Shown here one piece after another: positions 1 through 64,000 of a DNA stretch of 64,000 bases. This DNA is from Naegleria gruberi (lineage: Eukaryota). The notes beneath the pieces are model-generated. The model was not told where the DNA came from, did not search any database, and saw only the letters and a program-made list of their open reading frames with translations. The position numbers and the translations under genes are program-made. Location of the stretch: NCBI GenBank assembly GCA_000004985.1, contig GG738846.1, one strand, 5' to 3'. Numbering within the stretch: the stretch's first letter is position 1; every line of letters begins with the position of its first letter.

Positions 1-131
1 TGAAGCAAAATCTAGAACCCCAACAAAATAATAAATAATTCTGTAAATATGTAAAAATTCATATAATTACCTTCTAAAATTGTAGGAACAAATCTTTGGC
101 GCCAAAGAAAAACCATCACAACTACAAAAAA

Positions 132-584
132 ATGGGAGTACAAGAACTAGTCTCATCAAGAAAAGCAAAGGTTGTATTGACAACCAGTTTAGATGATAAC
201 CATCCAATATCGAACATGTTAGATGATAAGGAAGAATCATTTTGGATCTCAACAGGAATGTTTCCACAGGAAATAATGTTCCAATGTGAGAGTGTATTTA
301 ATATTCAATCAATTAAGATAATTAGCACCGGGAGTAAGTTTGTTACGTGATCCGAAGGAATAATTTATGGAAATTTAGTAAAACAATTAAGAGTAGAATG
401 TACAGATAAAAATCAACCAATCCAATTTCAACAGGTAATGGACAAACAACTTGTTGATGAAGTAGTCCTCCAAGAGGAAGAATTTGAGGTTAAATCAGCT
501 GCAAGATACATTAAATTCAGAATACTAAGTGGTTATCATAATTTTGTTAGTGTGCATTCAATCATTATCAAGGCCGAAACATAA
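132..584 (+). CDS. IFT25: Intraflagellar transport protein 25 (IFT25/HSPB11-like). Exons 132..333 and 379..584, with a 45-nt intron 334..378 (GTAAGT...TTTAG).
   Basis: Translation MGVQELVSSRKAKVVLTTSLDDNHPISNMLDDKEESFWISTGMFPQEIMF... aligns with human HSPB11/IFT25 (TTGMFPQEF core). Splicing restores the C-terminal half (...RYIKFRILSGYHNFVSVHS), which matches the IFT25 C-terminus. The real ATG is at 132; the ORF-track start at 96 is a TTG. Confidence 0.75.
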
Positions 585-646
585 AATGTTGATTTTACAA
601 TTTTTGTAAATTTATTCAAAATCAATATTCTGATCTTATTTTTCAT

Positions 647-1602
647 CTAGCAAAAGTGGAATCCATTTCCTCTTCCACCTGCTGTTAACAAACTGCTAAG
701 AAAACTATTATATGTTGCTTGACCAGTGACAGCTCCAACTTTTGCAGGATTAATTCTACTAGTCATGACTGAAAAACCATTTGGACCTTCCACTTCAATA
801 TCTATGATATGAGATTCCAATCTGGAATCTGCAACAAGTCTAGCCTTAACGAGGTCAAATCCTAGGTTCTCAGCAGCTAATAAAATAAAAAATAATTATA
901 ATGATTAAATAATAATTGATAATAACAAGTTACAAACCCAGAGAAGCTACTGCCATCGTATTGACATTGTTTGGAGCTATTGGACAGAGTGGACGAACAG
1001 GTCCTTCATAAATAACGTACTCCTTTGTAGGGTCATTAAGGGAAATTTGTAACTTTTCTTGCATTTCTGATGTTGTCAATTTCATACTTGCTGGATGTTT
1101 CTTCATGGTGACAGTTAATCCTTTCAAACTTCCTAACATTCCCATCTTTTGAATATCTAAAGATCCCCAAAGGGCACCACTACAGAATTCTCAAATTGAC
1201 TGTTTCATTCAAATAAACTTACCTTGCAATATAACATCCATTGGTTGACGTTTTGGCAATTGACCTTATTTCCTCCTCAACATTGATATCAGCAAAAGCT
1301 GTTGGTGATCCAACAAATAAATCACAACAAGACAAAAATTTAGATCCATATTCTACAATTATATTTGGATGGGCAACTTCTACAATAATATTTGGATTCT
1401 TTTCCTTGAAATTGTCCAAATTATCCAAATGCCATTCGGATTTTAATTGTTTATCTTCCAATACTTTATCAAATGTTCTATTCCACACAAAGGCAATTTC
1501 GAATTTTTTAGAAGCCCTTTCATCATTTAGTATTTTATCAACAAGGAATTGACCCAACAATCCGTAACCAACAATACCAACACGAGTCTTATTGTCTGAC
1601 AT
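647..1602 (-). CDS. ASPDH: Aspartate dehydrogenase domain protein (ASPDH-like). Exons 1223..1602, 938..1179 and 647..876; introns 1180..1222 (43 nt, GTAAGT) and 877..937 (61 nt, GTTTGT donor).
   Basis: The N-terminus MSDNKTRVGIVGYGLLGQ...EIAFVWNR...VEVAHPNII matches human ASPDH (RVGVVGYGRLGQ...FVWNR...VEVAHP). The middle exon carries YEGPVRPLCPIAPNNVNTMA and the last exon ends GNGFHFC*, against human GIHLC. The spliced product is 283 aa, the same length as human ASPDH. Confidence 0.75.
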
Positions 1603-1736
1603 TTTTTTTGATGGTTGTCACTGGTCTATCATTGTAATGATTCGTCAAGTATTTCTTGTTAAATATTTATTGAACGATTTAAAGACAATAAAGAAAAAAT
1701 TAAAAAATTAAATACTAATAATATGAATATTTACAT

Positions 1737-4107
1737 TTATTCATCTGAATCCAGTTTTCTCTTTTTTTCTTGATCTGATGGAGATTTTGGTTTTCTCTTC
1801 TTTTCACCATCTTTCTTTACAGTTTTTCGTTGCATGGCTTCTCTATTTTGTTTCTTTTCCATTTCTGCTCTGCTCTTACTTCTACACCAAAAAGGTTCTG
1901 ATCTACAAACTGGTCTTTGTGAATCAGTTTCAACTATCTGAATGAAACTAATCTTCTTATTGAGTGCAGAGTTTGGAGAGGTATTTCCAAAGCCAAGACT
2001 CATGCTCACTTCTTTAATTGGAGGGAGTTTGACCTTATAGTGATGATCACGTCTCACAGAGACACAAACATCAAATGGTTCATCCGAACTATTTGTTGAT
2101 TTGTTGTTATTCTTTGAGACATCTTCTGTGAATTGAATAATTGAGTTCTCTGATAATAGCTCCATACAAATATCTGGAGTGTTCATAATATTTGTTGTAG
2201 AGAGATCACTTTCCTTTGATAATCCCCCAGCAAGTCCTGTTAAATAGTGAGCACTTCTCATTTCAATAGAATAATTGCCAATGAAGAGATTCATCATGTT
2301 TTGATCGAAAATTGAAATGTCAGCAATAATAGCATCACTACTAAAGAGTGAAGATTTTTCAAAAGCACAAGGTCTAATTCTCAATTTTAAAGTATCATTA
2401 ACAAATACTGAAAGTCTAGTTGGTTTAGCACTCTTATTAACTGTAAATCCCATTGGATCACAAACCATACTGAGAGGTGCCACTTGTTGAGAATCTGAGC
2501 CAGTTGATTCTTCAGCTGAAGAAGAAGTAGATACATCTAATTTACCAAAAAGCCACTTGGAAATGATACAACGAAGTGTAATAGAGTTTGGTCCAGTTAT
2601 TAGAGATTTCAAGTCTTCTTTTGGAAGTACAGCCTTTGATAACAGGGCACATAAACATCTCTCGTGAGGTGTTAATGCAATACCATCAAAATCTGCCTTT
2701 ACAATTGTAACAATTGAATTATCAGAACTGTGAATAAAGTAATCGAATGTTGGTGAAACTTCTCTTGAAGCACTCTCTGCCAAATATTTACCACCTGTAT
2801 TACCGCCTCTTCCTTGACCACCACGTTCTTTTGCTTCTCTTTTTCTTTTCCTCAGTAAAAGAAACTTGTGTGGATGGTTCCATTGTCTCATTATTGATGG
2901 ATAGAGAGGAGGTATTTGAATCAACTTTTTCAGGTTTTACAATGACATTGAATGATTTCTCTTCCTTTTTAAAATCAAAAGAAAGTTTTTCACAAATATC
3001 AACATTTGGATCAATACTTCCAATGATATCATCCAATTCTTGAAAGATGGAAGGTGACAAATTAGACTCCCTACTAAAACCACTGTACTGAGGTTGTTGA
3101 CTATCGGAGAATGTTGCATCATTTGTTGATATATGACTATTACCATTAATTAATGAATCATGTTGAAACGAATAGTTAGTGGAGGTATTATTATTTTGAA
3201 CTGTGCTAGTATTATTGTTTGCTACGTTGAGATGGTTCATTGAGGATAAGGTTTGGACAGTTGTTGGTCTTTGTTTGAGCATGTTTTCCAACATGAAAAG
3301 CCATGGCTTGGCAACATCTTCCATCTCTTGATGTAAATTATGAGATGATTGACTTGTCCCCATTAACATTAATTCACTCAGCATACTTGTTGGTTGAATA
3401 TTTGTTTGATTACTATTATTGATAGAGTTCGTGTAGGGCTGTGGAGTACTACTCATCAATAAATTATTGCTACTAATAGCACCATTGTGGTTCATTGAAG
3501 GCATGGGTTGTTGTTGTTGAGGAGGAGGAGTAGCAGTATTATTAGTTACATTGGTGGCTGTCAATGAAGATAGTACAGAAAGAAGACTTGGCGGTTGAAC
3601 AGAGTTGTTGACTACAACCATTGAAGTTGAATTATTGGATGGTATCATACTTGTGCCATGATTATACAGGGTTTGTTGGTGGTTAGGTATATTGTTATTA
3701 TTATTATTATTGGGTGTAGTCATGTTCATTAGAATATTCTGACTCAAAGCTTGATTCATTAAAACCAATTGGTTGTACAATAATTGTTGGTGGAGAAGAG
3801 ATTCATTCGTGATACTTGGAGTATTGGTATGAGTTGTAATACCACCACTACCAGCAAGAATAGGTTGGTGGACACTTTGAGTGGAACATTGAATAGGGTT
3901 GGTATTAATTATTGGTTGCGTAAAAGTACTATTATTTGAAGGTGGGTGAATGTGGTTGGATGAATAGTTTTGAATGTTATTGGTGATGGTGGATGGAAGA
4001 TGTTGTTGCTGAGGGGATGCAATAGATGCATTATTGGTGACTAGATTATTGTTACCAAGGAGAGTTTCAAAAAGTTGTTGTTGGTGGTGGTTGTACATTA
4101 TGTTCAA
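1737..4107 (-). CDS. Q/N/S/T-rich nuclear protein, probably a transcription-factor-like gene. It is built from two long ORFs (2800..4107 and 1737..2924) that overlap in different frames and are presumably joined by a very short intron or a 1-nt frame correction.
   Basis: The upstream ORF (435 aa) is poly-N/poly-Q rich and ends in a basic NLS-like stretch KKKRSKRTWWSRKRR. The downstream ORF (395 aa, no ATG) continues with a conserved-looking globular region (SPTFDYFIHSSDNSIVTIVKADFDGIALTP...) and a basic C-terminal tail. Neither ORF alone is a credible gene. Confidence 0.5.
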
Positions 4108-4690
4108 AATAAATTAGTGAGAGCGTTTTCAATTATTATTAATTGTTGAGGAGAGGAGGTGACAATGTAAAATACACAATGATGACGATAAATTAATATT
4201 GGGTGTGTTAGATGCAATAGAGTTATTCTCTGATAGAGACCTGTCAACCACTTTCTCGCGCTTCTAATGGTCAAGATGCTTGATCTATTCAGTTTTTTTG
4301 TTGGAGAATTAATACGGAAGGCAACTTGTCAACATTAGTGTGCGACAACATTGATACATTTGGAAAGTATTTTGGCTTGTACAAATGATTAAACAGAGGT
4401 CAATATGTGTATGATAATAAGTATTTAAAATAAATATTTAAGAAAGGTTTACAATACACGTAATGGTTTTTTAAATGTAATAATCAATAAAATATTTTTA
4501 TCAAAATTAACAAATTAGAGGCCTTAATTTGAGGGATAAAGCGAAAGACATAATATCCTTTCCATTTTTGTACATGTTGTGTTTTTAGATACCAGGTACC
4601 TGTGACATTTCAGGAATTGTTTTGAAATGTTTAAATTACAATTTTGTAAACCAAAACATTAGTTTTTGAATTTTTTGAAAATCTAATTGT

Positions 4691-5286
4691 TTACTTTTGG
4701 AAATGTTTTGCTCTGATACAACGAATTAATTTATCATTTTCAAAATCGCAATGTGTCTTTTGTGCTCTTGTGGATTGTAAACATATGAAGAAATTAAGTT
4801 GAAGGAATTCACAATCATGAATTGGTAAGGTTTGGTCTTTAGCTTGTTTTCCCTGATTAATGATTGTTTCCAAATATGCAGGTCTATCCCATTGTGTTTT
4901 TCCACTCATTCTTTCAAAATAGTAAATGTCTCCTGGACTTCCTCCTTGTATTGATGGTGATTGAGAATTGTTTTGATTTGATCCTTGATCGATTATTTGA
5001 GCGGAACCCCAATTTCCGTGTTGTTGGTAAAAATTATTTGCAAAACCTTCCAAGCACTTCCACATTTGTTGTTCTGCTTGTTGGGCTTGGTTTGGGTCAA
5101 TAGTTGTTTGTGCTCTTATTTCCAACATTTTTCTATTCAATGGTTTACATGGTCCTAATAATGCAGCAGCAATCATATCCCTACGAATTTGGTCATTTTC
5201 GACAGCCTTTGGGGTTTCTGTTTCCTCGCTGGTATTGTTTCCGAATAATGAAAAACCTGATGATGAAGAGGTATCGTCTTTGCTCA
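4691..5286 (-). CDS. WW-domain-containing protein (MSKDDTSSSSGFSLFG...). The C-terminus is uncertain and may have a short 3' intron.
   Basis: This is an ORF with an ATG at 5286. It contains a WW-like motif, GSPGDIYYFERMSGKTQWDRPAY. I could not find a strong homolog. Confidence 0.4.
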
Positions 5287-5448
5287 TTTTTATTTTTATT
5301 AAAAAAAATGTAAAATATTGATTGAAGTAGTTTATTGTCAATCAAAATGGCCAAGAAATTGTGGAATTAATTCTGTCATTACAATTTCATTTAAATAATT
5401 ATTTAAATGATGATAATTTTGTTTTATTGAACATTCATTCCGAAGACT

Positions 5449-7070
5449 TTAAATTTTTGAAAAACTCTTAATAGGAAAACTAGAACTCGAGTAAGACAAT
5501 GAATTGTCTTTCTTTTTTTTGGATCCTGTCATGAAGGTATTATCAGAATCTTTGGCAATATCATCTTTTTTTGAAACATCACCCACCAAAATCTTTTCCT
5601 TCACATACTTTTGCATTTCTGTAGAAAATGGTTCGAGATGGCTGGAGCTATAACTACTCATATATGAGGCATTGTATACAAAGGAGTCATCCACGTGTGT
5701 ATCACCCAAAAAATCCATAGATTCAGAAAGATGACTTGCATTCAGGAATGATTCATCGCTCGTTCTTTTTTGTTTATCACTCTTTAAGGATTTTGCTGGA
5801 CTACCAAAATCTTTCAAACTTGAAGATGAATAGAGTGGACTCTTGGTCGGATTTTCATGATCAAAATTTGATTTCTCTGAATTAACAGAAATTGTGCTAT
5901 GACTCAAATGTTGTGAATTTGTTGGGACCGACTTCTTACTCGATTGGGAGCTATTTAAACGAGAGGATTGAGAACTACCTAGTCTTATTGGAGAATTAGA
6001 GATTGTTGGACTGATCATGGCTGAATATCTATTGCTATGAGTATCACTTCTGTTGGCAGATTTTTCCAGTAAACTAGAGTTTTGACCAGTTTTAGGTTGC
6101 AAGCTACTTATATTGTTTGTCATACTCTCGTTAACTTGGCTAGTGTTGGAAAATTTTGTTGAGCTTGTCAGGTTATTTTTAAGGGATGAAGTCATGTTAG
6201 AAGCTGAGCTTGATGAGGTTCTACTACTTGGATTTTGAGTGAAGAAGTTATTGGATGCGTTTAATGGAGGTTGACGAGGTTGTGGCTCTTGTTCGATATC
6301 ATGGAAATTAGATTGGTCTTGCTTTTCGGAGTGTTGAATTGATTCTTTTGAGTTGAACGAATCAACCTTATTACATACTTCTTCCAATTTTTTCAAAATG
6401 AGTTCAATAGTTTCAGATTGACTTTGAATGATTTGTTTCATTTCTCTACTTTCTACTAGTAGCATATCAATTTTTTTATCCTTTTCGAAAAAGATGGAGC
6501 TTTCTACTGACTTGTCTGTCATGAATGATGTTTCATTGTTAGCTGTGTTATTAAATTGTTCCTTCATAGATTCCTCTGTCATTCCAGTAGAATATGGAGA
6601 ATAAAAAGGTGGATAGAATGGAAAAAATTGATAAGGATTAGGATAGATAGGATATTGAGGTTCCATTTGTAATTGTCTTGTTGATTTTTTTTGTTTCGTT
6701 GTTGACTGTGGTGGGAGAGCAGTCTTTTGGTAAGTAGCACTAGGGTGAAAACCTTTGGAAGCTGGTTGAGTTTGGTGTTTAGCATGTCTGTTGTTATTGG
6801 ATTGAGTAGGACATTGTTCCTCATTATCACTCTCCTCCGAAGGATTATAAAAATGTTGGAGAATGTTTCCCCTCACTTGGTTGGCTATTGTAGAAGACGG
6901 CTTTGAAGAAGGTTTTTCTTTTTTCATTTGGTTGTGTTGCTCCATGTGCATTACCTCATACGCATCACTGTTATCCTCTTCCCCAAACAATTGTTGATCA
7001 ACTTGTTCACTAGAGAAGTAGGAAGAAAGGTTTTGTCTTGGACCGGTGTTGTGTTTTTGGTGGGGTTTCA
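5449..7070 (-). CDS. Ser/Thr/Asn-rich low-complexity protein of unknown function, starting MKPHQKHNTG.
   Basis: This is a 540-aa ORF with an ATG at 7070. It is S/T/N-rich with a short coiled-coil near the C-terminus. The longer ORF-track start at 7140 is not an ATG. Confidence 0.45.
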
Positions 7071-7217
7071 TTTTTTTTGATTTTGTTTGAATACAAACAT
7101 TTTGTAGTTGTATTCCATTGAATAGGCGCCAATTGACCAAACAAACAAAATGAAGGACCCAAGTTCGAACTGAAACTTGATAAAATGCGTGATTGTTTTA
7201 AAAATACAAAGATTATT

Positions 7218-8721
7218 TTATTTAGTGAGGGCTTTTGCTCGTTCAAAGAGTGAATCCATTACAGAGTCCATATTTTCAATAGTTTCCAATGCAGCAGGAT
7301 AACATTCATCCTTCTTTGTTTCCTCATATACAATAATACAATCATTTCCTTGATCAAGAATACCATTAAGTTTGTTATCAAGAATCATTTGAGAAAGTTT
7401 TCTTTCAACTCTTGTACGAGGAAGATCAATCAATGAAGAAACGTGAGTAATTTGAACACGAGAGAATGGTTCAATAATTCTCAAAAGATGTTGTTCCAAT
7501 AAATTGTCATATAATTCTGAAAGGTGGGAACTAATAATCGGATCATTTTTCAATTCTCCTTCAAATTCAGATAATGCCTTTTCAAAAGAGTGAAGTGACC
7601 TTTCTTGATATGCAACAGAAACAGCCTTCATAGAATCAACTTCTCTACCAGTATATTTGAGAGCAGTCTTTGTACTGAGGAGTGTTTGAACATCATCAGG
7701 CTGTAAAGTTGGTAAAAAGTCATAATTATTCTAAGAATAACTTACATTATTTGTACAAACTTTACAGAGCAACATGTATTTAAGACACATGACAGCAGTA
7801 TAATCATCAAAGTTACTGTAACCTTCAAAAGCTTCAAAGAAATAAGAGAAGGCAGTCTTGTAATCCTTTTCTTCAGCATGCAATACACCAGATTGCATAT
7901 CAATTTCTGCTTGAAGGAGTGGAGGACAGTAGATAGCATTTGCATCTGTTCTAGCGGATGTGAGAGCAGCTCTTGATTTTGAAAGATTTCTAAGAGAATG
8001 GTAAACCTTACTTTCCAACAACTATAAATTATTGGCTTAATAATTATTTTTAAAGAAACAACATACGTGAATTTCAACTAACAATGCCTTGTCATCTAAT
8101 TTTCTGACTTCTCTCAATAATCTAGTAATTATTTCAAGAGATTCAGTAAATTCCTTCTTAATAAATAATAAATTGGCCAATCTTGATTCAATACGTTGAC
8201 GCAAGAAACTTCTCTTCTCAGTTGTTGCCCACTCGATAGATTCTCTACAAATTTCAATTTGAATTGCATCACTTCCTTTAATTGTACCAACTAATTCAAT
8301 AAGAGTTCTAACAATTTTTGCTGTTTTGGCCTTTGGAAGATCTTGGAAGAATGGTCGGATAGATTTGTTTAATTCCATGATGGCTTGAGCATCACTTTTT
8401 ATACTGTAAATATATTAAAAATCTATTAAAATACTAACCCTTTAGTGGCATAAATCTTACCGAGACTATAGATAGCCTCTTCCTTCTTTTTAATTATTAC
8501 TTCATTCTTTTTAGACACTATTAATTGATCAATTCAATAAATGATTAACCCGATCCGATTAATAAATATTATTATTAAAATTACTACATACTCTCCCCAT
8601 TAATTACTTGAGTAAAAAGTTTGATGGCTTCAGCAGTGTTTTGTTTTTCTTCCTCTTTTGTTGCCTTTTCAAAAAGGGTTGTATAAAACGTTTGTTGATC
8701 AGATGTTGTATTGTCAGTCAT
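7218..8721 (-). CDS. PSMD11: 26S proteasome regulatory subunit RPN6/PSMD11. Five exons: 8592..8721, 8439..8517, 8077..8403, 7746..8031 and 7218..7700. Introns: 8518..8591 (74 nt), 8404..8438 (35 nt), 8032..8076 (45 nt) and 7701..7745 (45 nt).
   Basis: The exon translations join into a 434-aa protein that is colinear with human PSMD11 (422 aa). Examples: KALLVEIH|[42 protein letters not shown]|PDDVQTLL, and the PCI-domain C-terminus [32 protein letters not shown]. The 45-nt in-frame introns each carry stop codons, so they cannot be read through. Confidence 0.8.
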
Positions 8722-8820
8722 TTTTTACTTGTTTGAAGCTAAAATTAAAGCGAATCATAAAAATTTTATGTAATTCCAAAAATAACTTGCTATTCCTTGC
8801 AAAAACAGGCTTAAAAAAAC

Positions 8821-8905
8821 AACTGGTGAGAGTCGGATTTGAACCCACGCCCTTCGTCTTAGAAAACTGTATCTCTCATTTTGTTTTAAGGTAAACTCCC
8901 TGGAA
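8821..8905 (-). other. tRNA-like fragment with a T-arm and 3' acceptor motif (GGGTTCAAATCCGACTCTCACCA). It is a probable truncated tRNA pseudogene or tRNA-derived element.
   Basis: The minus strand reads ...GAAGGGCGTGGGTTCAAATCCGACTCTCACCA, which has a canonical GGTTCAAATCC T-loop. No complete 5' acceptor, D-arm and anticodon arm can be folded from the upstream sequence, since only about 23 nt separate the candidate 5' acceptor from the T-stem. Confidence 0.3.
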
Positions 8906-9005
8906 GCAATATTGCTTTATTACTCCATCCAATCAAAAATATTCCTGCTTTGCATTTATTTAAATTTGATTTATTCTAATCTTAATTTTTGTAATGCAGT
9001 AAAAA

Positions 9006-11078
9006 ATGAAAGGACAGAGGTCTGTGGCCCTTGCACTTGGTGGACGTTATCTGATAAGCAAAAAGACAATGTGTTGGAAGTTTGGAAAATCTATCAAGTC
9101 TACTACCTCTTCAAAAATTAAAAATCATTCGCTTGTTGCTTGCTATCACTGTAAAAAATACAACCCTTCTACCGGAACTAAATACCACCAATATTTCGGA
9201 TCATCTCTAGAGGCAGGTGTTAATTTATTGAAAAGAAAAGAAATTGAATATTTGACAAAATTACAAATTAGAAGCTATTCAACAAATAATTTATATAGTG
9301 ATACTTTTCTTTTTGATGCAGAAACATTTGCTACTAATTTAAGAATTTATTTTGAAGATCCTCCTCTTGAATTGCATGAAGAAGAAAGTGATGCTCCAGT
9401 TGAGCATCACCAACTTCCCAACGAAGAGGCACACGATAATGATATTGTTTCCCTGACAATATCAGACATTATGCCATATCAACCACATGAATTTTTCACC
9501 CAGAAGCTAAGGTACTACATTGATCATAGCTTGGAAAAAATCAAGTCACAACCAGTAGGTGTAAAGAATGCAGATGCATTTGCTTTTTTTATTAATGGAG
9601 GAAAGGGCGTTGGAAAGACTAGAAATACGATTGAAACTGTCGAAGAAATGACATTAGAATATGGTGATAGGTTTTCTAAATTAATGTATTTGTATGCTCC
9701 ATTTCTGAATATGTGCCCTCTTGCAGAGGAAGAGGAAATGTTTGGAAGAGAAGAGTTACTTAATTTTCAAAAATCAAAGAAGCTAATTACAGCACGTATG
9801 ATTTATTCATATTTTACACAATCTATTGATTCATCTGAAGTTAGATCGTATAGAGACTTTCTTGAACACTGTTATCATTTCATTCCAGACAATATCAGTC
9901 ATGTTTCAGAAATTATTAAGTATGATTTGGATCTTGATAATGATGAAAGTCTTGGTCTTTTCATAGTAATGGATGATTGTGATGAATTATTACGAGTTAA
10001 ATTTGAAAATGTAATTACTCACACACCATATAGTTTATTATTGAGAATGTACAATGAATTACCAGGGGTTTTTACAGATAGACAAAATACAACATTTATT
10101 CCAATTATGGTAGGAAAAGATATTGAAGGAATGACTCAGGATTGGATACATAAGCTTGGACCTACACGTCCAACATATTCTGGAAGCTCATATCAAAAAA
10201 ATGAAACATTTACCGTTTGCCAATTTCCACTTTTAAACCAAGATCAAGTTGAAAATATAGTTGATAACATGTTTGACCGAAAAGGACAAATTCCAATAGA
10301 AGATGAGGAAGGAACAGGACAGTTTATTGATAAGGAAAATTGGCGAGATTGCAAAAGTTTTTTAACAGCTCTCGCAATGATAGGTGGGCATCCACTTGCT
10401 CTTGAACATTTCTTACTCTTTATTGCTTCAGTACAATATTTACACAGAGACTTTTTTAATTTTCAATATGCCGTAGAGAAAACCAAATATGAGCTTAGAA
10501 AAACCTACGATCTTACAGAGTTAGGTCTTAAATGCACTGATAATCAAATAGAAAAGATTATTATTAGTCTTTTATCTGATAGACAAATACTTGAGGTGAC
10601 AGGGTACAAAAATTATGAGTTTACAAATTTTTACACTTTCATGAATTCAGGAATAATATTTCCAGTTATCAAACCGGAAGAAGACGAAGTTATAGAATAT
10701 AATAACTTTTATAATTTAGAAAGGGTTGTTAATGTACCCTTTATATTCCTTGATGAGTTAATTGAGCAAATTCCAGAGGAAAGCAAGAGTAAGGAAATTT
10801 TTAGAAATCTTGCTACCGCTCTCAAGAATCTTTTAGATTTACAATTATTAGAGGAACCAATACCTAGAAAGCAAATCAAGATTATCAACACCAAGTACTA
10901 TGATGCCATGAAAGAAGTCAAGAGAAGAGTTAGGAAACCACCAGAAACAGATATTATTCCAGTTTTTTGGAGAAATGTACCTGCAGAAACACCAGAATTC
11001 TATTCCAGTTATGTTAGACATCTTTTGTCTTGCTATTTCCATAACTGGAAGGTTGTATTAGACAAAAATTTAAAGTAA
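9006..11078 (+). CDS. Lineage-specific P-loop NTPase (Walker A motif GGKGVGKT). The function is unknown and the true start may be the internal Met near 9072.
   Basis: This is a long intronless ORF of 690 aa. It has a Walker-A motif FINGGKGVGKTRN, followed by a DD(C)DE-like acidic box, IVMDDCDELL. I recognised no ortholog. Confidence 0.5.
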   Translation: MKGQRSVALALGGRYLISKKTMCWKFGKSIKSTTSSKIKNHSLVACYHCKKYNPSTGTKYHQYFGSSLEAGVNLLKRKEIEYLTKLQIRSYSTNNLYSDTFLFDAETFATNLRIYFEDPPLELHEEESDAPVEHHQLPNEEAHDNDIVSLTISDIMPYQPHEFFTQKLRYYIDHSLEKIKSQPVGVKNADAFAFFINGGKGVGKTRNTIETVEEMTLEYGDRFSKLMYLYAPFLNMCPLAEEEEMFGREELLNFQKSKKLITARMIYSYFTQSIDSSEVRSYRDFLEHCYHFIPDNISHVSEIIKYDLDLDNDESLGLFIVMDDCDELLRVKFENVITHTPYSLLLRMYNELPGVFTDRQNTTFIPIMVGKDIEGMTQDWIHKLGPTRPTYSGSSYQKNETFTVCQFPLLNQDQVENIVDNMFDRKGQIPIEDEEGTGQFIDKENWRDCKSFLTALAMIGGHPLALEHFLLFIASVQYLHRDFFNFQYAVEKTKYELRKTYDLTELGLKCTDNQIEKIIISLLSDRQILEVTGYKNYEFTNFYTFMNSGIIFPVIKPEEDEVIEYNNFYNLERVVNVPFIFLDELIEQIPEESKSKEIFRNLATALKNLLDLQLLEEPIPRKQIKIINTKYYDAMKEVKRRVRKPPETDIIPVFWRNVPAETPEFYSSYVRHLLSCYFHNWKVVLDKNLK

Positions 11079-11086
11079 TAATATGA

Positions 11087-12052
11087 TTGATGGAGAGTAA
11101 TAGCAGAAAGATGCTGAGGGTTGAAAAGTTCATCTACAACAAATTCTTAATAAAAAAAATGTTGAATTTTAATTCTACTGTGGTCAATAATGAAATTATT
11201 CCTGCCGTTCAAAAGGTTGTACCAATAAAAGTGGCAGCCCCAAAACTTCCGAACGCTAAAATACGAGTTAGAATTTCTGATATTATCATTATTATTGGGT
11301 GGCTTGTTTGGATCGCCTTTTGTACATGGTATACATATACTGTCGTGGATAACTATCTTCAAATGCAAAATACTCCAACCACCTCTTTATCATTCAATGA
11401 GACAACAACCTTAGAGTTTCCGGCTATAACTATTTGTAACTATAATGGAAGAGCAGGAAGCTCTTGTCCAGAATGTGATCTGAACTTGGTGCGCATATTT
11501 CGATTAACAGTAACTGGAATAACTTCACCAATTACTGATGGAAACATTAGAGCTGAAAAAACTCAAGTTCTCGACAATGTATATTATTCATGTTACAAAA
11601 TTAATAATGATAAGAGTAACTTGTTTTTAGCAAAAAAGAAAGGTATTTCAGGCTCAATATCTTTTTTATTTGAAATACCAACAGGAAGTTCCTTGTCAAG
11701 AAATGGGTTGCAAGTGACATTCCATGAACCAGGAGCCACACCATCTATTTATCAAGAAACTCAATTCGCCGCCCCTGGAGTTGAAAATTACTTTTCCCTT
11801 ACAAAAGTTGTAAGAACTGTATTGGATATGAATTATGATACAAATTCTGCTGTGAGAAATGTTACTTTTGATTCAGTTGTTTCCACTATTGCTGTTACTG
11901 ATATTCCATCCAATAATGTTCTTGTAACTGTTACGTATGGTACTATGAGTGTGTATAATATCGATGAAGTTCTTACAAACACCATTCCTTCTTTATTGGG
12001 TGATGTTGCGGGTATGATTGGATTAGTAAGTAGTTTCAATTTAATTTTGTAA
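11087..12052 (+). CDS. ENaC/degenerin-like channel subunit with a small extracellular domain. A candidate 59-nt intron starts at 12024 (GTAAGT), and the 3' end, including TM2 somewhere between 12053 and about 12220, is unresolved.
   Basis: TM1 (IIIIIGWLVWIAFCTWYTYTV) is followed by the DEG/ENaC post-TM1 signature FPAITICN. There are several conserved Cys residues, and a pre-TM2-like LLGDVAGMIGL sits at the ORF end, immediately followed by GTAAGT. Downstream frames contain FGKSS.../...FLQLFEL pieces that resemble the G-x-S selectivity-filter TM2, but I could not join them cleanly. Confidence 0.4.
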   Translation: MMESNSRKMLRVEKFIYNKFLIKKMLNFNSTVVNNEIIPAVQKVVPIKVAAPKLPNAKIRVRISDIIIIIGWLVWIAFCTWYTYTVVDNYLQMQNTPTTSLSFNETTTLEFPAITICNYNGRAGSSCPECDLNLVRIFRLTVTGITSPITDGNIRAEKTQVLDNVYYSCYKINNDKSNLFLAKKKGISGSISFLFEIPTGSSLSRNGLQVTFHEPGATPSIYQETQFAAPGVENYFSLTKVVRTVLDMNYDTNSAVRNVTFDSVVSTIAVTDIPSNNVLVTVTYGTMSVYNIDEVLTNTIPSLLGDVAGMIGLVSSFNLIL

Positions 12053-12261
12053 TAATTTCAAAAATAATTTCTTGGAATAAATAGACAATGGGGCTAGATC
12101 TGCTCAAAATTTGTAGAGGTATTTTGGAAGTACCCTATGCTTTCCAAGCCAAAACTATTAAAAACATTTGGAAAATCTTCAACTAAAGTTTTTGGGGAAG
12201 TATTTGAAGCCGCGTTCTTGCAATTGTTCGAACTAAATTTTTAAATAATAAACGTTAAAAA

Positions 12262-13866
12262 ATGGCTCCAAATCATCACGTAAATAACAACAACAAAGGA
12301 ATCCTTCCTTTACAACCCAACAGAAGAAGGAAGCAAAGACTATTCAATGAAAGTGATGGCAGATTACAAGGTGCAACAAATCCGATTTTATCATTAACAA
12401 CAATTAATTCTGATATCGGTATGAAAATTGATTCGGAAAGGAACCAACATTTGGCCAATATTTCTCTCAATTCTGTATGTGAAAGCTTAAATATTCCAAT
12501 GGCAATGGTCGGTAGGTTTCTAAGACCTGAGGAAGCAAGAACCTTCGTTTCTTGTAATATTTGTGCACACAGATTAAATGTGTTGTGGGCCAGTATGATG
12601 AATATGATGGCCAACCTTTATACAAGTACCATGATTGTTCAAGAAAACTCTTTTGATATCCCAAGAATGTATCCAACCATTTCTCCCCTTGTTTATATTT
12701 CTCCATCAATCGTACTGTGTAAACTTTCAGCTAAACAATTATACAAACAAATAGTGGAAACTACTTTTCAAATTGATCAAACTTTAGAACGTCTTAATGA
12801 AGACAAGAAGGCAATGACAACTTTTGAAGAAACAAACCACTTTCTTATTTCTCAACTTGTGAGATATTGCGTTGAACTGGAGAGAGGATCAACTTTGAAT
12901 CAAAATATGAAGACTGTACTTATTAAGGAAAGAGAGTTCATTTCTCATTTTCAAAAAATGATAATCAAGAGATTGAATTTTATATTGTATGGTCTTGATT
13001 TGAAATCTATAGGAATCAAGTTATCAAATACAGATATTTTAGATTTCAGTTCCTCAATATTTGATGTATCAAAAATTTTTGACATTGAAATAATACCTGA
13101 AAAGCCAAAAGTAGGAAAAGTAGATTCTTCTGGGAAAAATCAAGATTTAGAGCTCAGTAATTCTAGTGATGGTAGTGGAAAAAGTGCCATTCTCATTACA
13201 AGCAATTCTCATAGAGAAGAGCTGAATGATGACGACAATCAAAAACAATGTACAGAAAAAGATTCTTTGTCAGGATTTATTCAAACCACCACTTCAGACA
13301 CAACAACCATCTCTAATATTCAAAATAACTTGAACAATGCTAAAAAGAATACAGACTTTTCTGTTGAAACTGTTGAGGAAAGAGGGGTTACTCTTACCCC
13401 TTCGAGCCCTCCTGTAAATATTCCAACCTCCTCTCTTTCACAACCAAAAACAACACCTATTCCCAAGTCAGATTGTAATTCTCATTTTAGAGATGATGAT
13501 ATTCCATTCACCGAAATTTCTAATTTTGTACAGGAAGATGCTGCAATTTTAATGAAAAGTGCAGCATCAGCCACAACTCCAATTATTAAGAAACCTTCAA
13601 GTAACCCAAAGAAAAGTATTCTCAAGCAATCCAAAACTATTCCAAAAAGACCACCTTCTCCACTGATTGATGGTTATGATAGTGAAGAAGAGCCTCTGAT
13701 TTCTGTTCATACATCTACCTTTAGTTCACTAAATAATAAGGATCACGAGAATGTTTTAAATTCTGATTCAGACGATATGAGTGATGATCTTTCAACATAT
13801 AGCGATATCACAAGAAACATTGGGATGCATAAGGATTATAATCCTACAAAAAAACAAAAATTGTAA
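12262..13866 (+). CDS. Hypothetical protein of 534 aa with an S/T/P-rich C-terminal half.
   Basis: A long ORF with an ATG in an A-rich context. The N-terminal half looks globular and the C-terminal half is low-complexity. No homolog recognised. Confidence 0.5.
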   Translation: MAPNHHVNNNNKGILPLQPNRRRKQRLFNESDGRLQGATNPILSLTTINSDIGMKIDSERNQHLANISLNSVCESLNIPMAMVGRFLRPEEARTFVSCNICAHRLNVLWASMMNMMANLYTSTMIVQENSFDIPRMYPTISPLVYISPSIVLCKLSAKQLYKQIVETTFQIDQTLERLNEDKKAMTTFEETNHFLISQLVRYCVELERGSTLNQNMKTVLIKEREFISHFQKMIIKRLNFILYGLDLKSIGIKLSNTDILDFSSSIFDVSKIFDIEIIPEKPKVGKVDSSGKNQDLELSNSSDGSGKSAILITSNSHREELNDDDNQKQCTEKDSLSGFIQTTTSDTTTISNIQNNLNNAKKNTDFSVETVEERGVTLTPSSPPVNIPTSSLSQPKTTPIPKSDCNSHFRDDDIPFTEISNFVQEDAAILMKSAASATTPIIKKPSSNPKKSILKQSKTIPKRPPSPLIDGYDSEEEPLISVHTSTFSSLNNKDHENVLNSDSDDMSDDLSTYSDITRNIGMHKDYNPTKKQKL

Positions 13867-13929
13867 ATTGATAAAATTTGTACCATTTTACAACAATTGC
13901 CAGCTAACTAAATCTTTCAATTAAAAAAA

Positions 13930-15453
13930 ATGATACAATGGCATCCATTAAAATCTATGATAGATAAAAACATCTCACAAATTGAACAAAAGAGACACGA
14001 CATAAATAATCAAATAGAAATTGACAGCTCCGATGAGACTGATGAAAATTCTTTGGGTACTCCTCTATTCGGAAATGTTCTCGTAGACTTTTTACTGATG
14101 ACTAACAATCAAAAAAATGTTTATGACGAATTTATATTAATGCTAAAGAAGCCCACACTACTGAATGAAGGTCTGGGAGATTATATTTTTATTCCATTCA
14201 TTTTTACTTTAGGTTTTAAATATCAGGAGATTATTATCTACTCCATTATTGAATTATTTTGTAAATTTAGGAAAAAATTAATTATTCAATTAATTGAAGA
14301 CTTTTTAAACTTCATGTCTCAAAGACCAAAAATTGATGCTTTGAAACAATTATTTAGAAAATTATGTTACAAAATTAATGATACAACTTTACTTGTAAAG
14401 TTTGATACGTATGAAAATATTAAAATAGGGAAATCAGAAGAACAATTAAAAGAGTTAGACATTTTTGGATTGTACAAAACTAAAACTATGAAAAGAAATA
14501 GTACCATGATGGAAGCAAGTGATCACCAACAGAAAACAACTCCTGAAGTAGAGTCAACTCTTCCAGAGCCATCACCAAAGAAATCTAAATTGATTGAGGA
14601 GGCTATTCCTCATACATCAATAGAATTATCATCAGACCAAAGAAAGGATATTTTGAAACTGAAGAAGCTTATTGAAAAAGCATCTAATCAAAAATCGATC
14701 AACATTCAATCAATACTATCAATTTTGAATAGTGCTCTCTGTCTTAAACAAATGGAAATGATATTTGAAGAATTGTCAATAGATAATCTCAATGATGGAT
14801 TGCTATTTCACATTATACAAGGTCTTTTTTCAAAAAGTGGACTAACAACTAATAATAACCATATTGACACATGTGATCAATGCTCCTCTATTATACAGCA
14901 TTTAATTCAACCAAAATTGATTAATATGAAGCAAAAGGCCTCTAGACATTTATTTTCAAGCATTCAACAAGTTTGTTGTAATCAAAAATTTAGTAATATG
15001 ATTATTGAACTAATAATTCTCAACCTTTTAAGAGAAAAATCATTATCTGTAGATCAAATTGAGATAATTACTAGAATATTAGATAAAATAATTGATGTTG
15101 AAGGGAAGGGGTATTTGTTCAAACTGATTATTGAAAATATTTCCAACAAACAAATCAAGTGGAATGAAGAAACAACCATTAATATTCTAAATAGGGTTAT
15201 GGAAACAAAAAATTTAATATCAAAAATTGATATTAATTTACTGGAGCAACTCATTACAGAATTTGAAGAGATTATTCCCCAATATTCGAAATCTTTAAAG
15301 TTTGCTCTTTTAGTTTCTAATTTTTTAACAATAGTTGGGCAAACACATATCATAAAGTCTCACTACCCATCAATCAAAGATATTATTGGACAACTAGACA
15401 ATAAGATGAAAGAGAATATTGAGAAAAAGTTTGAAAATTTTCAAACAAAGTGA
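13930..15453 (+). CDS. Hypothetical alpha-helical protein of 507 aa.
   Basis: A long ORF with an ATG in an A-rich context (aaaaaaaATG). Leu/Ile-rich helical repeats. No homolog recognised. Confidence 0.5.
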   Translation: MIQWHPLKSMIDKNISQIEQKRHDINNQIEIDSSDETDENSLGTPLFGNVLVDFLLMTNNQKNVYDEFILMLKKPTLLNEGLGDYIFIPFIFTLGFKYQEIIIYSIIELFCKFRKKLIIQLIEDFLNFMSQRPKIDALKQLFRKLCYKINDTTLLVKFDTYENIKIGKSEEQLKELDIFGLYKTKTMKRNSTMMEASDHQQKTTPEVESTLPEPSPKKSKLIEEAIPHTSIELSSDQRKDILKLKKLIEKASNQKSINIQSILSILNSALCLKQMEMIFEELSIDNLNDGLLFHIIQGLFSKSGLTTNNNHIDTCDQCSSIIQHLIQPKLINMKQKASRHLFSSIQQVCCNQKFSNMIIELIILNLLREKSLSVDQIEIITRILDKIIDVEGKGYLFKLIIENISNKQIKWNEETTINILNRVMETKNLISKIDINLLEQLITEFEEIIPQYSKSLKFALLVSNFLTIVGQTHIIKSHYPSIKDIIGQLDNKMKENIEKKFENFQTK

Positions 15454-15506
15454 CTTCCCGCCTTTTGTAGTTAAGTTGGTTCAAAAACAAGTACAAAAAA
15501 ATAAAG

Positions 15507-18500
15507 ATGGTACGTCTTTTGCATTTTAGCTTGTCTGATTTAAACCTCATACAATACGTTGATAAATATTGTATCCATTATTAATTGATCCGATCATTTT
15601 AGAAACAACTCTTCACTGTTACTCAAGAAACAAACGGCAGAGGACCTGTTGTTTTTAGCTGGCAGAAGAGTGGTAACTACCTTGCTTGTGTAGGTTCCTA
15701 CAGAAGAGTACATATTTTCGACAGGCAAGGAAATTTATATCATCAAATATCCTTAGAAGATTCTGGAAAAGTTATTGCTTTGGACTGGGATTATAGTGAT
15801 GAAACTCTTGCCATAATGCAAGAAGGTTCAAGTAAGGTACCTCTCTTTCATATTAATACAAAAAAGGAGGAAAATATTGAAACAAGTATGAAAGAGTTGA
15901 GTTTTATGAGGTGGGCCATTGCTGGACCTTACTTGGCTATCGGAAGTGTAAAAGGAACATTGCTAATCTACAATAAGAAAATTAGCAAGTACGTCCCTAT
16001 CAAGGGTAAACATACAAAAAAGATTACAACAGGTTCTTGGAATGCTCAAAATGTTCTTGCTCTTGGTTCTGAAGATATGCAAATAACTATCAGTGATATT
16101 AATGGTGACAATATCAAACAAAAACCAGCCAAATCTGAACCAAAAACAATGGAATTTTTGAGGGTAAAGAAGAGAAATTCAAAGGATACAACTGTTGCTG
16201 CAATAGTAGGAGGAAATTTTTGGATGTATGATTATGAAGATGAAACAGAACCGAAACCAACAGAACTTGGATTTAGTGATGATTATGGTAAAATGGTTTG
16301 CTTTAAATCATTTGGTGACGGATATTTGCTCCTTGGTTTCGATAAGGGTTATGTTGTGATTGCCTCAACACATGCTGAAGAAATTGGTAATGAAGTTAAT
16401 TCTTGTAAAGTCCATGATTCTGAATTGAAGAATATTACCTATTGTGATGCTTTGAAGAAGGGTGCCTCAATAGGAGAAAATTGTGTCAAAGTATTTGATT
16501 TATCAGATTTAGCAACATTTGATACAAACACTGTAGATAGATATGAATTAGACAATGAATATGGAGCTCTGAATAAGGTACAGTGGACAGAAGATGGACA
16601 AATATTGACAGTGTCCTCAAACAATGGTAATTTGTACAATTTTTTGACCAGTATTCCAGCATTGAACGACAACCATGGTAAAAATGTATTAATGTTAGTT
16701 TCTCTCAGAGAACTGATGATTAAGGATGAAGTTAATGAAAAAGTAGTTGCCAGGTTTTCAATTGATATTGAACCAAGTTTTGTGGCACTTGGTCCAGAAC
16801 ATGTTGCTGTTGGAATGAATAATAGAGTTTGGTATTATAGAGTTGAAAATAGTTCTGCAACATTAATATCCACAAGAGAATATTTAGGAACAGTTGAAAA
16901 AGTATTTGTTGGATTCGATTACGCTGCTGTATTGTCAGGTGGTAAGATTACGCTTCATCTTATTGAGAATACAGAAGATGAAAAATGGAAAGGAAGAGAA
17001 GAAAAACACTTTCCTGAAAAGGATGATGGGTCAGTTATTACAACGTTAACTATGGCTCCAGATTTCCTTATCTATGGAACATCTAGAGGCACAATATGTT
17101 ACTTTTCTCTGGATGATTGGTCAACAGTGAATGAGTTTAGACATGATGTTGGTATTTCTTCTGTATTTACTAATATTATTGGTACTAGATTGGTATTTAT
17201 TGATGAAACAAATGCAGGATTTTTATATAGTCCTGTGGATGATTCACTTGTGGGAATTGAGTCTTTCCCTAGCTCTGTTGATAAGGTGTTGTGGGATCAG
17301 GCAGATCAAAATGTATTCGTTGTTTGCGATAGTAAGAAGTTCACAACATATGTTTATAGTCACACAACAAGATGGGGTCCAAAAGTGTTCAGTGTTAAAT
17401 TAGATAGTGACACACCAACAAGAACAATTAGACCAGAAGGATTCATGCCAATATTTTTAAATAATGGAAAAGTTTGCTGCCAAATGAAAAATGGTTCAAT
17501 AGCCCACCTTATCTTGGCTTCTCATTCTGATTATGATTTGAAAACATTTGAAGATAAGAAGAGAGCATTTAACCAAGCAATTTCCTTGCTTAGATTAGAG
17601 GACGCCTGGGCTATTGCTCTCGATTTGAATCAAGAGGTTTTTTGGAATAGATTGAAGGATGTAGCTGTTGACAATTTGGAATTGGAATTAGCCATGAAGG
17701 TTTATAGATTGAAAGGAAACTCATCAATGGTTATGGCACTTAACGAGCTGATAAAATTAGATGAAATTAATTTGATAATTGGAAACCTGGCCATGATATC
17801 TGGTGATTTTACAGATGCAGAGTCAAAATTCCTTCAATCAACGCAACCAATCAAAGCTTTGGAAATGAGAAGGGATTTAATGAATTGGGATAGAGCTCTT
17901 CAACTTGCTCAAAATCTTGATCCCAACCAAATACCTGTAATTTCGAGGGAATACGCCAATCAGTTGGAACTTAAAGGAGAATATCAAAGAGCATACGATT
18001 TATATCAAAGAGCTGTATTAGACCCTAACCCAGAAAATAGTTCCCACAATCAAATATGTAATGAAGGTCTAACTAGAATAACAATCAGATTAGGTGATCT
18101 CAGAAAAGGATTCGAATTGGCAATGAAGAGTAAGAATAAGAAGCTCTGTAGAGAATGTGCTTTAATATTTGAGGAACTATCTCAGTTCGATGACGCTGCA
18201 GCTCTTTATGAAGAAGCAGAAATGTATGAAAAATCTGCAGAAGTGTATATTCAAAATAAGAGCTACACAAAGGTAACAAACTTGATGAAATCAAAGAATA
18301 TTATGAATCCTAGACTTCATCTCCAATTCGCCAAAGCAAAGGAATTAGAAGGAAAATATGAAGAGGCAGCAAATTCTTACGAAAAAGCAGGTGATATCAA
18401 CAGTGTTATTAATATTAATTTGAGATATTTGAATAATATTCCAAAGGCTATTGATCTGGTAAAGAAAACCAAATCAACTGATGGAGCCAATATGATTGCC

Positions 18501-19679
18501 AGCTATTGTAAAGAAAAAGGAAATTACAAGTCATCAATTGAATTCTTGATAATGGCTGAAAAAGTTGATGAAGCATTTGAAATTGCAAAGGCTCATGATG
18601 AAATGGACACTTATGCTAAAATTGTTGGTGAAGGAGCAGACAAGTCTGAATACTTGAGCATTGCTAAGTATTATGAGTCGAAAGTTGCCCTTGACAGAGC
18701 TGCTGATTATTATCTGAAATGTGAAGAGTACACTACCGCTCTTACTCTCTACATTCAGTGTTCATCTAGACTGAAACAAGACTCTAAAGAAATGGAAAAT
18801 GTTATTGACAAGGCAATTGATGTTGTTGCTGCTGCAAAGAATGACAATCTAACTCACTCCTTGATTGACTTCTTGATGGGTCAAGTTGATAATGTTCCAA
18901 AAGATCCAAAACATGTTTTCAGGCTCTATATGGCTCTTGGTAACTTTAAACAAGCTGCAAGTACCGCTCTAGTTATTGCCAAACAAGAACAAGAAATTGG
19001 TAATTATCAAATTGCACATTCAATCCTCTTTGATACAGTAAGACAATTAGAGAAAAAAGGTCATCACGTGCAATTTGAACTGAGAGAAAGTTTGAATTTA
19101 CTCCACTCCTACTTGATTGTAAAATACCTTTCGAAAATGCAAGAACAAACCATTGCCTCAAGAATGTTACTCCGTATTACTAAGAATATCAGCAAATTCC
19201 CTCATCACATTGTACCAATTTTAACTTCTTCAGTTTTGCTTTGTTACAGATCTGGTCTTAAAAAATCAGCTTTTGAAAATGCCACAGTTCTTGTTCGACC
19301 AGAGCATCAAAATTTGATACCAGCCGAAAAGAAAAAGACAATAGTACAACTTGTAAGAAAGCGAAAGGCTTATGAAGACGAACCTGAACCAACTTCAGGA
19401 TGCCCAATTTGTTCTGCTCCACTTTCAGACTCCTCATTATACTGTGAGCATTGTATGAATAATGTACCAATGTGTATTTCTTCTGGTTTACACATGGTTT
19501 TAGATGACTGGTGTCAATGTCCTCAATGTCAATTCTCCTCAAGACATTCTCACTTTATCAAAATGGTTGACAGCTTGGGCAATAAGTGTCCAATGTGTGC
19601 TCAGACAGTAAATCCAGAAAATGTAAACAAATTAACAATTGAACAAGCAAAGATTGTTGTAGACAAATATCTAAAATAA
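15507..19679 (+). CDS. WDR19: Intraflagellar transport protein 144 (IFT-A subunit WDR19). Exon 1 is the ATG alone (15507..15509). Intron 15510..15602 is 93 nt (GTACGT...TTTTAG). Exon 2 is 15603..19679.
   Basis: The spliced N-terminus MKQLFTVTQETNGRGPVVFSWQKSGNYLACVG... matches human WDR19 ([33 protein letters not shown]). Internal matches include EPSFVALGPEHVAVGMNNRVWYY and ISKFPHHIVPILTSSVLLCYRSGLKKSAF. The C-terminal Cys-rich zinc-finger-like tail is conserved. The protein is 1359 aa against 1342 aa in human. Confidence 0.85.
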
Positions 19680-19749
19680 ATACTTACAATTTAATATTAA
19701 ATTTCATTAAAATAGTTGAATTTAATTAGAAAAACGTTTCAAAAAAAAA

Positions 19750-22251
19750 ATGCCACCAAAAAAACGTGGAGAACTCTCATCAAAAGAGAGAGCAACAATT
19801 GCAAAGTCAACAAAGAGCATCAGTCTCGCATCTAACCCTTTCGAAAATATTCAACAAAGTAGAAAAAAGGCCATTATGGGAGCAAATAACACCCAAGTTC
19901 GACAAACAAGCAAGGCCAGATCAAATGACATCAACGTTAGAAAAGATACATTGCTGAAGGATTTTTGGAAGCAACAAAAACCTTCAAACAAATTTGTGGA
20001 TAAGAGACAATTAGCTTTTGATAAAACCCTCAACAAGGTGGATAAGAAGAGAAAGAAGTTTCAAATCGGAGATGATGATGAAGATGAAATGGATACTAAT
20101 TTAAAAAGAACAAAATTATCTTCATTCTCCACTCTAGGTGATATCGATGAAAGTATTGACAAGGAATTATTTAGGGATGATTACCAAACTGATGATATTG
20201 ATTCTAGATATAGTACAAAGGATGAAGTATCAGTCCTTAGAAATTTGAAAGGTATAGGAAGAGGAGAAGTTTCTTCAACCTTTGGTTTTGAACAACAAAT
20301 AGAGAGAAAATTATCCAAGAGAGAGAGAATGAATTTAAGAATTAGAGGATTTAAAGAACGTAAAATGGAACAAAAGATGGATAAGGAAGATAACTTGAAC
20401 ATGATAGAACTTTTGGATAACGATGAAGATCTTATGGAATTACTCAAATCTGATTCCACAAAGAAGGAAACCTCGAACACCAATAAGCAAGACACCAAAA
20501 AATCTCTCGATTATGATAAATTCTTGGACATGATCAAGAAGGGAGAAGATATTGATTTGACTTCTATTAGTGAAAAGAAGGAGGGTCAACAATTATTTGA
20601 AAAACAAACTAAACAGGAGGAAGGAGAAAGTTTAGAAGAGACTGAGTCAAGTGATGAAAAAGAAACTGAAGACACAAGTGAATCCTATGCACAAGATAGC
20701 TTCATAGATGATACTATTATGAGTGACGAAAATGAAGAAGAAAATGAAGACATTATCAGTGAAGAAAAGGACGAAAATAATGCTGAAGAAATCGAAGAAG
20801 ATTCTGCATCCTCCCAACCAGAGGAAGAAGACATTGAAAGTGAACAAGAAAATGATCAAGATGGTGAAAATTCCTATATCCAAGATAGTTTTATCAATGA
20901 TGAACCAATTTCTGGTGATGAAGAAGAGCAATTTGAAGAAGAAGAAGGTTTGGAAACAACAGAAAAAGATTTAGAAGAACTTTCACAATTAATTTCTAAC
21001 AATTCAGACAAGATACAAGAAAAATTGATTGAAACCATTGAAAAGAATGGACAGCCAGAAAATGAAAAACTATTCTTTACTATTGTCACGTTGTTGGTAG
21101 AGCAAGTAGGATTTGGAGAGTGGCTCTCCTCAAAGAGCAAAATTAATTTCAATCTATTGGTGAATGATCTTACTCAAGTTTTATTCAAATTAACTACCAA
21201 ACAGCCTAATACTGCCCATGATGTGTTCCACATGTTCTTATTGAGCACTTTCAATAAGTATGAAGTTTTAGAAGTTCCAAATTTGGGTGAATTAATTGTT
21301 TTAAAGATGATTACTACAGTCTATCCTCTTAAGGAAAGAATCGAAAGTCCAATACTTTCTCTCACCAATTTATTAATCCATCTCTATTTGGAAAAATCGA
21401 AACAATTCTTAACATCTCCCCTCAATATGCCAGCCATTCTCTTTTTAACATCTCTTTCAATCATTATTGACAAGGAATGCACTTTCTACTCCCCAGATGT
21501 TGTCAATACTCTCAAAGAAATTATAGCAAGAAGTGAAAAGAAACAAAAGAGTAACAAGAAAAAGACTGAGAAGAAGCCAAACTTGTTCAGATCAATTTAT
21601 GACTCAAATGAGGAATGTCAATGTTTTGAATGGGCAACACATTTGCTTTCCATCTATAGTCAACACTTGGAAAAGAATTTCTCAAAGAAAGTATCAACAA
21701 ATGATCACTTTAAGAAACTTTTGGATAGTGAAGGATTTTCCAGTATTAGTAGAGACCATATTGAAAACTTTAATATCATATTCGAGGGTATTAAATTGAA
21801 TGAAAAACCAATTCAAATCGATGAAGTTAAATCAGAAATTAATTACAAAACAAAGAAACCAAAAGCAATCGCTCAGTTTGAGCCACTCCTATTTGGTGAT
21901 AAGAATGGATCAATTGATTCCATGAAGAGTAAATACACTGATGAAAATCCTGAGCAAACTAAAATCAAGACATTAAAGAAGAAGATTGCAAAAGAAAAAC
22001 GTAAGGCCATATCAGAATTGAGAAAGGACAATCAATTTATCAGATCTGCCAGGGAACAAGTGGCAGCTGAAGAAGCACACCAAAGAAAGCAAAAGTATAA
22101 GAATGTCATTGATACTCTCAGAAGTGAAAGAATGGAACAAAATCAAATCGATAGAAAGAATAGAGATATTGAAAAGATGAAGAAGGATATGAGAACAACC
22201 AGAAAGAATGTCGGAAAACAATCAGTAAGTGCTGTTTCCAAAAATAAATAA
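19750..22251 (+). CDS. NOP14: Nucleolar protein Nop14 (SSU processome), intronless.
   Basis: The N-terminus has the NPFE motif (SLASNPFENI) and a basic K/R-rich region. The middle is acidic and Ser-rich. The C-terminus ELRKDNQFIRSAREQVAAEE matches the human NOP14 C-terminus (EIRKDNQFLARMQ...). Confidence 0.75.
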   Translation: MPPKKRGELSSKERATIAKSTKSISLASNPFENIQQSRKKAIMGANNTQVRQTSKARSNDINVRKDTLLKDFWKQQKPSNKFVDKRQLAFDKTLNKVDKKRKKFQIGDDDEDEMDTNLKRTKLSSFSTLGDIDESIDKELFRDDYQTDDIDSRYSTKDEVSVLRNLKGIGRGEVSSTFGFEQQIERKLSKRERMNLRIRGFKERKMEQKMDKEDNLNMIELLDNDEDLMELLKSDSTKKETSNTNKQDTKKSLDYDKFLDMIKKGEDIDLTSISEKKEGQQLFEKQTKQEEGESLEETESSDEKETEDTSESYAQDSFIDDTIMSDENEEENEDIISEEKDENNAEEIEEDSASSQPEEEDIESEQENDQDGENSYIQDSFINDEPISGDEEEQFEEEEGLETTEKDLEELSQLISNNSDKIQEKLIETIEKNGQPENEKLFFTIVTLLVEQVGFGEWLSSKSKINFNLLVNDLTQVLFKLTTKQPNTAHDVFHMFLLSTFNKYEVLEVPNLGELIVLKMITTVYPLKERIESPILSLTNLLIHLYLEKSKQFLTSPLNMPAILFLTSLSIIIDKECTFYSPDVVNTLKEIIARSEKKQKSNKKKTEKKPNLFRSIYDSNEECQCFEWATHLLSIYSQHLEKNFSKKVSTNDHFKKLLDSEGFSSISRDHIENFNIIFEGIKLNEKPIQIDEVKSEINYKTKKPKAIAQFEPLLFGDKNGSIDSMKSKYTDENPEQTKIKTLKKKIAKEKRKAISELRKDNQFIRSAREQVAAEEAHQRKQKYKNVIDTLRSERMEQNQIDRKNRDIEKMKKDMRTTRKNVGKQSVSAVSKNK

Positions 22252-22407
22252 AAATAAAGGAGTGTTTATTACTAAATAAGTAATACTTGAATTGCAGCCG
22301 ATTGTGAATTGTTTACATTGAGTAAGGTTTGAGGTTAAGAAGTGAGAGGCTGAAGACAAGTTTCCAAAATTAAAACAGTAAAGGTAAACATTAAAAATTA
22401 AATAAAA

Positions 22408-22944
22408 ATGGTCTCATCAACCTCTCATCAACATGAACAAGAATTCAATCAATATTTAAAATATAAGGAAATGATGATTCTTCGGGATACTAAATGTTTA
22501 CACACTGATATAACAATCGATGAATTTTTAACTGCTCATCATGAATTCAATAACTCATCATCACTAATTGAAAACAAAAATTTCATATTCAAACAAGCGA
22601 ATTATGTAAAATACTTGCTCTATCATACAAATAATGGATTTGAATTAACAGAGAAGGAAATTAAATCAAAATTATTACAATTTACAGAAAATGAATTAAA
22701 AGCTGAAATACATCCGAAAGATCTATTCATAAAATCATCACCCTATCACAACTTGTACAAGTACTACTTTATCGGAAATTTAAATTCGCCCAACACAGAT
22801 ATTGACTGTGCAATGGACCAATTCCATTCTCTCAATAGATTCTTTCTTACTTGTTTGCTATTTACTACACCTCTCATTATTAAAAATTACGGAATGACAA
22901 GAGTTTTGAATACTATTGTGAGGAGATTTAATATTAAATTTTAA
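22408..22944 (+). CDS. Hypothetical small protein of 178 aa.
   Basis: An ORF with an ATG in an A-rich context, sitting in a gene-sized gap between Nop14 and the next gene. No homology recognised. Confidence 0.35.
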   Translation: MVSSTSHQHEQEFNQYLKYKEMMILRDTKCLHTDITIDEFLTAHHEFNNSSSLIENKNFIFKQANYVKYLLYHTNNGFELTEKEIKSKLLQFTENELKAEIHPKDLFIKSSPYHNLYKYYFIGNLNSPNTDIDCAMDQFHSLNRFFLTCLLFTTPLIIKNYGMTRVLNTIVRRFNIKF

Positions 22945-23093
22945 TGTAATTTGTTCATCACTAACAATCATTTCACTAATTTGATGATTTTATATTTCTT
23001 CTCGAATCATATCTAACAATAATTATTGAATGAGAGAAAATTAACTTTGGGTATGACTTGCAAATATTCAGCAACAATTTTGAAATTTCGGGT

Positions 23094-24614
23094 ATGAAAA
23101 AAATGTTTACCCCAAAAAACATCAAACATTTTGTTTCCACCACTGGTGTTGCCACTTTATCAAGAAGACCATGTTTTGTTGCTCTCAGTAACCATACAAC
23201 AACTCTCTTTAATATAAACAATAATTCATCTTGTTTTGTTAGAGAATTTTCAACCAATTCTAGTGGCAATTACCAACAAGAAGAAGGAAACAATAAGAAT
23301 TTTTACAATAGTAAAACTCTTGCTCTCGGACTTGTTGGAGGTTTGCTTTCCTCTATTGCTGCCTATTATTATTTCGATAATAATAGAAATAATGTAGATG
23401 ATAATTTACACACTCTCCTTGCTCAAGCATTATCTGCTCAAGAAAATTCAACCTTCGAAGAACAAGAAAGAACCAAAAAGAATGTTAATGCATTGCTACA
23501 ACATAATACTCCAATTTATAGAGTTGTTTTGACAGGAGGACCTTGTGCTGGTAAATCGAGTGCCATGACCAAGTTGAGAGAAAGATTACAAAATTTGGGA
23601 TTTCAAGTTTTTATTATTCCAGAAGCAGCTACCTTGTTAATGACTGGTGGTGCCAAAGTTACTGATAATTCTTCTGTTGAAGATGTTTTAGCTTTTGAAT
23701 CTTCTTTAATTAAAACTCAAATGGCTATTGAGGATAATTTCCAAGAAATTGCAAGAGTAAGCAAAAAACCGACTATTTTACTTTGTGATAGAGGTACTTT
23801 GGATCCAAAGGCTTACATGGCTGATGATTTATGGCAAGCATTGATGGATATGAATGGTTGGTCAATTCCAATGCTTCGTGATAAGAGATATGATTGTGTA
23901 ATCCATCTTGTTACAACTGCAATTGGTGCTGAAAAATTCTACACTTTGGAAAATAATACTGTCAGAACTGAAACTATTGAACAAGCAAGAGAGTTGGATC
24001 ATAGGCTCAGAGCTTCATACATTGGCCATTCTCAATTGTATATTGTTGATAATGCTGTGAATAGTTTTGATGAAAAATTGCAAAAAGTGTATAATATTCT
24101 TTCTCATCAAATTGGTATTCCAAGAGCTAAATCATCTAGAAGAAGATTCTTGTTAAAACCAATGGAAAAGGTAGACATGAATTTGAGACATGAAGTTATT
24201 GATTTGGAACAAATCTTTATTCCAACAGGAAACGAAAAGGACGTAACAAGAATTGTAAAACGTGGTCAAAATGGCGTCTTTACTTATTCCTATCATTCCA
24301 CTCAAACTATTGAAGATGGTTTGGAAAAGATTGAAGCTCGTCCAATCTCTGCCAGAACATACGTAAATCTTTCTTCTCAAGCTGACAAGTCTAGAATGCC
24401 AATTCTTAAAAAGATTTACAGTTTTGTTTATATGAATCACTACTTTGAACTTAATCACTACCTCAATGGCAAGGGTAAGGGTACCACTATTCTTACAGTG
24501 GAAGCAGTTGCAGGACAAGAAGTTTCTATTCCTCCATTTTTGGAACCATACATTTTGGAAGAAGTTACTGATAACAACAAGCTCTCTTCTTATGAATATG
24601 CTCTTAAGAATTAA
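23094..24614 (+). CDS. P-loop NTPase of the AAA_28 / NadR-like (TTD14-like) family, with a predicted N-terminal mitochondrial-type presequence.
   Basis: It has a Walker A motif VVLTGGPCAGKSS followed by ...IIPEAATLL... and a DRGTLD motif, typical of AAA_28 family kinases/NTPases. The first ATG is at 23094; the ORF-track start at 23058 is a TTG. Confidence 0.55.
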   Translation: MKKMFTPKNIKHFVSTTGVATLSRRPCFVALSNHTTTLFNINNNSSCFVREFSTNSSGNYQQEEGNNKNFYNSKTLALGLVGGLLSSIAAYYYFDNNRNNVDDNLHTLLAQALSAQENSTFEEQERTKKNVNALLQHNTPIYRVVLTGGPCAGKSSAMTKLRERLQNLGFQVFIIPEAATLLMTGGAKVTDNSSVEDVLAFESSLIKTQMAIEDNFQEIARVSKKPTILLCDRGTLDPKAYMADDLWQALMDMNGWSIPMLRDKRYDCVIHLVTTAIGAEKFYTLENNTVRTETIEQARELDHRLRASYIGHSQLYIVDNAVNSFDEKLQKVYNILSHQIGIPRAKSSRRRFLLKPMEKVDMNLRHEVIDLEQIFIPTGNEKDVTRIVKRGQNGVFTYSYHSTQTIEDGLEKIEARPISARTYVNLSSQADKSRMPILKKIYSFVYMNHYFELNHYLNGKGKGTTILTVEAVAGQEVSIPPFLEPYILEEVTDNNKLSSYEYALKN

Positions 24615-24837
24615 GATGATTTATTCAATAAAAACTTTAGCTTTATGAAATTAATACGTTTTTGTCAACTATTATCATTATTTAACCTTTTTAAACCGAT
24701 AATATAAATAAAACACTTTTAATGTCTGTTCTGTACTAATAGTTGTAGTGCCAAAATAGTTGACAAACATTTACTTTTTGTGTGAAATATTTTTATTAAG
24801 CTAAGCTAATATTGTATTTATGCAATAAGAAGTAGAA

Positions 24838-25776
24838 TTAAAATTGGTTCAACTTCTTAGCAGCAAATGCTGGTAAATGGAAGCTTGCTGTGTGCAACTT
24901 GTCAGTGTAATATTTCAAGCTGTCCTTAGTCTTTTCATCCAACTTGTTGTACCAAGATTCAATTCTTCTAGGAACACTTGGATCCATATCTGGATTGGTT
25001 GAACAAACCAAGAATCCCAACAAACCACCAGGATAGGTAGGAGTGGAAACATAGGCATACTTTGCTTGATCAAAAACTTGTTCCAAATCCTTCTTGAGAT
25101 TTGAAATAAAGTCCAAATGCAACCACAAAGTTTCACTTTGTTGGGAGAAAATTCCATTAGGAACAAGAGCTTCTCTACAGGTAATGAAGAAATCCTTACT
25201 GAAGAGTACTTGAGCACACTCAATAGGATCAGAACAGTCATTAATGATAACATCAAAGTAATTCTTGTGTTGTTTCAAGTAAGCAGCACCATCAGCATTA
25301 ATAACCTTAACACGTGGATCTTCTAAACCACAGGACATTGTTGGAAGGAATTTCTTGGCAGCTTCGATAACTTCCTTATCAATTTCACACAAGACAACTT
25401 CTTCAATGGATGAATGTTTGAGAACTTCTCTAACACAACCACCATCACCACCTAAATTGTTTTAAAAAATTAGTAAAAAAATATATGAACTATTTCACAT
25501 ACCTCCGATAATACAGACACGCTTTGGTTCGTGACCAACAGTAACAAGTGGCAAGTGGCAAGCCATTTCTTGATAGGCACATTCATCTTTCTCTGTAGCT
25601 TGAATTGCTCCATCAAGAGCAAGAACGTTTCCATAACTTTCAGATTCAAAAACTAAAACATCTTGGAACTCTGACTTTTTGTGATATAAAACTTGTTTAA
25701 CTTTGAGATTTTTAGATTCGCCATCCCAAAGGCCGTTAGATTCTTCAGTAAACCATCCTTCTTTCCAAGCGTTCAT
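24838..25776 (-). CDS. SRM: Spermidine synthase. Exons 25503..25776 and 24838..25451, with a 51-nt intron 25452..25502 (GTATGT...TACTAAT...TTTAG).
   Basis: The exon join reconstitutes the SAM-binding motif ...RVCIIGG|GDGGCVREVL (the human sequence is LIIGGGDGGVLREV). The N-terminus MNAWKEGWFTEE... parallels human EGWFRETCSLW. The product is 295 aa. Confidence 0.8.
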
Positions 25777-25989
25777 TTAGATCACCAATTGAGTGAGTTG
25801 TTTTTAAAGTTTTTGTGTGTAATTAAAAAAGTGTTTTTTTTTCAATCGAGAAGAAATAGTTAGTCTAATATGTGGCTCTATTTGAACTGTTTTCGAATCA
25901 CCACACACGACAATAAAACAGCAGCAGCATCTTCTTGCGTCCACAACAAAGATTGTTCAAGTTAGTTTCACTGTTGGAGTCTGGCTAAA

Positions 25990-26060
25990 TTACTTACGGC
26001 CAATTTTACAATAATTGGTTGAATCGGTTCATTTTGTTGGCCAATGATTGGCTCGTTCTC
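25990..26060. promoter_or_regulatory. Cluster of CCAAT boxes, including a palindromic inverted pair GGCCAATGATTGGC, in the divergent intergenic region between spermidine synthase (-) and INTS11 (+).
   Basis: GGCCAAT is at about 25999. GCCAAT-G-ATTGGC (arms are exact reverse complements) is at about 26039-26052. CAATTGGCCAT is near 26190. This is motif inspection only. Confidence 0.25.
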
Positions 26061-26446
26061 TTTTCGCACAGAATCCCATTAGCCATTACAACCAGTTGAG
26101 AAGTGGTTAATTTGAAAATTCCACGATGTAAAAACAACTTTATACCGAAACCAATGAATTGTAAAGTGGGGCGAGTGAAAATATGGTACACAATTGGCCA
26201 TTTGTTTCAAATGAGTGGATATTTCCTTTCAAATTAACACGGATCCTTGTGCTCTTTGTAAAATGTATTTCTCACTTTAACGAATCTACAGTTTGTACAA
26301 TTTACAGTAAGGTGTATAAGTCCTCTATATTGGTATATTCTCTAATGTTGTTGTTATCAAAATTGAATGAATGAAATCTTAAAACCTGTTCAATCAGTTT
26401 GTTTGTTATTAAACTATAATAAAAATTAAATAAAAAGTATTAAAAA

Positions 26447-28366
26447 ATGAGTTCATCCGCATCAATACAACTGCCCAATCCTAACAGTTCCTCTCATATC
26501 AAAGTTGTTCCTCTCGGAGCTGGGCAAGATGTCGGAAGAAGTTGTGTCATTGTTACAATTGGAAGAAAAACAATCATGTTTGATTGTGGTATGCATATGG
26601 GATATAATGATGAGAGAAGATTTCCTGATTTTAAATTCATCTCAAAAAATGGACAATTCACTCAAACAATTGATTGTGTGATTATTTCTCACTTTCATCT
26701 TGATCATTGTGGTGCTTTGCCATATTTTACAGAAGTTTGTGGTTATGATGGTCCGATCTATATGACTTATCCAACTAAAGCTATTGCTCCAATCCTGTTA
26801 GAGGATTTTCGTAGAGTGATGGTAGATAGAAAAGGCGATAATTTAAATCAAGGATTTTTCTCTTCGGAAGATGTAAAAAATTGTATCAAGAAGGTTCAAC
26901 CACTCAATTTACACCAAACAATAATTCTAGATGATGAATTGGAAATTAAACCATATTATGCTGGACATGTTTTAGGAGCAGCAATGTTTTACGTCAAAGA
27001 TTTGGCAACTGGGGCTAGTGTTGTTTATACAGGCGATTATAACATGACTGCTGACAGACATTTGGGAAGTGCTACAATTGATAGATGCAGGCCTGATTTA
27101 TTAATTACAGAAACTACATATGCTACCACAATAAGAGATTCAAAAAGCAGTAGAGAACGTGATTTTTGTAAACAAGTGTATGATACCGTTGTAAATAAGA
27201 AAGGAAAAGTCTTGATTCCAGTATTTGCGTTGGGAAGAGTCCAAGAATTATGTATTCTATTAGAAACGTATTGGGAACGAAAAAATCTTGGAAAGAGTGT
27301 TCCCATTTACTTTTCTGCTGGTATGGTAGAAAAAGCCAACTATTACTATCAACTTTATATTAATTGGACAAATGAGAAAATCAAAACTACACTCTTTGAC
27401 CAAAAGCGAAATCTCTTCAATTTCAGTAATATACAATCATTTGAAAGATTTTTAATGGATAATCCTGGACCTATGGTTTTATTTGCAACTCCTGGTATGT
27501 TACATGCTGGTATGTCTTTGGAGGTTTTCAAGAAATGGGCTCCTGGTGAAAATAACAAGGTAATTTTGCCTGGTTATTGTGTTGAAGGAACTGTAGGAAA
27601 TAAGGTTTTACGTAATAAGGATTTAAAATCTTCTAAAATAGAAATTGACTCTAGGACAGTTATTGATATGAGATGTGAGGTAAAAGCCATTTCATTCAGT
27701 GCACACGCAGATGCTAAAGGTATTTTACAATTGATTAGAACTGCTCAACCAAAGAATGTCATGTTAGTACATGGAGAACGAGACAAGATGGCGTTTTTCA
27801 AAAAGAAAATTGAATCTGAATTTAAAATTCCTTGTTTTGATCCACCTAATGGAGGTACAATCAAAATCAAAACAACATCACAAGTCGCTTCAGTCAATGT
27901 GAGTCTGAACTTGTTGAAAAGGACACTCTCCTCTACACCTCTTCCACATGATACTGAAACGATGAAACAAGTAGTAGCAGAACCAAAAAAGAAGAGAATA
28001 GAAGGTATTTTAATATCAAAATCGAATGGATTTTCAAATCTGCCCGATCTCTCACTTCTTGAACCGAGCCAGGCAGCAAGAGAATTGGGACTGAGACAAC
28101 ACAAACTAAGCTTTAGTAGAAGGATATCAACCAATTTAGGATATGATGTATTAAGATCTGTACTCTCAATAATGGTTAATCAATTTGGAAAGGAATTTGT
28201 AAATTATAATCCTCCTTCCCCAATAACTTTTAAGAGTATCAAAATTTCATTCGAAGAAAGCACCCAATCTCTACATGTAAATTGGCTTCTTACTGACGAA
28301 GTGGAAGGTGAGAGAATTTGTCAATTATTAGAAAATCACCTCTCTTCTTTAAAGCTCAACCAATAA
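26447..28366 (+). CDS. INTS11: Integrator complex subunit 11 (INTS11, CPSF73-like metallo-beta-lactamase/beta-CASP endonuclease), intronless.
   Basis: The protein is near-colinear with human INTS11: VPLGAGQDVGRSC, GMHMGYNDERRFPDF, HFHLDHCGALP, TGDYNMTADRHLGSA, ITETTYATTIRDSK, PVFALGRVQELCILLE. The Q-D-V signature distinguishes it from CPSF73 (Q-E-V). Confidence 0.85.
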   Translation: MSSSASIQLPNPNSSSHIKVVPLGAGQDVGRSCVIVTIGRKTIMFDCGMHMGYNDERRFPDFKFISKNGQFTQTIDCVIISHFHLDHCGALPYFTEVCGYDGPIYMTYPTKAIAPILLEDFRRVMVDRKGDNLNQGFFSSEDVKNCIKKVQPLNLHQTIILDDELEIKPYYAGHVLGAAMFYVKDLATGASVVYTGDYNMTADRHLGSATIDRCRPDLLITETTYATTIRDSKSSRERDFCKQVYDTVVNKKGKVLIPVFALGRVQELCILLETYWERKNLGKSVPIYFSAGMVEKANYYYQLYINWTNEKIKTTLFDQKRNLFNFSNIQSFERFLMDNPGPMVLFATPGMLHAGMSLEVFKKWAPGENNKVILPGYCVEGTVGNKVLRNKDLKSSKIEIDSRTVIDMRCEVKAISFSAHADAKGILQLIRTAQPKNVMLVHGERDKMAFFKKKIESEFKIPCFDPPNGGTIKIKTTSQVASVNVSLNLLKRTLSSTPLPHDTETMKQVVAEPKKKRIEGILISKSNGFSNLPDLSLLEPSQAARELGLRQHKLSFSRRISTNLGYDVLRSVLSIMVNQFGKEFVNYNPPSPITFKSIKISFEESTQSLHVNWLLTDEVEGERICQLLENHLSSLKLNQ

Positions 28367-28457
28367 AACCATCACACCACAACAGCCACGTAATTTTTCT
28401 ACCAACAATAATTTAAAAATAATGCAATAACATCATCACCAACACAATAACATCATC

Positions 28458-30311
28458 ATGAACAAGAAAGCAAAAACAATTTTATACCTAGTGTTGGCCC
28501 TATTTGTATTCTATGTTTTGTATAATTTTTATATTTATACTTTCCTGATAGATATGGATAGGAATACACCTTCTACTAGTAATGTGATAGTAAATCCTAA
28601 ACAAGATACACCTACCGATGGTGGAAAACAAGAAATTAGACCTGTGCATAATCCAGTCATCAAGAGTGATGCAACAGGAAAGGATCAAATTTATAAAATT
28701 AGTGAATATCATCCAATTTATGAACAGTTCGTAAAGGAGGAAATACAATCGGAATATCATCCTAGCTCTTTTATAATTGCAATTGTTGCAACAAAGAGAC
28801 CATATTATTTGGAAGCTACTTTGCGTTCACTTCAACAAGTTCTTTACTATAATCCTAAGAATACTTATATTTACCAATATGGAGATGATAAAGTTATTAA
28901 TCAAATTGCAAGAAAATATGATATTTCAATGATTCATAATCAAATTTTAACTTCATATGAGGGAAGACAGTTGACTGAAGGAGCTGAACATATTTCCCTT
29001 CACTACAAATATATTATTGGTCACGTATTCGATAATCATAAGGATGTTAAGCATTTCATTATTGTTGAAGATGACATGTTATTTGCTCCAGATTTTCTCT
29101 TATATTTTGCTCAAACAGCCAAATTTCTTCATGAGGATGAGTCTATTTATGCAATTAGTGCTTATAATGACAATGGTATGAGAGGAAAAGTTAAATATGA
29201 CAATATGGTTTACAGAACTGATTTTATGATTGGTCTAGGCTGGTTAGTTTCGAGAAGAATATGGGAAAAAGAATGGAGATACAAGTGGCCAAGATCACAT
29301 TGGGACCATTTCTTACGGGCAGACAATAACAGACTAGGTAGACAAATTATTTTCCCTGAAGTTCCTAGAATCTATCACTCTGGTTACACTGGTACTCACT
29401 CTACTGTTGCTTTATATGAAAGATATTTCAGAAACCACTTGCTAAATCCAAATGGATTTTCACCATTAGGTATTGCAAGGGATCATTATCAAAATGGTGA
29501 ATATGCAATGTTCGACCTAGAAAGAACAACTACAAAATATACACTCGAATACTTGAGAAAAGAAAACTATGCAAAATTTATCAAACACTTGTTATTTGAA
29601 GATCCTAATATTGTCTACGTTAGCGATCCTGATACAATTATTAATTATCAAGGAAAAATTATTGTCATTGCATATAGTACACAGAATCCTCATGTTAATA
29701 ATGAATGGGTTTCTATTTCAGAATATTTTGAATTGTGGCACTCAACACCAATTAGAGATGAATACAATGGTGTAATGCTGTTTAGATGGTCTGATAATAT
29801 GATATTAATTGTTGGTAGTTATTCTCCTTTCTATGCAGAAACTTGTGGAAAAGCTGGTTCTCATTGTCCAGCCCCTATTTCAAAATTCCACAAGGATTCA
29901 AATTGGTCTCTGCCAAAGAAAGATAGCATAATTACTTTTGCCATTTCAAAACAAGGTCAATCCTGTTCATCTTACTGTAAGCAAGGGTTTAATATGGAAT
30001 GCTATCGTTTCTCATTTGAAGAGATGAACAGTTGTAAATTTTTGAGAAAATTTGTGGGACAGGAATGCACCGAATGTATACCAAGTTCTGGACCTGACCA
30101 ACCAGCCATTGATGTAGACAGTAAACAGTGTCTCTTTAATGGAGGTGGTAGAGGTAAATTTATTTCTACATGTGAAGCTTATCATGTCAATACTAAGAGA
30201 ATTTGTCCATGTTTTGATGAAAAAAAGACAATTATTTTGAGGGAAGAATGGGAAGATATAATCGCTCAATCCCAATACGCTGCTACACACATTGTACCAA
30301 AGATTGAGTAA
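28458..30311 (+). CDS. GT13-family N-acetylglucosaminyltransferase (GnT-I/MGAT1-like). It is a type II membrane protein with an extra C-terminal Cys-rich domain, and is intronless.
   Basis: There is an N-terminal TM helix and a catalytic core, FIIVEDDMLFAPDF...ISAYNDNG...YRTDFMIGLGWLVSRRIW...WDHFLR..., which matches the MGAT1 motifs (VVEDDLEVAPDF, SAWNDNG, YRTDFFPGLGWLL). About 170 C-terminal residues contain 18 Cys. Confidence 0.7.
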   Translation: MNKKAKTILYLVLALFVFYVLYNFYIYTFLIDMDRNTPSTSNVIVNPKQDTPTDGGKQEIRPVHNPVIKSDATGKDQIYKISEYHPIYEQFVKEEIQSEYHPSSFIIAIVATKRPYYLEATLRSLQQVLYYNPKNTYIYQYGDDKVINQIARKYDISMIHNQILTSYEGRQLTEGAEHISLHYKYIIGHVFDNHKDVKHFIIVEDDMLFAPDFLLYFAQTAKFLHEDESIYAISAYNDNGMRGKVKYDNMVYRTDFMIGLGWLVSRRIWEKEWRYKWPRSHWDHFLRADNNRLGRQIIFPEVPRIYHSGYTGTHSTVALYERYFRNHLLNPNGFSPLGIARDHYQNGEYAMFDLERTTTKYTLEYLRKENYAKFIKHLLFEDPNIVYVSDPDTIINYQGKIIVIAYSTQNPHVNNEWVSISEYFELWHSTPIRDEYNGVMLFRWSDNMILIVGSYSPFYAETCGKAGSHCPAPISKFHKDSNWSLPKKDSIITFAISKQGQSCSSYCKQGFNMECYRFSFEEMNSCKFLRKFVGQECTECIPSSGPDQPAIDVDSKQCLFNGGGRGKFISTCEAYHVNTKRICPCFDEKKTIILREEWEDIIAQSQYAATHIVPKIE

Positions 30312-30336
30312 AAGAATCCATAACATAAGGAGTTTT

Positions 30337-33300
30337 TTAATGTGTTCTATCATTATTTGGTGATAATTGATTTTGAGATTGTCTTGAAACATTTGCTCTA
30401 CTCATTGAGGTAAATTCTTCTGCAGATCCTGGTGGCTCATCTTCAAATTTGACATAAACTAACTCTTTTTTGTGCACATCATATTTCCACCTTCCAGTAA
30501 TGATGTCTTGGATCTGCTTATTCAATTGTTCAATCTTTTGTATGAGCATTACATTTTCATTGGAGAGTTTTTGTATTGATTGTGATTGATCAAATCTCAA
30601 ACTTTCACCAACCATTCTAATATCCACATTATGTGATAACAACTCTTCCACCTTTACCTCTAAACTTTTCAATTGGTTCGTTAACATGAACTCTTTCCTC
30701 TTGTAAGATATTTTCAAGTACGAGATATAGTTCAATAACTTGTCAAATTCCTCCTCAAAGCTACCACCCTTAGATGTCTTGACAGAAAGATGAGGAGTTT
30801 TTGGAGTTTCTTCGAGAATTGTGTTCAGACCTCCCAAAGTTTCTGGAAATAGTTTGTGTGTTATGATTAGGCAATCCTTTTGTTTCATTGTAAACTTTGA
30901 ATAATGATATACTGGATCAATTTCTGCTCTAACAAATAAATCTTCCAAAATTGGAATCATTTGATCATCAATTGATGTTCCAACTTTTGACATTCTTTTA
31001 ATCAACTCCCTATCAGCTTCACAAATTTTTGGAAGAGATTTTCTAGGGGGATCCACAGTTACTTTCTTTCTTTTCTTAACTGCACTTGGTAGTCTCTCGT
31101 TTGGAACAATGGTGGATAGAGAAACAGAGACTAAAAAGTCAGAGGAAGCTACCGATGAGTCACTACTTCTTGTAGAGTAAATAACTTCACTGTCCTCTTC
31201 TCTTTCTGGAAGATCTAGTTTTGGAAGTTTGATTGGAATTCTAGGAGAGACAGACATTAATCTCTCGGTTGTTTGAGTGAACTGAGATGATTGTACTGAT
31301 GTTTGTGAAGCCACAATAGGAAATGATTGTCTGATATTTCCTTGAACTGTTGGATCAGATCTTACACGTTCAAATGAAAGCCTTGGAAGGGGTTTTGGTG
31401 GAGTTTCTTTTTCGGCACTTTTTTTGTGTGTTTGAGAATTCTTTTTCTGTAAAGGTTTAGGAGTTGAATCTTCTGTATTCTTATTCTTTGTAGGAGGCGT
31501 TTCTCTCTTTTTCTCTTGTTGTTTTTTGATTCTAGTAAACTCTGGAGTTTTAGACTTTGTCTTTTTACTCTCATTCACATTACGAGGCGAGAAGACTTGT
31601 TCTAACATGTCAACAGGATTATCAATTGGTCTTTCCTTAACCACATCCCTTGCTATTTCAATAGGAGGAAGAGGGCTGGACTTGTCTTCAATAAATTCTA
31701 AAGTTTCATCAAGTGGTAATGTTTGGCTCTCCCTTGTTTCTATTTCTATGGATACATTGGGTTCATTAGATACATTTGGCTCTGTATCAGATTTGAGAGG
31801 CGCAAACTCTTCAATTTGGTCATCTATTCGTTGCTTGGATGTTGGTGGGGCTTTTCCCTCCATTCCTGCAAAGGAAAGAGGAGGTTGTATTGGAGATTGA
31901 GAGGATATCGATATGGACGAAGATGATGATAGTTTGATAGGTGTTTGAATATGTGAGTTATGTACTTGTGGTGTACGATTGGGGCTCTGCATTGGTGTTT
32001 GAATTGGTGATGACATCAATTGGTGTGATGGAGAATGAACTGGACTGTGGATTGGTGTTTGAATCGAATTTTGGAGTGGTTGAGGTGTCTGGGGCTTCTC
32101 TTCTTGCTTCGATTTCCTTAATCCCTTATGCTCAACCTTATTTGGCGTTTCTCGTTGTTGTTTCGTTATGGGTTGTTTGTCTCCAGAATCTCGCATTGCA
32201 TTCGTTTTAGATGCTTGTTTTACCAAAGGAATGGGTGAACTTTCTCTTGATACTGCCTTATTCTTTCTGATCTTTTTGTCTGAAGACACAATTTTGTGTA
32301 ATTGATGCTTGGCAACGGAATCTATTGAAGAATTTATGCTAGCAAAAGGTGATACTGAAGTATCAGTTGATAGATGAAGCTTTGTATCATCCTCAACTGA
32401 TTCTCTAACAGAGAGATGATTTTCCTTATATTCTAGTAGAGCGTCAATATCTTGTGAGGAAAGATCTGTCTGACTGAACCCCTCATATGTGTAAGCTCCA
32501 ACCATGACACTCTTATCTTGGTATTGTGCGTGTAGCTTTTTTTGTAAAACACTTTGATCAATGAAAATATATGTTTCATCAGCCTGAACTTCTGCATCAG
32601 CAGTGACAGCATCTAATTTACTGCTTGATAAAATTGCAGCCTTGATTACCTTGAGCTTACTGGGTAGGTCAAACACGGAAAGTCTGTCAATTCTCTTAAA
32701 TGCTTTATCACATTCCTCTTTCAACAATGTATTTGTGGTTGTTAGAGATAGTTTTTTACATAAATCCATCAATGAAGTAGCATTTCCAAACATTAATTCC
32801 ATGTGAGGTTTAAACTCCTTTTGAATATAATTTTCCATAAAGGTTTCCAATTTCTTCTTGTAGGCATGCATTTCTTGTCTCATCTTGTATTCTTGTTTAT
32901 CCAATTCATTTCTAACCTTTATCTCTGTTGCAGCATACTCTCTAGCTTTAAGTTCTTCACTTTTGTTATGAATAAATCGGAATTGCTCGTCATGAAATTT
33001 TCTTATTTGTTCAATTTGTTCTTCAAACTTTCTCTTATTTTCTCTGTCTTGTTCTTGATGAGCAGCAACAAGATCTTCCATTTCTTTTTTCAGAATACCA
33101 ATATAATCCTTAGTGTCTTGTGTGAGAATACTATCCCAATCAGCAACTGTTTGACTAGAAGAAGATATTAATCTCACATCTCCCTTATATGAGTCTGCAG
33201 TTTCCCGAAGACGATCATGAAGAGTGTCAAACTCTGATATTATCTTTTCAAAATATTTATCTCTATTCTTTGAAACGTCTTGTATCCAGCTAGAATCAGA

Positions 33301-33540
33301 AGTAACTTCCTCGGGTGTTGATTTATGTTGAAGAAGTACTCTAGTATCTATGTGACTAGTTGATGCTGCCTTAATTTTACTTGCTTGCCTTCTAAGGACA
33401 AAATTACTTGATACTGTCGATGTTAATGAGTCATTTTGATTTGGGATAGTGTTTGCAACCACTTCTTCTTCCTCCTCATTTTCATCTTCAAGTAAGGCGC
33501 GAATAGATAAACTTTTCCGTGTTGATTGTAGGGATTTCAT
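30337..33540 (-). CDS. Large protein of 1067 aa with a coiled-coil region and a Ser/Pro-rich region. Function unknown.
   Basis: A single long ORF with an ATG at 33540. It has an N-terminal helical/coiled-coil region, a central S/P/T/Q-rich low-complexity region (TPIHSPVHSPSHQ...) and a C-terminal coiled-coil. Confidence 0.5.
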   Translation of the reverse strand: MKSLQSTRKSLSIRALLEDENEEEEEVVANTIPNQNDSLTSTVSSNFVLRRQASKIKAASTSHIDTRVLLQHKSTPEEVTSDSSWIQDVSKNRDKYFEKIISEFDTLHDRLRETADSYKGDVRLISSSSQTVADWDSILTQDTKDYIGILKKEMEDLVAAHQEQDRENKRKFEEQIEQIRKFHDEQFRFIHNKSEELKAREYAATEIKVRNELDKQEYKMRQEMHAYKKKLETFMENYIQKEFKPHMELMFGNATSLMDLCKKLSLTTTNTLLKEECDKAFKRIDRLSVFDLPSKLKVIKAAILSSSKLDAVTADAEVQADETYIFIDQSVLQKKLHAQYQDKSVMVGAYTYEGFSQTDLSSQDIDALLEYKENHLSVRESVEDDTKLHLSTDTSVSPFASINSSIDSVAKHQLHKIVSSDKKIRKNKAVSRESSPIPLVKQASKTNAMRDSGDKQPITKQQRETPNKVEHKGLRKSKQEEKPQTPQPLQNSIQTPIHSPVHSPSHQLMSSPIQTPMQSPNRTPQVHNSHIQTPIKLSSSSSISISSQSPIQPPLSFAGMEGKAPPTSKQRIDDQIEEFAPLKSDTEPNVSNEPNVSIEIETRESQTLPLDETLEFIEDKSSPLPPIEIARDVVKERPIDNPVDMLEQVFSPRNVNESKKTKSKTPEFTRIKKQQEKKRETPPTKNKNTEDSTPKPLQKKNSQTHKKSAEKETPPKPLPRLSFERVRSDPTVQGNIRQSFPIVASQTSVQSSQFTQTTERLMSVSPRIPIKLPKLDLPEREEDSEVIYSTRSSDSSVASSDFLVSVSLSTIVPNERLPSAVKKRKKVTVDPPRKSLPKICEADRELIKRMSKVGTSIDDQMIPILEDLFVRAEIDPVYHYSKFTMKQKDCLIITHKLFPETLGGLNTILEETPKTPHLSVKTSKGGSFEEEFDKLLNYISYLKISYKRKEFMLTNQLKSLEVKVEELLSHNVDIRMVGESLRFDQSQSIQKLSNENVMLIQKIEQLNKQIQDIITGRWKYDVHKKELVYVKFEDEPPGSAEEFTSMSRANVSRQSQNQLSPNNDRTH

Positions 33541-33879
33541 TCATCAACAGCTATTAAAATGAAACATTTGAGGATGTTGTTTTTTTTAAATATCATATAG
33601 TGGTTTTCAAAAATAACAAAATAGTACTTGTTGATGCCTTTAAATAGACTATCTAATTTTTAATAAATATTACCATTCTCCTATTATGAAATTGATGAAG
33701 CTGTTTGCCACAATGAAGAAGGTAGTTTTCATAGTTACGAGGTAACAATCTTTTATTGCACACGTGTAAAATTAAAAAAACTTACAAAAAAAATCGAAAA
33801 CACGTTTAACGTAGGATTATTTTTTCATCTTAAACACGTCGTATTTTGATTTTTAATTTCCGATTAATAATTAATACAA

Positions 33880-34905
33880 ATGGAATCTGATCTTTTTGTT
33901 AGTTATATTGCCTTGTTAACCCACGCAGTTATACCAATTATTGTGGGTAGTTTCCAATCACTGGTGCCATCACAAACCGAATCTCTCGAGGTTAAAGATG
34001 CTGCCATGTTTCCAGTGATCGGATCATGCGTTTTATTCAGCTTGTATCTTTGTTTCAAATTTTTAAGTGATGTCTGGGTCAATTTCGTGATGAGTGCCTA
34101 CTTTACATTTTTAGGAATTGGTGCTATTGCAACAGCTTTACATCCAGTTTTGAGTGCCATTATGCCACATCACATGACTGAAAAGAGCAAGGAGGGTGCT
34201 GAAAAGTATCGTTACAAGATTACTATCCCAGTTGTTAACTGGAATTTTGAATTCTCTCTTGTTGATATTATTGGAGGTGTTATTGGAAGTATTGTTGGCA
34301 TTTTCTATATTATCACTAAACATTGGATCGCTAACAATCTCTTTGGTGAATGCTTTTCCATGGTCTCTATTCAATTGATTCAATTAGGATCTTACAAGAT
34401 TGGATCTGTACTTTTGATTGGATTATTCTTTTATGATATTTTCTGGGTTTTCGGAACTGATGTTATGGTTACAGTTGCAAAGAAATTCGATGCACCAATC
34501 AAGGTTGTCTGGCCAAAGGGTGCTGGTTTCTCTCTTTTGGGTTTAGGTGACATTGTTATTCCTGGTATTTTTGTTGCTCTCATGCTCAGATTTGATTACT
34601 ACCTCTATAAGAAGTACAAAACTGGGGTATTTGCCAAGACTTATTTCATCATTACATTCATCTCTTATGTCATTGGTTTAGTTTTAACAATTGCAGTTTT
34701 GCATATTTTCCGTGCAGGCCAACCAGCTCTTTTGTACATTGTCCCTTGTGTTTTGGGAGGTTCCTTCTTGACTGCTGTCTTTAAAGGACAAGTTAGCGAA
34801 TTGTTGGGCTATCATGATGATAAACTTTTAGAGTTAGAGTATCCAGAGTTGGCTGAAAAGAAGAAGCAAGAACAAGCTGCAGCCAAAGAAGAAAAACAAG
34901 AATAA
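33880..34905 (+). CDS. SPP: Signal peptide peptidase (presenilin-type aspartyl intramembrane protease, HM13-like), intronless.
   Basis: It has the YD motif (FFYDIFWVFGT), the GLGD motif (LLGLGDIVIPG) and the PAL motif (QPALLYIVP). The surrounding sequence is closely similar to human HM13 (RKHWIANNLFG..., VMVTVAKKFDAPIK). Confidence 0.85.
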   Translation: MESDLFVSYIALLTHAVIPIIVGSFQSLVPSQTESLEVKDAAMFPVIGSCVLFSLYLCFKFLSDVWVNFVMSAYFTFLGIGAIATALHPVLSAIMPHHMTEKSKEGAEKYRYKITIPVVNWNFEFSLVDIIGGVIGSIVGIFYIITKHWIANNLFGECFSMVSIQLIQLGSYKIGSVLLIGLFFYDIFWVFGTDVMVTVAKKFDAPIKVVWPKGAGFSLLGLGDIVIPGIFVALMLRFDYYLYKKYKTGVFAKTYFIITFISYVIGLVLTIAVLHIFRAGQPALLYIVPCVLGGSFLTAVFKGQVSELLGYHDDKLLELEYPELAEKKKQEQAAAKEEKQE

Positions 34906-34942
34906 ATTAATTATTAATATTAGTATTTCAACCGCCAAAAAA

Positions 34943-37123
34943 ATGCTCCATCATCAACCAGTTGTTCATTCCTCTCATCAACCCTATTATCATCAATCAT
35001 CGGAAAACATAACACCAGAAAGATTAAAATTAAAACAACTGAAACACAGAGTTGCAACACCAAAGCCAGTGATTCATCCCTTTTTTCTATCGAGTCATGA
35101 ACAACAGCATGCACCACCTCCTCCATTCAATCATGATTTCGTGCCATTTGTAAAATATCCTCCAGAATATATGGAACCATATCAAACAGAACCTTATACC
35201 ATATCTACCCCGAACAAGGATCAAAATTATTATTATGTAAATCATCAACCACCACAACCCTTCGATATTCATCCTCATCACTTTGAACAACATTTAGATC
35301 ATCATGAAATGATAATACAACCCTCAAATCCTCCTCAATCATTCAACCATCAACAATTAATAGATGATCAATTGGATGAATTCAATATTGACCAACAATT
35401 TCAATCTGCATTCCCAATTGGCAGTGTTCCAGGAGTGGTAAAACAAGTTCTAGGTAGAGATGATATCCATAGTGAAAAGGAATCAACCCTTAATATTACA
35501 ACTGTAAATAGACCTTTGAGTTTAGATCCTCAACTTAATACACCTTTCAAAAAATTTATTGCAAAGGAGGAAGATTTAAAAATGGGAGAAAAGATTATTC
35601 TAATTGAAGACGAATCTGAGTCATCAGAAATTGAAGACGAATCTGAAGTGTCATCTATTAAATTAGAAGATCCTTCGTTTGTTATTGAACCTGGAAAAGT
35701 TTATGTAATTGACGATTCAGATGATGAAGATGTTACCTCCTCAAATGAGCAAGAGGATCACCAAAGCGATAATACAGATGAACAAAAAGAAGATTCTTAC
35801 GAACAAGAAAACCAAGAGGAAAGGGTGGAATCCGAAGATGAAGAATCATTTCATTTAATATCAGAAAGTATTGTTCACGAACAGACCCTTCCTACCCAAC
35901 CTAAATCACCAGAACATATCAAAAGCAGTCTTGAAATTGATCAGCATAATGCCAGAACCAACTTGTACCATTGGAGTTACGTGTTTCAATACAAACCAAA
36001 GGATGAATTAACTGTTTCTATACTAGGAAAAACTAATATTGATGGAAATAGAAATTTCACCACTTCCCCAATTGTTCATAGATTCAACTCTGATACTGTA
36101 CTTACTCTAAGTGGAACAAAATATGTGCTCACTTCCAGTTTTGATAGTTTGCGAAATCAAGAAAATAGTACTACAGTCAGTGCTGATTTTTTGAAACAAT
36201 TTACTGCTTCTTTGGATGGACCTTTCCCAAAGAATTGGAGAGAACTTATTGAAAAGGAATTTAAACGGTTAGAAGAACCAATATTGGGACCTGTTGAGTC
36301 TTCCAATAATTTCCAAAACGAAAATAATTTTGATTATCAAATAGATGAAACAAATGCAAGCCTCAAACAGGATAATAGCAGCAAAATTGAAGAACCGACC
36401 ACAAAAAAAAAGAGAAACTCAAGAAATAAGATATTTGAGGATCCACCTCAAAAGCCCTCAAAAACCAAAAAAAAAAGAAGAAAGAAATATGATACTAGCT
36501 CTGATGAGGACGAAGATACAGAGTATGCTGAATCACCTCAACCAGAGAATAAGAAAAGAAAGTCTATACAACAAACTCTTTCAAATAGCTTTACAAAGAA
36601 GGCCGATAATTCAATGTCTTTGACTGATGAGCTAAAATCAACAATGCTTGGTTGGAAAAAGAGATCCCATACATCCTCACCTCCAAAAATTCCTCTTGAC
36701 TCTATTAGAGAAATTCATCATGAAACAAACAACGATTTAGAGGATTACAAAATTAATCAACTACGAGAAGAACCACAAAAATACGAGAATAGAATTGATT
36801 ATTTTAAGGAAGACTTCTTTAATGAGATAGGTGGACTTTCGCAAGGAGAAGAGGAGGTAAATGAAAGATACAATGAAATCCAAGACGAGTCAATTTATGA
36901 AGAAAAAGAACCAACACCAAAGAAGAAAACAAAACGAAAGACTAGAAGAAAGACTAGAGAAACTGTAGAAAATTCAAATATTGTAGAGCAAGATCTAGAT
37001 CTTTCCATACCAAAAGTAATTATAGATACCCAGTTCTTTCCAAAAACACGTAAAAAACGTAAAACAAAAACTGTTTCTATGGATACAATACAAAAGGCTT
37101 GGTTTGGTGATTTGGAAGAGTAA
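34943..37123 (+). CDS. Acidic low-complexity protein with a SANTA-like domain (KNL2/MIS18BP1-like), tentative.
   Basis: The central segment LYHWSYVFQYKPKDELTVSILGKTNIDGNRNFTTSPIVHRFNSDTVLTLSGTKYVLTSSF fits the SANTA-domain pattern (W..V......L.V.G......W.SS.I..R.....L.T.SG..Y.L). It is flanked by D/E/S-rich and K-rich tracts. Confidence 0.4.
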   Translation: MLHHQPVVHSSHQPYYHQSSENITPERLKLKQLKHRVATPKPVIHPFFLSSHEQQHAPPPPFNHDFVPFVKYPPEYMEPYQTEPYTISTPNKDQNYYYVNHQPPQPFDIHPHHFEQHLDHHEMIIQPSNPPQSFNHQQLIDDQLDEFNIDQQFQSAFPIGSVPGVVKQVLGRDDIHSEKESTLNITTVNRPLSLDPQLNTPFKKFIAKEEDLKMGEKIILIEDESESSEIEDESEVSSIKLEDPSFVIEPGKVYVIDDSDDEDVTSSNEQEDHQSDNTDEQKEDSYEQENQEERVESEDEESFHLISESIVHEQTLPTQPKSPEHIKSSLEIDQHNARTNLYHWSYVFQYKPKDELTVSILGKTNIDGNRNFTTSPIVHRFNSDTVLTLSGTKYVLTSSFDSLRNQENSTTVSADFLKQFTASLDGPFPKNWRELIEKEFKRLEEPILGPVESSNNFQNENNFDYQIDETNASLKQDNSSKIEEPTTKKKRNSRNKIFEDPPQKPSKTKKKRRKKYDTSSDEDEDTEYAESPQPENKKRKSIQQTLSNSFTKKADNSMSLTDELKSTMLGWKKRSHTSSPPKIPLDSIREIHHETNNDLEDYKINQLREEPQKYENRIDYFKEDFFNEIGGLSQGEEEVNERYNEIQDESIYEEKEPTPKKKTKRKTRRKTRETVENSNIVEQDLDLSIPKVIIDTQFFPKTRKKRKTKTVSMDTIQKAWFGDLEE

Positions 37124-37192
37124 AACTTTATTTTAGTAAATACTTTATTTTCATACTCAACATATTCATTCTTTGACTGAAATTGCATTTTA

Positions 37193-38278
37193 TTAGAATG
37201 GGACAGCAAAAGTAATTACAAATTTCAACACCAAAGCAATAATAGCCAACAATAAGACAACACCCAAAATGAGGATTGCTAGAGCCATTGCTCCACATTT
37301 TTGGTACTTTTCGGATTGCTCCAATTCCTTATTTCCTTGACTGACATGTTCGAAAGTTGCTTCAATATTACGATCAATACGATCAAGTAAAGTTCCTTGC
37401 TCTACAACGAGTGATGAAAATTCTTTGAAAAGTTCGTTCAGTTCAACTATTGATGTCAAAATTTCTCTCAGTTCCTTGTCTCTTCTAATATTTTCCATTT
37501 CATTATCAATTAACATTTTGATCTGTTCGTCCGTAAAGCCTGGATCGAATTGCTTTTGTTCCAATGCTTCAATTCTTTCCTTTTCTTCTTCTGTCAAATC
37601 TTCTTCATTACTTTCAGCTCCACTTCCATTATCTTTGTAAATCATTACATTTTGTCTTCTTTGCTTGAGTGCTTTTAATTTTTGTAAATAATCTTGTTGT
37701 TGTTCACGGAATGCTTTGGAAAGTTCGTTCAATTCCATAACAAGAGCCGATTTTGTATTCTTTTTAATTATATCTTCTTGACTTGTAGGTTTGGCTGGCA
37801 ATACAATACGCTCTATGAACTGTTTTGATCTGACAAATAATCGTTTAATATCATCAGTTAGAATTTCAATTTCTCTTTCTTCCTCTGCAAAATTATTGCT
37901 CTTTTTTACACTAAAGGTACAATGTTGTTTATGCATTTGTGAGAGTTGTTCCACTAATTATTTATAAATATTATTATTATTATTAGAGGAATATTACTTA
38001 CTAAACTTTTTGATGGAATCAATATCAGTTTTTACATTTGTCAATACTTTATACCACAATGGAGCAGAGTTGCTATCGAATTGATCATCATTTCCTTGTT
38101 CTTCATCGGTAAGTGCTCCATTTTTCAAATTACTTGAAGGTGTATAATAGTTTAATTCAATTCCATCATCATCCTCCCCTAACGATGTTGAAAAGTATGA
38201 TTTACGAATATGATGGTAACGTCCCGTCAAGTCTCTACAAAGTATCGACTTCTTCATAAACGAAGCATTAACGCTCAT
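37193..38278 (-). CDS. STX16: Syntaxin 16 / Tlg2-like Qa-SNARE. Exons 38002..38278 and 37193..37953, with a 48-nt intron 37954..38001 (GTAAGT...AATTAG). The intron splits the codon A|TG.
   Basis: The C-terminal SNARE motif plus TM anchor, ELNELFKEFSSLVVEQGTLLDRIDRNIEA...YQKCGAMALAILILGVVLLL, compares with human STX16, [29 protein letters not shown]. The N-terminal exon starts MSVNASFMKKSILCRDLTG. The protein is 345 aa against 325 aa in human. Confidence 0.75.
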
Positions 38279-38402
38279 TTTTAAATATTTATTTAATTTC
38301 TTTTAAATCTTTTTTTAAAATTTGGTTGAATTGCCTTCCAATTACAAGCAACCGTTGCGCTTTGGCCATTGTAAAAATTTCGAAAATTAATTTCAACGTT
38401 AC

Positions 38403-39922
38403 CTAATCATTCGTTCTTGCAGTGGAAGGTGTATTAAATCTACTGACCATACTGGCCAAAGAGTTGTTCAACTTTGGTTGTTCTCTACTGGCTCTTAGAG
38501 GTGAAGTGACTTCACTGGTTGGGGCAGTTGTTTTTGAAGTCTTATTTGGAATTCCATTTATCTTGTCAAATAAAATTCGTAATACCTTTTCTTTTTCCTG
38601 CCATGAAAGAGAGGTGAAGGATGTATTATTTGGTGTTTCATTAGGAATGGTTGGAGTTTTTGAAATTGGGGGTAATACTACCTGAGAGTCTTCTTTGGCA
38701 TAAGTCACAACATTGGATTGACTCTTAATCTGCTCCTTTACTGAACCTAGGGCTTCGTTAAAAAACATTTCCAATTCTGTTCGTTGCTCAAGAAGACGTT
38801 TACCAATTTTTCGTAAATGTGCCAATTCTCTATTTCTCAATTGCACAATTTTTGTCAACTCTTCCTTTCCCTTCTCCAAATCTTTGACTTGATTTTCATA
38901 TTTTTCTTTCAAAATTTTCTTTTCCTCCTTAAATCTTTTTTCAATATCGACCATTACTTTTTCATTATCATATTTGTGATTCATTGTTCTCAATTCTTTA
39001 GAAAGCGAAAAACATTGTTTTGTATATTCTTTCAGCAAATCCTTGTTCATTTCTATTGTTCGGGAGAGGGTTTTGTTTTCCTGTTTGAATTGTTCCTTTT
39101 CTGAGGAACATTCCAATAATTGTTGTTCAGTCTCTTCTAATTTTAATTTCAACACTATATTTTCCTGGTATATTGATCTACTCTTTTCGTCAATTAGTTG
39201 AAGCGCTCGCTCTTCAACTTCCTTTTCAAACTGCTCTTGGAGACCATTCTCCTCCTTTCTTGATCTAATGGTTTCTCTAATAAATAATTGCTTTGATTTG
39301 GTTAGTTCAGAATCAAAAAACTTTCTTATTTGTTCATTTTCTTGTTCCTTCTCCTTATACAGTTTTTTCAATTTTTCCAACTCTTTCTATATTTATAGCT
39401 TAGAATAAGCATGTTACATTGCTCACTTACTTGAATATCATCCTTCTGATTGAGTCCTTTTTCTAACAAGCTCAATTCTGATGTTTTAGTTAGCAATTCC
39501 TGACTAAATTCTAGCTTCATTTCTTCTATTTGTATTTCTAGTTTTGAAATTTGGGATTTATGTTGTTGGTTTGATTCTGCATTCTCTTTTTGGAGCTGAA
39601 GAATAGTTTTGTTTTTTAACTCTAAATCTTTTCTTAAAAAGTTGGTCACTTGAATCTGGTAATATTGAATACGTAGTAAATTCGTGATCAAATTATCGGA
39701 GAACTAACTTACAGTCTCGGACTCTCTTTGCTTTAATTCTTCCTTAAAAGCTTCATGTTCTTGTTTTAATTTTTCATAGGCTTCCTTATAGGCAAGAAAT
39801 GTTTTAATTTTCGATTTTAAACCCTCAACTTCTAGAATTTTATTTTGTAATTCCTCTTGTGATTGACGAACTATGTCCTCCAAAGAGGGAGGAGGTGGTT
39901 GCTCATTACGTTTTGGAGGCAT
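38403..39922 (-). CDS. Coiled-coil protein, possibly ciliary (BBOF1/CFAP157-like). Exons 39713..39922, 39431..39655 and 38403..39386; introns 39656..39712 (57 nt) and 39387..39430 (44 nt).
   Basis: The N-terminus MPPKRNEQPPPP... and the almost continuous heptad coiled coil are features shared with DUF4515-type ciliary coiled-coil proteins. The family call is weak. The intron calls rest on GTAAGT donors and restoration of a continuous open frame: the 57-nt intron is in frame and contains a stop, and the 44-nt intron changes frame. Confidence 0.5.
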
Positions 39923-39983
39923 TATTTTGTTTTTTTTCTGTAAATAATATTGGACATTTAAATAATCAATGGTTGTCACAAGT

Positions 39984-41584
39984 TTATTTTCTTGGTTGAA
40001 TTTTTAGTGACATGTTATATAACTCATCTTCTCCTCTTGGTTTGTAAGAATCAATGGCTGCTTGAATTTCTTCTTTTGGAATTATTTCATAGTCACGATC
40101 TTGAAACCTTAATATATTGTACATGATTGCATATTGACTGATTGCTTTGTAAAAATTTAGTTTGCCATCCACAAGTGTTGGGTTACCGTCATCAGCAAAC
40201 AAAAAATCCTTGAGGTAAATCCCAATGTATGGAGTTGCTGGTTCTCCTTCAACAAAGCACTTGTCAGTGGCATCTCTCATACTTTTATAGTTTATATCCT
40301 GAGAACAAAATTTACAAATATCCTCATATTGTTTTTGAGTTTTCTCTTCAAGAAGGCTCCACGTATCGACAAGACGGGAAACTGATGATGTTCCCAATGA
40401 GCTGTAAATTGCCATAATCATATTGAAACTATTCAAATCCTTTAAATGTTCACATGTTTTGATAACTGTTTCAATCATTTTTTTTCTAAACATTGGGTTT
40501 GATTCGCTGACAATTTGAAATACTACATAACTGCTGACCTTATTAAATAATGTTGTTACTGAAATAATATTTGGAGCCATGAATTTTTTCTTCTCCTTAT
40601 TCCAAGATTGACCCAACATTTCAGTGAATTTAATCTTTTTGTAAAGAGAGTGATCCATCGCTGTTAGAGTCTCTGCAAAATCTCTTGCATCCACTTTCAA
40701 TAGGGTCAATCTTTGTTCTAACCTTGTTGAGGATCTCTTGTCCTTTTTTTCTGCCAACTCTTTTTCTCTTTTTTCATCTTCTTGCCAAGGATGTAATCGA
40801 CTGGCATCTTTCATTGCAAGCAGTGTTCTTTTTGCAATAAAAGAAACAGGACTTTCAATCATTCTAGTACTACAAAAGTTAGTAAGTTGCCTTATCATCT
40901 TATCATCAAAATCATAGTAATGATTTTCTACCCACTCTAATATTAATTTTGCTGTAATTATTTGAGCATTTGATTTCAGATCTGTGTGATAATGATATTC
41001 GTCAAGAGATTCATACTGACCAATCGGAACAGTTGCACTCTCGGATGAAGAATTAAGAGGAGGAACATCAAATCTCTCTAATAGTTTCTGGAGAACGAAT
41101 TTAGGTTTAACAAAGCTTCTATAACATAACCAAAATACTTTGACAAAGAATGGCTCAAATCTTGTTTCATCAGTGAGTAAAAGGATTAATCGATTAAGAC
41201 TAATGAATTTTGGTATATTGCCTGGATAGAGTTTGGGGCAAGGTGATTTGGAAAATGTGATAGATTCAGGACATGCCATTGGTTCCTCATTGATCGGGGT
41301 CATTTGTTGGATTGGTAGTGAAAATTGAGAACTAAAAGCTATTATTATAATTATTAATTATTATTCCTCAATTACATACTTTCTTCACGATTGAAAATTA
41401 GTAACTTATCTCCATTCATAAAGTGGATTATTTTCTGAGGTCTGAGAGGGCTTGGTGGTTTTCCATCATATAATTTACTATAATATTCGTTTGCTATTTC
41501 TACACAGTGATGAGCCCTCAACTTGGATTCCTTCAGGCTTAACACAATAGGAGTAAAACCTGATATTCTAATATACAACAACAT
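39984..41584 (-). CDS. Ras guanine-nucleotide exchange factor with REM (RasGEF_N) and CDC25-homology domains. Exons 41380..41584 and 39984..41338, with a 41-nt intron 41339..41379 (GTATGT...AATAG). Further 5' exons are possible.
   Basis: There is a REM-like N-terminal region (KFISLNRLILLLTDETRFEPFF...) and a CDC25-type catalytic region (...FNMIMAIYSSLGTSSVSRL...YKSMRDA...PYIGIYLKDFLFADDGNP...). The intron joins ...LIFNREE to TFSSQFSLPIQQMTPINEEP and fixes the frame offset between the two ORFs. Confidence 0.7.
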
Positions 41585-41697
41585 ATTTCTATTTTTTTAA
41601 GGGTATAAAAATAAACCTATTTTCGAAGCTCCTACGCCACCAGCATAATTTAAGTGGATTTTTTGAGCATATCGAATGACAAATTTCAACCTCCTAT

Positions 41698-42504
41698 TTA
41701 TTCTTTTTGTTGAGCTTTTAATTTTTGTAATCTCTTTTGGTTTTCTATTTCTTGAAGAATTTCTCTGTGGTTAACTTGAGGTACATTTTTCATTTCTTCA
41801 GTAGGTTGACTTCTCTTTACAACCTCTCCAAGAATTTGATCTTGTCTTTCCTTGTTAACCATTGTGTGTTGAGCTTCGACAGCAAACCAAGATATTAAAG
41901 AAATAAACAATACTAATGCCAAACTGAGACGAGCAGGAATTTTCTTTCTGTTTGAATGGCGAGTTCTAACCTCACCATACAATTTGATCATTTCATCAAT
42001 TTGTTGTTTGGCGTATTCCTTTTCCTCGGTTGTTGCAGTTGGATTGATAAGAAGTTTAATGAAACGATCGAAACGATCATGATCCTTTATCCACCACCTA
42101 AGTTGTTGTCTCATTGTAATTTTTTTATATTCTGCAGTTTCGTCAACCTTTGATTGTTCCCAAGCTTTTTTGAATTCGTTTGGATCCAAATTGTTGAAAA
42201 ATTGTTTTTGGAATGAATCTTTAATTTCCTCTCTTCTTTGTTCAAAGTCCTCTGCCTCTAATTGTTCTTCTCTTTCTTGTTTCATCTTTTCATATGATGT
42301 TTGTGTTGGTGTATTATTCTTTTGAAGAGGGGATGGTGGTTGTGAGAGTGCAGATTTTCCTCCAAACATTGGTTTTCTATTTGATGCTGATGTTGAATTT
42401 AATGTTGAACAATGATGATAAGAACATTTTAGAATGGCGGAACGTGGAAGCAAAATTTGCTTTCTGAGGGATGATTTAATCATTTTTTTAAAATTGTTTT
42501 TCAA
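41698..42504 (-). CDS. Hypothetical protein with a single C-terminal-proximal TM helix and an N-terminal presequence-like region, possibly mitochondrial.
   Basis: A 268-aa ORF. Residues 1-40 are basic and hydroxylated (MKNNFKKMIKSSLRKQILLPRSAILK...). There is a hydrophobic helix LSLALVLFISLISWFAV. No family assignment. Confidence 0.4.
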   Translation of the reverse strand: MKNNFKKMIKSSLRKQILLPRSAILKCSYHHCSTLNSTSASNRKPMFGGKSALSQPPSPLQKNNTPTQTSYEKMKQEREEQLEAEDFEQRREEIKDSFQKQFFNNLDPNEFKKAWEQSKVDETAEYKKITMRQQLRWWIKDHDRFDRFIKLLINPTATTEEKEYAKQQIDEMIKLYGEVRTRHSNRKKIPARLSLALVLFISLISWFAVEAQHTMVNKERQDQILGEVVKRSQPTEEMKNVPQVNHREILQEIENQKRLQKLKAQQKE

Positions 42505-42545
42505 AATTTAAAATAATTGTCGGCTTTTCTCTCAAGATGGCGAAA

Positions 42546-44410
42546 TTAATGATATAAAGACTTCAAATTGGATGAGTCAAGATTTTTCACCTTCTTTGAT
42601 TCTGACTGGGTTGGTAGATTGAGTGGATTTTCAATAGCAAATTTAAGGGCTCGATATGTGTTCTTCTTATCAGAAAGATTCGTCCTATAGAGATCAACGT
42701 TTTCATTGTACAAGTTCAAATTTTGTTTTTCTTTCGAAATACAAACATTTTTCTTAATTTCCTCATTCATAGAATCATCAATATTACTTAAGGCAACATC
42801 TAAATCAAACCAATCCTTATTGAATTCATATCTGTCGGCTGGAGCTTTTAAGTTTTGTCTAAAATCTTTAACGTCATATGTCACATTTACTTTTCTGCCA
42901 ATATCTTTCATTCTGTCATAGGATTCTGTTATCTTCTTAATTTCTGCTGTAGATTGCTGGCTGAACAATTTTGTTGTTGGTGATCTAAATGGACTCTTTG
43001 GGGTAAGGATTTTATCTGCTGTGTTATTTTCTTTTTGGATGGCTTTGAGATCTAACCTAGGTACTGCTGTTATGAAGAATGAGCTCTCCTGCGTTTCCTC
43101 TTGTTCTACAACTTCTATTGACGTTAATGGTTCCTGTTCCTTTATCTGGGGTGTACTCTTCTTGTTAATCTTATTTATATTAATTACCTGATTCTTTTTG
43201 TAAAACTGAGCGACTGGTACCTTAGATGAAGGGAGTTGTATGTTGTTGTCAATTAAAAGATTGATTGAATTCTTTTCACAATTATATCTGGCCCGTTCAA
43301 CATCTTTTGGTCTTGCAGATATTGGGTTCATGAATACGTCTAATACTTCCAGACACACAAAATCCATTACATACAGATCCTCATGAAAAGTAATAAAATT
43401 CTCTTGTAACGAGATATTTTTCAGGTTCTGGAATACTTCTTTCCTTATTCGTGGTATTCTCTCTATTTTGTTCTTATTAAGATTGGCCTGGACCAAACTA
43501 TTATAATTTAATGTTAGAAACAACATCCAAACAACGTACGTTGAAATTGAGCTTAGGGAAAGGAACACTCCATGATCAAGAACATTGTCCTCTAAAATAA
43601 TTTCTTCCAATTTAAAATGTGATAAATCATTTGGAAGACCTTGTAAATTATTTCCACTCAAATCCAATTTTTTCAAAGATTTCAATTTTCCCAACTCGTG
43701 AAATAGGTAAGGATCTGAAAAAGTATTATAGGAAATATTAAGAACCTGGCATGTGTAATTCTCAGAGATATTGTGATATGCTTACCTCCAATTTTGAAAA
43801 GGCTCCCTCGATATTATCTGGAACAGTAACCTTATTTAAAGCATTACAACCAATATTTAAATCTCTAAGAGATGATAGTACAGCAAACTTCTCAAATGGT
43901 AAATAATTTCCAGATACATCAATATAGTACAAGTTTTCAAAAAGAATCAACTCATTTTCATCCACATAATCCAAATCCTTGTCCCCAACAATACATTCCA
44001 AAACTTCTGATTCTGTTTCCGCATGGGTAATCCTCAACTTTATACAATCTTTCTTAATTCCAAACAAAAAAACTTACAATTAGATACTTTGAGAGTGGCT
44101 TATATTTTCTTCCAATTGATTGATTAGATTTTGATCTAAGTTCGGGAAGGGCTACTTCATTCCTATTCATCACAATTTCTCTGTGTGCAACAGATTCCTC
44201 GGTTAACTTGTATATGAGCGTCTCCGACTTGGCCGTATTGATGGCAGTGTTGTTCTTATTTTTCTCAATTACAAATGTGTTAGGTCCCATCATTTTTATT
44301 CCGTGAAGCCTCTTGGCGTAGCTTGATCCTGGAGGAATTTGAGGAAGTCCGTTAAAATCAAACTGAGGTAATTCAACTCTAGTTCTCAATAGCCTCACTT
44401 GATTGTCCAT
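42546..44410 (-). CDS. Leucine-rich-repeat protein, possibly a ciliary LRR protein. Three exons: 44079..44410, 43786..44052 (or ..44037) and 42546..43745. Introns: 44053..44078 (25 nt) or 44038..44078 (40 nt), and 43746..43785 (40 nt).
   Basis: Three ORFs in different frames join through GTAAGT/GTAAGC donors to give continuous LRRs (LxxLxLxxNxL: VLNISYNTFSDPYLFHELGKLKSLKKLDLSGNNLQGLP...). Both introns offer two in-frame acceptor choices, giving 25 or 40 nt. The 40-nt versions match the genome-wide intron size. Confidence 0.6.
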
Positions 44411-44511
44411 TTTTTTTTAAAATTAAAAAGATGTTTATTCGTAGTATTTTTAGCGGGAGATGTAAAATGTTCTCCACCTCAGTAGAACTCTAACCAACCA
44501 ACGCCATTTAT

Positions 44512-46089
44512 TTAATAATCCTTTGGCAATGAATTCATTGGATCTTCAAAATGGCTCTTCTTTTTTCTATATTCCTCCATTTCTTGCTCTGATATTTGAT
44601 AATTCGATTTTGAATATGGTGAACCAGTTTCTAACTTTCGCTTCTTTTCTTGTTGGATTGGATATGAGAATTCTGATTTTCTTATATTCTCATTTTGCTT
44701 ACTATTAATTGTTATTGGCTCCTCTTTGGTCGTTGTGCTAGTTTCCAAAATATTATTATTGGAGTTACAAAAACATTTTCTATCAAATTGACGACAACAT
44801 CTAAATCCCCATCCTTTGTTTGGATCCCAATGTGAACCAAAGACACTCGTGTGTCCATTATAGAATACATCCTCTTCATATTTACTCTTTATAGTAGCTT
44901 GGTGTTTACCTCCAATAATTCTACCACTTGTAGAGTATTCAGCATAATTTTCAGTTTGAGCAGTTACGTATTCTTGAGGCTTGTTTAAGAATTTTTCTCC
45001 TCCATATCTTTCTACTATTGCTTTTTTCCTAGTTTCTTCCAATTCTCTCTTCTTTTGTTTGAAATGTGAGTGGGCCATAAAGGCTTGTGAAGGCACTGAC
45101 GCAATATTAATATCCTCTCCTCTATTGACAGCATCCCACATAAACTTTTGGGCTTGAATAAACTCATTATACTCTCCAGTTTTCTTAGTGGCATTGTCGC
45201 CAGTATATGGAGCTTCTGAAGGATCAACAAAAGGTAAAGGGTTACCTCTCATAGAACGAGTTTTAGAATCATAGTGAGCACTATCTAATTCGAGATTGTA
45301 TAAATACTTTGGAATATCCTCTCTGGTACGAATTGATTGTGACACACTGGTAGTTTTCACTTCTTTTTTTCCACTTCTTCCAGATTTATCCAAATCTTCA
45401 TCTCCAGAATCTGATGATGAAAAATATTCATCATCACTAGAATCACTATTATTATTTTGTTTGTTTTCATTATCCTTTTCTTGATTACGTTGTTCTTTTT
45501 TCCTTTGTTTTTCTATCATTTTTTCATGAAGTTGACGATCCTTATTCTTCTTTCTTTCTTTTTCCAATTCTTGATGTACTTCCACAACCTCCTTTGCGTA
45601 TAGACTCGAGTCATACCCATTCCAATTATCTCTTTTGGCTTCAAAGCCCTTGACTTGAATATTGTGAATTAAATCATCGGGAGCAATGTCACTATTAGTA
45701 AGAGCAGCACCTTTTCTTCTAGGTCTTTCAGTGCACTCTTTTTCTTTATGGGTCATAGATCCACAATTCTTACAAGCACCTTTTCTGTATTTGGTGGCAG
45801 CTTGAATTTTTATTCCGCGATTGTACCAATTTCCAAACTCATCTTTTTCTTTTTCGGAATACCTCTGATGGTCTAAACTAGGAGCACCACGATCCAAGTA
45901 CCAAGGAGCTTGTTTAATGTATTGTGGAATGTGAGGATTGATGTCTCTTCCTTGTTCATCTTTTTCCGGCATTACGAGACCATTTTTACGAGCCTCTTCT
46001 ATTAATTGTTGTTTTTTATATTCATCTCTACTCAGACGTTGTGATGAAGCACTGGCAGATGGATTGCTCTTATTATTTGATGATGACAT
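44512..46089 (-). CDS. SLU7: Pre-mRNA splicing factor SLU7, intronless.
   Basis: It has the NPHIPQYIKQAPWYL motif and the CCHC zinc knuckle KGACKNCGSMTHKEKECTERPRRKGA, followed by NSDIAPDD and a KR/E-rich region. This is the characteristic SLU7 architecture. Confidence 0.85.
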   Translation of the reverse strand: MSSSNNKSNPSASASSQRLSRDEYKKQQLIEEARKNGLVMPEKDEQGRDINPHIPQYIKQAPWYLDRGAPSLDHQRYSEKEKDEFGNWYNRGIKIQAATKYRKGACKNCGSMTHKEKECTERPRRKGAALTNSDIAPDDLIHNIQVKGFEAKRDNWNGYDSSLYAKEVVEVHQELEKERKKNKDRQLHEKMIEKQRKKEQRNQEKDNENKQNNNSDSSDDEYFSSSDSGDEDLDKSGRSGKKEVKTTSVSQSIRTREDIPKYLYNLELDSAHYDSKTRSMRGNPLPFVDPSEAPYTGDNATKKTGEYNEFIQAQKFMWDAVNRGEDINIASVPSQAFMAHSHFKQKKRELEETRKKAIVERYGGEKFLNKPQEYVTAQTENYAEYSTSGRIIGGKHQATIKSKYEEDVFYNGHTSVFGSHWDPNKGWGFRCCRQFDRKCFCNSNNNILETSTTTKEEPITINSKQNENIRKSEFSYPIQQEKKRKLETGSPYSKSNYQISEQEMEEYRKKKSHFEDPMNSLPKDY

Positions 46090-46162
46090 TTTTTTGATAA
46101 AAAAATTTTAAAATAGAAATTTGGTTGAAGGGTAATCCCGCTAATTTCTATCTACAAAAAAA

Positions 46163-48040
46163 ATGCTCAACCAAAGACTTCCTCCAACGAGAGGAGGGCA
46201 CAGAAGTAGAGCCTCTTCGGCTGCCAATCAAGAAAATGAATTACGACCTCCAAGTGTTGATCCTAGAGCACAAACTCCGGAAATACCTAACGATGATTTG
46301 GTAGCATCAAGACATGCTAGTGCATCCTCCTCTCTTGTACAAGCCTACAACAGGGCCAATCTTTCTAATTTAATACCTGGAGAAGCCAAACCAGCAAAAA
46401 CTCTTGGTTTATTAAAATCTCTTACTGCAGAACAAAAACCACAACGAGACTATATCAAGTATCCTTTTATGCTTTATGAAGATACAGATAGGTATTACTA
46501 TTCGGACAATGTTCAAGCTTTTTGGAATGAAACAAGATCAAATCTGGAGGAAAATCAAGAATCATTCAAGGATTTATCTTCTGGCGCTACTGATTTCGAG
46601 GATGGAGATGAACAATTGCGAGAGGAACTATTTTCTATTCATACCCAAACCAAAGCTAAAACACTCTGGGCAATTAGTAGTGGTATGTCTTCATTGGAAA
46701 AAACCTCTTCTCCCTTTACAAGGGAAGAGAAGGTTGTAAACTTGGATATGAGGGCAATTGTATCCTCTAGACCTGCTTCGTCTGGTTCAACAACAAGGTC
46801 AGCAAGAACTAGTCAATATATGGCAGGTCCATTTTCTGATTTAATTGATTCGGTTGATAATTCTGGAACTAAATTTAAACAAATTGATGACACAAAGGAT
46901 CACACAAAAAGAAGTTATATTATTAATGCAAGTGGAAGATCAATCTCTTCGATTTATCATCCAAATACTAAACGACCAAGCAGAATATCTAATTTTGTTG
47001 AGAATATGAGTATAACTAATGAGTCTTTATTTACTTTTATTTCAACAGAAAATGTGATAACGTTAGACCTTGAAAGATGCGTTGAAATAGATAATAAGGT
47101 GCTAAAAAGTATTGGAGAGTACTGTCCTAGGTTAAACTCTTTGAATTTACAACATTGTTCACAACTTCGTGACAGTACCATTAGAATCATTGTTAATGGA
47201 TGTTCTGATATTCAAAATCTAAATATTGGCATGTGTCATCTCGTTACAGATGAAAGTCTTGTTGAAATTTTCACACATTGCAGAAAACTAAGAGTGTTGT
47301 CTGTTCATTCATGTGAAATGATAACCGGAGAATTATCGTTCCGCATGACAAAGAATACGCCATTTTTGGAAGTATTGGATATTAGTTTTTGCACAAAATT
47401 TTCAGATATTGCACTTCAATTCTTGTCTGAGTACTGTACTAGATTGAAACATTTGGATGTAAGTGGTTGTCCTCTAATTCAAGATGAGGGACTGTTATCA
47501 ATCTGCAAGCATTGTCCTCAAATTGTAACAATGAGAACTACTATTTTATCCCAACCTACCATCACAAGTGATTCTCTTTCTTTCCTAACTAACTATGCCA
47601 GAAATTTAGAAGTTCTTGAACTTAGTGGAATATTTCAAATTAAGGATGAGTCTGTTGTGGAAATTTGTAAATATGGTCAACGCCTAGAATTTCTTTCTCT
47701 TAGTGGATGTCCAAATATTACAGACGATTCAATTAACGCAATTTCAGATCATTGCCAAAATTTACGTTGCTTAGAAGTTGCTGGGTGTAGGAAAATTAGT
47801 GTACAGGCTCTATTGGAACTCATTCACAAAGTAACCAAGTTAAGAAGATTGGTTGTTACTAGATGTAATATTTCAATTGAGGAATTAGACATTCTTAGAA
47901 AATTCACAAACGGAAGAGTTAATGTTGTCAAGCAAGAACCAATACCAAAAGAAAAAATTAAGGAGTACTTTACTGTTATTAAGGAAAAAGCAGTGAAAAA
48001 GAAAATATCTAAAAAGAAAGGAGAAAAGAAGAAGAAATAA
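46163..48040 (+). CDS. F-box/LRR-repeat protein (FBXL/AMN1-type cysteine-containing LRRs), intronless.
   Basis: The C-terminal 350 aa consist of CC-LRRs (...CPRLNSLNLQHCSQLRDSTIRIIVNGCSDIQNLNIGMCHLVTDESL...). This is preceded by a region compatible with an F-box (..LFTFISTENVITLDLERCV) and an S/T-rich N-terminus. Confidence 0.6.
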   Translation: MLNQRLPPTRGGHRSRASSAANQENELRPPSVDPRAQTPEIPNDDLVASRHASASSSLVQAYNRANLSNLIPGEAKPAKTLGLLKSLTAEQKPQRDYIKYPFMLYEDTDRYYYSDNVQAFWNETRSNLEENQESFKDLSSGATDFEDGDEQLREELFSIHTQTKAKTLWAISSGMSSLEKTSSPFTREEKVVNLDMRAIVSSRPASSGSTTRSARTSQYMAGPFSDLIDSVDNSGTKFKQIDDTKDHTKRSYIINASGRSISSIYHPNTKRPSRISNFVENMSITNESLFTFISTENVITLDLERCVEIDNKVLKSIGEYCPRLNSLNLQHCSQLRDSTIRIIVNGCSDIQNLNIGMCHLVTDESLVEIFTHCRKLRVLSVHSCEMITGELSFRMTKNTPFLEVLDISFCTKFSDIALQFLSEYCTRLKHLDVSGCPLIQDEGLLSICKHCPQIVTMRTTILSQPTITSDSLSFLTNYARNLEVLELSGIFQIKDESVVEICKYGQRLEFLSLSGCPNITDDSINAISDHCQNLRCLEVAGCRKISVQALLELIHKVTKLRRLVVTRCNISIEELDILRKFTNGRVNVVKQEPIPKEKIKEYFTVIKEKAVKKKISKKKGEKKKK

Positions 48041-48137
48041 ATACTTTTTAAAAGTCAACTGCCTTACGTGAAAGTTTATTTTTGACCATTGTTGTATTGT
48101 AGTTGTTCCCGCCAATGTTTTGCACAAAATAAAAAAA

Positions 48138-51100
48138 ATGCTAAACAATGGTATGTTGATTAATGTTTGCCATTGTATTCATGACTTTATAGCCTGGCAA
48201 CAGCCGTACGTAAACCTAGTAAAATTATGCTCCGAGAAGGGGAAACAACATTCTTGTGAAGGAGGAGTTACGCAAGAGATGGATCGAGACATCGGAAGAA
48301 CAGTATTCAGAATTAAAGGTTCTGTGCCATCAAATAACTATATTTCCTTTCCATCATCTATTCCTAAAAATAAGGGTGATGTGCTTGGTTTAATTGGTCA
48401 ATTTTGTTACGTAGAGTTGAGAGCTAATAGGGATGTATTTGTATTTCATGTTGAGATTATGACTAAGGATGAATTAACCTTTAGATTTTCTTTCGGAAAC
48501 ATTTCCAAACAATTCAAAGTAAGTTATCAAAGAGATCTCTTGTTTTAATTTCAATTAGAAAACTCATAATTCAATTTTCATACCCGTTGATTATCTGTCC
48601 GAGAGTTGGACTGTGCTTGCCATAGATTTTAAAGCTCTTGTTCAGACACACCTAGATAAAGTATTCAAATGTATTAGAGGCATAATTACTTGTTCAAACC
48701 TGTCATTGAAGAATGTATACACAAGTGACAATATCTATTCTACGGACACACTTACTAAAGACATGTTTCTTCCAGTTCCAAAAGGAAGTAGTTGGACTGA
48801 TCTTTATGAATGGCATTGGATTCCATCAGAACCAACAAATATCAAATTAGCATGTATTATTGACCCTCAAACTCTTAAAAAGCCTTCAACTAGTTTTAAT
48901 ACAAGTAGGACTTCATCAATTGGATCCGCCAACTCTAGACGATCAAAAATTACTGGTGTTTCTAATAAGAGTATGCTGACACCTTCTCCAATTTTGGATA
49001 TCAAACGTTTTATTGGATACAATTGTTACTATAATTCCAACTTGTGTTGGACTTTGGATTCAAATTACTGTATTTTCCCAAGTGGCTCATCAATTATCAA
49101 AATGGAAGTAGCTACAGGTAAGTAATTCTTTGATGGTGATGCTGAAAAATAATAGGAACCCAAACTGCTTTTCAAGGTCATACCCAATCCATCACCTCTA
49201 TTTGTACAGATTACAAATGTAGTATTATAGCAAGTATTCAGAATAATATTCCTCTGATTAGGTTATGGGATATCGAATCTGGGAGATGTTTATCTGTTTT
49301 AAAAGGTCAAGAGACTGAAATTAGTTGTGTTTGCATATCTGATAGTGGGAATGTAATGGTAACAATTGGAAAAGATAAATCTCTAAAGACTCAGTTTATT
49401 ATTTGGGATATTTCAAATATTAGAGATTCTGGTGAAGATGTTCCTATTATTTCTAAATATGTATGCGATTATTCAGTTCAAAAGGTCAAATTTGCTCCCA
49501 ATGAAGAAACTAAATTTGTTACTTGTGGAATGGAAAATATTAGATTGTGGAGATTGAAAGGTGGAATAGTTAGAGGTTGTTCACTCTCTCTGGAAAACTA
49601 TAGTCTAACAAAACAAAACTTTCTTGATATTGCTTTCGAAAAGGCATTTCTTTCTCCTCATGTAAGTATTTCAGGTTGATGAAACTTAAATGTTATTCTT
49701 AGTTAGGAGACAAAGACCACAGATTCTACTTAGGAACCGAATCAGGTGCTATTTATCAAGTAAATTATAATAAGAGAATAATAGAGTGTGTATTCCAACT
49801 TCATAACAGTGCAATCAATACTCTCTACATTAATGAAGGAATTTGTATTACAGGATCTGCTGATAAGTTTGTTAGAGTTTGGCCCCTAGATTTCTCTGAT
49901 TTTTTCATAGAGGCTGAATTGGAAAACTCTGTCACCAGTGTTGTGACATCTAAGGATGGATTCAAAGCTCTTATAGGAGACTCAAATGGATCTATTGGAA
50001 TTTTGGAAATAAGTACTCAGATCTACAGATCAGTACTACGATCTCACACAAAAACTGTTTTGGACGTAGTTAGTGATCCTAGTAGAATGGAGTTTGCTTC
50101 TGTGTCTCTTGATAGAACAATCAGAATTTGGGATCTTACAACTTTAAATCAAAAATATCAATTCGATATTGACGGAGAGAGCCCAATTTGTGTGGACTAC
50201 CACAAGACAGAGTACATGATAGCATGTGGATTCGAGTCTGGTATTGTAAGAATCTTTGAAGTCAACACAACCCAAGTTCTCGAAGAGTACAAGGCACACT
50301 TGTCTGATGTATTGGCCATAGCATACACATTTGATTCCAAGTGGCTAATCACCTCTTCCAAAGAATCTATTTGTATCTCAGATACCAAACACATGTACCA
50401 ACCCGTCAAGGTTATTCCCTACACATGTGAATGCAAAAGGGTGTGTTTATCATTGAGCAGAGATGGAAGATTCTTTGCATTTATTGGACCAAATAGAAAT
50501 ATTATACATGTGTACAGCTGTAAAGACTTTGAAGAAGTTTATATTTTCGAAACTCCAACCGACTTGTTCGAAGGAATAGTCTTTTCCTCTGATTCTAAGG
50601 AAATAATTGCATCCACTTCAGACAACAAGCTAATGGCCATTTGTTTGGAAAAAGGAGAAATTATTTCAGAAACTGTAAGTAGGTCGATTAGTTTGAAATT
50701 TACATCTTTATCAAAGGAATATTCAAGTAAAAACTATGCTGTAACACTAGACACAAGTCAAAATGGAAAATATTTAGTTACTGGAGGTGACGATAAATTA
50801 ATAAGGGTCTGGAACTCGAAAGACTTGGCCAACTTTAGCTGTCAAAAATTTGTTGGTCATTCTGGAGAAATTAAGAAGGTTCTTTTCAGTTCAGATTATG
50901 GTCATGTCATTAGTTGCGGAGATAATGGTATAATTGTTTGGAACTTCTTAGGAGACAAATCAAGAGATATTAATCTAATGATCGAAACACACTTGGAAAG
51001 AAAGATGATGGAAAAGAAAAAAAAGGAAGATTTTGAAGTTGATGATTTACCAAATAGATATAATGATCTTTTCTCTAAAGCTTTAGAGGAAAAGATGAGA

Positions 51101-53284
51101 CATGATATTGAGACACTTAAAGATGATCCTGCTGTTAAGGAAGATCCAAAAGAGGATCCTAAAACAACCACTTTACCGTCAAATGAACATAATAAGAATA
51201 TCATTACACCATTCAGACAATATAAGCTAAATAGACCTATCTCAAGAGTAACTGTGCGCGACAGAAATATGCCCACTGAAAACCCCTGCCTTAAATTAGG
51301 AAGAATTACTGGATATAATGGAAATGCCAGAGAGAACTTGATTTGGGATGAACCAAACAAACGTTTGATTTACACATCTGGAAATGTTATTATTATTGAA
51401 GATATCTTGACCAGACACCAACAATATCTTTTCGGTCATGAACATGAAATTAATGCACTAGCAATCCACCCAAACGGAAAAATATTGGCATCGTGTGGTG
51501 GGGTAAAAGGAATTACAATGGATTCACCAATTTTGTTTTGGAGTCTGGAAACAAACTCTGCTTTCAAGAAATTAGATTACCACAGATGGGGTGTTTTGGC
51601 AATGGACTTTTCTTATGACGGAAAGTATTTTGTTAGTGTTGGCGTCAATGAATATGATGAGAAAAACGTACTGGCTGTATGGTCTGTAGAAACTGGAAAA
51701 ATGATTGTTAATGCTATGGTTTCAGAGATAATCCATGCTGTAAAATGGTTTCCAACCTCTCCTTCATCAGAGTTTATTACCACAGGCAAAAATTCCATCA
51801 TTTTTTGGTATTTGAATCCAGAAGGGCAATTGCTAATGTCTCCAGCTAAGGTTGATGAAACATATGTGATAAGTGGAAATAGAGATGGAGAAACTATTAC
51901 TCACTATTCTTGCATTGGATTTAGTGAAGACTATAGAAGTGCTTGGGTTGGCTCAACACAAGGCTCAATTTATTGTTTTAATATTGAGACAAATGAACTC
52001 GAGTTCAAGTGGGTGGATGCTCACGATTCTGAGGTAGATTATGTTTATTGGAGGAAAAACACTGTTATCACAGCAGGAACAGACTGCCAAATCAAGAGGT
52101 GGAAGGTTAGCAAAAAAGACAAAATCTATACCATGATACTCAGGGAGCAAATGGAAGTTGATACACCAATTACTTCTGCTTATTTTGATAATGACAAGTG
52201 TAATCAAGGAGTAGTTGGAACGGCATCTGGAACTATTTGGTATATTAATTGGGAGCAGCAACAGTGCATTAGATTGATCAGTTGCCATTCAAATTTTGTT
52301 ACAGGAATTGTAAAGGTTAATGACTATCTTACTTCATGCTCTCATGATGGTTCTCTACGTATTTGGTCCAGAGTTGATGAAAATCAAGTAGTATCCTATA
52401 ACCAAATTCTTGAACTAAAGAGAGGAGAGACTAATCCCACCCCTGCACTCTGTATGTGTAACAGTACAACTAGTAACCTTGTAGCAGTAGGATTTTTGGA
52501 TGGATCGATCTATATTAATTATCTTAATGATCTCGAAAATGTTTTAAAGAACAAGATAAGACCTCATGAAGAAGCAATAACATGTATAGCTCTAACACCA
52601 AGCAACAGAATCATCACAGGAAGTGCAGGTGGTTTAATTACTATTGTTGATAATTTAGTTAATATTTCAGAAGATACCTCACTGGCACCTACAGAATTTT
52701 TGGAAAATAGATTTGTATTTATCAAGGAGTTTTTAGGTCACAGATTATGTTCTCTTGATTATGATGCTAAATCAAGACGATTTGTAAATACAACTGCCAC
52801 AGGCCTCGTGTCTGTTTGGAATGAGAATGACTTGTCTCAAGTTGCCAAGTTTGCCCCACATATTTATACCAGAAAGGTTGCAGAAAAGGAAAAGTATGAA
52901 GTGGATATCATTGCCAAATTCTCTCCTTTTGATTCAGATTTATTATTGATTACTGCTCCTTCTAAAGGTACCCCCAAGATTGAGTTTTACAATTATAAGA
53001 GGGAATATTGTGTTAAAGTTGTCGACTTGAATAGATTTGTCAGTTGTTTTGCTGTGTCTGTAAAACACAAATTAATTGCATTTGGTTCTAGAGAAAGAAT
53101 GGTAGCTATAATGGACTATGATAGTGGTGAGTTTGAAGAATATGAAGCTCATGGAGATTGTGTTAAATCTATCATGTTCGATGATACTACCGATCAAGTC
53201 TTATCCTCTGGGTTTTCTGATTTGGTTGTGTGGAAAGTCGGCTCATCAAGACCATCAGGTAAAAATATCAACACAACAAACTAA
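48138..53284 (+). CDS. WDR90: WDR90/POC16-like centriolar and ciliary WD-repeat protein with an N-terminal DUF667 (CFAP20-like) domain. Five exons: 48138..48150, 48193..48518, 48559..49117, 49156..49661 and 49703..53284. Introns are 42, 40, 38 and 41 nt.
   Basis: The spliced N-terminus MLNNAWQQPYVNLVKL...VFRIKGSVPSNNYISFP...RFSFGNISKQFK|KTHNSIFIPV...FLPVPKGSSWTDLYEWHWIPSE parallels human WDR90 (MARAWQHPFLNVF...VYRIRGSVSAANYIQLP...RVSFSNLFKEFK...WLQFPL...FPVPKGESWHDRYIHVRFPSE). Many WD repeats follow. Three of the four introns are not multiples of 3 and restore frame. The product is 1661 aa. Confidence 0.75.
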
Positions 53285-53289
53285 AAAAT

Positions 53290-54973
53290 TTATTCATTCT
53301 TCTGCTTTTTGAGATAATTAATTTCTTTTGAATTGGCATGGAAGGAGTTTCGTTTTCTTTTAGAAAAGCTTTGCTCTTCAGATGTTGGAGTGGTTGCATC
53401 ACTATTCGATGCAGTATCACTCTCTTCATTTGGTGGATTGGGCACCAAACGATCAAATAAAGACCATTCAAATAAATCAGATGCCCTTTTACAGAACTCT
53501 ACACCTCTAACACTGTTTCCTCTTGGATCTAGACGAGGAGAAAACAAGCACATTCCCATAACAGAAGGAATAACAATGCATATTGCCCCTGCAACACCAG
53601 ACTTGGCTGGCAACCCAACTGTGCAGGACCAATTACCAGAAAAATCATACATTCCACAAGACAGCTAAATTTGAAATGTTAATACAAAAACATTTGAAAC
53701 ATACCATTAACTGAAGTGCACATTTTACCGTGTCATTTGATACAATTCTATTATTTGTTAGAGGGCAAGTTCCACCGTTTGCCAATGTTGCAGACATTGT
53801 AGCTAAACTGTTAGAATTGACAAGAATGGAACAAATTTGAAAATATAAATCTAGTGTGTCTTCCAATCTAGATTCTTCTGGAAATACATTATTTTCCTGC
53901 ATATAATAAGCAAGAGCAAAATTACGATCTCCTGTTGATTTCTCACTTAGAAAGGTAGCATTATCAAAACCAATTTTACTGCCACCAGCAAATTTGGAAA
54001 ATTTACTGGAAACATATGTAAATCTCTTTGATGGTGACAAGTCTGGTTTTACGAGTGAACATACAGTAATAGCTCCTGCATTAATCATTGGATTGTGTGG
54101 CTTATTTTCATCATCAAGTGTGAAAGCATTGAAACTTCCACCACTTGGTTCAAATCCAACATATTGATGAACATTGTCTGCTCCAATATCTTCACAAACA
54201 ATACAGTAGGTGAAAACTTTTGAGCAAGACTGAATAGTAAAATCAACATCACTATCCCCCAATGAAAAACGTTGACCATCTACTGTACAAATAGCCAATC
54301 CATATAATTCTGGATCCACTTCAGCTAATTGAGGGATATATGTAGCCACATTACCACCTTTGATTTCCTTTGTTTGTTCGAATATTTCTTTAATTTTAGA
54401 ACAAAAGTTAGACCAATCTGGAATTGCCAATCTTCCAGTTAATGCCCTACTGATAATATTTGTATTTTCTCCGACAATATTATAAAAAGCATCAAAATCA
54501 ATTACAACCTTCTTGTACTCATCAGAGTTTTCATCATAATTTCCATTATTAATACCAAGTATAATTTCTTTTATCAAATTTTTCAACTCTGGGTTATTCT
54601 TGGAATCCAATCCTTCTTTTTTGAGAGCCATTTCCAAATCTCCAACAGTAATAAAACCTTGTTTTTTAACATCCAAATCCGAATATAATTTTGAAATTAA
54701 TTTACGTTCTTGTTCAAATTTTGTTTGAATTAAAACATCTGGTGATCTACCAAGACCGTTTAAAGAACCAATCGTTGGTGATGGAACTTCCGAAGATGTT
54801 GATGCATTGAATACAGCATCATAAATTGTTTGTTCGGCCATGGCAGAGTCGTTATCAATTGTTGTTACTGGTGTATTATTGTTTTGAAGGGGATGTGATC
54901 GTGGATGATGAACAAGATGTAATGGAGTATCTGTTTCCTCTGGATAAACAAAAGGGTTTTTACTGTCTTTCAT
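53290..54973 (-). CDS. GLS: Glutaminase (kidney-type GLS family) with an N-terminal EF-hand-like region. Exons 53705..54973 and 53290..53664, with a 40-nt intron 53665..53704 (GTATGT...AATTTAG).
   Basis: The glutaminase core NVHQYVGFEPSGGSFNAFTLDDENKPHNPMINAGAI is present. The intron joins ...KCALQLM to [58 protein letters not shown], which compares with human [58 protein letters not shown]. Confidence 0.8.
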
Positions 54974-55028
54974 TTTTTTTGTTGTGTTATGATTTTTATC
55001 AGAGCTATTCTTTAATAAAAATACAATA

Positions 55029-56661
55029 TTATTTTCTCTTCAGATTAAAATAGGAAAAAATTGGGTTACCAAGAACTGGTTCTTTTGGAATGGTAACTGT
55101 TTGATTTTGAGGTTGATAACCATCCTTTGATACTTGAATAGTAAAGGTTCCAGGAGGTAACAATCTCCAGAAAAATCCATTAGAATTAGAATTAATAATC
55201 TTTGCATTATTAATTACAGTTACATTAGCTCCAATAACTGCATTTCCAATATCATCTGAAACAATACCAACTGCAGAATACTTCAATTGATCCATATAAG
55301 CAATTAGAGCGTCCTTATTTTGATCCCAATATCCATCTAAGTGATCTTCAGGAGCAATATACTCCTCAGTCAACTCTAAAGTAAGTTCATAACAATTAGC
55401 TCCAAAGTAATTATAATCGGCCATGGAATGTCTGAATAAAATTCGAATTAATCTAAAAATGAAAAAGAAAAGCTTACCTAACAACCCACCATTGGGCACC
55501 ATTGGTAATACCTCCTGGGAATCTCTTACTCAAGTGCATAACAGTGTTAGTGTCTGCATAAACTGATGCAACTTGTTTGAAGAAGGTATCATCAGGTGTG
55601 GCAGAATAATTACAATCCTTTGACAAGGCAGTATCGAAAGGATAGTTAGCAACAACTACACCTCCATGTAGATTGGCTGACAAAATAAATGATTCCTTTG
55701 AAATCCAGTTCAAAACTGCAATAGTTTCTGGTTGGAATGGATCATCAGGCTTACCAAAATAAAAGTCTGGGAAGTTTCTATTCAAATCAACACCGTTTGC
55801 ATTTCTTCTTTGTTTAAGCTCATAACCATCAGGGTTCATAGATGGCATAATATAAACATCCATATAATCAAGAATGGAAGTTACTCTTACATCACCAGCA
55901 TTATACAAGTTCAAGAGATATTCAATAAAATAGAGAATTACTTCTCTTCCAACAGTTTCGTTACCGTGCATGTTTGCAATATATTTGAACTTTGGTTTTT
56001 CATATCTCAAGTTTGTATTTGGTCTACCAATAACTTTTGTACCAAAAAGTTTCATAACCCATAATTCTCTTTGTTGGACTGATTGACCAACAGAGAAGAG
56101 TACAGATAAATGAGGATTGGCAGCGTTGAGAGCCTTCAATTTAGCTGTCATTTGCACATAGTCATGATTTGAAAGCAAATTCTTTGCTGCTCTTTTGTCA
56201 AGGGAGGATTTTCTTGTTGTGGTATTGAATAATCTTTTAACAATGATTGGAGTCTTGCTCTTACTTTCTGCATTAATTTCATCAATTTGATGTTCCAATC
56301 TGTGTACTTGATTTTCATTCTTCATTTCAACAATGAACATTCTTTCTTTTTGTAATTGTTGAGCGAGAGATGAAAGAAAGTCATTTCCATTCCCAATTAA
56401 CATCTTGTCGAGTGGTTTTCTAATTCTAATAGAGGCCTTATCAAACATTTTTGCGTGTCTTCCTTCAACAAAAACTTTTTCTAATTCTTGTCTATTTAAT
56501 CCCATTACTAGTACAGAAAATTCAGACAACATTCCTGCACTGCTAGTGCCCGTATGTAATGTTATCTTTGTAGAGGATGAGTGAATTAAAATCATCACGG
56601 TCATCATCATTATTATGCCCTTCATCAGATGCACTGATGAAAATCGTTGTTGTTGTTTCAT
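55029..56661 (-). CDS. M14 zinc carboxypeptidase of the N/E (regulatory) subfamily, with a C-terminal transthyretin-like domain. It has a signal peptide and a pro-region. Exons 55478..56661 and 55029..55431, with an intron 55432..55477 (46 nt). An alternative 25-nt intron uses a nested acceptor.
   Basis: It has the HGNETVGREV zinc-binding motif, ...DVYIMPSMNPDGYE..., and GGITNGAQWW joined to HSMADYNYFGANCYELTLEL (human CPE has [33 protein letters not shown]). Next comes a transthyretin-like domain (GANVTVINNAKIINSNSNGFFWRLLPPGTFTIQVSKDGYQP). Confidence 0.75.
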
Positions 56662-57119
56662 TGGTTCTGTGAAAGAAACGAGAATCTCTCTTTGTTATCC
56701 CGAGTTGTTTATGACGGAGCGGTTTGTTGTTCTTTTTTCTGAGCAATTTGTTTGAAAATTACAATCTAAGCTCTGCTCAGAGCTAGGACTCCACAACAAT
56801 TCGGAAGCAATTACCAAATTATTATTGCTAATGAAATAATTGGAAGCGTGTTTACAAAATTTGGCTCCTTCAGGAGTTAACAACTCCCTTAAAAATCTTG
56901 AACGTTTGTCTCAGTTAATAAAAGAAACAATAAGTTTCCAATGACATTCAATTTTTAATCTTCGTCTGAAAATTATCAAATCCAATAATTGACCAATAGG
57001 ATACCTACATATTAACCAAACAAGTATTGATATTTTGCTTTTTGTTTGCCTTTAAGTTTTTAACAACAGGTTAAATGAATTATTTATTCTATTTAAATTT
57101 TAAATAATTCTATTTAAAA

Positions 57120-60100
57120 ATGCCACCAAGAGAAGCAAGAGGAAATTCCAACCCATCATCTGGCTCTTCTCGATACCACAGATCATTTAAGAATACATCG
57201 GATAATACCGATGAACAACAACATAAACCTTCAAGAGGGAATTATAGAGGGGGATATAGAGGAAACTCTCGTTCAAATTCTTCTTCAAGAACAGAGGAAA
57301 CAAATGACACAAACACACAAAAATCGACTTCTCACAGAGGAGGACACAATACACAAAGAGGACCTTACATACCAAGAAATTCAGAGGATTTATCGGAAGG
57401 TTTACCTAAAACAAGAGTTAAGCCATACAAACCTGGTTTTATTAAAAAACAAAAATCCGAAACACTTCCCAATTTTCAAATAGTAGCAAGAAATGATGAA
57501 GATGAGGAAAGTTCACAAACATCAAATAGGACAAAAAAACAACCATTTAAAAAACCGAATCCAAAAGATTTAGTTTGGGAAAGATCTGCTGAAAGAGATG
57601 ATGAGCAGGCTCCAAAACCTCCAAAACAAACTTTTCAAAAACAACCATTTAAAAAACCGAACCCAAAAGATTTGGTTTGGGAAAGGCCTGCTGAAAGAGA
57701 TGATGAACAGATTCCAAAACAAAAATTAAAGAAACAACCATTTAAAAAACCGAATCCAAAAGATTTGGTTTGGGAAAGGCCTCCCGAAAAGGATAATCAA
57801 AGATTTAAAGAAGGAAAAAATCTACATTTACAAATTTTCAAATAGTAGCAAATAATGACGACAAGGACGAGGAGCAAAATACTCAAAAACCACATAGAAA
57901 GCAACCATTTCAAAAACCAAATCCAAAAGATTTAGTTTGGGAAAGGCCTGCTGAAAGAGATGATGAACAGATTCCAAAACAAACTTTCCAAAAACAACCA
58001 TTTAAAAAACCGAATCCTAAAGATTTGGTTTGGGAAAGACCTGTAGATAAGGATGAGCCAACTCTAACAAATAGAATTGCAAAAAAACAACCATTTAAAA
58101 AACCAAATCCAAAAGATTTAGTTTGGGAAAGGCCTGCTGAGAGAGACGATGAGCAGGCTCCAAAACAAACTTTTCAAAAACAACCATTTAAAAAACCGAA
58201 TCCAAAAGATTTGGTTTGGGAAAGGCCTGCTGAAAGAGATGATGAAGAATCCGAACACTCTCATACACCATCTGGAATTCACAAATATTTAGATGATTTA
58301 TCACATGGCCCAAATATATTTACCCTACCACAAGGATTTTCTGGATTTGGCTCTTACAGAGATTCTAATTTACCAGATAATAATTTATTCGAAATTTCTA
58401 AACCAAAAATTGTAAATATCAACGAGGATGAAGAGGATAATATAATCAAATCTGACGAGAAAGGGGTATTATTTGAGGATGAAGAACAAGACGAAGAGTA
58501 TTATGTAGAAAAAGACCAAACAGACAATGAGCAAGATGAAGAGGATAATCATGACGAGGAAGATCAAGAAGAAGACTATAATAATTTTGTTATTGAAAGA
58601 AAATCTTCCTCATCGTATGATGAAAACGACAGTGAAAGACAAATCCTAACAATTCCCCCTAAAACACATGAAAAGAATGAAAAGGACATTATCTACTCGA
58701 AACTGAAAACTATGGAATCAAAGACAAAAATTTGGGAAAAAAGCTATCCAATCAAGGCTAACTCAATTATTGGTACATGTCAGGACAAATGCCCAAAACA
58801 AGAGATTACCAACAGAGAAAAGGATAACGATCTCAGTTTATTTGAAAAGACAGGAAAGATCATTATAGACGAGCATGGTATTAAGATGTACAAAGCAGAT
58901 CCTAATGCTTGCGTGAAAAAGTATGCCAGATCTGCTGCAGCCGTTCATGCTGATCCTTCACTAATTCGTCCTCCTCTAATACTCAAGAAAACATTGGAAT
59001 ATTTGACCCATAATATTTTAGAACGTAAAGAAGAGTATCATACTATATATTTTTTTATTAGAGACAGAGCTAGAAGTATTATCCAAGACCTAACAATACA
59101 AGACATCAGAGATGAACGAAGTGTAGACTTACATGAAATAATTTCAAGGTTTCACATAATGAGTCATCACTTACTAGCAGATGTAGGAGAAGAATTATCA
59201 GATCCTCATCAAAATCTTGAATTAATGAGCAAATGGCTTAAAAGCTTACAGGAGCTCTATTTTGAATTAAGATCTAATGGAATTGAATGTCCAAATGAGT
59301 CAGAGTTCACTGCTTACTATATACTTGTAAAGATTACTTCAGATCAAGAAGTTGCCAAGTGTTTGAGAAACCTTCCTTCCAAAGTCAGCAAGTCTCCAGA
59401 GGTATTGTTCGCCCTTAAGGTTTACGGAGCATTTTCTACTAAAAATTATGTACGATATTTTGAATTGGTCAAGCAAGCAAGTTACCTAAGTGCATGTCTA
59501 ATGCACATGTATTTTGCACATATCAGAGAAGAAGCTCTCAGAATTATGAATACAGCATTTAATATTAAGGTCACTGATATTTCCAAGGCTGGTAGATATC
59601 CAATATCTAAACTCGTAGATATTTTGGCATTTGAAACTAAAGGAGAGTGCACAGATTTTTGCAAAGCCCACGGTATTTATATTGACGGGGATGATGTATT
59701 ATTCAAATACTCCACGTTCGTAACACCTGACAAGAAAATCAAATCAAAGAGGTCATTGAGGTTGATTGAATCAAAGGTTGCTGGCATTAGATACTCTGAT
59801 CTTGTAAATTTAAATTTTCGGATAGCTCCAGAACCTTCCAAAACACCGCCGAAAGAATTAGAAACTAAAATCAATGAGTCACCTCAGAAAATCGAGATAA
59901 TCAATCCACCAACTCAAGTGCAAATAGTTCCTCCAGCTTCCCAACCAAAACCACCAACACCTGCTCTTATTCAGAGTGCTATTCCAAAGGAAGTAATAAG
60001 AGAACCTGAAACAAAAATACCATTGGTAACTCAGCAACCACCATCTAGGTATGATGTTCCACATGTCAATCCACCCTCCACTTTTGTTCCACCCAAACCA

Positions 60101-62176
60101 ACTACACAAGAAAATAGACCAATCTTTCCTCCAATTGTTTTTAGTCCTTCCCAGATGCCACCTTTTAACATAATCAAGTCACCAAATCCTCCAATTCCAC
60201 CTACTCTAATTCAACCACAACCACCTGTAGCTTTTAAAACTCAATCACATAGAAACGAAATTTCTATTGATCCCTTGATTCCTCAAATCCCAGTCTCCCC
60301 AATTAAACCCCTAGGTCCGACTGAGGAGGAAACCAAAAAAGAACTGAAAAGCAAATATTTTTCATTATTGAAGAAATATGCAGAAAGGAAAAAGAGAATT
60401 CGTGCAAGTAGGAAACAACACATCAGCAATGCAATGGACTTTGTACTCCAAGAAAATATTATGTCAGATGATTATGAAGAAGATCAATCAATGTGCAAAT
60501 ATTACAAACACATATTCAAGAAGAGATATCTCAGCCAATTATACCAACCTCTTGACTTGGCTTCTCTTATCTTTAATTCACCTGTTACTGACAAGATTGA
60601 TACATTTTTCAGCTTTTTTTGGAAACTAATGATAGTACCAGGAACAAACAGCACTCATCTTAATGAATGGATTGCGGCAAAATTTTCTCGCCCAAATAGT
60701 GATGACTATTTGTGTAATTTTATAGTAAACGGTAAGGACGTGGATTCCCTACCAAGACCCAAGAAAAACACAGAACTACATATTTGTGCACGAACCCCCA
60801 AAGACTCAAGGTCATGGAGAGGTACTTCCTCAATAATTTTCATATTGGATAATCCCAACAATACCGATTTACAGACATATTTCTCACTAGAAAAAAAGAG
60901 GTTACACCAACATTTTTCAAATTTAGGCTTATTTAATGATACTCATATCCCTATTCTAATTCTCTTTGATAAGAGCTGGTTTCACAATAGCAGTGAAAAT
61001 ATGCTAAAGGAGCATTTCCTTCACATTATCTATGAAGATTTTAAATGCTTTTCAAATGTGGAATATGTAGGCATTAATTTTACTCACCTACTAAACTTTC
61101 CCTCATCAGAAGAAATTGCTATTTTAAATCAAGTTTTAGAAAATTACACCTTGTGGCTTGCAAATAACTCCTCCGATCCACCTCTTCTCCACACATATTC
61201 TATTAGAGATTTGATAGAAGAAACAACTTTTTCACACATTCGAAAATTGTTGATCGATATTGATCCAAATGCTAGAAATGGTATAACTGTTAAGGATTTG
61301 ATACTTGTATACAATGATGTGTGTGAATCGCTATCCCATCAGACTATTTCAGAGACTGAAAGAATGAGAAAACTAAATTGGCCAGCTCCAGAGTTTGAAA
61401 AGTATTGCGATTGGAACACAGATGAAAATGCAATACTTCAAAAAGAGCTTTTAGGTCAATTATCATTACCAACCATTGATCTAACTCTCTACAACTCTAA
61501 ACATATTGTTGACAATTTGTATAGCTCATGTAAGCAGTATGTGACAACCCTGTATACAAAACGTAAGATTTATCATCCAGCCATTTCCAGTCAATCCATC
61601 AAGCAGTTGGTTAAGGAACTTGTTAACGGTGGTGGATATGCTGCTAGTATCAAAATCTTTGAAATGTTCATTGAGATACATTTAACCTTGCTCTTTGATA
61701 AGGATCCACTTTATAGTTTTGTTTTCACCACAGCAGAATTCAAAAGTATTGCCAATTCAGTTTTGGAGAGGCTCAGATATAGCTCAAACCCATTCATCGA
61801 ATCGTCATTAAGGGCTTCGTATGGGTTAAAAATGTCTCTCAATTCAGACAAGACTAATTTTGAGACTTTTAGAAATCTTAAACGTATTATCAAAGAATCC
61901 ACTCAAGAAAAAAACCAAGATTGTAAGAAGAGAAAACTTGTTACCTATATTGATATTAATCAATGTATAGGGATGCACACCCAATTATCAAACAAAATTA
62001 GTGAGCAAAGAAGTCTATTTTCTCATCTCGAATCAGCCCCATCCGATCTTAGTTACCACTCTATTGTAGATACAGATATGAGTGACACAGTATCCACCAG
62101 TGACAGTTGTCAGTCCTGCATTGATTCCCTCAAATTACTACAAGAAAAACTTGAAATGTATAGAAAGGGTATTTAA
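57120..62176 (+). CDS. SAC3/GANP-family protein (TREX-2 / MCM3AP-like) with an N-terminal 31-aa tandem-repeat region. The reading frame is broken once near 57806-57845. If that is corrected, the ORF is about 1685 aa.
   Basis: The C-terminal half has the SAC3/GANP domain with the diagnostic IGTCQDKCPKQE motif (GTCxDMCPxxE), continuing ...IYFFIRDRARSIIQDLTIQD.... The N-terminal ORF (57120..57845) and the long ORF (58025..62176) carry the same KKQPFKKPNPKDLVWERPAERDDEQxPKQTFQ repeats. The second frame is open from 57809, so the two ORFs are one gene. Confidence 0.65.
57540..58260 (+). repeat. Tandem coding repeat of about 8 units of about 93 nt (31 aa: QKQPFKKPNPKDLVWERPAERDDEQ[A/I]PKQTF) inside the SAC3/GANP gene. 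It is nested in a larger roughly 390-nt duplication (the NFQIVA[R/N]ND... block occurs twice).
   Basis: I read the repeats directly: caaccatttaaaaaaccgaatccaaaagatttggtttgggaaaggcctgctgaaagagatgatga... recurs with a period of about 93 nt. Unit starts are near 57541, 57642, 57734, 57903, 57996, 58090 and 58183. Confidence 0.7.
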
Positions 62177-62184
62177 TAAAGTGC

Positions 62185-63420
62185 TCAGATTTTGAACGTT
62201 TGGTAAATATTTTCCTTATTGAGTTCAGTTAGAGGAGACAATCCACTTGTCATATCAACCGATTTTGTTTGTTTTTGTTTTTCAAATTCTGTCTTTTCTT
62301 TAAGGAAAGCCAATCTTTCTTTTTCTAATTGTTTTTCCTTTTCTTCTAATTTTTCTTCCTTCTTCTTTATGAATTGTTCTCTTTTTTCTAATGCCTTTTC
62401 TTTTTCCTTGAGGATCTTGTAGCGTTGTTTGATATAGGTATCGAAAATATTAAATCTCACAATAGATGTTTCACAAATTTCAACAATGGAAATTCTTTTT
62501 TTTGGCTTCAATTAAATGTAAGAGGTTGGTAGTTGAAACACTATACTTACATCTACACAAATCATTCTATTGATTAATTCAGAAACCTCCTTACTGTAAC
62601 AAGATGGAATTGGATTGAATTTTCCAGCTGCAATCTTCTTTTCAAGTAACACAGCATTTGGAGCTTTAAAAGGAGGCTCCAAGGTGCACAACTCATACAA
62701 AATACATCCCAGAGACCAGATATCACAACTTTCGTCATACCCTTGATCACTCAATTGATCTGACAATAATTCAGGAGGCATATAGTAAGGTGTTCCAAGT
62801 CTTGTGTGAGCAAACTTTGATTGGTCCGATAAAATTCTTGCCAATCCAAAATCACCCAACTTTACATTCAAATCTTTATCCAAGAAAATATTTCCTGGTT
62901 TCAAATCTCTATGAATAACTTTTCCACTCTTTCTTGTGTGACATTCTTTTAATGCACAACAAACTTCGGAAAAGATTTTCAGAACTGTTGCTTCTTCAAT
63001 TTTACCAGATGTTTTCTTAATGGATTGTATAAATTTACCCAAATCTCCACCCTCACAGCACTCCATCAAAATGTACAATTTTCTCTTGTTTTTATCAATG
63101 TACCTATTAAAATATTTAACTATATTCTTGTTTTCCAAATCTTTGAGAATGTTAACCTCTAAATAAATGTATGTTTTTTATCACCCTCAAGTCTCTTACT
63201 TACCAGTGACTATTAATTGCTTTTCCTTCTCCGACATTCGGCCATAATCAATCTCTTTCCACACATATATCCTATGATCCTTCTTGGATTTAACCTTATA
63301 CTTTTTATAGGGATAGAATTATAGTTAAAATTTATGGAAATGATTTAAACCTACCACACTTCCAAAGCTACCATGCCCTAATTGTTCTACAACATCAAAA
63401 TCGGCTAATCCTGTCTCCAT
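62185..63420 (-). CDS. NEK: NIMA-related kinase (NEK2-like). Four exons: 63355..63420, 63204..63300, 62551..63158 and 62185..62505. Introns: 63301..63354 (54 nt), 63159..63203 (45 nt) and 62506..62550 (45 nt).
   Basis: The spliced product METGLADFDVVEQLGHGSFGSV|YKVKSKKDHRIYVWKEIDYGRMSEKEKQLIVT|EVNILKDLENKNIVKYFNRYIDKNKRKLYILMECCEGGDL...HRDLKPGNIFLD...DFGLARIL...GTPYYMPPE... is colinear with human NEK2. After the last intron (in frame, contains a stop) a coiled-coil tail follows (KEKEKALEKREQFIKKKEEKLEEKEKQLEKERLAF), as in the NEK2 leucine-zipper/coiled coil. Confidence 0.75.
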
Positions 63421-63530
63421 ATTGCTGTTAATGAAATGTTGTATTTTTTTTAACAATGTGTAACGTTTCGATTCTAGAAATATTGAGCGGTTAAGGAACA
63501 TTTGGCGGGAAAAATAAAAATTTTACTTGC

Positions 63531-64000
63531 TTAAATATTAAATTGTTTCTTATCAACAACAAGTTCATTTCTTCCGTACCATTCAAATTCACCAAACAAG
63601 TTATCAAATTTACCCAATTGTAAACTTTGTAATCGGAAAGTAACACGAGGTCCAACTTCTTGAATTTTTACACCCTTAGTTACAGTTACAGACTTGGCAC
63701 GATCTTTTACACCCTGTTCAATGTTATTTTCGTCACACTCTTCTTCTTCACTTTCGTCTTCATCATCTGATTGTTGAATGTCCATTTCATTATTGACAAC
63801 TTTCAATTGGTTATTCAATTTTTCAATCTCTTGTTTAACATTCTTGGCCAAATAGACATCATCACGGTCATACTCTGAATGGTCATTACCTTTGTTCTTT
63901 TCATCAACATCATAGAAATTATAAATGTGGTGTCTGAAGAATATAAAGTCACGTTGATTGTGCATGGTCACAACTCTTCTACCAGTAAAATTAGGTTTTT
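63531..64000 (-). CDS. Brix-domain ribosome biogenesis protein (Imp4/RPF1-like). Only the 3' part is present; the gene continues past the window end.
   Basis: The C-terminal segment HNQRDFIFFRHHIYNF...GPRVTFRLQSL... carries the Brix-family DFIFFRHHRY signature. The ORF is open to the window edge on the minus strand, so it is 5'-truncated by the window. Confidence 0.55.
   Translation of the reverse strand, partial: KPNFTGRRVVTMHNQRDFIFFRHHIYNFYDVDEKNKGNDHSEYDRDDVYLAKNVKQEIEKLNNQLKVVNNEMDIQQSDDEDESEEEECDENNIEQGVKDRAKSVTVTKGVKIQEVGPRVTFRLQSLQLGKFDNLFGEFEWYGRNELVVDKKQFNI

Follow-up and report, generated by a model that had tools for sequence, protein, structure and literature searches.

We analysed a 64 000-nucleotide window of contig GG738846.1 (assembly GCA_000004985.1) of Naegleria gruberi NEG-M, to which all coordinates refer, and conclude that two overlapping open reading frames on its minus strand are very probably the two halves of a single intron-free gene, the frame of which is broken by one surplus base at 2824/2823. 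The functional coding sequence would run from the ATG at 4098, through ...AAA AGA AC(N) GGT GGT CAA..., to the TAA at 1739..1737, and would specify a protein of 786 amino acids. We place a break within a single gene because three orthologues are continuous, because the indel could be placed by alignment, and because the second frame has been under purifying selection right up to the break. The locus is thus probably an assembly or annotation problem and not new biology.

Position of the frame break

The listing of open reading frames gave both frames on the minus strand, at 2800..4107 (ORF1, 435 amino acids counted from a TTG, with a real ATG at 4098) and at 1737..2924 (ORF2, 395 amino acids), with an overlap of 125 nt (2800..2924) and an offset of one frame (+1); the coordinates, overlap and offset are those of the preliminary description. 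That description had also called ORF2 devoid of an ATG, which is incorrect, as an in-frame ATG lies at 2891, inside the overlap, whose true frame is frame 1; the first ORF2 ATG past the ORF1 stop is at 2468. ORF1 ends in ...EEKKKRSKRTWWSRKRR-TAA, and this apparent stop (2800..2802, minus strand) is out of the conserved frame, where it falls within GGT AAT. The tail WWSRKRR, previously taken to resemble a nuclear-localisation signal, is an out-of-frame translation. The two frames are far beyond what chance would produce, because homologues of ORF2 show a dN/dS of 0.064 and the orthologue of ORF1 is 51% identical.

The closest comparison came from a Naegleria relative represented by Logan contig L003 (SRR21279711), which is syntenic with the window and carries one continuous ORF of 737 amino acids (P0009), with 51% identity to ORF1 and 89% identity to ORF2 over 368 amino acids. 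The orthologue of N. lovaniensis (C9374_014663, XP_044553255.1; 860 amino acids) is likewise a continuous ORF, and that of N. fowleri (FDP41_009186, XP_044556998.1; 926 amino acids) has only one exon in each of two independent assemblies. All three share with N. gruberi a Q-rich N-terminal half in which the same islands recur, a basic and Gly-rich linker, the motif GxYLAESASxEVSPTF, the helical segment, the beta-sandwich domain and the basic tail, but they differ from the window in having no frame break. Across the junction, the N. lovaniensis and N. fowleri proteins read, without interruption, a K-rich stretch followed by T-G-(G)-GR.G.T.G[KR]YLAESAS[KR]EVSPTF.

Alignment of the window DNA with L003 showed four extra nucleotides (GTGG) at ACG|TGGTGG, 2824/2823, equivalent to one Gly codon plus one base, and no other difference at the junction changes the frame (window ACGTGGTGGTCAA, relative ACTGGACAA). 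Deletion of one base gave a stop-free ORF of 786 amino acids that aligned end to end with the L003 orthologue, in agreement with the single protein of roughly 800 amino acids proposed earlier. The alternative that had been offered to an intron, a 1-nt indel in the A-rich tract GAGGAAAAGAAAAAGAGAAGCAAAAGAACG (2853..2824), was therefore the right one, and the L003 alignment and the base deletion place it at the very last (3') base of that tract, G2824/T2823. The junction as printed, with the extra base, is ACGTGGTGG, and with one base fewer it is ACTGGTGG or ACGGGTGG. The coding sequence consequently falls into a first part in frame 1 (2825..4098, minus strand), from the ATG to ...AAA AGA AC, which encodes residues 1–425 of 786 and ends with the first two bases of the Thr425 codon, the break itself (2823..2824, minus strand), and a second part in frame 2 (1737..2822, minus strand), from GGT GGT CAA to the TAA, which encodes residues 426–786. 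The start of the protein, MYNHHQQQLFETLL, is conserved in relatives as MFNHQQQLFETLL; MYQQQPPLTLLESFL.

Downstream of the break, comparison with L003 over 355 codons gave a dN/dS of 0.064, at a dS of 0.72, and the first part of the coding sequence gave 0.33. The first 24 aligned codons past the break contain 10 synonymous differences, among them AGA against CGT (both Arg), and one replacement (Thr to Lys, scored as two nonsynonymous differences). A decayed (old) pseudogene was rejected, as this constraint has been kept and there is no further stop or indel downstream.

The NEG-M assembly is a Sanger assembly and the strain is heterozygous, and the surplus base would be either a base-call or assembly error of the draft or an indel on only one of the two haplotypes; under either reading the cell would make the full-length protein. 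By our own estimate, the chances that the base is an error are about even, and a real allele is the less probable case, with the remainder left to the competing readings below. Assembly trouble at the locus is hinted at by a separate NEG-M contig of 1059 bp that contains a second copy of the gene's 3' end. No intact N. gruberi copy of the junction was found by exact look-up of ORF1, ORF2 and the 761-residue protein of the deposited gene model described below, nor did exact look-ups of the corrected 786- and 785-residue proteins and of five N-terminally shortened ORF2 variants give a match. A DNA-pattern scan and a protein-guided scan of the JGI metagenomes for the junction found nothing. The ENA metagenome ERZ929261 contains contigs 99.1–99.9% identical to the window over 5..1657, 4486..5576 and 10557..14276, none of which spans 1658..4485.

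Other readings of the break

The strongest competing explanation, although an unlikely one, is that NEG-M is truly homozygous for the extra base, as the result of a very recent loss-of-function mutation, fixed for example in the axenic laboratory clone. The protein would then have 432 amino acids, ending ...KRTWWSRKRR, with the C-terminal domain untranslated, and the locus would be a nascent pseudogene or a truncated allele. The printed sequence does contain the frameshift, the look-ups returned no intact N. gruberi copy, and NEG-M was derived in the laboratory. Set against this, the 1083 nt downstream have acquired no second disabling mutation and retain the dN/dS of 0.064, so that any homozygous loss must be very recent, and indel errors occur in draft Sanger assemblies at a rate able to produce such a base.

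Introns offer a second way of joining the frames, and one of them has already been deposited: both ORFs are annotated as one gene, NAEGRDRAFT_45566 (XP_002682977.1 / EFC50233.1), a predicted protein of 761 amino acids that has the same locus, start and stop as our 786-residue reconstruction but, unlike it, joins the two frames across an intron of 76 nt, 2803..2728 (2728..2803, minus strand). Removal of this interval reproduces the 761-residue junction (P0032) exactly; it costs the protein 25 conserved residues and leaves the out-of-frame WWSRKRR in place, so that the deposited model has these seven residues in the wrong frame and is missing 32 conserved ones (GGQGRGGNTGGKYLAESASREVSPTFDYFIHS). 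The 31-nt intron of the preliminary description, joining ...SRKR-R to ASREVSP, also exists as a GT..AG pair, at 2803..2773 and not at 2798..2768. Its interval, GTAATACAGGTGGTAAATATTTGGCAGAGAG (2773..2803, minus strand), was rejected as an intron because it is conserved coding sequence, with an AT content of 61%: in frame 2 it encodes GNTGGKYLAES, which is conserved in the three other Naegleria orthologues, and L003 differs there only synonymously.

That either interval is a genuine spliceosomal intron, perhaps one that arose recently from coding sequence once the frame had been broken, is very improbable. Both have GT..AG ends and restore an open frame when removed, and short introns do occur nearby, such as one of 35 nt in RPN6; a 29-nt GTAATA..TAG interval at 11075..11103 is a further, unconfirmed candidate. 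However, 156 frame-restoring GT..AG combinations of 20–400 nt can be made around the junction, so frame restoration is uninformative by itself. The residues encoded by the candidates, GNTGGKYLAES(ASREVSPTFDYFIH), are conserved in frame 2 across four Naegleria orthologues, and the other orthologues are single ORFs. The conservation in frame 2, moreover, sets in 19 nt ahead of the proposed donor, with GGQGRGG (2822..2802), which an intron starting at 2803 cannot account for. L003 has neither splice site of the 76-nt interval (GGTAAT is replaced by GGAAAT at the donor, and CACAG by CACAA at the acceptor). The candidates combine a GTAATA donor with a GAGAG or CACAG acceptor and have an AT content of 61–63%, whereas four clear RPN6 introns nearby have the donors GTATGT, GTTAGT, GTATGT and GTAAGT, acceptors ATAG or ACAG, and 76–86% AT; measured against these four introns, both candidates lack the local splice-site consensus and base composition. 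The 76-nt intron is probably a prediction artefact bridging the frameshift. A gene predictor or a human reader can nearly always find a GT..AG pair to bridge a frameshift, and one close orthologue suffices to expose it. For curation, either the reference sequence or XP_002682977.1 needs correction, and the residues missing from the latter include the linker motif that is best conserved in the protein. We also see little prospect that the base is fixed in NEG-M and that a full-length or near-full-length protein is nevertheless made, either by splicing out intronized coding sequence (2803..2728 or 2803..2773) or by +1 frameshifting.

Programmed +1 ribosomal frameshifting, whether at ACG-U-GGU or at the stop, CGG-UAA-U, is more doubtful still. 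The shift needed is indeed +1, and the stop, 21 nt downstream of the break, lies in the context CGG UAA U, which is similar to the +1 sites at stop codons in antizyme and Euplotes. The likeness extends to the 0-frame stop shortly after the break, but the locus differs from those systems in that the orthologues do not share its site, conservation of frame 2 sets in upstream of the stop, and there is no recognisable shift motif or RNA structure. As the orthologues need no shift, such a site would have arisen in a single strain. Because the codons from 2822 to 2803, the AGA/CGT Arg pair among them, are already conserved in frame 2, a shift at the stop is ruled out and the frame would have to change at ACG|U, a sequence that on inspection fits no known slippery or hungry-codon motif. 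Folding of 2860..2740 revealed no stimulatory RNA structure (−17.6 kcal/mol, z = 0.10 against shuffled sequences), a feature that is optional for +1 sites.

That the locus makes two proteins, one from the printed ORF1 and one translated independently from ORF2, starting at the ATG at 2468 (MVCDPMGF...), is scarcely credible: the printed ORF1 does end at 2802..2800, and a paralogue-like homologue in Willaertia has only 414 amino acids, without the long Q/N-rich half, but frame 2 stays open over the 355 nt from the break (2823) to that ATG, the protein sequence encoded there, with the GKYLAESASREVSP motif and the helical segment, is strongly conserved, and the two parts are fused in three of three Naegleria orthologues.

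The encoded protein and its family

The single-gene reading gives a protein with the architecture expected from the preliminary description, namely a low-complexity N-terminal region, here a Q/N-rich half with short conserved islands, followed by a structured C-terminal domain, as judged from the alignments and an AF2 model. The most conserved of the N-terminal islands in a five-way alignment, QPQYSGFSRESNLSPSIFQELDDIIGSIDPNVDICEKLSF (residues 335–374; 2977..3096, minus strand), is acidic and hydrophobic and may resemble an activation motif. Beyond the break lies the motif GKYLAESASREVSPTFDYFI (residues 436–455; 2733..2792, minus strand), which is nearly invariant in N. gruberi, L003, N. lovaniensis and N. 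fowleri, and then a conserved segment, LTPHERCLCALLSKAVLPKEDLKSLITGPNSITLRCIISKWLFGKLDV (residues 475–522; 2532..2675, minus strand), for which the alignment is accompanied by helices predicted at low confidence. For this segment, the only Pfam hint was a match of the N. lovaniensis orthologue to HTH_SB (E = 0.25), a very weak suggestion of a possible helix-turn-helix.

The C-terminal domain (residues 537–762; 1812..2489, minus strand) was delimited by profile search, alignments, AF2 and fold searches as a beta-sandwich with a long basic helix after it; it defines the family and contains the motifs CxPxGF, KPTRLSVFVND, RRD, KKISFIQIV and RSEPFWCRSKSRAEMEKK. With a domain alignment of 19 sequences, the AF2 model reached a pLDDT of 74.6 and a pTM of 0.70; with only three sequences the pLDDT was 32. 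The Lys/Arg-rich tail KKDGEKKRKPKSPSDQEKKRKLD (1749..1817, minus strand), recognized in the alignment, may by its composition be a nuclear-localisation signal.

The modelled beta-sandwich is Ig-like, and the known beta-sandwich cores that we set beside it were those of the p53 family (C. elegans CEP-1, 1t4w; human p53; p73) and of Grainyhead/CP2 (5mph); the link to transcription factors is weak. Profiles of the Pfam families P53, NDT80_PhoG, CP2 and their relatives matched neither the window protein nor any of 24 family members, and Pfam as a whole gave no usable match for these proteins, for the two ORFs or for the helical segment. A PDB sequence-profile search gave no match at E values up to 10, and none of the family members that were looked up has an assignment in Pfam, the PDB or the literature.

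The protein is probably nuclear, where it would act as a sequence-specific regulator. We infer this from the Q/N-rich half with its acidic and hydrophobic islands, the basic stretch, the GKYLAESASREVSP motif and the helical segment, and from the succession of an Ig-like beta-sandwich, a long basic helix and a Lys/Arg-rich tail. Tentatively, the family could be a class of DNA-binding, Ig-fold regulators peculiar to the heterolobosean lineage, a proposal that we consider doubtful but rank above a fixed base with a rescued protein. The transcription factors of Naegleria are poorly catalogued, and the family is, by its architecture, a reasonable candidate for lineage-specific ones, as a lead and not as a result.

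The family was recovered by an exhaustive search of representative sequences followed by look-up of their clusters. A simpler homologue search was lossy, missing both P0009 (89% identical) and P0012 (100%), and a profile of 19 sequences recovered only P0012. The family profile matched 23 representatives at E below 1e-3, that is, at least 23 sequence clusters. The 10 matches that were looked up all came from Naegleria, Willaertia or metagenome contigs, and the family includes FDP41_009186, C9374_014663 and ABK040_012648. The Willaertia homologue is a single-exon gene with different neighbours and, because of these neighbours and the missing Q/N-rich half, it is a member of the family and not a clear orthologue; it is uninformative on the junction. 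Invariant or nearly so in the alignments of the family are the motifs CxPxGF, KP..SV[FY]VND, [KR]RD, KK[IV]xF[IV]Q[IV] and RS[ED]..W.[RK]SK[ST]R.EME.KK.

Overlapping reading frames in an annotated gene

The two minus-strand ORFs of the preliminary description, 2800..4107 (the Q/N-rich ORF1) and 1737..2924 (the structured C-terminal ORF2), are present as given there, overlapping by 125 nt with a frame offset of +1. The true start of ORF1 is the ATG at 4098, and it ends in ...EEKKKRSKRTWWSRKRR-TAA, with the stop codon at 2802..2800. A cluster look-up identified the locus as NAEGRDRAFT_45566 (XP_002682977.1, EFC50233.1), a 761-aa 'predicted protein' on the same scaffold; seven of the ten long ORFs in the window are exact matches to N. 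gruberi NEG-M RefSeq proteins from this scaffold. Excision of the 76-nt interval 2803..2728, with GTAATA as donor and TTCACAG as acceptor, recreates both the deposited junction (...KRTWWSRKRR joined to SDNSIV...) and the length of 761 residues, and the public model is therefore one gene with an intron bridging both ORFs. Because the gene is already annotated, the matter is one of database curation and of little wider interest.

Frame correction at 2824/2823

A search with ORF1 found one protein, a 737-aa orthologue (P0009) on a 13,981-nt Logan contig of a close Naegleria relative (L003; run SRR21279711), which is encoded by a single uninterrupted ORF and shows 51% identity to ORF1 and 89% to ORF2. 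Synteny between contig and window covers, in this order, RPN6, a 508-aa gene, the WW/CHCH gene, the target gene and aspartate dehydrogenase; DNA identity is 75-91% over aligned segments and 84% over the target gene. Two further orthologues came from an exhaustive profile search: C9374_014663 of N. lovaniensis (860 aa) and FDP41_009186 of N. fowleri (926 aa), the latter being one 2,781-nt exon, the same in two independent assemblies. The orthologues are uninterrupted across the junction.

In the DNA alignment of the junction, the window reads AAAAGAAC GTGG TGGTCAAGGAAGAGGCGGTAATACAGGTGGTAAATATTTGGCAGAGAGTGCT, and L003 reads AAAAGAAC, a four-base gap and TGGACAAGGACGTGGTGGAAATACTGGAGGGAAATATTTGGCTGAGAGTGCT; the four extra bases amount to a Gly codon and a single surplus base. 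Upstream of the break the two match in frame 1 (EEKKKRSKRT in the window versus DEKKKKSKRT in the relative) and downstream in frame 2 (GGQGRGGNTGGKYLAES versus GQGRGGNTGGKYLAES). Deletion of one base at 2824/2823 gives a stop-free protein of 786 aa, which can be aligned with P0009 over the full length, Met1 to C-terminus. These alignments support correcting the frame by one base at this position, and the fallback originally offered, a 1-nt indel in the A-rich tract, proves essentially right, because the break falls at the final base of that tract. The view of the locus as one gene of about 800 aa likewise holds.

The surplus base may be an assembly or base-call error: the NEG-M assembly derives from Sanger sequencing, and a separate 1,059-bp NEG-M contig repeats the 3' end of the gene. 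The 174-aa protein of that contig (XP_002667947.1; P0012) repeats, without a single difference, the last 174 residues of the target protein; the contig appears to be a duplicate or an allelic contig left unmerged in the reference assembly, and suggests local assembly difficulty. Alternatively, the base may be an allele of a single haplotype, the NEG-M strain being heterozygous, or a mutation that became fixed only very recently in this laboratory clone. Exact protein look-ups and scans of JGI metagenomes found no independent N. gruberi sequence spanning the junction, and the N. gruberi-like contigs of ENA metagenome ERZ929261 end at 1657 and 4486, flanking the gene. Contigs L001, L006 and L007 of that metagenome match window positions 4486..5576, 10557..14276 and 5..1657, respectively, with 99.1-99.9% identity to NEG-M, so that the sample contains a strain very close to NEG-M.

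Candidate introns and recoding

The 31-nt GT..AG interval proposed in the preliminary description exists, although at 2803..2773 rather than where it had been placed; as an intron it is unsupported, being conserved frame-2 coding sequence. The 76-nt database intron is also unsupported, because most of it lies in conserved codons and its splice sites are missing in L003, where GGAAAT stands in place of GGTAAT at the donor and CACAA in place of CACAG at the acceptor. Over the 355 codons after the break, dN/dS against L003 is 0.064, with a dS of 0.72 (Nei-Gojobori). The first 24 aligned codons, which cover the 31-nt interval completely and the 76-nt interval for the most part, hold 10 synonymous differences, among them the frame-2 Arg codon pair AGA/CGT, and one replacement, from Thr to Lys, which counts as 2 nonsynonymous differences. 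These codons encode the peptide G.T.G[KR]YLAESAS[KR]EVSPTF[DE]YFI, the linker motif most strongly conserved in all four Naegleria orthologues and exactly the part missing from the deposited model. In addition, frame-2 conservation already sets in at 2822, before the donor (2803) is reached, which no intron beginning there can explain. That a GT..AG pair restores the frame means little, because 156 such pairs (20-400 nt) are possible around the junction. Both candidates have a donor that departs from the consensus and an AT content of 61-63%. G+C is about 33% here and long single-exon ORFs are closely packed; RPN6 (7218..8720, minus strand) has four clear introns of 74, 35, 45 and 45 nt, with an AT content of 76-86%, donors GTATGT, GTTAGT, GTATGT and GTAAGT, and acceptors ATAG or ACAG.

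A +1 ribosomal frameshift would be peculiar to one strain, because the orthologues require none; conservation confines the shift to ACG-U-GGU, resembling no known motif, and folding gave no downstream RNA structure (z = 0.10). Were ORF2 translated independently, synthesis would have to start from the ATG at 2468, and 355 nt that are strongly conserved in frame 2 would go untranslated. An old pseudogene is ruled out by the intact and constrained downstream ORF.

Protein family and neighbouring loci

Neither the target protein nor any relative had a sequence match in Pfam or the PDB. A profile search with a cutoff of E below 1e-3 returned 23 cluster representatives, and all 10 that were looked up come from Naegleria, Willaertia or metagenome contigs. 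Common to the members is a C-terminal domain, about 200 aa long, that carries the motifs CxPxGF, KP..SV[FY]VND, [KR]RD, KKIxF[IV]QIV and RSE..W.RSK[ST]R.EME.KK, followed by Lys/Arg-rich tails. An AlphaFold2 model (19 sequences) has a beta-sandwich and then a long helix (pLDDT 74.6, pTM 0.70); the target protein is at most a candidate member of the p53-like superfamily. The Q/N-rich N-terminal half, with its acidic/hydrophobic islands, and the basic tails would fit a nuclear, transcription-factor-like role. The conserved segment LTPHERCLCALLSKAVLPKEDLKSLITGPNSITLRCIISKWLFGKLDV (2532..2675, minus strand) has a spacing that we take to resemble that of bacterial LuxR/GerE-type helix-turn-helix domains; Pfam lent this reading no support, the sole match being HTH_SB (E = 0.25) in the N. 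lovaniensis orthologue.

Elsewhere in the window, a 198-aa ORF (4694..5287, minus strand) has weak WW and CHCH domain matches; its exact product was found only in the ENA metagenome and is absent from the N. gruberi gene calls returned, and the reference may contain another model of it, or none. Just upstream of RPN6, GGGCGTGGGTTCAAATCCGACTCTCACCA (about 8836..8870, minus strand) resembles the T-arm and acceptor 3' half of a tRNA; ARAGORN and Rfam reported no tRNA there, and it may be a tRNA-derived remnant. On the plus strand, GTAATAATATGATTGATGGAGAGTAATAG (11075..11103) is a 29-nt GT..AG interval, 72% AT, whose excision fuses ORF 9006..11078 (690 aa) in frame with ORF 11087..12052 (321 aa), which matches the Pfam family ASC (amiloride-sensitive sodium channel; E = 9e-15). 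This interval is not an assembly error, because L006, an independent ENA contig, agrees with it base for base; it represents either an intron of unusual shortness or the boundary of two genes.

Follow-up and report, generated by a model that had tools for sequence, protein, structure and literature searches.

The IFT144 (WDR19) gene of Naegleria gruberi very probably carries a constitutive, phase-0 U2-type (GT-AG) spliceosomal intron that separates codon 1 from codon 2, at the place where a preliminary description of the locus had drawn an intron. Splicing at 15510-15602 is predicted computationally, from sequence logic and from comparison with homologues. Exon 1 would comprise a short 5′ UTR and the AUG, and removal of 15510-15602 would join this AUG to AAA (Lys2); the protein so encoded would begin MKQLFTV and have 1359 residues. 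Were the intron retained, translation from the same AUG would end after 25 codons, so that only the spliced mRNA could make IFT144. The 25-codon dead end would also flag an intron-retaining transcript as defective; introns that contain a stop and have a length divisible by three permit transcript surveillance of this kind, as is established in other protists. All positions refer to the window, the whole 64-kb stretch of DNA that was analysed, and a caret marks an exon-intron boundary.

Gene structure and splice signals

The features of the 5′ region and of the coding sequence are as follows.

15451..15453 (+): TGA that ends the preceding gene (ORF 13930-15453) and bounds the IFT144 5′ region on its upstream side
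15454..15506 (+): intergenic spacer, 53 nt, probably holding the IFT144 5′ UTR and possibly also 3′ sequence of the preceding gene
15507..15509 (+): ATG start codon, the whole coding part of exon 1
15510..15602 (+): predicted intron, 93 nt, phase 0, GT-AG, from GTACGT to CATTTTAG, GC content 29%
15603..19679 (+): exon 2, codons 2-1359 (KQLFTV...DKYLK) and TAA, with no further intron
15603..19676 (+): IFT144/WDR19 ORF, 1358 uninterrupted codons, followed by the TAA stop (19677-19679)

The upstream gene is encoded on the same strand as IFT144, and the ATG at 15507-15509 is the only one between its TGA (15451-15453) and the IFT144 ORF. The ATG is followed directly by the donor GTACGT (15510-15515), the 3′ end of the intron (CATTTTAG) lies at 15602, and exon 2 opens at 15603 with AAA CAA CTC TTC ACT GTT (K Q L F T V). 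Two in-frame stops lie inside the intron (TAA, 15582-15584; TAG, 15600-15602), of which the first closes the unspliced frame from the ATG at 15507 after 25 codons and the second is the in-frame codon directly 5′ of the ORF. The preliminary description had given a 93-nt intron running from GTACGT to TTTTAG after the ATG, an upstream in-frame triplet TAG and an ORF resuming with K Q L F T V; its coordinates are exact, the TAG is seen at 15600-15602, and the reading at 15603 is confirmed in the sequence. Its wording that exon 1 is just the ATG applies to the coding part only; exon 1 must also bear the 5′ UTR.

An AATAAA lies immediately ahead of the ATG, at 15500-15505, 47 nt past the stop of the upstream gene. 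If this is the poly(A) signal of the neighbour, the two transcription units would overlap at exon 1 or at the intron.

The window has 30-36% GC, is very gene-dense and contains short introns. A local reference set of 18 introns was drawn from ORF junctions with strong donors across the 64-kb window, and position weight matrices (PWMs) were built from it; the census was made without transcripts and its scores and lengths are therefore only indicative, and the scoring matrix is not independent of the analyst's assumptions. The 18 introns are 38-57 nt long (median, 44.5), and two further, less certain candidates measure 72 and 74 nt. Donors are mostly GTAAGT or GTATGT, with one GTACGT (43539, minus strand) and one GTAAGA, and 17 of the 18 introns have the core GTA.GT; most acceptors are T-rich and have TAG or CAG as their last three bases. 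At 93 nt, the IFT144 intron has roughly double the local median length and exceeds the 38-57-nt range of the well-supported set. The earlier remark that it is the longest in the window agrees with this census, which is based on ORF logic only.

The IFT144 donor fits the local core GTA(A/T/C)GT and has a PWM score of 5.8, which ranks it in the top 2.5% of all GT sites of the window, though near the bottom of the local set (range, 5.5-13.3). The acceptor (CATTTTAG) is an AG after a T-rich tract, scoring 7.0 (mid-range locally; top 1.7% of AG sites). When all 26 ATG-compatible donor/acceptor pairs were scored, 15510-15602 had the best combined score, with every other pair far behind; the runner-up (15533-15658; combined score, 8.0) would remove conserved residues. 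Two branch-like YTRAY motifs, TTAAT and TTGAT, have their A at 15584 and 15588 and lie 18 and 14 nt, respectively, from the 3′ end; the motif is weakly defined here, as only 10 of the 18 local introns have one. ATGGTAHGT occurs three times in the window against 1.08 expected, which is not significant alone, and the argument therefore rests on context and not on the motif. For the full arrangement (ATGGTAHGT and, 30-120 nt further downstream, an AG immediately followed by the first conserved codon of a 4-kb, Met-less ORF), a rough estimate of ours from base frequencies gives a chance of about 0.002. An extended donor, a T-rich tract with AG and a reading frame restored by removal are thus all present, as in a U2-type GT-AG intron.

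A U12-type intron was rejected on the donor sequence. The donor (GTACGTCT) does not match /RTATCCTT, and an internal GTATCCAT at 15571, taken as a U12 donor, scores -1.4 and gives no in-frame product with the acceptor at 15602. A ciliate origin or an alternative genetic code, considered for the AT-richness and the tiny introns, was ruled out, as the ORF ends at TAA and exact protein matches point to N. gruberi.

Protein identity, deposited model and rival starts

IFT144 is a ciliary transport protein, here with a predicted length of 1359 residues. The earlier assignment of the gene to WDR19/IFT144 is borne out by both Pfam propeller profiles of this family, Beta-prop_WDR19_1st (PF23389; E = 2e-111; ORF residues 16-342 covering the full 325-position profile) and Beta-prop_WDR19_2nd (PF15911; E = 7e-88). 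The ORF also matches the IF140/IFT172 TPR domain (E = 5e-19), and two WDR19-type beta-propellers followed by TPR repeats constitute the IFT144/WDR19 architecture. Identity to metazoan WDR19 is 40-43%. The matches of the homology search included no IFT144 longer than about 1,040 aa.

The public annotation holds this protein as EFC50007.1 (XP_002682751.1; "hypothetical protein NAEGRDRAFT_29690, partial"; 1,357 aa), which equals window positions 15606-19676 exactly and begins at Gln3 (QLFTV...), without Met1 and Lys2. With no Met, the public annotation therefore lacks both the ATG exon and the intron. The spliced 1359-aa product had no exact record in a look-up of the protein collection, and a literature search by the IFT144 locus tag gave no match. 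Nine ORF products of the window are identical to proteins deposited for N. gruberi strain NEG-M on a 1.0-Mb scaffold, including EFC50244.1, EFC50008.1 and EFC50012.1, and identify the window as this strain. The corrected model would supply the start codon and Lys2 that are missing from EFC50007.1, and it illustrates a failure mode of gene callers, a first exon whose coding part is three bases long. An RNA-seq dataset of N. gruberi is PRJEB23822 (PMC6142364).

The N-terminal residues are conserved to the same degree as those that follow them. Against the nearest relative in our comparison (metagenome locus L002, described below), residues 2-71 are 59% identical and residues 72-600 are 57% identical, and the ratio is similar for other homologues. 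Homologues from very different lineages open M-K/R-x-L/I/V-F (MKELF, MKRVF, MKRIF and MRKLF; also MGRQLF); among metazoans, the N-termini compared directly were those of coral, fish and mite orthologues. The predicted spliced product, MKQLFTV..., is collinear with MKELF, MKRVF and MKRIF. Conservation of residues 2-71 together with the homologue starts therefore indicates that the coding sequence runs from 15603 at codon 2 and needs a single Met from outside the ORF. This is in keeping with the earlier contention that the gene has no plausible start without splicing, and removal of 15510-15602 is the only splice that puts an initiating Met in front of the conserved N-terminus.

The first rival model has no intron at all, with a collinear mRNA and a start at Met72, giving an N-terminally truncated IFT144. 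An in-frame ATG does exist at 15816, the first of the long ORF and Met72 of the spliced protein, and most genes of the window are intronless. The preliminary description had put this Met at 15780 and the loss without splicing at about 60 residues; the triplet at 15780 is TTG (Leu), offered as a start only by an ORF finder that accepts bacterial start codons, and a start at 15816 would remove 71 residues. Against this model, the residues that would be lost are conserved like the remaining protein and open the first WDR19 beta-propeller, whose Pfam profile begins at ORF residue 16. A collinear mRNA from upstream would meet the AUG at 15507 first and stop after 25 codons, and relatives show the same layout, ATG^GT...AG^AAR. 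The Met72 product is absent from deposited models, and exact-sequence look-ups of the versions from Met72, Met96 and Met102 found no deposited record. We regard a truncated, intronless IFT144 as very unlikely.

A shorter intron of 45 nt (15558-15602; donor GTTGAT) would use the same acceptor and leave a 16-residue extension, MVRLLHFSLSDLNLIQY-KQLF. The reading frame is kept without a stop, and a length of 45 nt is typical of local introns. Its donor, however, scores -5.3, compared with 5.8 for GTACGT, and departs from the core that nearly all local introns have. The extension occurs in no homologue, all of which open M-K/R-x-L-F, and the corresponding stretch of L002 meets a stop at its third codon, so that we consider the 45-nt model extremely improbable.

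In a third rival, the acceptor at 15602 is spliced to a trans-spliced leader or to another upstream exon, one lying partly within the neighbouring gene, with a different start; this would draw on the mere 53 nt between the upstream stop and the ATG and on the undefined 5′ end of the transcript. Homologues, however, need just one Met before K2, ATG^GTACGT stands at precisely the required site, and L002 and L005 have this layout too, which makes such an arrangement barely credible. Spliced-leader trans-splicing is not known from Naegleria.

Relatives and history of the intron

A metagenome scan with the N-terminal alignment returned nine loci. The closest relatives found were L002/L003 and L005 (JGI 3300037860 / JAESGV01; protein identity, 57-58%; GC content, ~38%), with L002 nearest to N. 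gruberi IFT144 in a 14-sequence identity matrix (58%). These loci read ATG^GTATGA...(30 nt)...CAG^AAAGAACTC, which translates as M^KELF once joined, and their sequence is ...CACCATG^GTATGAACG(T/C)TCTTTTTCTGACATT(AG/TC)CAG^AAAGAACTCTTT. Their putative intron has the same position and phase 0 as that of Naegleria (ATG^GT...AG^AAR) and, likewise, a length divisible by three and stops in frame; it differs in being 30 nt long with the donor GTATGA, whereas the Naegleria intron has 93 nt and GTACGT. L002 has three more internal introns (31-36 nt) where the Naegleria gene is continuous, making four introns against one. L002 and L005 are near-identical and come from one metagenome, and they therefore represent about one independent lineage.

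An intron after the ATG is absent from the distant protist homologues L001, L004 and L006-L009, which read straight through, and from L018 and L019. In two stramenopile-type loci the first intron lies near codon 35. The Integrator-11 homologue of the window is 83% identical to that of Naegleria lovaniensis and 81% to that of Willaertia magna; in 10-kb flanks of the Int11 orthologues of these two species, where synteny of IFT144 was sought, the gene order differs.

Metazoan WDR19 also has a phase-0 intron at the extreme 5′ end of its coding sequence, one codon later (MK^R): coral reads ATGAAG^GTAATT, fish ATGAAG^GTAAAG and mite ATGAAA^GTAAGA...TTTTAG^AGAATATTC, with exon 2 of the mite beginning AGA. 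It lies 3 nt downstream of the Naegleria position and places Lys2 in exon 1, as opposed to exon 2 in Naegleria. Human WDR19 has about one intron per 37 codons. At that density, a rough estimate puts the chance of such proximity at 5-10%, which is not small because WDR19 is intron-rich in animals. An ancient shared intron that slid by 3 nt and introns of independent origin would be indistinguishable on the present comparison.

The most likely history is that of an inherited 5′-terminal intron, common to the nearest relatives found, that was kept in a gene whose remaining 4-kb coding sequence is intron-free. A deeper reading would make it the relic of a very old 5′-terminal IFT144 intron, possibly from LECA and homologous to the metazoan intron through sliding by one codon, and/or an intron kept for expression; we think this unlikely. 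If true, it would be a rare documented case of intron sliding, with a displacement of exactly one codon, and the expression part would concern a flagellum-specific gene in an extremely tight locus, with 53 nt to the upstream gene and AATAAA before the ATG.

The intron has no stable RNA fold: its minimum free energy is -6.2 kcal/mol (z = +1.11), equalled or bettered by 177 of 200 shuffled sequences. An Rfam search of the intron at a permissive threshold gave a single match of no significance (E = 0.11; 17.9 bits, where the gathering score is 100). Comparison of 5′-region k-mers with the whole window found no repeats beyond chance 12-mers, and Rfam and tRNA scans of the whole window were empty. 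The suggestion in the preliminary description that the intron houses regulatory elements thus goes unsupported by a stable fold, an Rfam match or a repeated motif. An intron-hosted structured RNA (snoRNA or miRNA) was rejected, with neither a fold nor a family match. A separate function of the intron is not needed to explain it.

Introns next to start codons had further been taken as a mark of reverse-transcriptase-mediated loss. The pattern in IFT144 fits, given the three extra introns of L002, yet the mechanism is unproven, and gain in the L002 lineage would produce the same difference. Intron loss biased toward the 3′ end fits a gene left with a single 5′ intron, with the loss mechanism itself being conjectural. 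Elsewhere in the window, 5′-proximal introns are found inside codon 4 of WDR90 and at 63203 (minus strand), about 11 codons past the first in-frame Met; some introns lie near 3′ ends, for example, at 53704 (minus strand).

Comparison with known start-codon introns

Retention of introns toward the 5′ end in intron-poor genomes has been attributed to 3′-biased loss mediated by reverse transcriptase (reviewed in PMC3488318). The Naegleria gene likewise keeps a single intron at its extreme 5′ end in a long coding sequence that is otherwise intron-free, although N. gruberi is only moderately intron-poor. That first introns tend to be longer is reported to hold for eukaryotic genes in general (PMC2518113).

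Start-codon introns were described in 2006, when phase-0 introns were found to be over-represented immediately behind the ATG in animals, fungi and plants (Nielsen and Wernersson, PMC1626468). The study noted that such positions are conserved between human and fly, and the host genes are enriched for short, lysine-rich proteins, especially ribosomal proteins; that survey covered vertebrates, arthropods, fungi and plants, without Heterolobosea (PMC1626468). The predicted Naegleria intron shares with this class its position and phase, a conserved host protein and a position kept between related species. It differs in its host, the 1359-residue ciliary protein IFT144, which is unlike the typical short, lysine-rich hosts.

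The value of the Naegleria intron is minor and lies in annotation; it opens no new mechanism or question. Taken with the metazoan intron, which lies one codon further on, it could help on a small scale to weigh intron sliding against parallel gain. By position and phase, the IFT144 intron of Naegleria is an ordinary member of the established class of start-codon introns, one more example of the class, in a large heterolobosean ciliary protein.

Gene models and gene order elsewhere in the window

Nine ORF products of nearby genes in the window were identical to deposited N. gruberi proteins, while three plain ATG-to-stop ORF products are absent from the public protein collection:

13930-15450, + strand, unknown protein
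26447-28363, + strand, Integrator subunit 11
46163-48037, + strand, leucine-rich repeat (LRR) protein

Given the nine exact matches, each of these three genes must have a deposited model that differs from its simple ORF. Separately, at 11076-11092 (+ strand), two successive same-strand ORFs lie about 11 nt apart and represent either two genes packed extremely close together or a single gene with a tiny intron:

9006-11078, + strand, first ORF
11087-12052, + strand, second ORF (its ATG at 11090)

Gene order around Integrator-11 differed between N. gruberi (22000-30400) and the 10-kb flanks of the orthologues in Naegleria lovaniensis and Willaertia magna (L012 and L013), which have in common DCP2 and C2CD3 upstream of Integrator-11 and ELO downstream.

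A predicted intron in WDR90/POC16

The start of the WDR90/POC16 gene (48138-48192, + strand) contains a predicted 42-nt intron within codon 4:

48151-48192, + strand, predicted intron (GTATGT...TTTATAG)

Since its length is a multiple of three and it holds no stop, the ORF continues uninterrupted through it. Once spliced, the N-terminus reads MLNN-AWQQPYVNL, which resembles the start of human WDR90.

The IFT144 start and its relatives

An AATAAA (15500-15505, + strand) lies directly 5′ of the IFT144 ATG, 47 nt past the stop of the upstream gene; if this is the poly(A) signal of that gene, the cleavage site would fall inside IFT144 exon 1 or the intron.

The nearest relative of IFT144, on metagenome contig L002, has three additional introns, at which the metagenome gene caller broke up the gene, and N. 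gruberi IFT144 has none of them:

4171-4206, 36 nt, with CTAAC branch motif
4391-4426, 36 nt, with CTAAC branch motif
6250-6280, 31 nt, no exact CTAAC

In metazoan WDR19, a phase-0 intron follows codon 2 (ATGAAR/GTA...) in all three species compared:

L015:1501-1512, coral Oculina
L016:301-312, fish Aldrovandia
L017:301-366, mite Oppiella (intron of 56 nt, 3′ end TTTTAG/AGA)

The Naegleria IFT144 intron is positioned one codon upstream of this metazoan WDR19 intron.

Follow-up and report, generated by a model that had tools for sequence, protein, structure and literature searches.

The window analysed here, a 64-kb stretch of DNA, derives from Naegleria gruberi NEG-M, and two overlapping reading frames on its + strand encode parts of a SAC3/GANP protein. 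The upstream part, in what we call frame A, extends over positions 57120..57845 (ORF A, 241 aa). It begins with an ATG and an R/G/S-rich N-terminus, continues with a header (H1, KKQKSETLPNFQIVARNDEDEE...) and three repeat units (A1-A3), and ends in ...FKEGKNLHLQIFK, also given as ...DNQRFKEGKNLHLQIFK, followed by a TAG at 57843-45. The downstream part, in frame B, occupies 57809..62176; a TAA at 57806-08 precedes its first residues, RRKKSTFTNFQIVANNDDKDEE..., and no further stop is met until 62174-76, a length of 1455 codons. This part comprises a second header (H2), four repeat units (B1-B4), a conserved GFSGFGSY motif at about 58313-58357, an acidic region, the SAC3_GANP domain and a long C-terminal region, and its first ATG (58712..58714) lies 301 codons past the opening of the frame. 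The zone of overlap, 57806..57845, is bounded by the TAA that limits frame B upstream and by the TAG that ends frame A, so that both frames are open over 57809-57842. A run of six adenines (A6, 57815..57820) lies within this zone. On re-reading of the sequence, the coordinates, the frame ends and the position of the A6 run that had been given in an initial annotation all proved correct.

The product of this locus is 100% identical to XP_002682760.1 (= EFC50016.1 = UniProt D2UZY9), a protein of 1652 aa, and ORF A is identical to residues 1-216 of that protein. The SAC3_GANP domain (Pfam PF03399) was detected in the frame-B product with E=1.9e-91 and a score of 306.9 bits against a cutoff of 27, the match covering profile positions 2-287 of 289 and aa 328-625 of the product. 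The frame-B product also matched fungal SAC3 proteins, and its next relative after itself was the N. lovaniensis ortholog (P0002, 1571 aa), with 36% identity over 79% of the query. SAC3/GANP serves as scaffold in the TREX-2 complex of mRNA export, in which its assembly partners are Thp1/PCID2, Sem1/DSS1, Sus1/ENY2 and centrin. Like yeast Sac3 and human GANP/MCM3AP, the N. gruberi protein is long, has a nearly full PF03399 match and carries a low-complexity N-terminal region before the domain. Unlike SAC3/GANP elsewhere, its N-terminal array consists of seven 31-aa KKQPFKKPNPKDLVWERPAERDDEQ units and two degenerate header units. The N. lovaniensis ortholog has no 31-aa repeats, and the array matched no other protein among 1.84 billion representatives (HMMER) and no Pfam family; on these sequence comparisons, the N-terminal array of 31-aa repeats is lineage-specific.

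Tandem Repeats Finder and a repeat tool identified seven copies of the 93-nt (31-aa) unit, three in frame A (57532..57819, with starts at 57532, 57634 and 57727) and four in frame B (B1-B4, starting at 57894, 57987, 58080 and 58173). The successive start-to-start spacings are 102, 93, 167, 93, 93 and 93 nt, and only the 167 nt that span the junction of the two frames are not a multiple of three. A header repeat (NFQIVA.ND.DEE) occurs at 57462 and again at 57824, the two copies being 362 nt apart, which is 2 mod 3. Because the header recurs, the array can be described as a header followed by units, a structure that is repeated twice.

Do the two frames belong to one gene? Among the repeat units, pN/pS (Nei-Gojobori) was 0.19 for frame A, 0.22 for frame B and 0.21 for comparisons between the two sets, and in the 18-codon core of the repeat, third codon positions account for 7 of the 11 variable columns. 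The similarly low pN/pS on both sides shows that each half evolved as protein in its own frame. At this base composition, the probability that frame B would be open by chance over the 301 codons before its first ATG is about 8e-11, and the corresponding value for ORF A is about 8e-9. Since both halves are constrained and no ATG occurs in frame B over these 301 codons, the two must form a single gene. Upstream of the first frame-B ATG lies a NIFTLPQGFSGFGSY motif whose N. lovaniensis counterpart is NLFNLPAGFSGFGSY. For the part of ORF A that precedes the repeats, the best local alignment with the N. lovaniensis ortholog is collinear and falls on aa 47-169 of P0002, with a score of 76 compared with 53 ± 8.6 for 1000 shuffles (p=0.013); in a BLASTP comparison of ORF A with the same ortholog, the E-value was 1.1, which is not significant alone. 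An A-over-T skew of +0.3 to +0.5 runs continuously across the junction, and the 5′ intergenic DNA differs in this respect. The initial annotation had assigned the ORFs at 57120..57845 and 58025..62176 to the same gene, and the shared repeats, the equal purifying selection, the missing ATG, the collinearity with N. lovaniensis and the conserved GFSGFGSY motif all uphold this assignment. We conclude from these lines of evidence that ORF A and ORF B are a single gene, the N. gruberi ortholog of SAC3/GANP.

The position of the break between the frames can be narrowed by means of the repeats. Because H2 (STFTNFQIV...) is homologous to H1 in frame B, that frame must be in use from 57821-57824 at the latest, and because the tail of unit A3 is read in frame A, the latter must extend to about 57806; the change must therefore fall within 57807..57823, and the alignment places a single frame break in this interval. 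The A6 run is the sole homopolymer of at least four bases within it. Inserting one A into the run yields an uninterrupted protein of exactly 1685 aa with no stop, in agreement with the figure of about 1685 aa proposed earlier. The accompanying proposal that the change lies at the A6 run itself is reasonable, but alignment cannot fix the exact base, because in this A-rich sequence the two copies can be aligned about as well at an offset of 362 as at one of 363. The A6 run is thus the likeliest, though not a proven, site of the missing base.

How might this break have arisen? The origin that we favour is an error of consensus or assembly in the Sanger draft of 2010, by which the reference would be short by one base (3n+1) somewhere in 57807-57823; the A6 run at 57815-57820 is the most likely place, and its true length would be A7. 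The true product would then be the protein of 1685 aa, reading ...DLVWERPPEKDNQRFKEGKKSTFTNFQIVANNDDKDEEQNTQ..., and the deposited 1652-aa model would restore the frame by means of an invented 98-nt intron, with the loss of 33 residues. Sanger consensus errors are uncommon at runs as short as A6, which counts against such an error. An independent copy of the locus was found in none of the searchable collections. A HMMER search with ORF A among 1.84 billion representatives returned XP_002682760.1 only; metagenome contigs gave 0 matches to a degenerate DNA pattern encoding KPNPKDLVWER, a pattern that is found in the units of the window itself; exact-product contig look-ups for ORF A, XP_002682760.1 and a TTG-started ORF B were empty; and exact sequence look-ups for ORF A, the product beginning at the 58712 ATG and the fused 1685-aa protein returned no record. 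In view of this, the choice between an error and an allele rests on priors, and it is on these that an artefact is favoured over an allele as the origin of the missing base. We consider that there is about an even chance that the reference is one base short through a consensus or assembly error.

A genuine allele is a possible, if doubtful, alternative. According to this explanation, a single base has truly been lost in or near the A6 run on the assembled haplotype of NEG-M and the protein is truncated at 241 aa, function being supplied by an intact second allele, or the gene having been newly inactivated in a long-cultured axenic line. Repeat arrays and homopolymers are prone to mutation, and the coding signatures are intact on both sides of the break, as would be expected for a very recent event. 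All of the evidence against the annotated intron that is described below applies equally to this explanation. Naegleria has been described as mainly a heterozygous diploid (PMC9928731), which makes a true frameshift allele credible. Several considerations weigh on the other side: the sequence offers nothing by which an allele could be told from a consensus error; as a rough prior, which is a matter of inference and not of measurement, indel errors in drafts outnumber heterozygous frameshifts in conserved genes; and SAC3/GANP is a core mRNA-export factor, the homozygous loss of which is unlikely. A consensus or assembly error is accordingly retained as the favoured origin of the break.

The public gene model joins the two frames in a different manner. 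Cutting 57768..57865 (98 nt, or 2 mod 3; GTTTGG...GACAAG) from the window gives XP_002682760.1 residue for residue; this RefSeq intron deletes 33 residues and creates the splice-junction peptide DLDEEQNTQKPHR. If the intron were real, with unusual GTTTGG and AAG sites, the RefSeq product of 1652 aa would be the correct protein. The intron has GT-AG ends, its length of 2 mod 3 restores the frame exactly, and it is the shortest of 60 formal solutions. Moreover, the median intron of N. lovaniensis is 80 bp (PMC6125883), so that within the genus a length of 98 nt would not stand out. We compared this model with 14 introns at ORF junctions in the 64-kb window, which are 38-57 nt in length and follow the consensus GTA[AT]G[TC]...YAG, their donors being GTAAGT, GTATGT or GTAAGC and their acceptors TAG or CAG. 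For one of them, which lies in an M14 carboxypeptidase gene, the conserved motif ...GAQWW-VVR|HSMADYNY... provides confirmation. This curated set was used because splice-site matrices obtained by an unsupervised, EM-style derivation over all ORF junctions amounted to noise. The set had first been gathered with the pattern GT[AT][AT]G[TCA]...YAG and is hence partly circular; when any NAG was allowed, at least 11 of the 14 introns still had a YAG, at 38-57 nt, as their first frame-compatible acceptor, a re-test that frees only the acceptor and the length from the bias of the pattern.

By these local standards, the annotated intron is anomalous at each of its parts. First, its donor, GTTTGGGA, scores 0.8 bits, compared with 8.4-11.1 bits for the 14 window introns; relative to the local consensus it lacks A3 and T6, and its score is equalled at 20% of the GT sites in the window, so that it is no better than these random sites. 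Second, its acceptor is an AAG, and 70% of the bases before the AG are purines. Third, its 98 nt are about twice the usual local length, and its T fraction of 0.22 lies below those of all 14 reference introns (0.25-0.54). Fourth, the same donor context (GTTTGG, in GTTTGGGAAAG) is present in 7 of 7 repeat units, where it encodes VWER, and it is necessarily read through in the six other units. Fifth, the interior of the intron has the appearance of coding sequence: its first 39 nt, read in frame A, encode VWERPPEKDNQRF and continue repeat unit A3, and its last 57 nt, read in frame B, encode the conserved STFTNFQIVANNDDK, including a 19-nt NFQIVA-coding block that is identical to the upstream header copy. 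Of the 60 GT-AG pairs by which the frame could be restored, none starts from a consensus donor, all of the donors being equally poor, and no GYAWGY occurs on the + strand over 56552-58921. A U12-type or a GC-AG intron is likewise unsupported, since no matching donor exists. The initial annotation had stated that no plausible intron could join the frames. This was correct to the extent that the 98-nt GT-AG candidate falls short of the local standards for donor, acceptor, length and coding content, but an intron does exist formally, and RefSeq uses it. Because its signals are poor and its interior is conserved and coding, we judge that the annotated intron at 57768..57865 is probably a gene-caller's patch, and a real intron here is unlikely. 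It has been reported that the JGI gene models of N. gruberi often need intron corrections from RNA-seq (bioRxiv 10.64898/2026.08.18.745565), and RNA-seq for N. gruberi exists, comprising 829 M paired reads of 75 bp (Kennard et al. 2025, as cited in bioRxiv 10.64898/2026.08.18.745565).

Another explanation is that the A6 run is correct and that the break is overcome during expression. The run and T57821 together form A_AAA_AAT (57815-57821), a heptamer of the X_XXY_YYZ form whose phase would allow a -1 slip to carry ribosomes from frame A into frame B; eight codons further on there is a zero-frame stop. With programmed -1 frameshifting at A_AAA_AAU, most ribosomes would stop at 57845 and release the 241-aa product, and a fraction would continue to the 1685-aa protein (...KEGKNSTFTNF...). 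The canonical form and phase of the heptamer, the closeness of the stop and the coding signatures kept in both frames are consistent with such a mechanism. In its in-phase heptamer and the zero-frame stop shortly after, the site resembles known -1 frameshifting sites, such as coronavirus U_UUA_AAC with its pseudoknot and A_AAA_AAC of MMTV gag-pro. Unlike those sites, it has no downstream stem-loop, and this A-rich gene contains many heptamers of the kind. The 126 nt that follow the site have an MFE of -8.7 kcal/mol (z=-0.09), and 87 of 200 shuffles fold as well, in a model that does not treat pseudoknots explicitly; a scan against Rfam gave no match other than a sub-threshold, chance miRNA match. 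The gene contains 16 in-phase slippery heptamers, so that one would be expected in the 12-codon overlap by chance with a probability of roughly 0.1. The repeat region has no homolog in the searchable collections with which conservation of the heptamer could be compared, and it would be odd, we reason, for an essential export factor to be made only by way of inefficient slippage. Sites of transcriptional slippage typically have nine or more A or T residues, and the A6 run is too short for this process to be efficient. The earlier suggestion that the run might be a slippage site thus found no positive support, there being no downstream fold beyond those of shuffled sequences and in-phase heptamers being frequent. 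We regard programmed frameshifting at this site as very unlikely, and it is no less improbable that the A6 run is true in both DNA and mRNA and that full-length SAC3/GANP is made by -1 frameshifting without a classical downstream stimulator.

Finally, it is hardly tenable that the locus holds two genes, one for a separate 241-aa protein (ORF A) and one for SAC3, beginning at the 58712 ATG. In favour of two genes, ORF A has a start and a stop codon of its own, and the 1154-aa product from 58712 would retain the SAC3 domain. Against them, the 58712 ATG is preceded by the 301 stop-free codons whose chance probability is given above, a stretch that also holds the conserved GFSGFGSY motif and four repeat units under constraint; an AT-rich intergenic spacer is absent at the junction, and the N. 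lovaniensis ortholog is one chain with both an ORF-A-like N-terminus and the SAC3 domain.

A base missing from the reference, with the intron of the public model as its mask, remains the explanation that we favour for this locus. The break is an ordinary sequence or annotation defect. It resembles a frameshifted gene of a draft assembly that has been masked by a spurious short intron, in that two ORFs abut, a homopolymer lies in their short overlap and a non-consensus GT-AG join deletes conserved residues, and nothing essential distinguishes it from such cases. Its value is mainly one of curation, in that the reference sequence or the model of SAC3/GANP should be corrected. The reference protein XP_002682760.1/EFC50016.1/D2UZY9 probably carries a fictitious intron and is without 33 residues of the repeat array, and the locus provides an example of how automated gene callers hide frameshifts behind non-consensus introns in the N. 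gruberi genome. The biological consequence would be small unless the A6 count is correct. If it is, an essential export factor would have a heterozygous null allele here or, with lower probability, the locus would be a site of recoding; if recoding were true, a 241-aa repeat-only protein and a 1685-aa export scaffold would be made from one gene, a case of cellular recoding in a heterolobosean.

The 31-aa repeat array of the SAC3/GANP protein (57444-58260; motif KKQPFKKPNPKDLVWERPAERDDEQ.PKQTFQ) has a higher-order layout in which a degenerate header unit followed by three or four regular units occurs twice. This repeat appears to be confined to a single N. gruberi protein, SAC3/GANP itself. When ORF A, the upstream part of the gene (57120..57845, + strand), was used as a HMMER query in a full search of 1.84 billion representative proteins, the sole match was the RefSeq protein for this gene (XP_002682760.1), and the repeat had no match in Pfam. 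A word-indexed protein search with the repeat-rich fused N-terminus (420 aa, the two frames joined in silico) returned zero matches despite the presence of a database protein more than 90% identical over the region; with this search tool, low-complexity or repetitive queries can give silent false negatives.

At the 3′ end of the gene (62174-62187), just 8 nt separate the SAC3 stop codon (62174-76, + strand) from the end of a convergent coiled-coil ORF on the - strand (62185..62511), which is apparently the tail of a kinase ORF (62512..63138) with a GTAAGT donor at 62550. SAC3 and this convergent kinase-side gene must have overlapping 3′ UTRs.

Several further pairs of long same-strand ORFs adjoin or overlap in the window with no obvious consensus short intron in between (examples are 13930..15453/15780..19679; 33880..34905/34943..37123; and, on the - strand, 1737..2924/2800..4107). 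These pairs may represent distinct genes or additional frame breaks.

The confident introns of the 64-kb window are uniform and very short (38-57 nt), with a GTA[AT]G[TC] donor and a YAG acceptor; they lie at 334-378, 7701-7745, 8022-8066, 25452-25502, 37954-38001, 39387-39430, 39656-39712, 41339-41379, 43746-43785, 48519-48558, 49118-49155, 49662-49702 and 53665-53704. One intron that we used as a reference belongs to an M14 carboxypeptidase gene on the - strand: removing this clean 46-nt intron (55432-55477, GTAAGC...TTCAG) joins the ORF at 55029..55502 to that at 55474..56661 and rebuilds the conserved WWVVR|HSMADYNY motif. Such uniform short introns provide a useful local yardstick for flagging further doubtful gene models on this scaffold.
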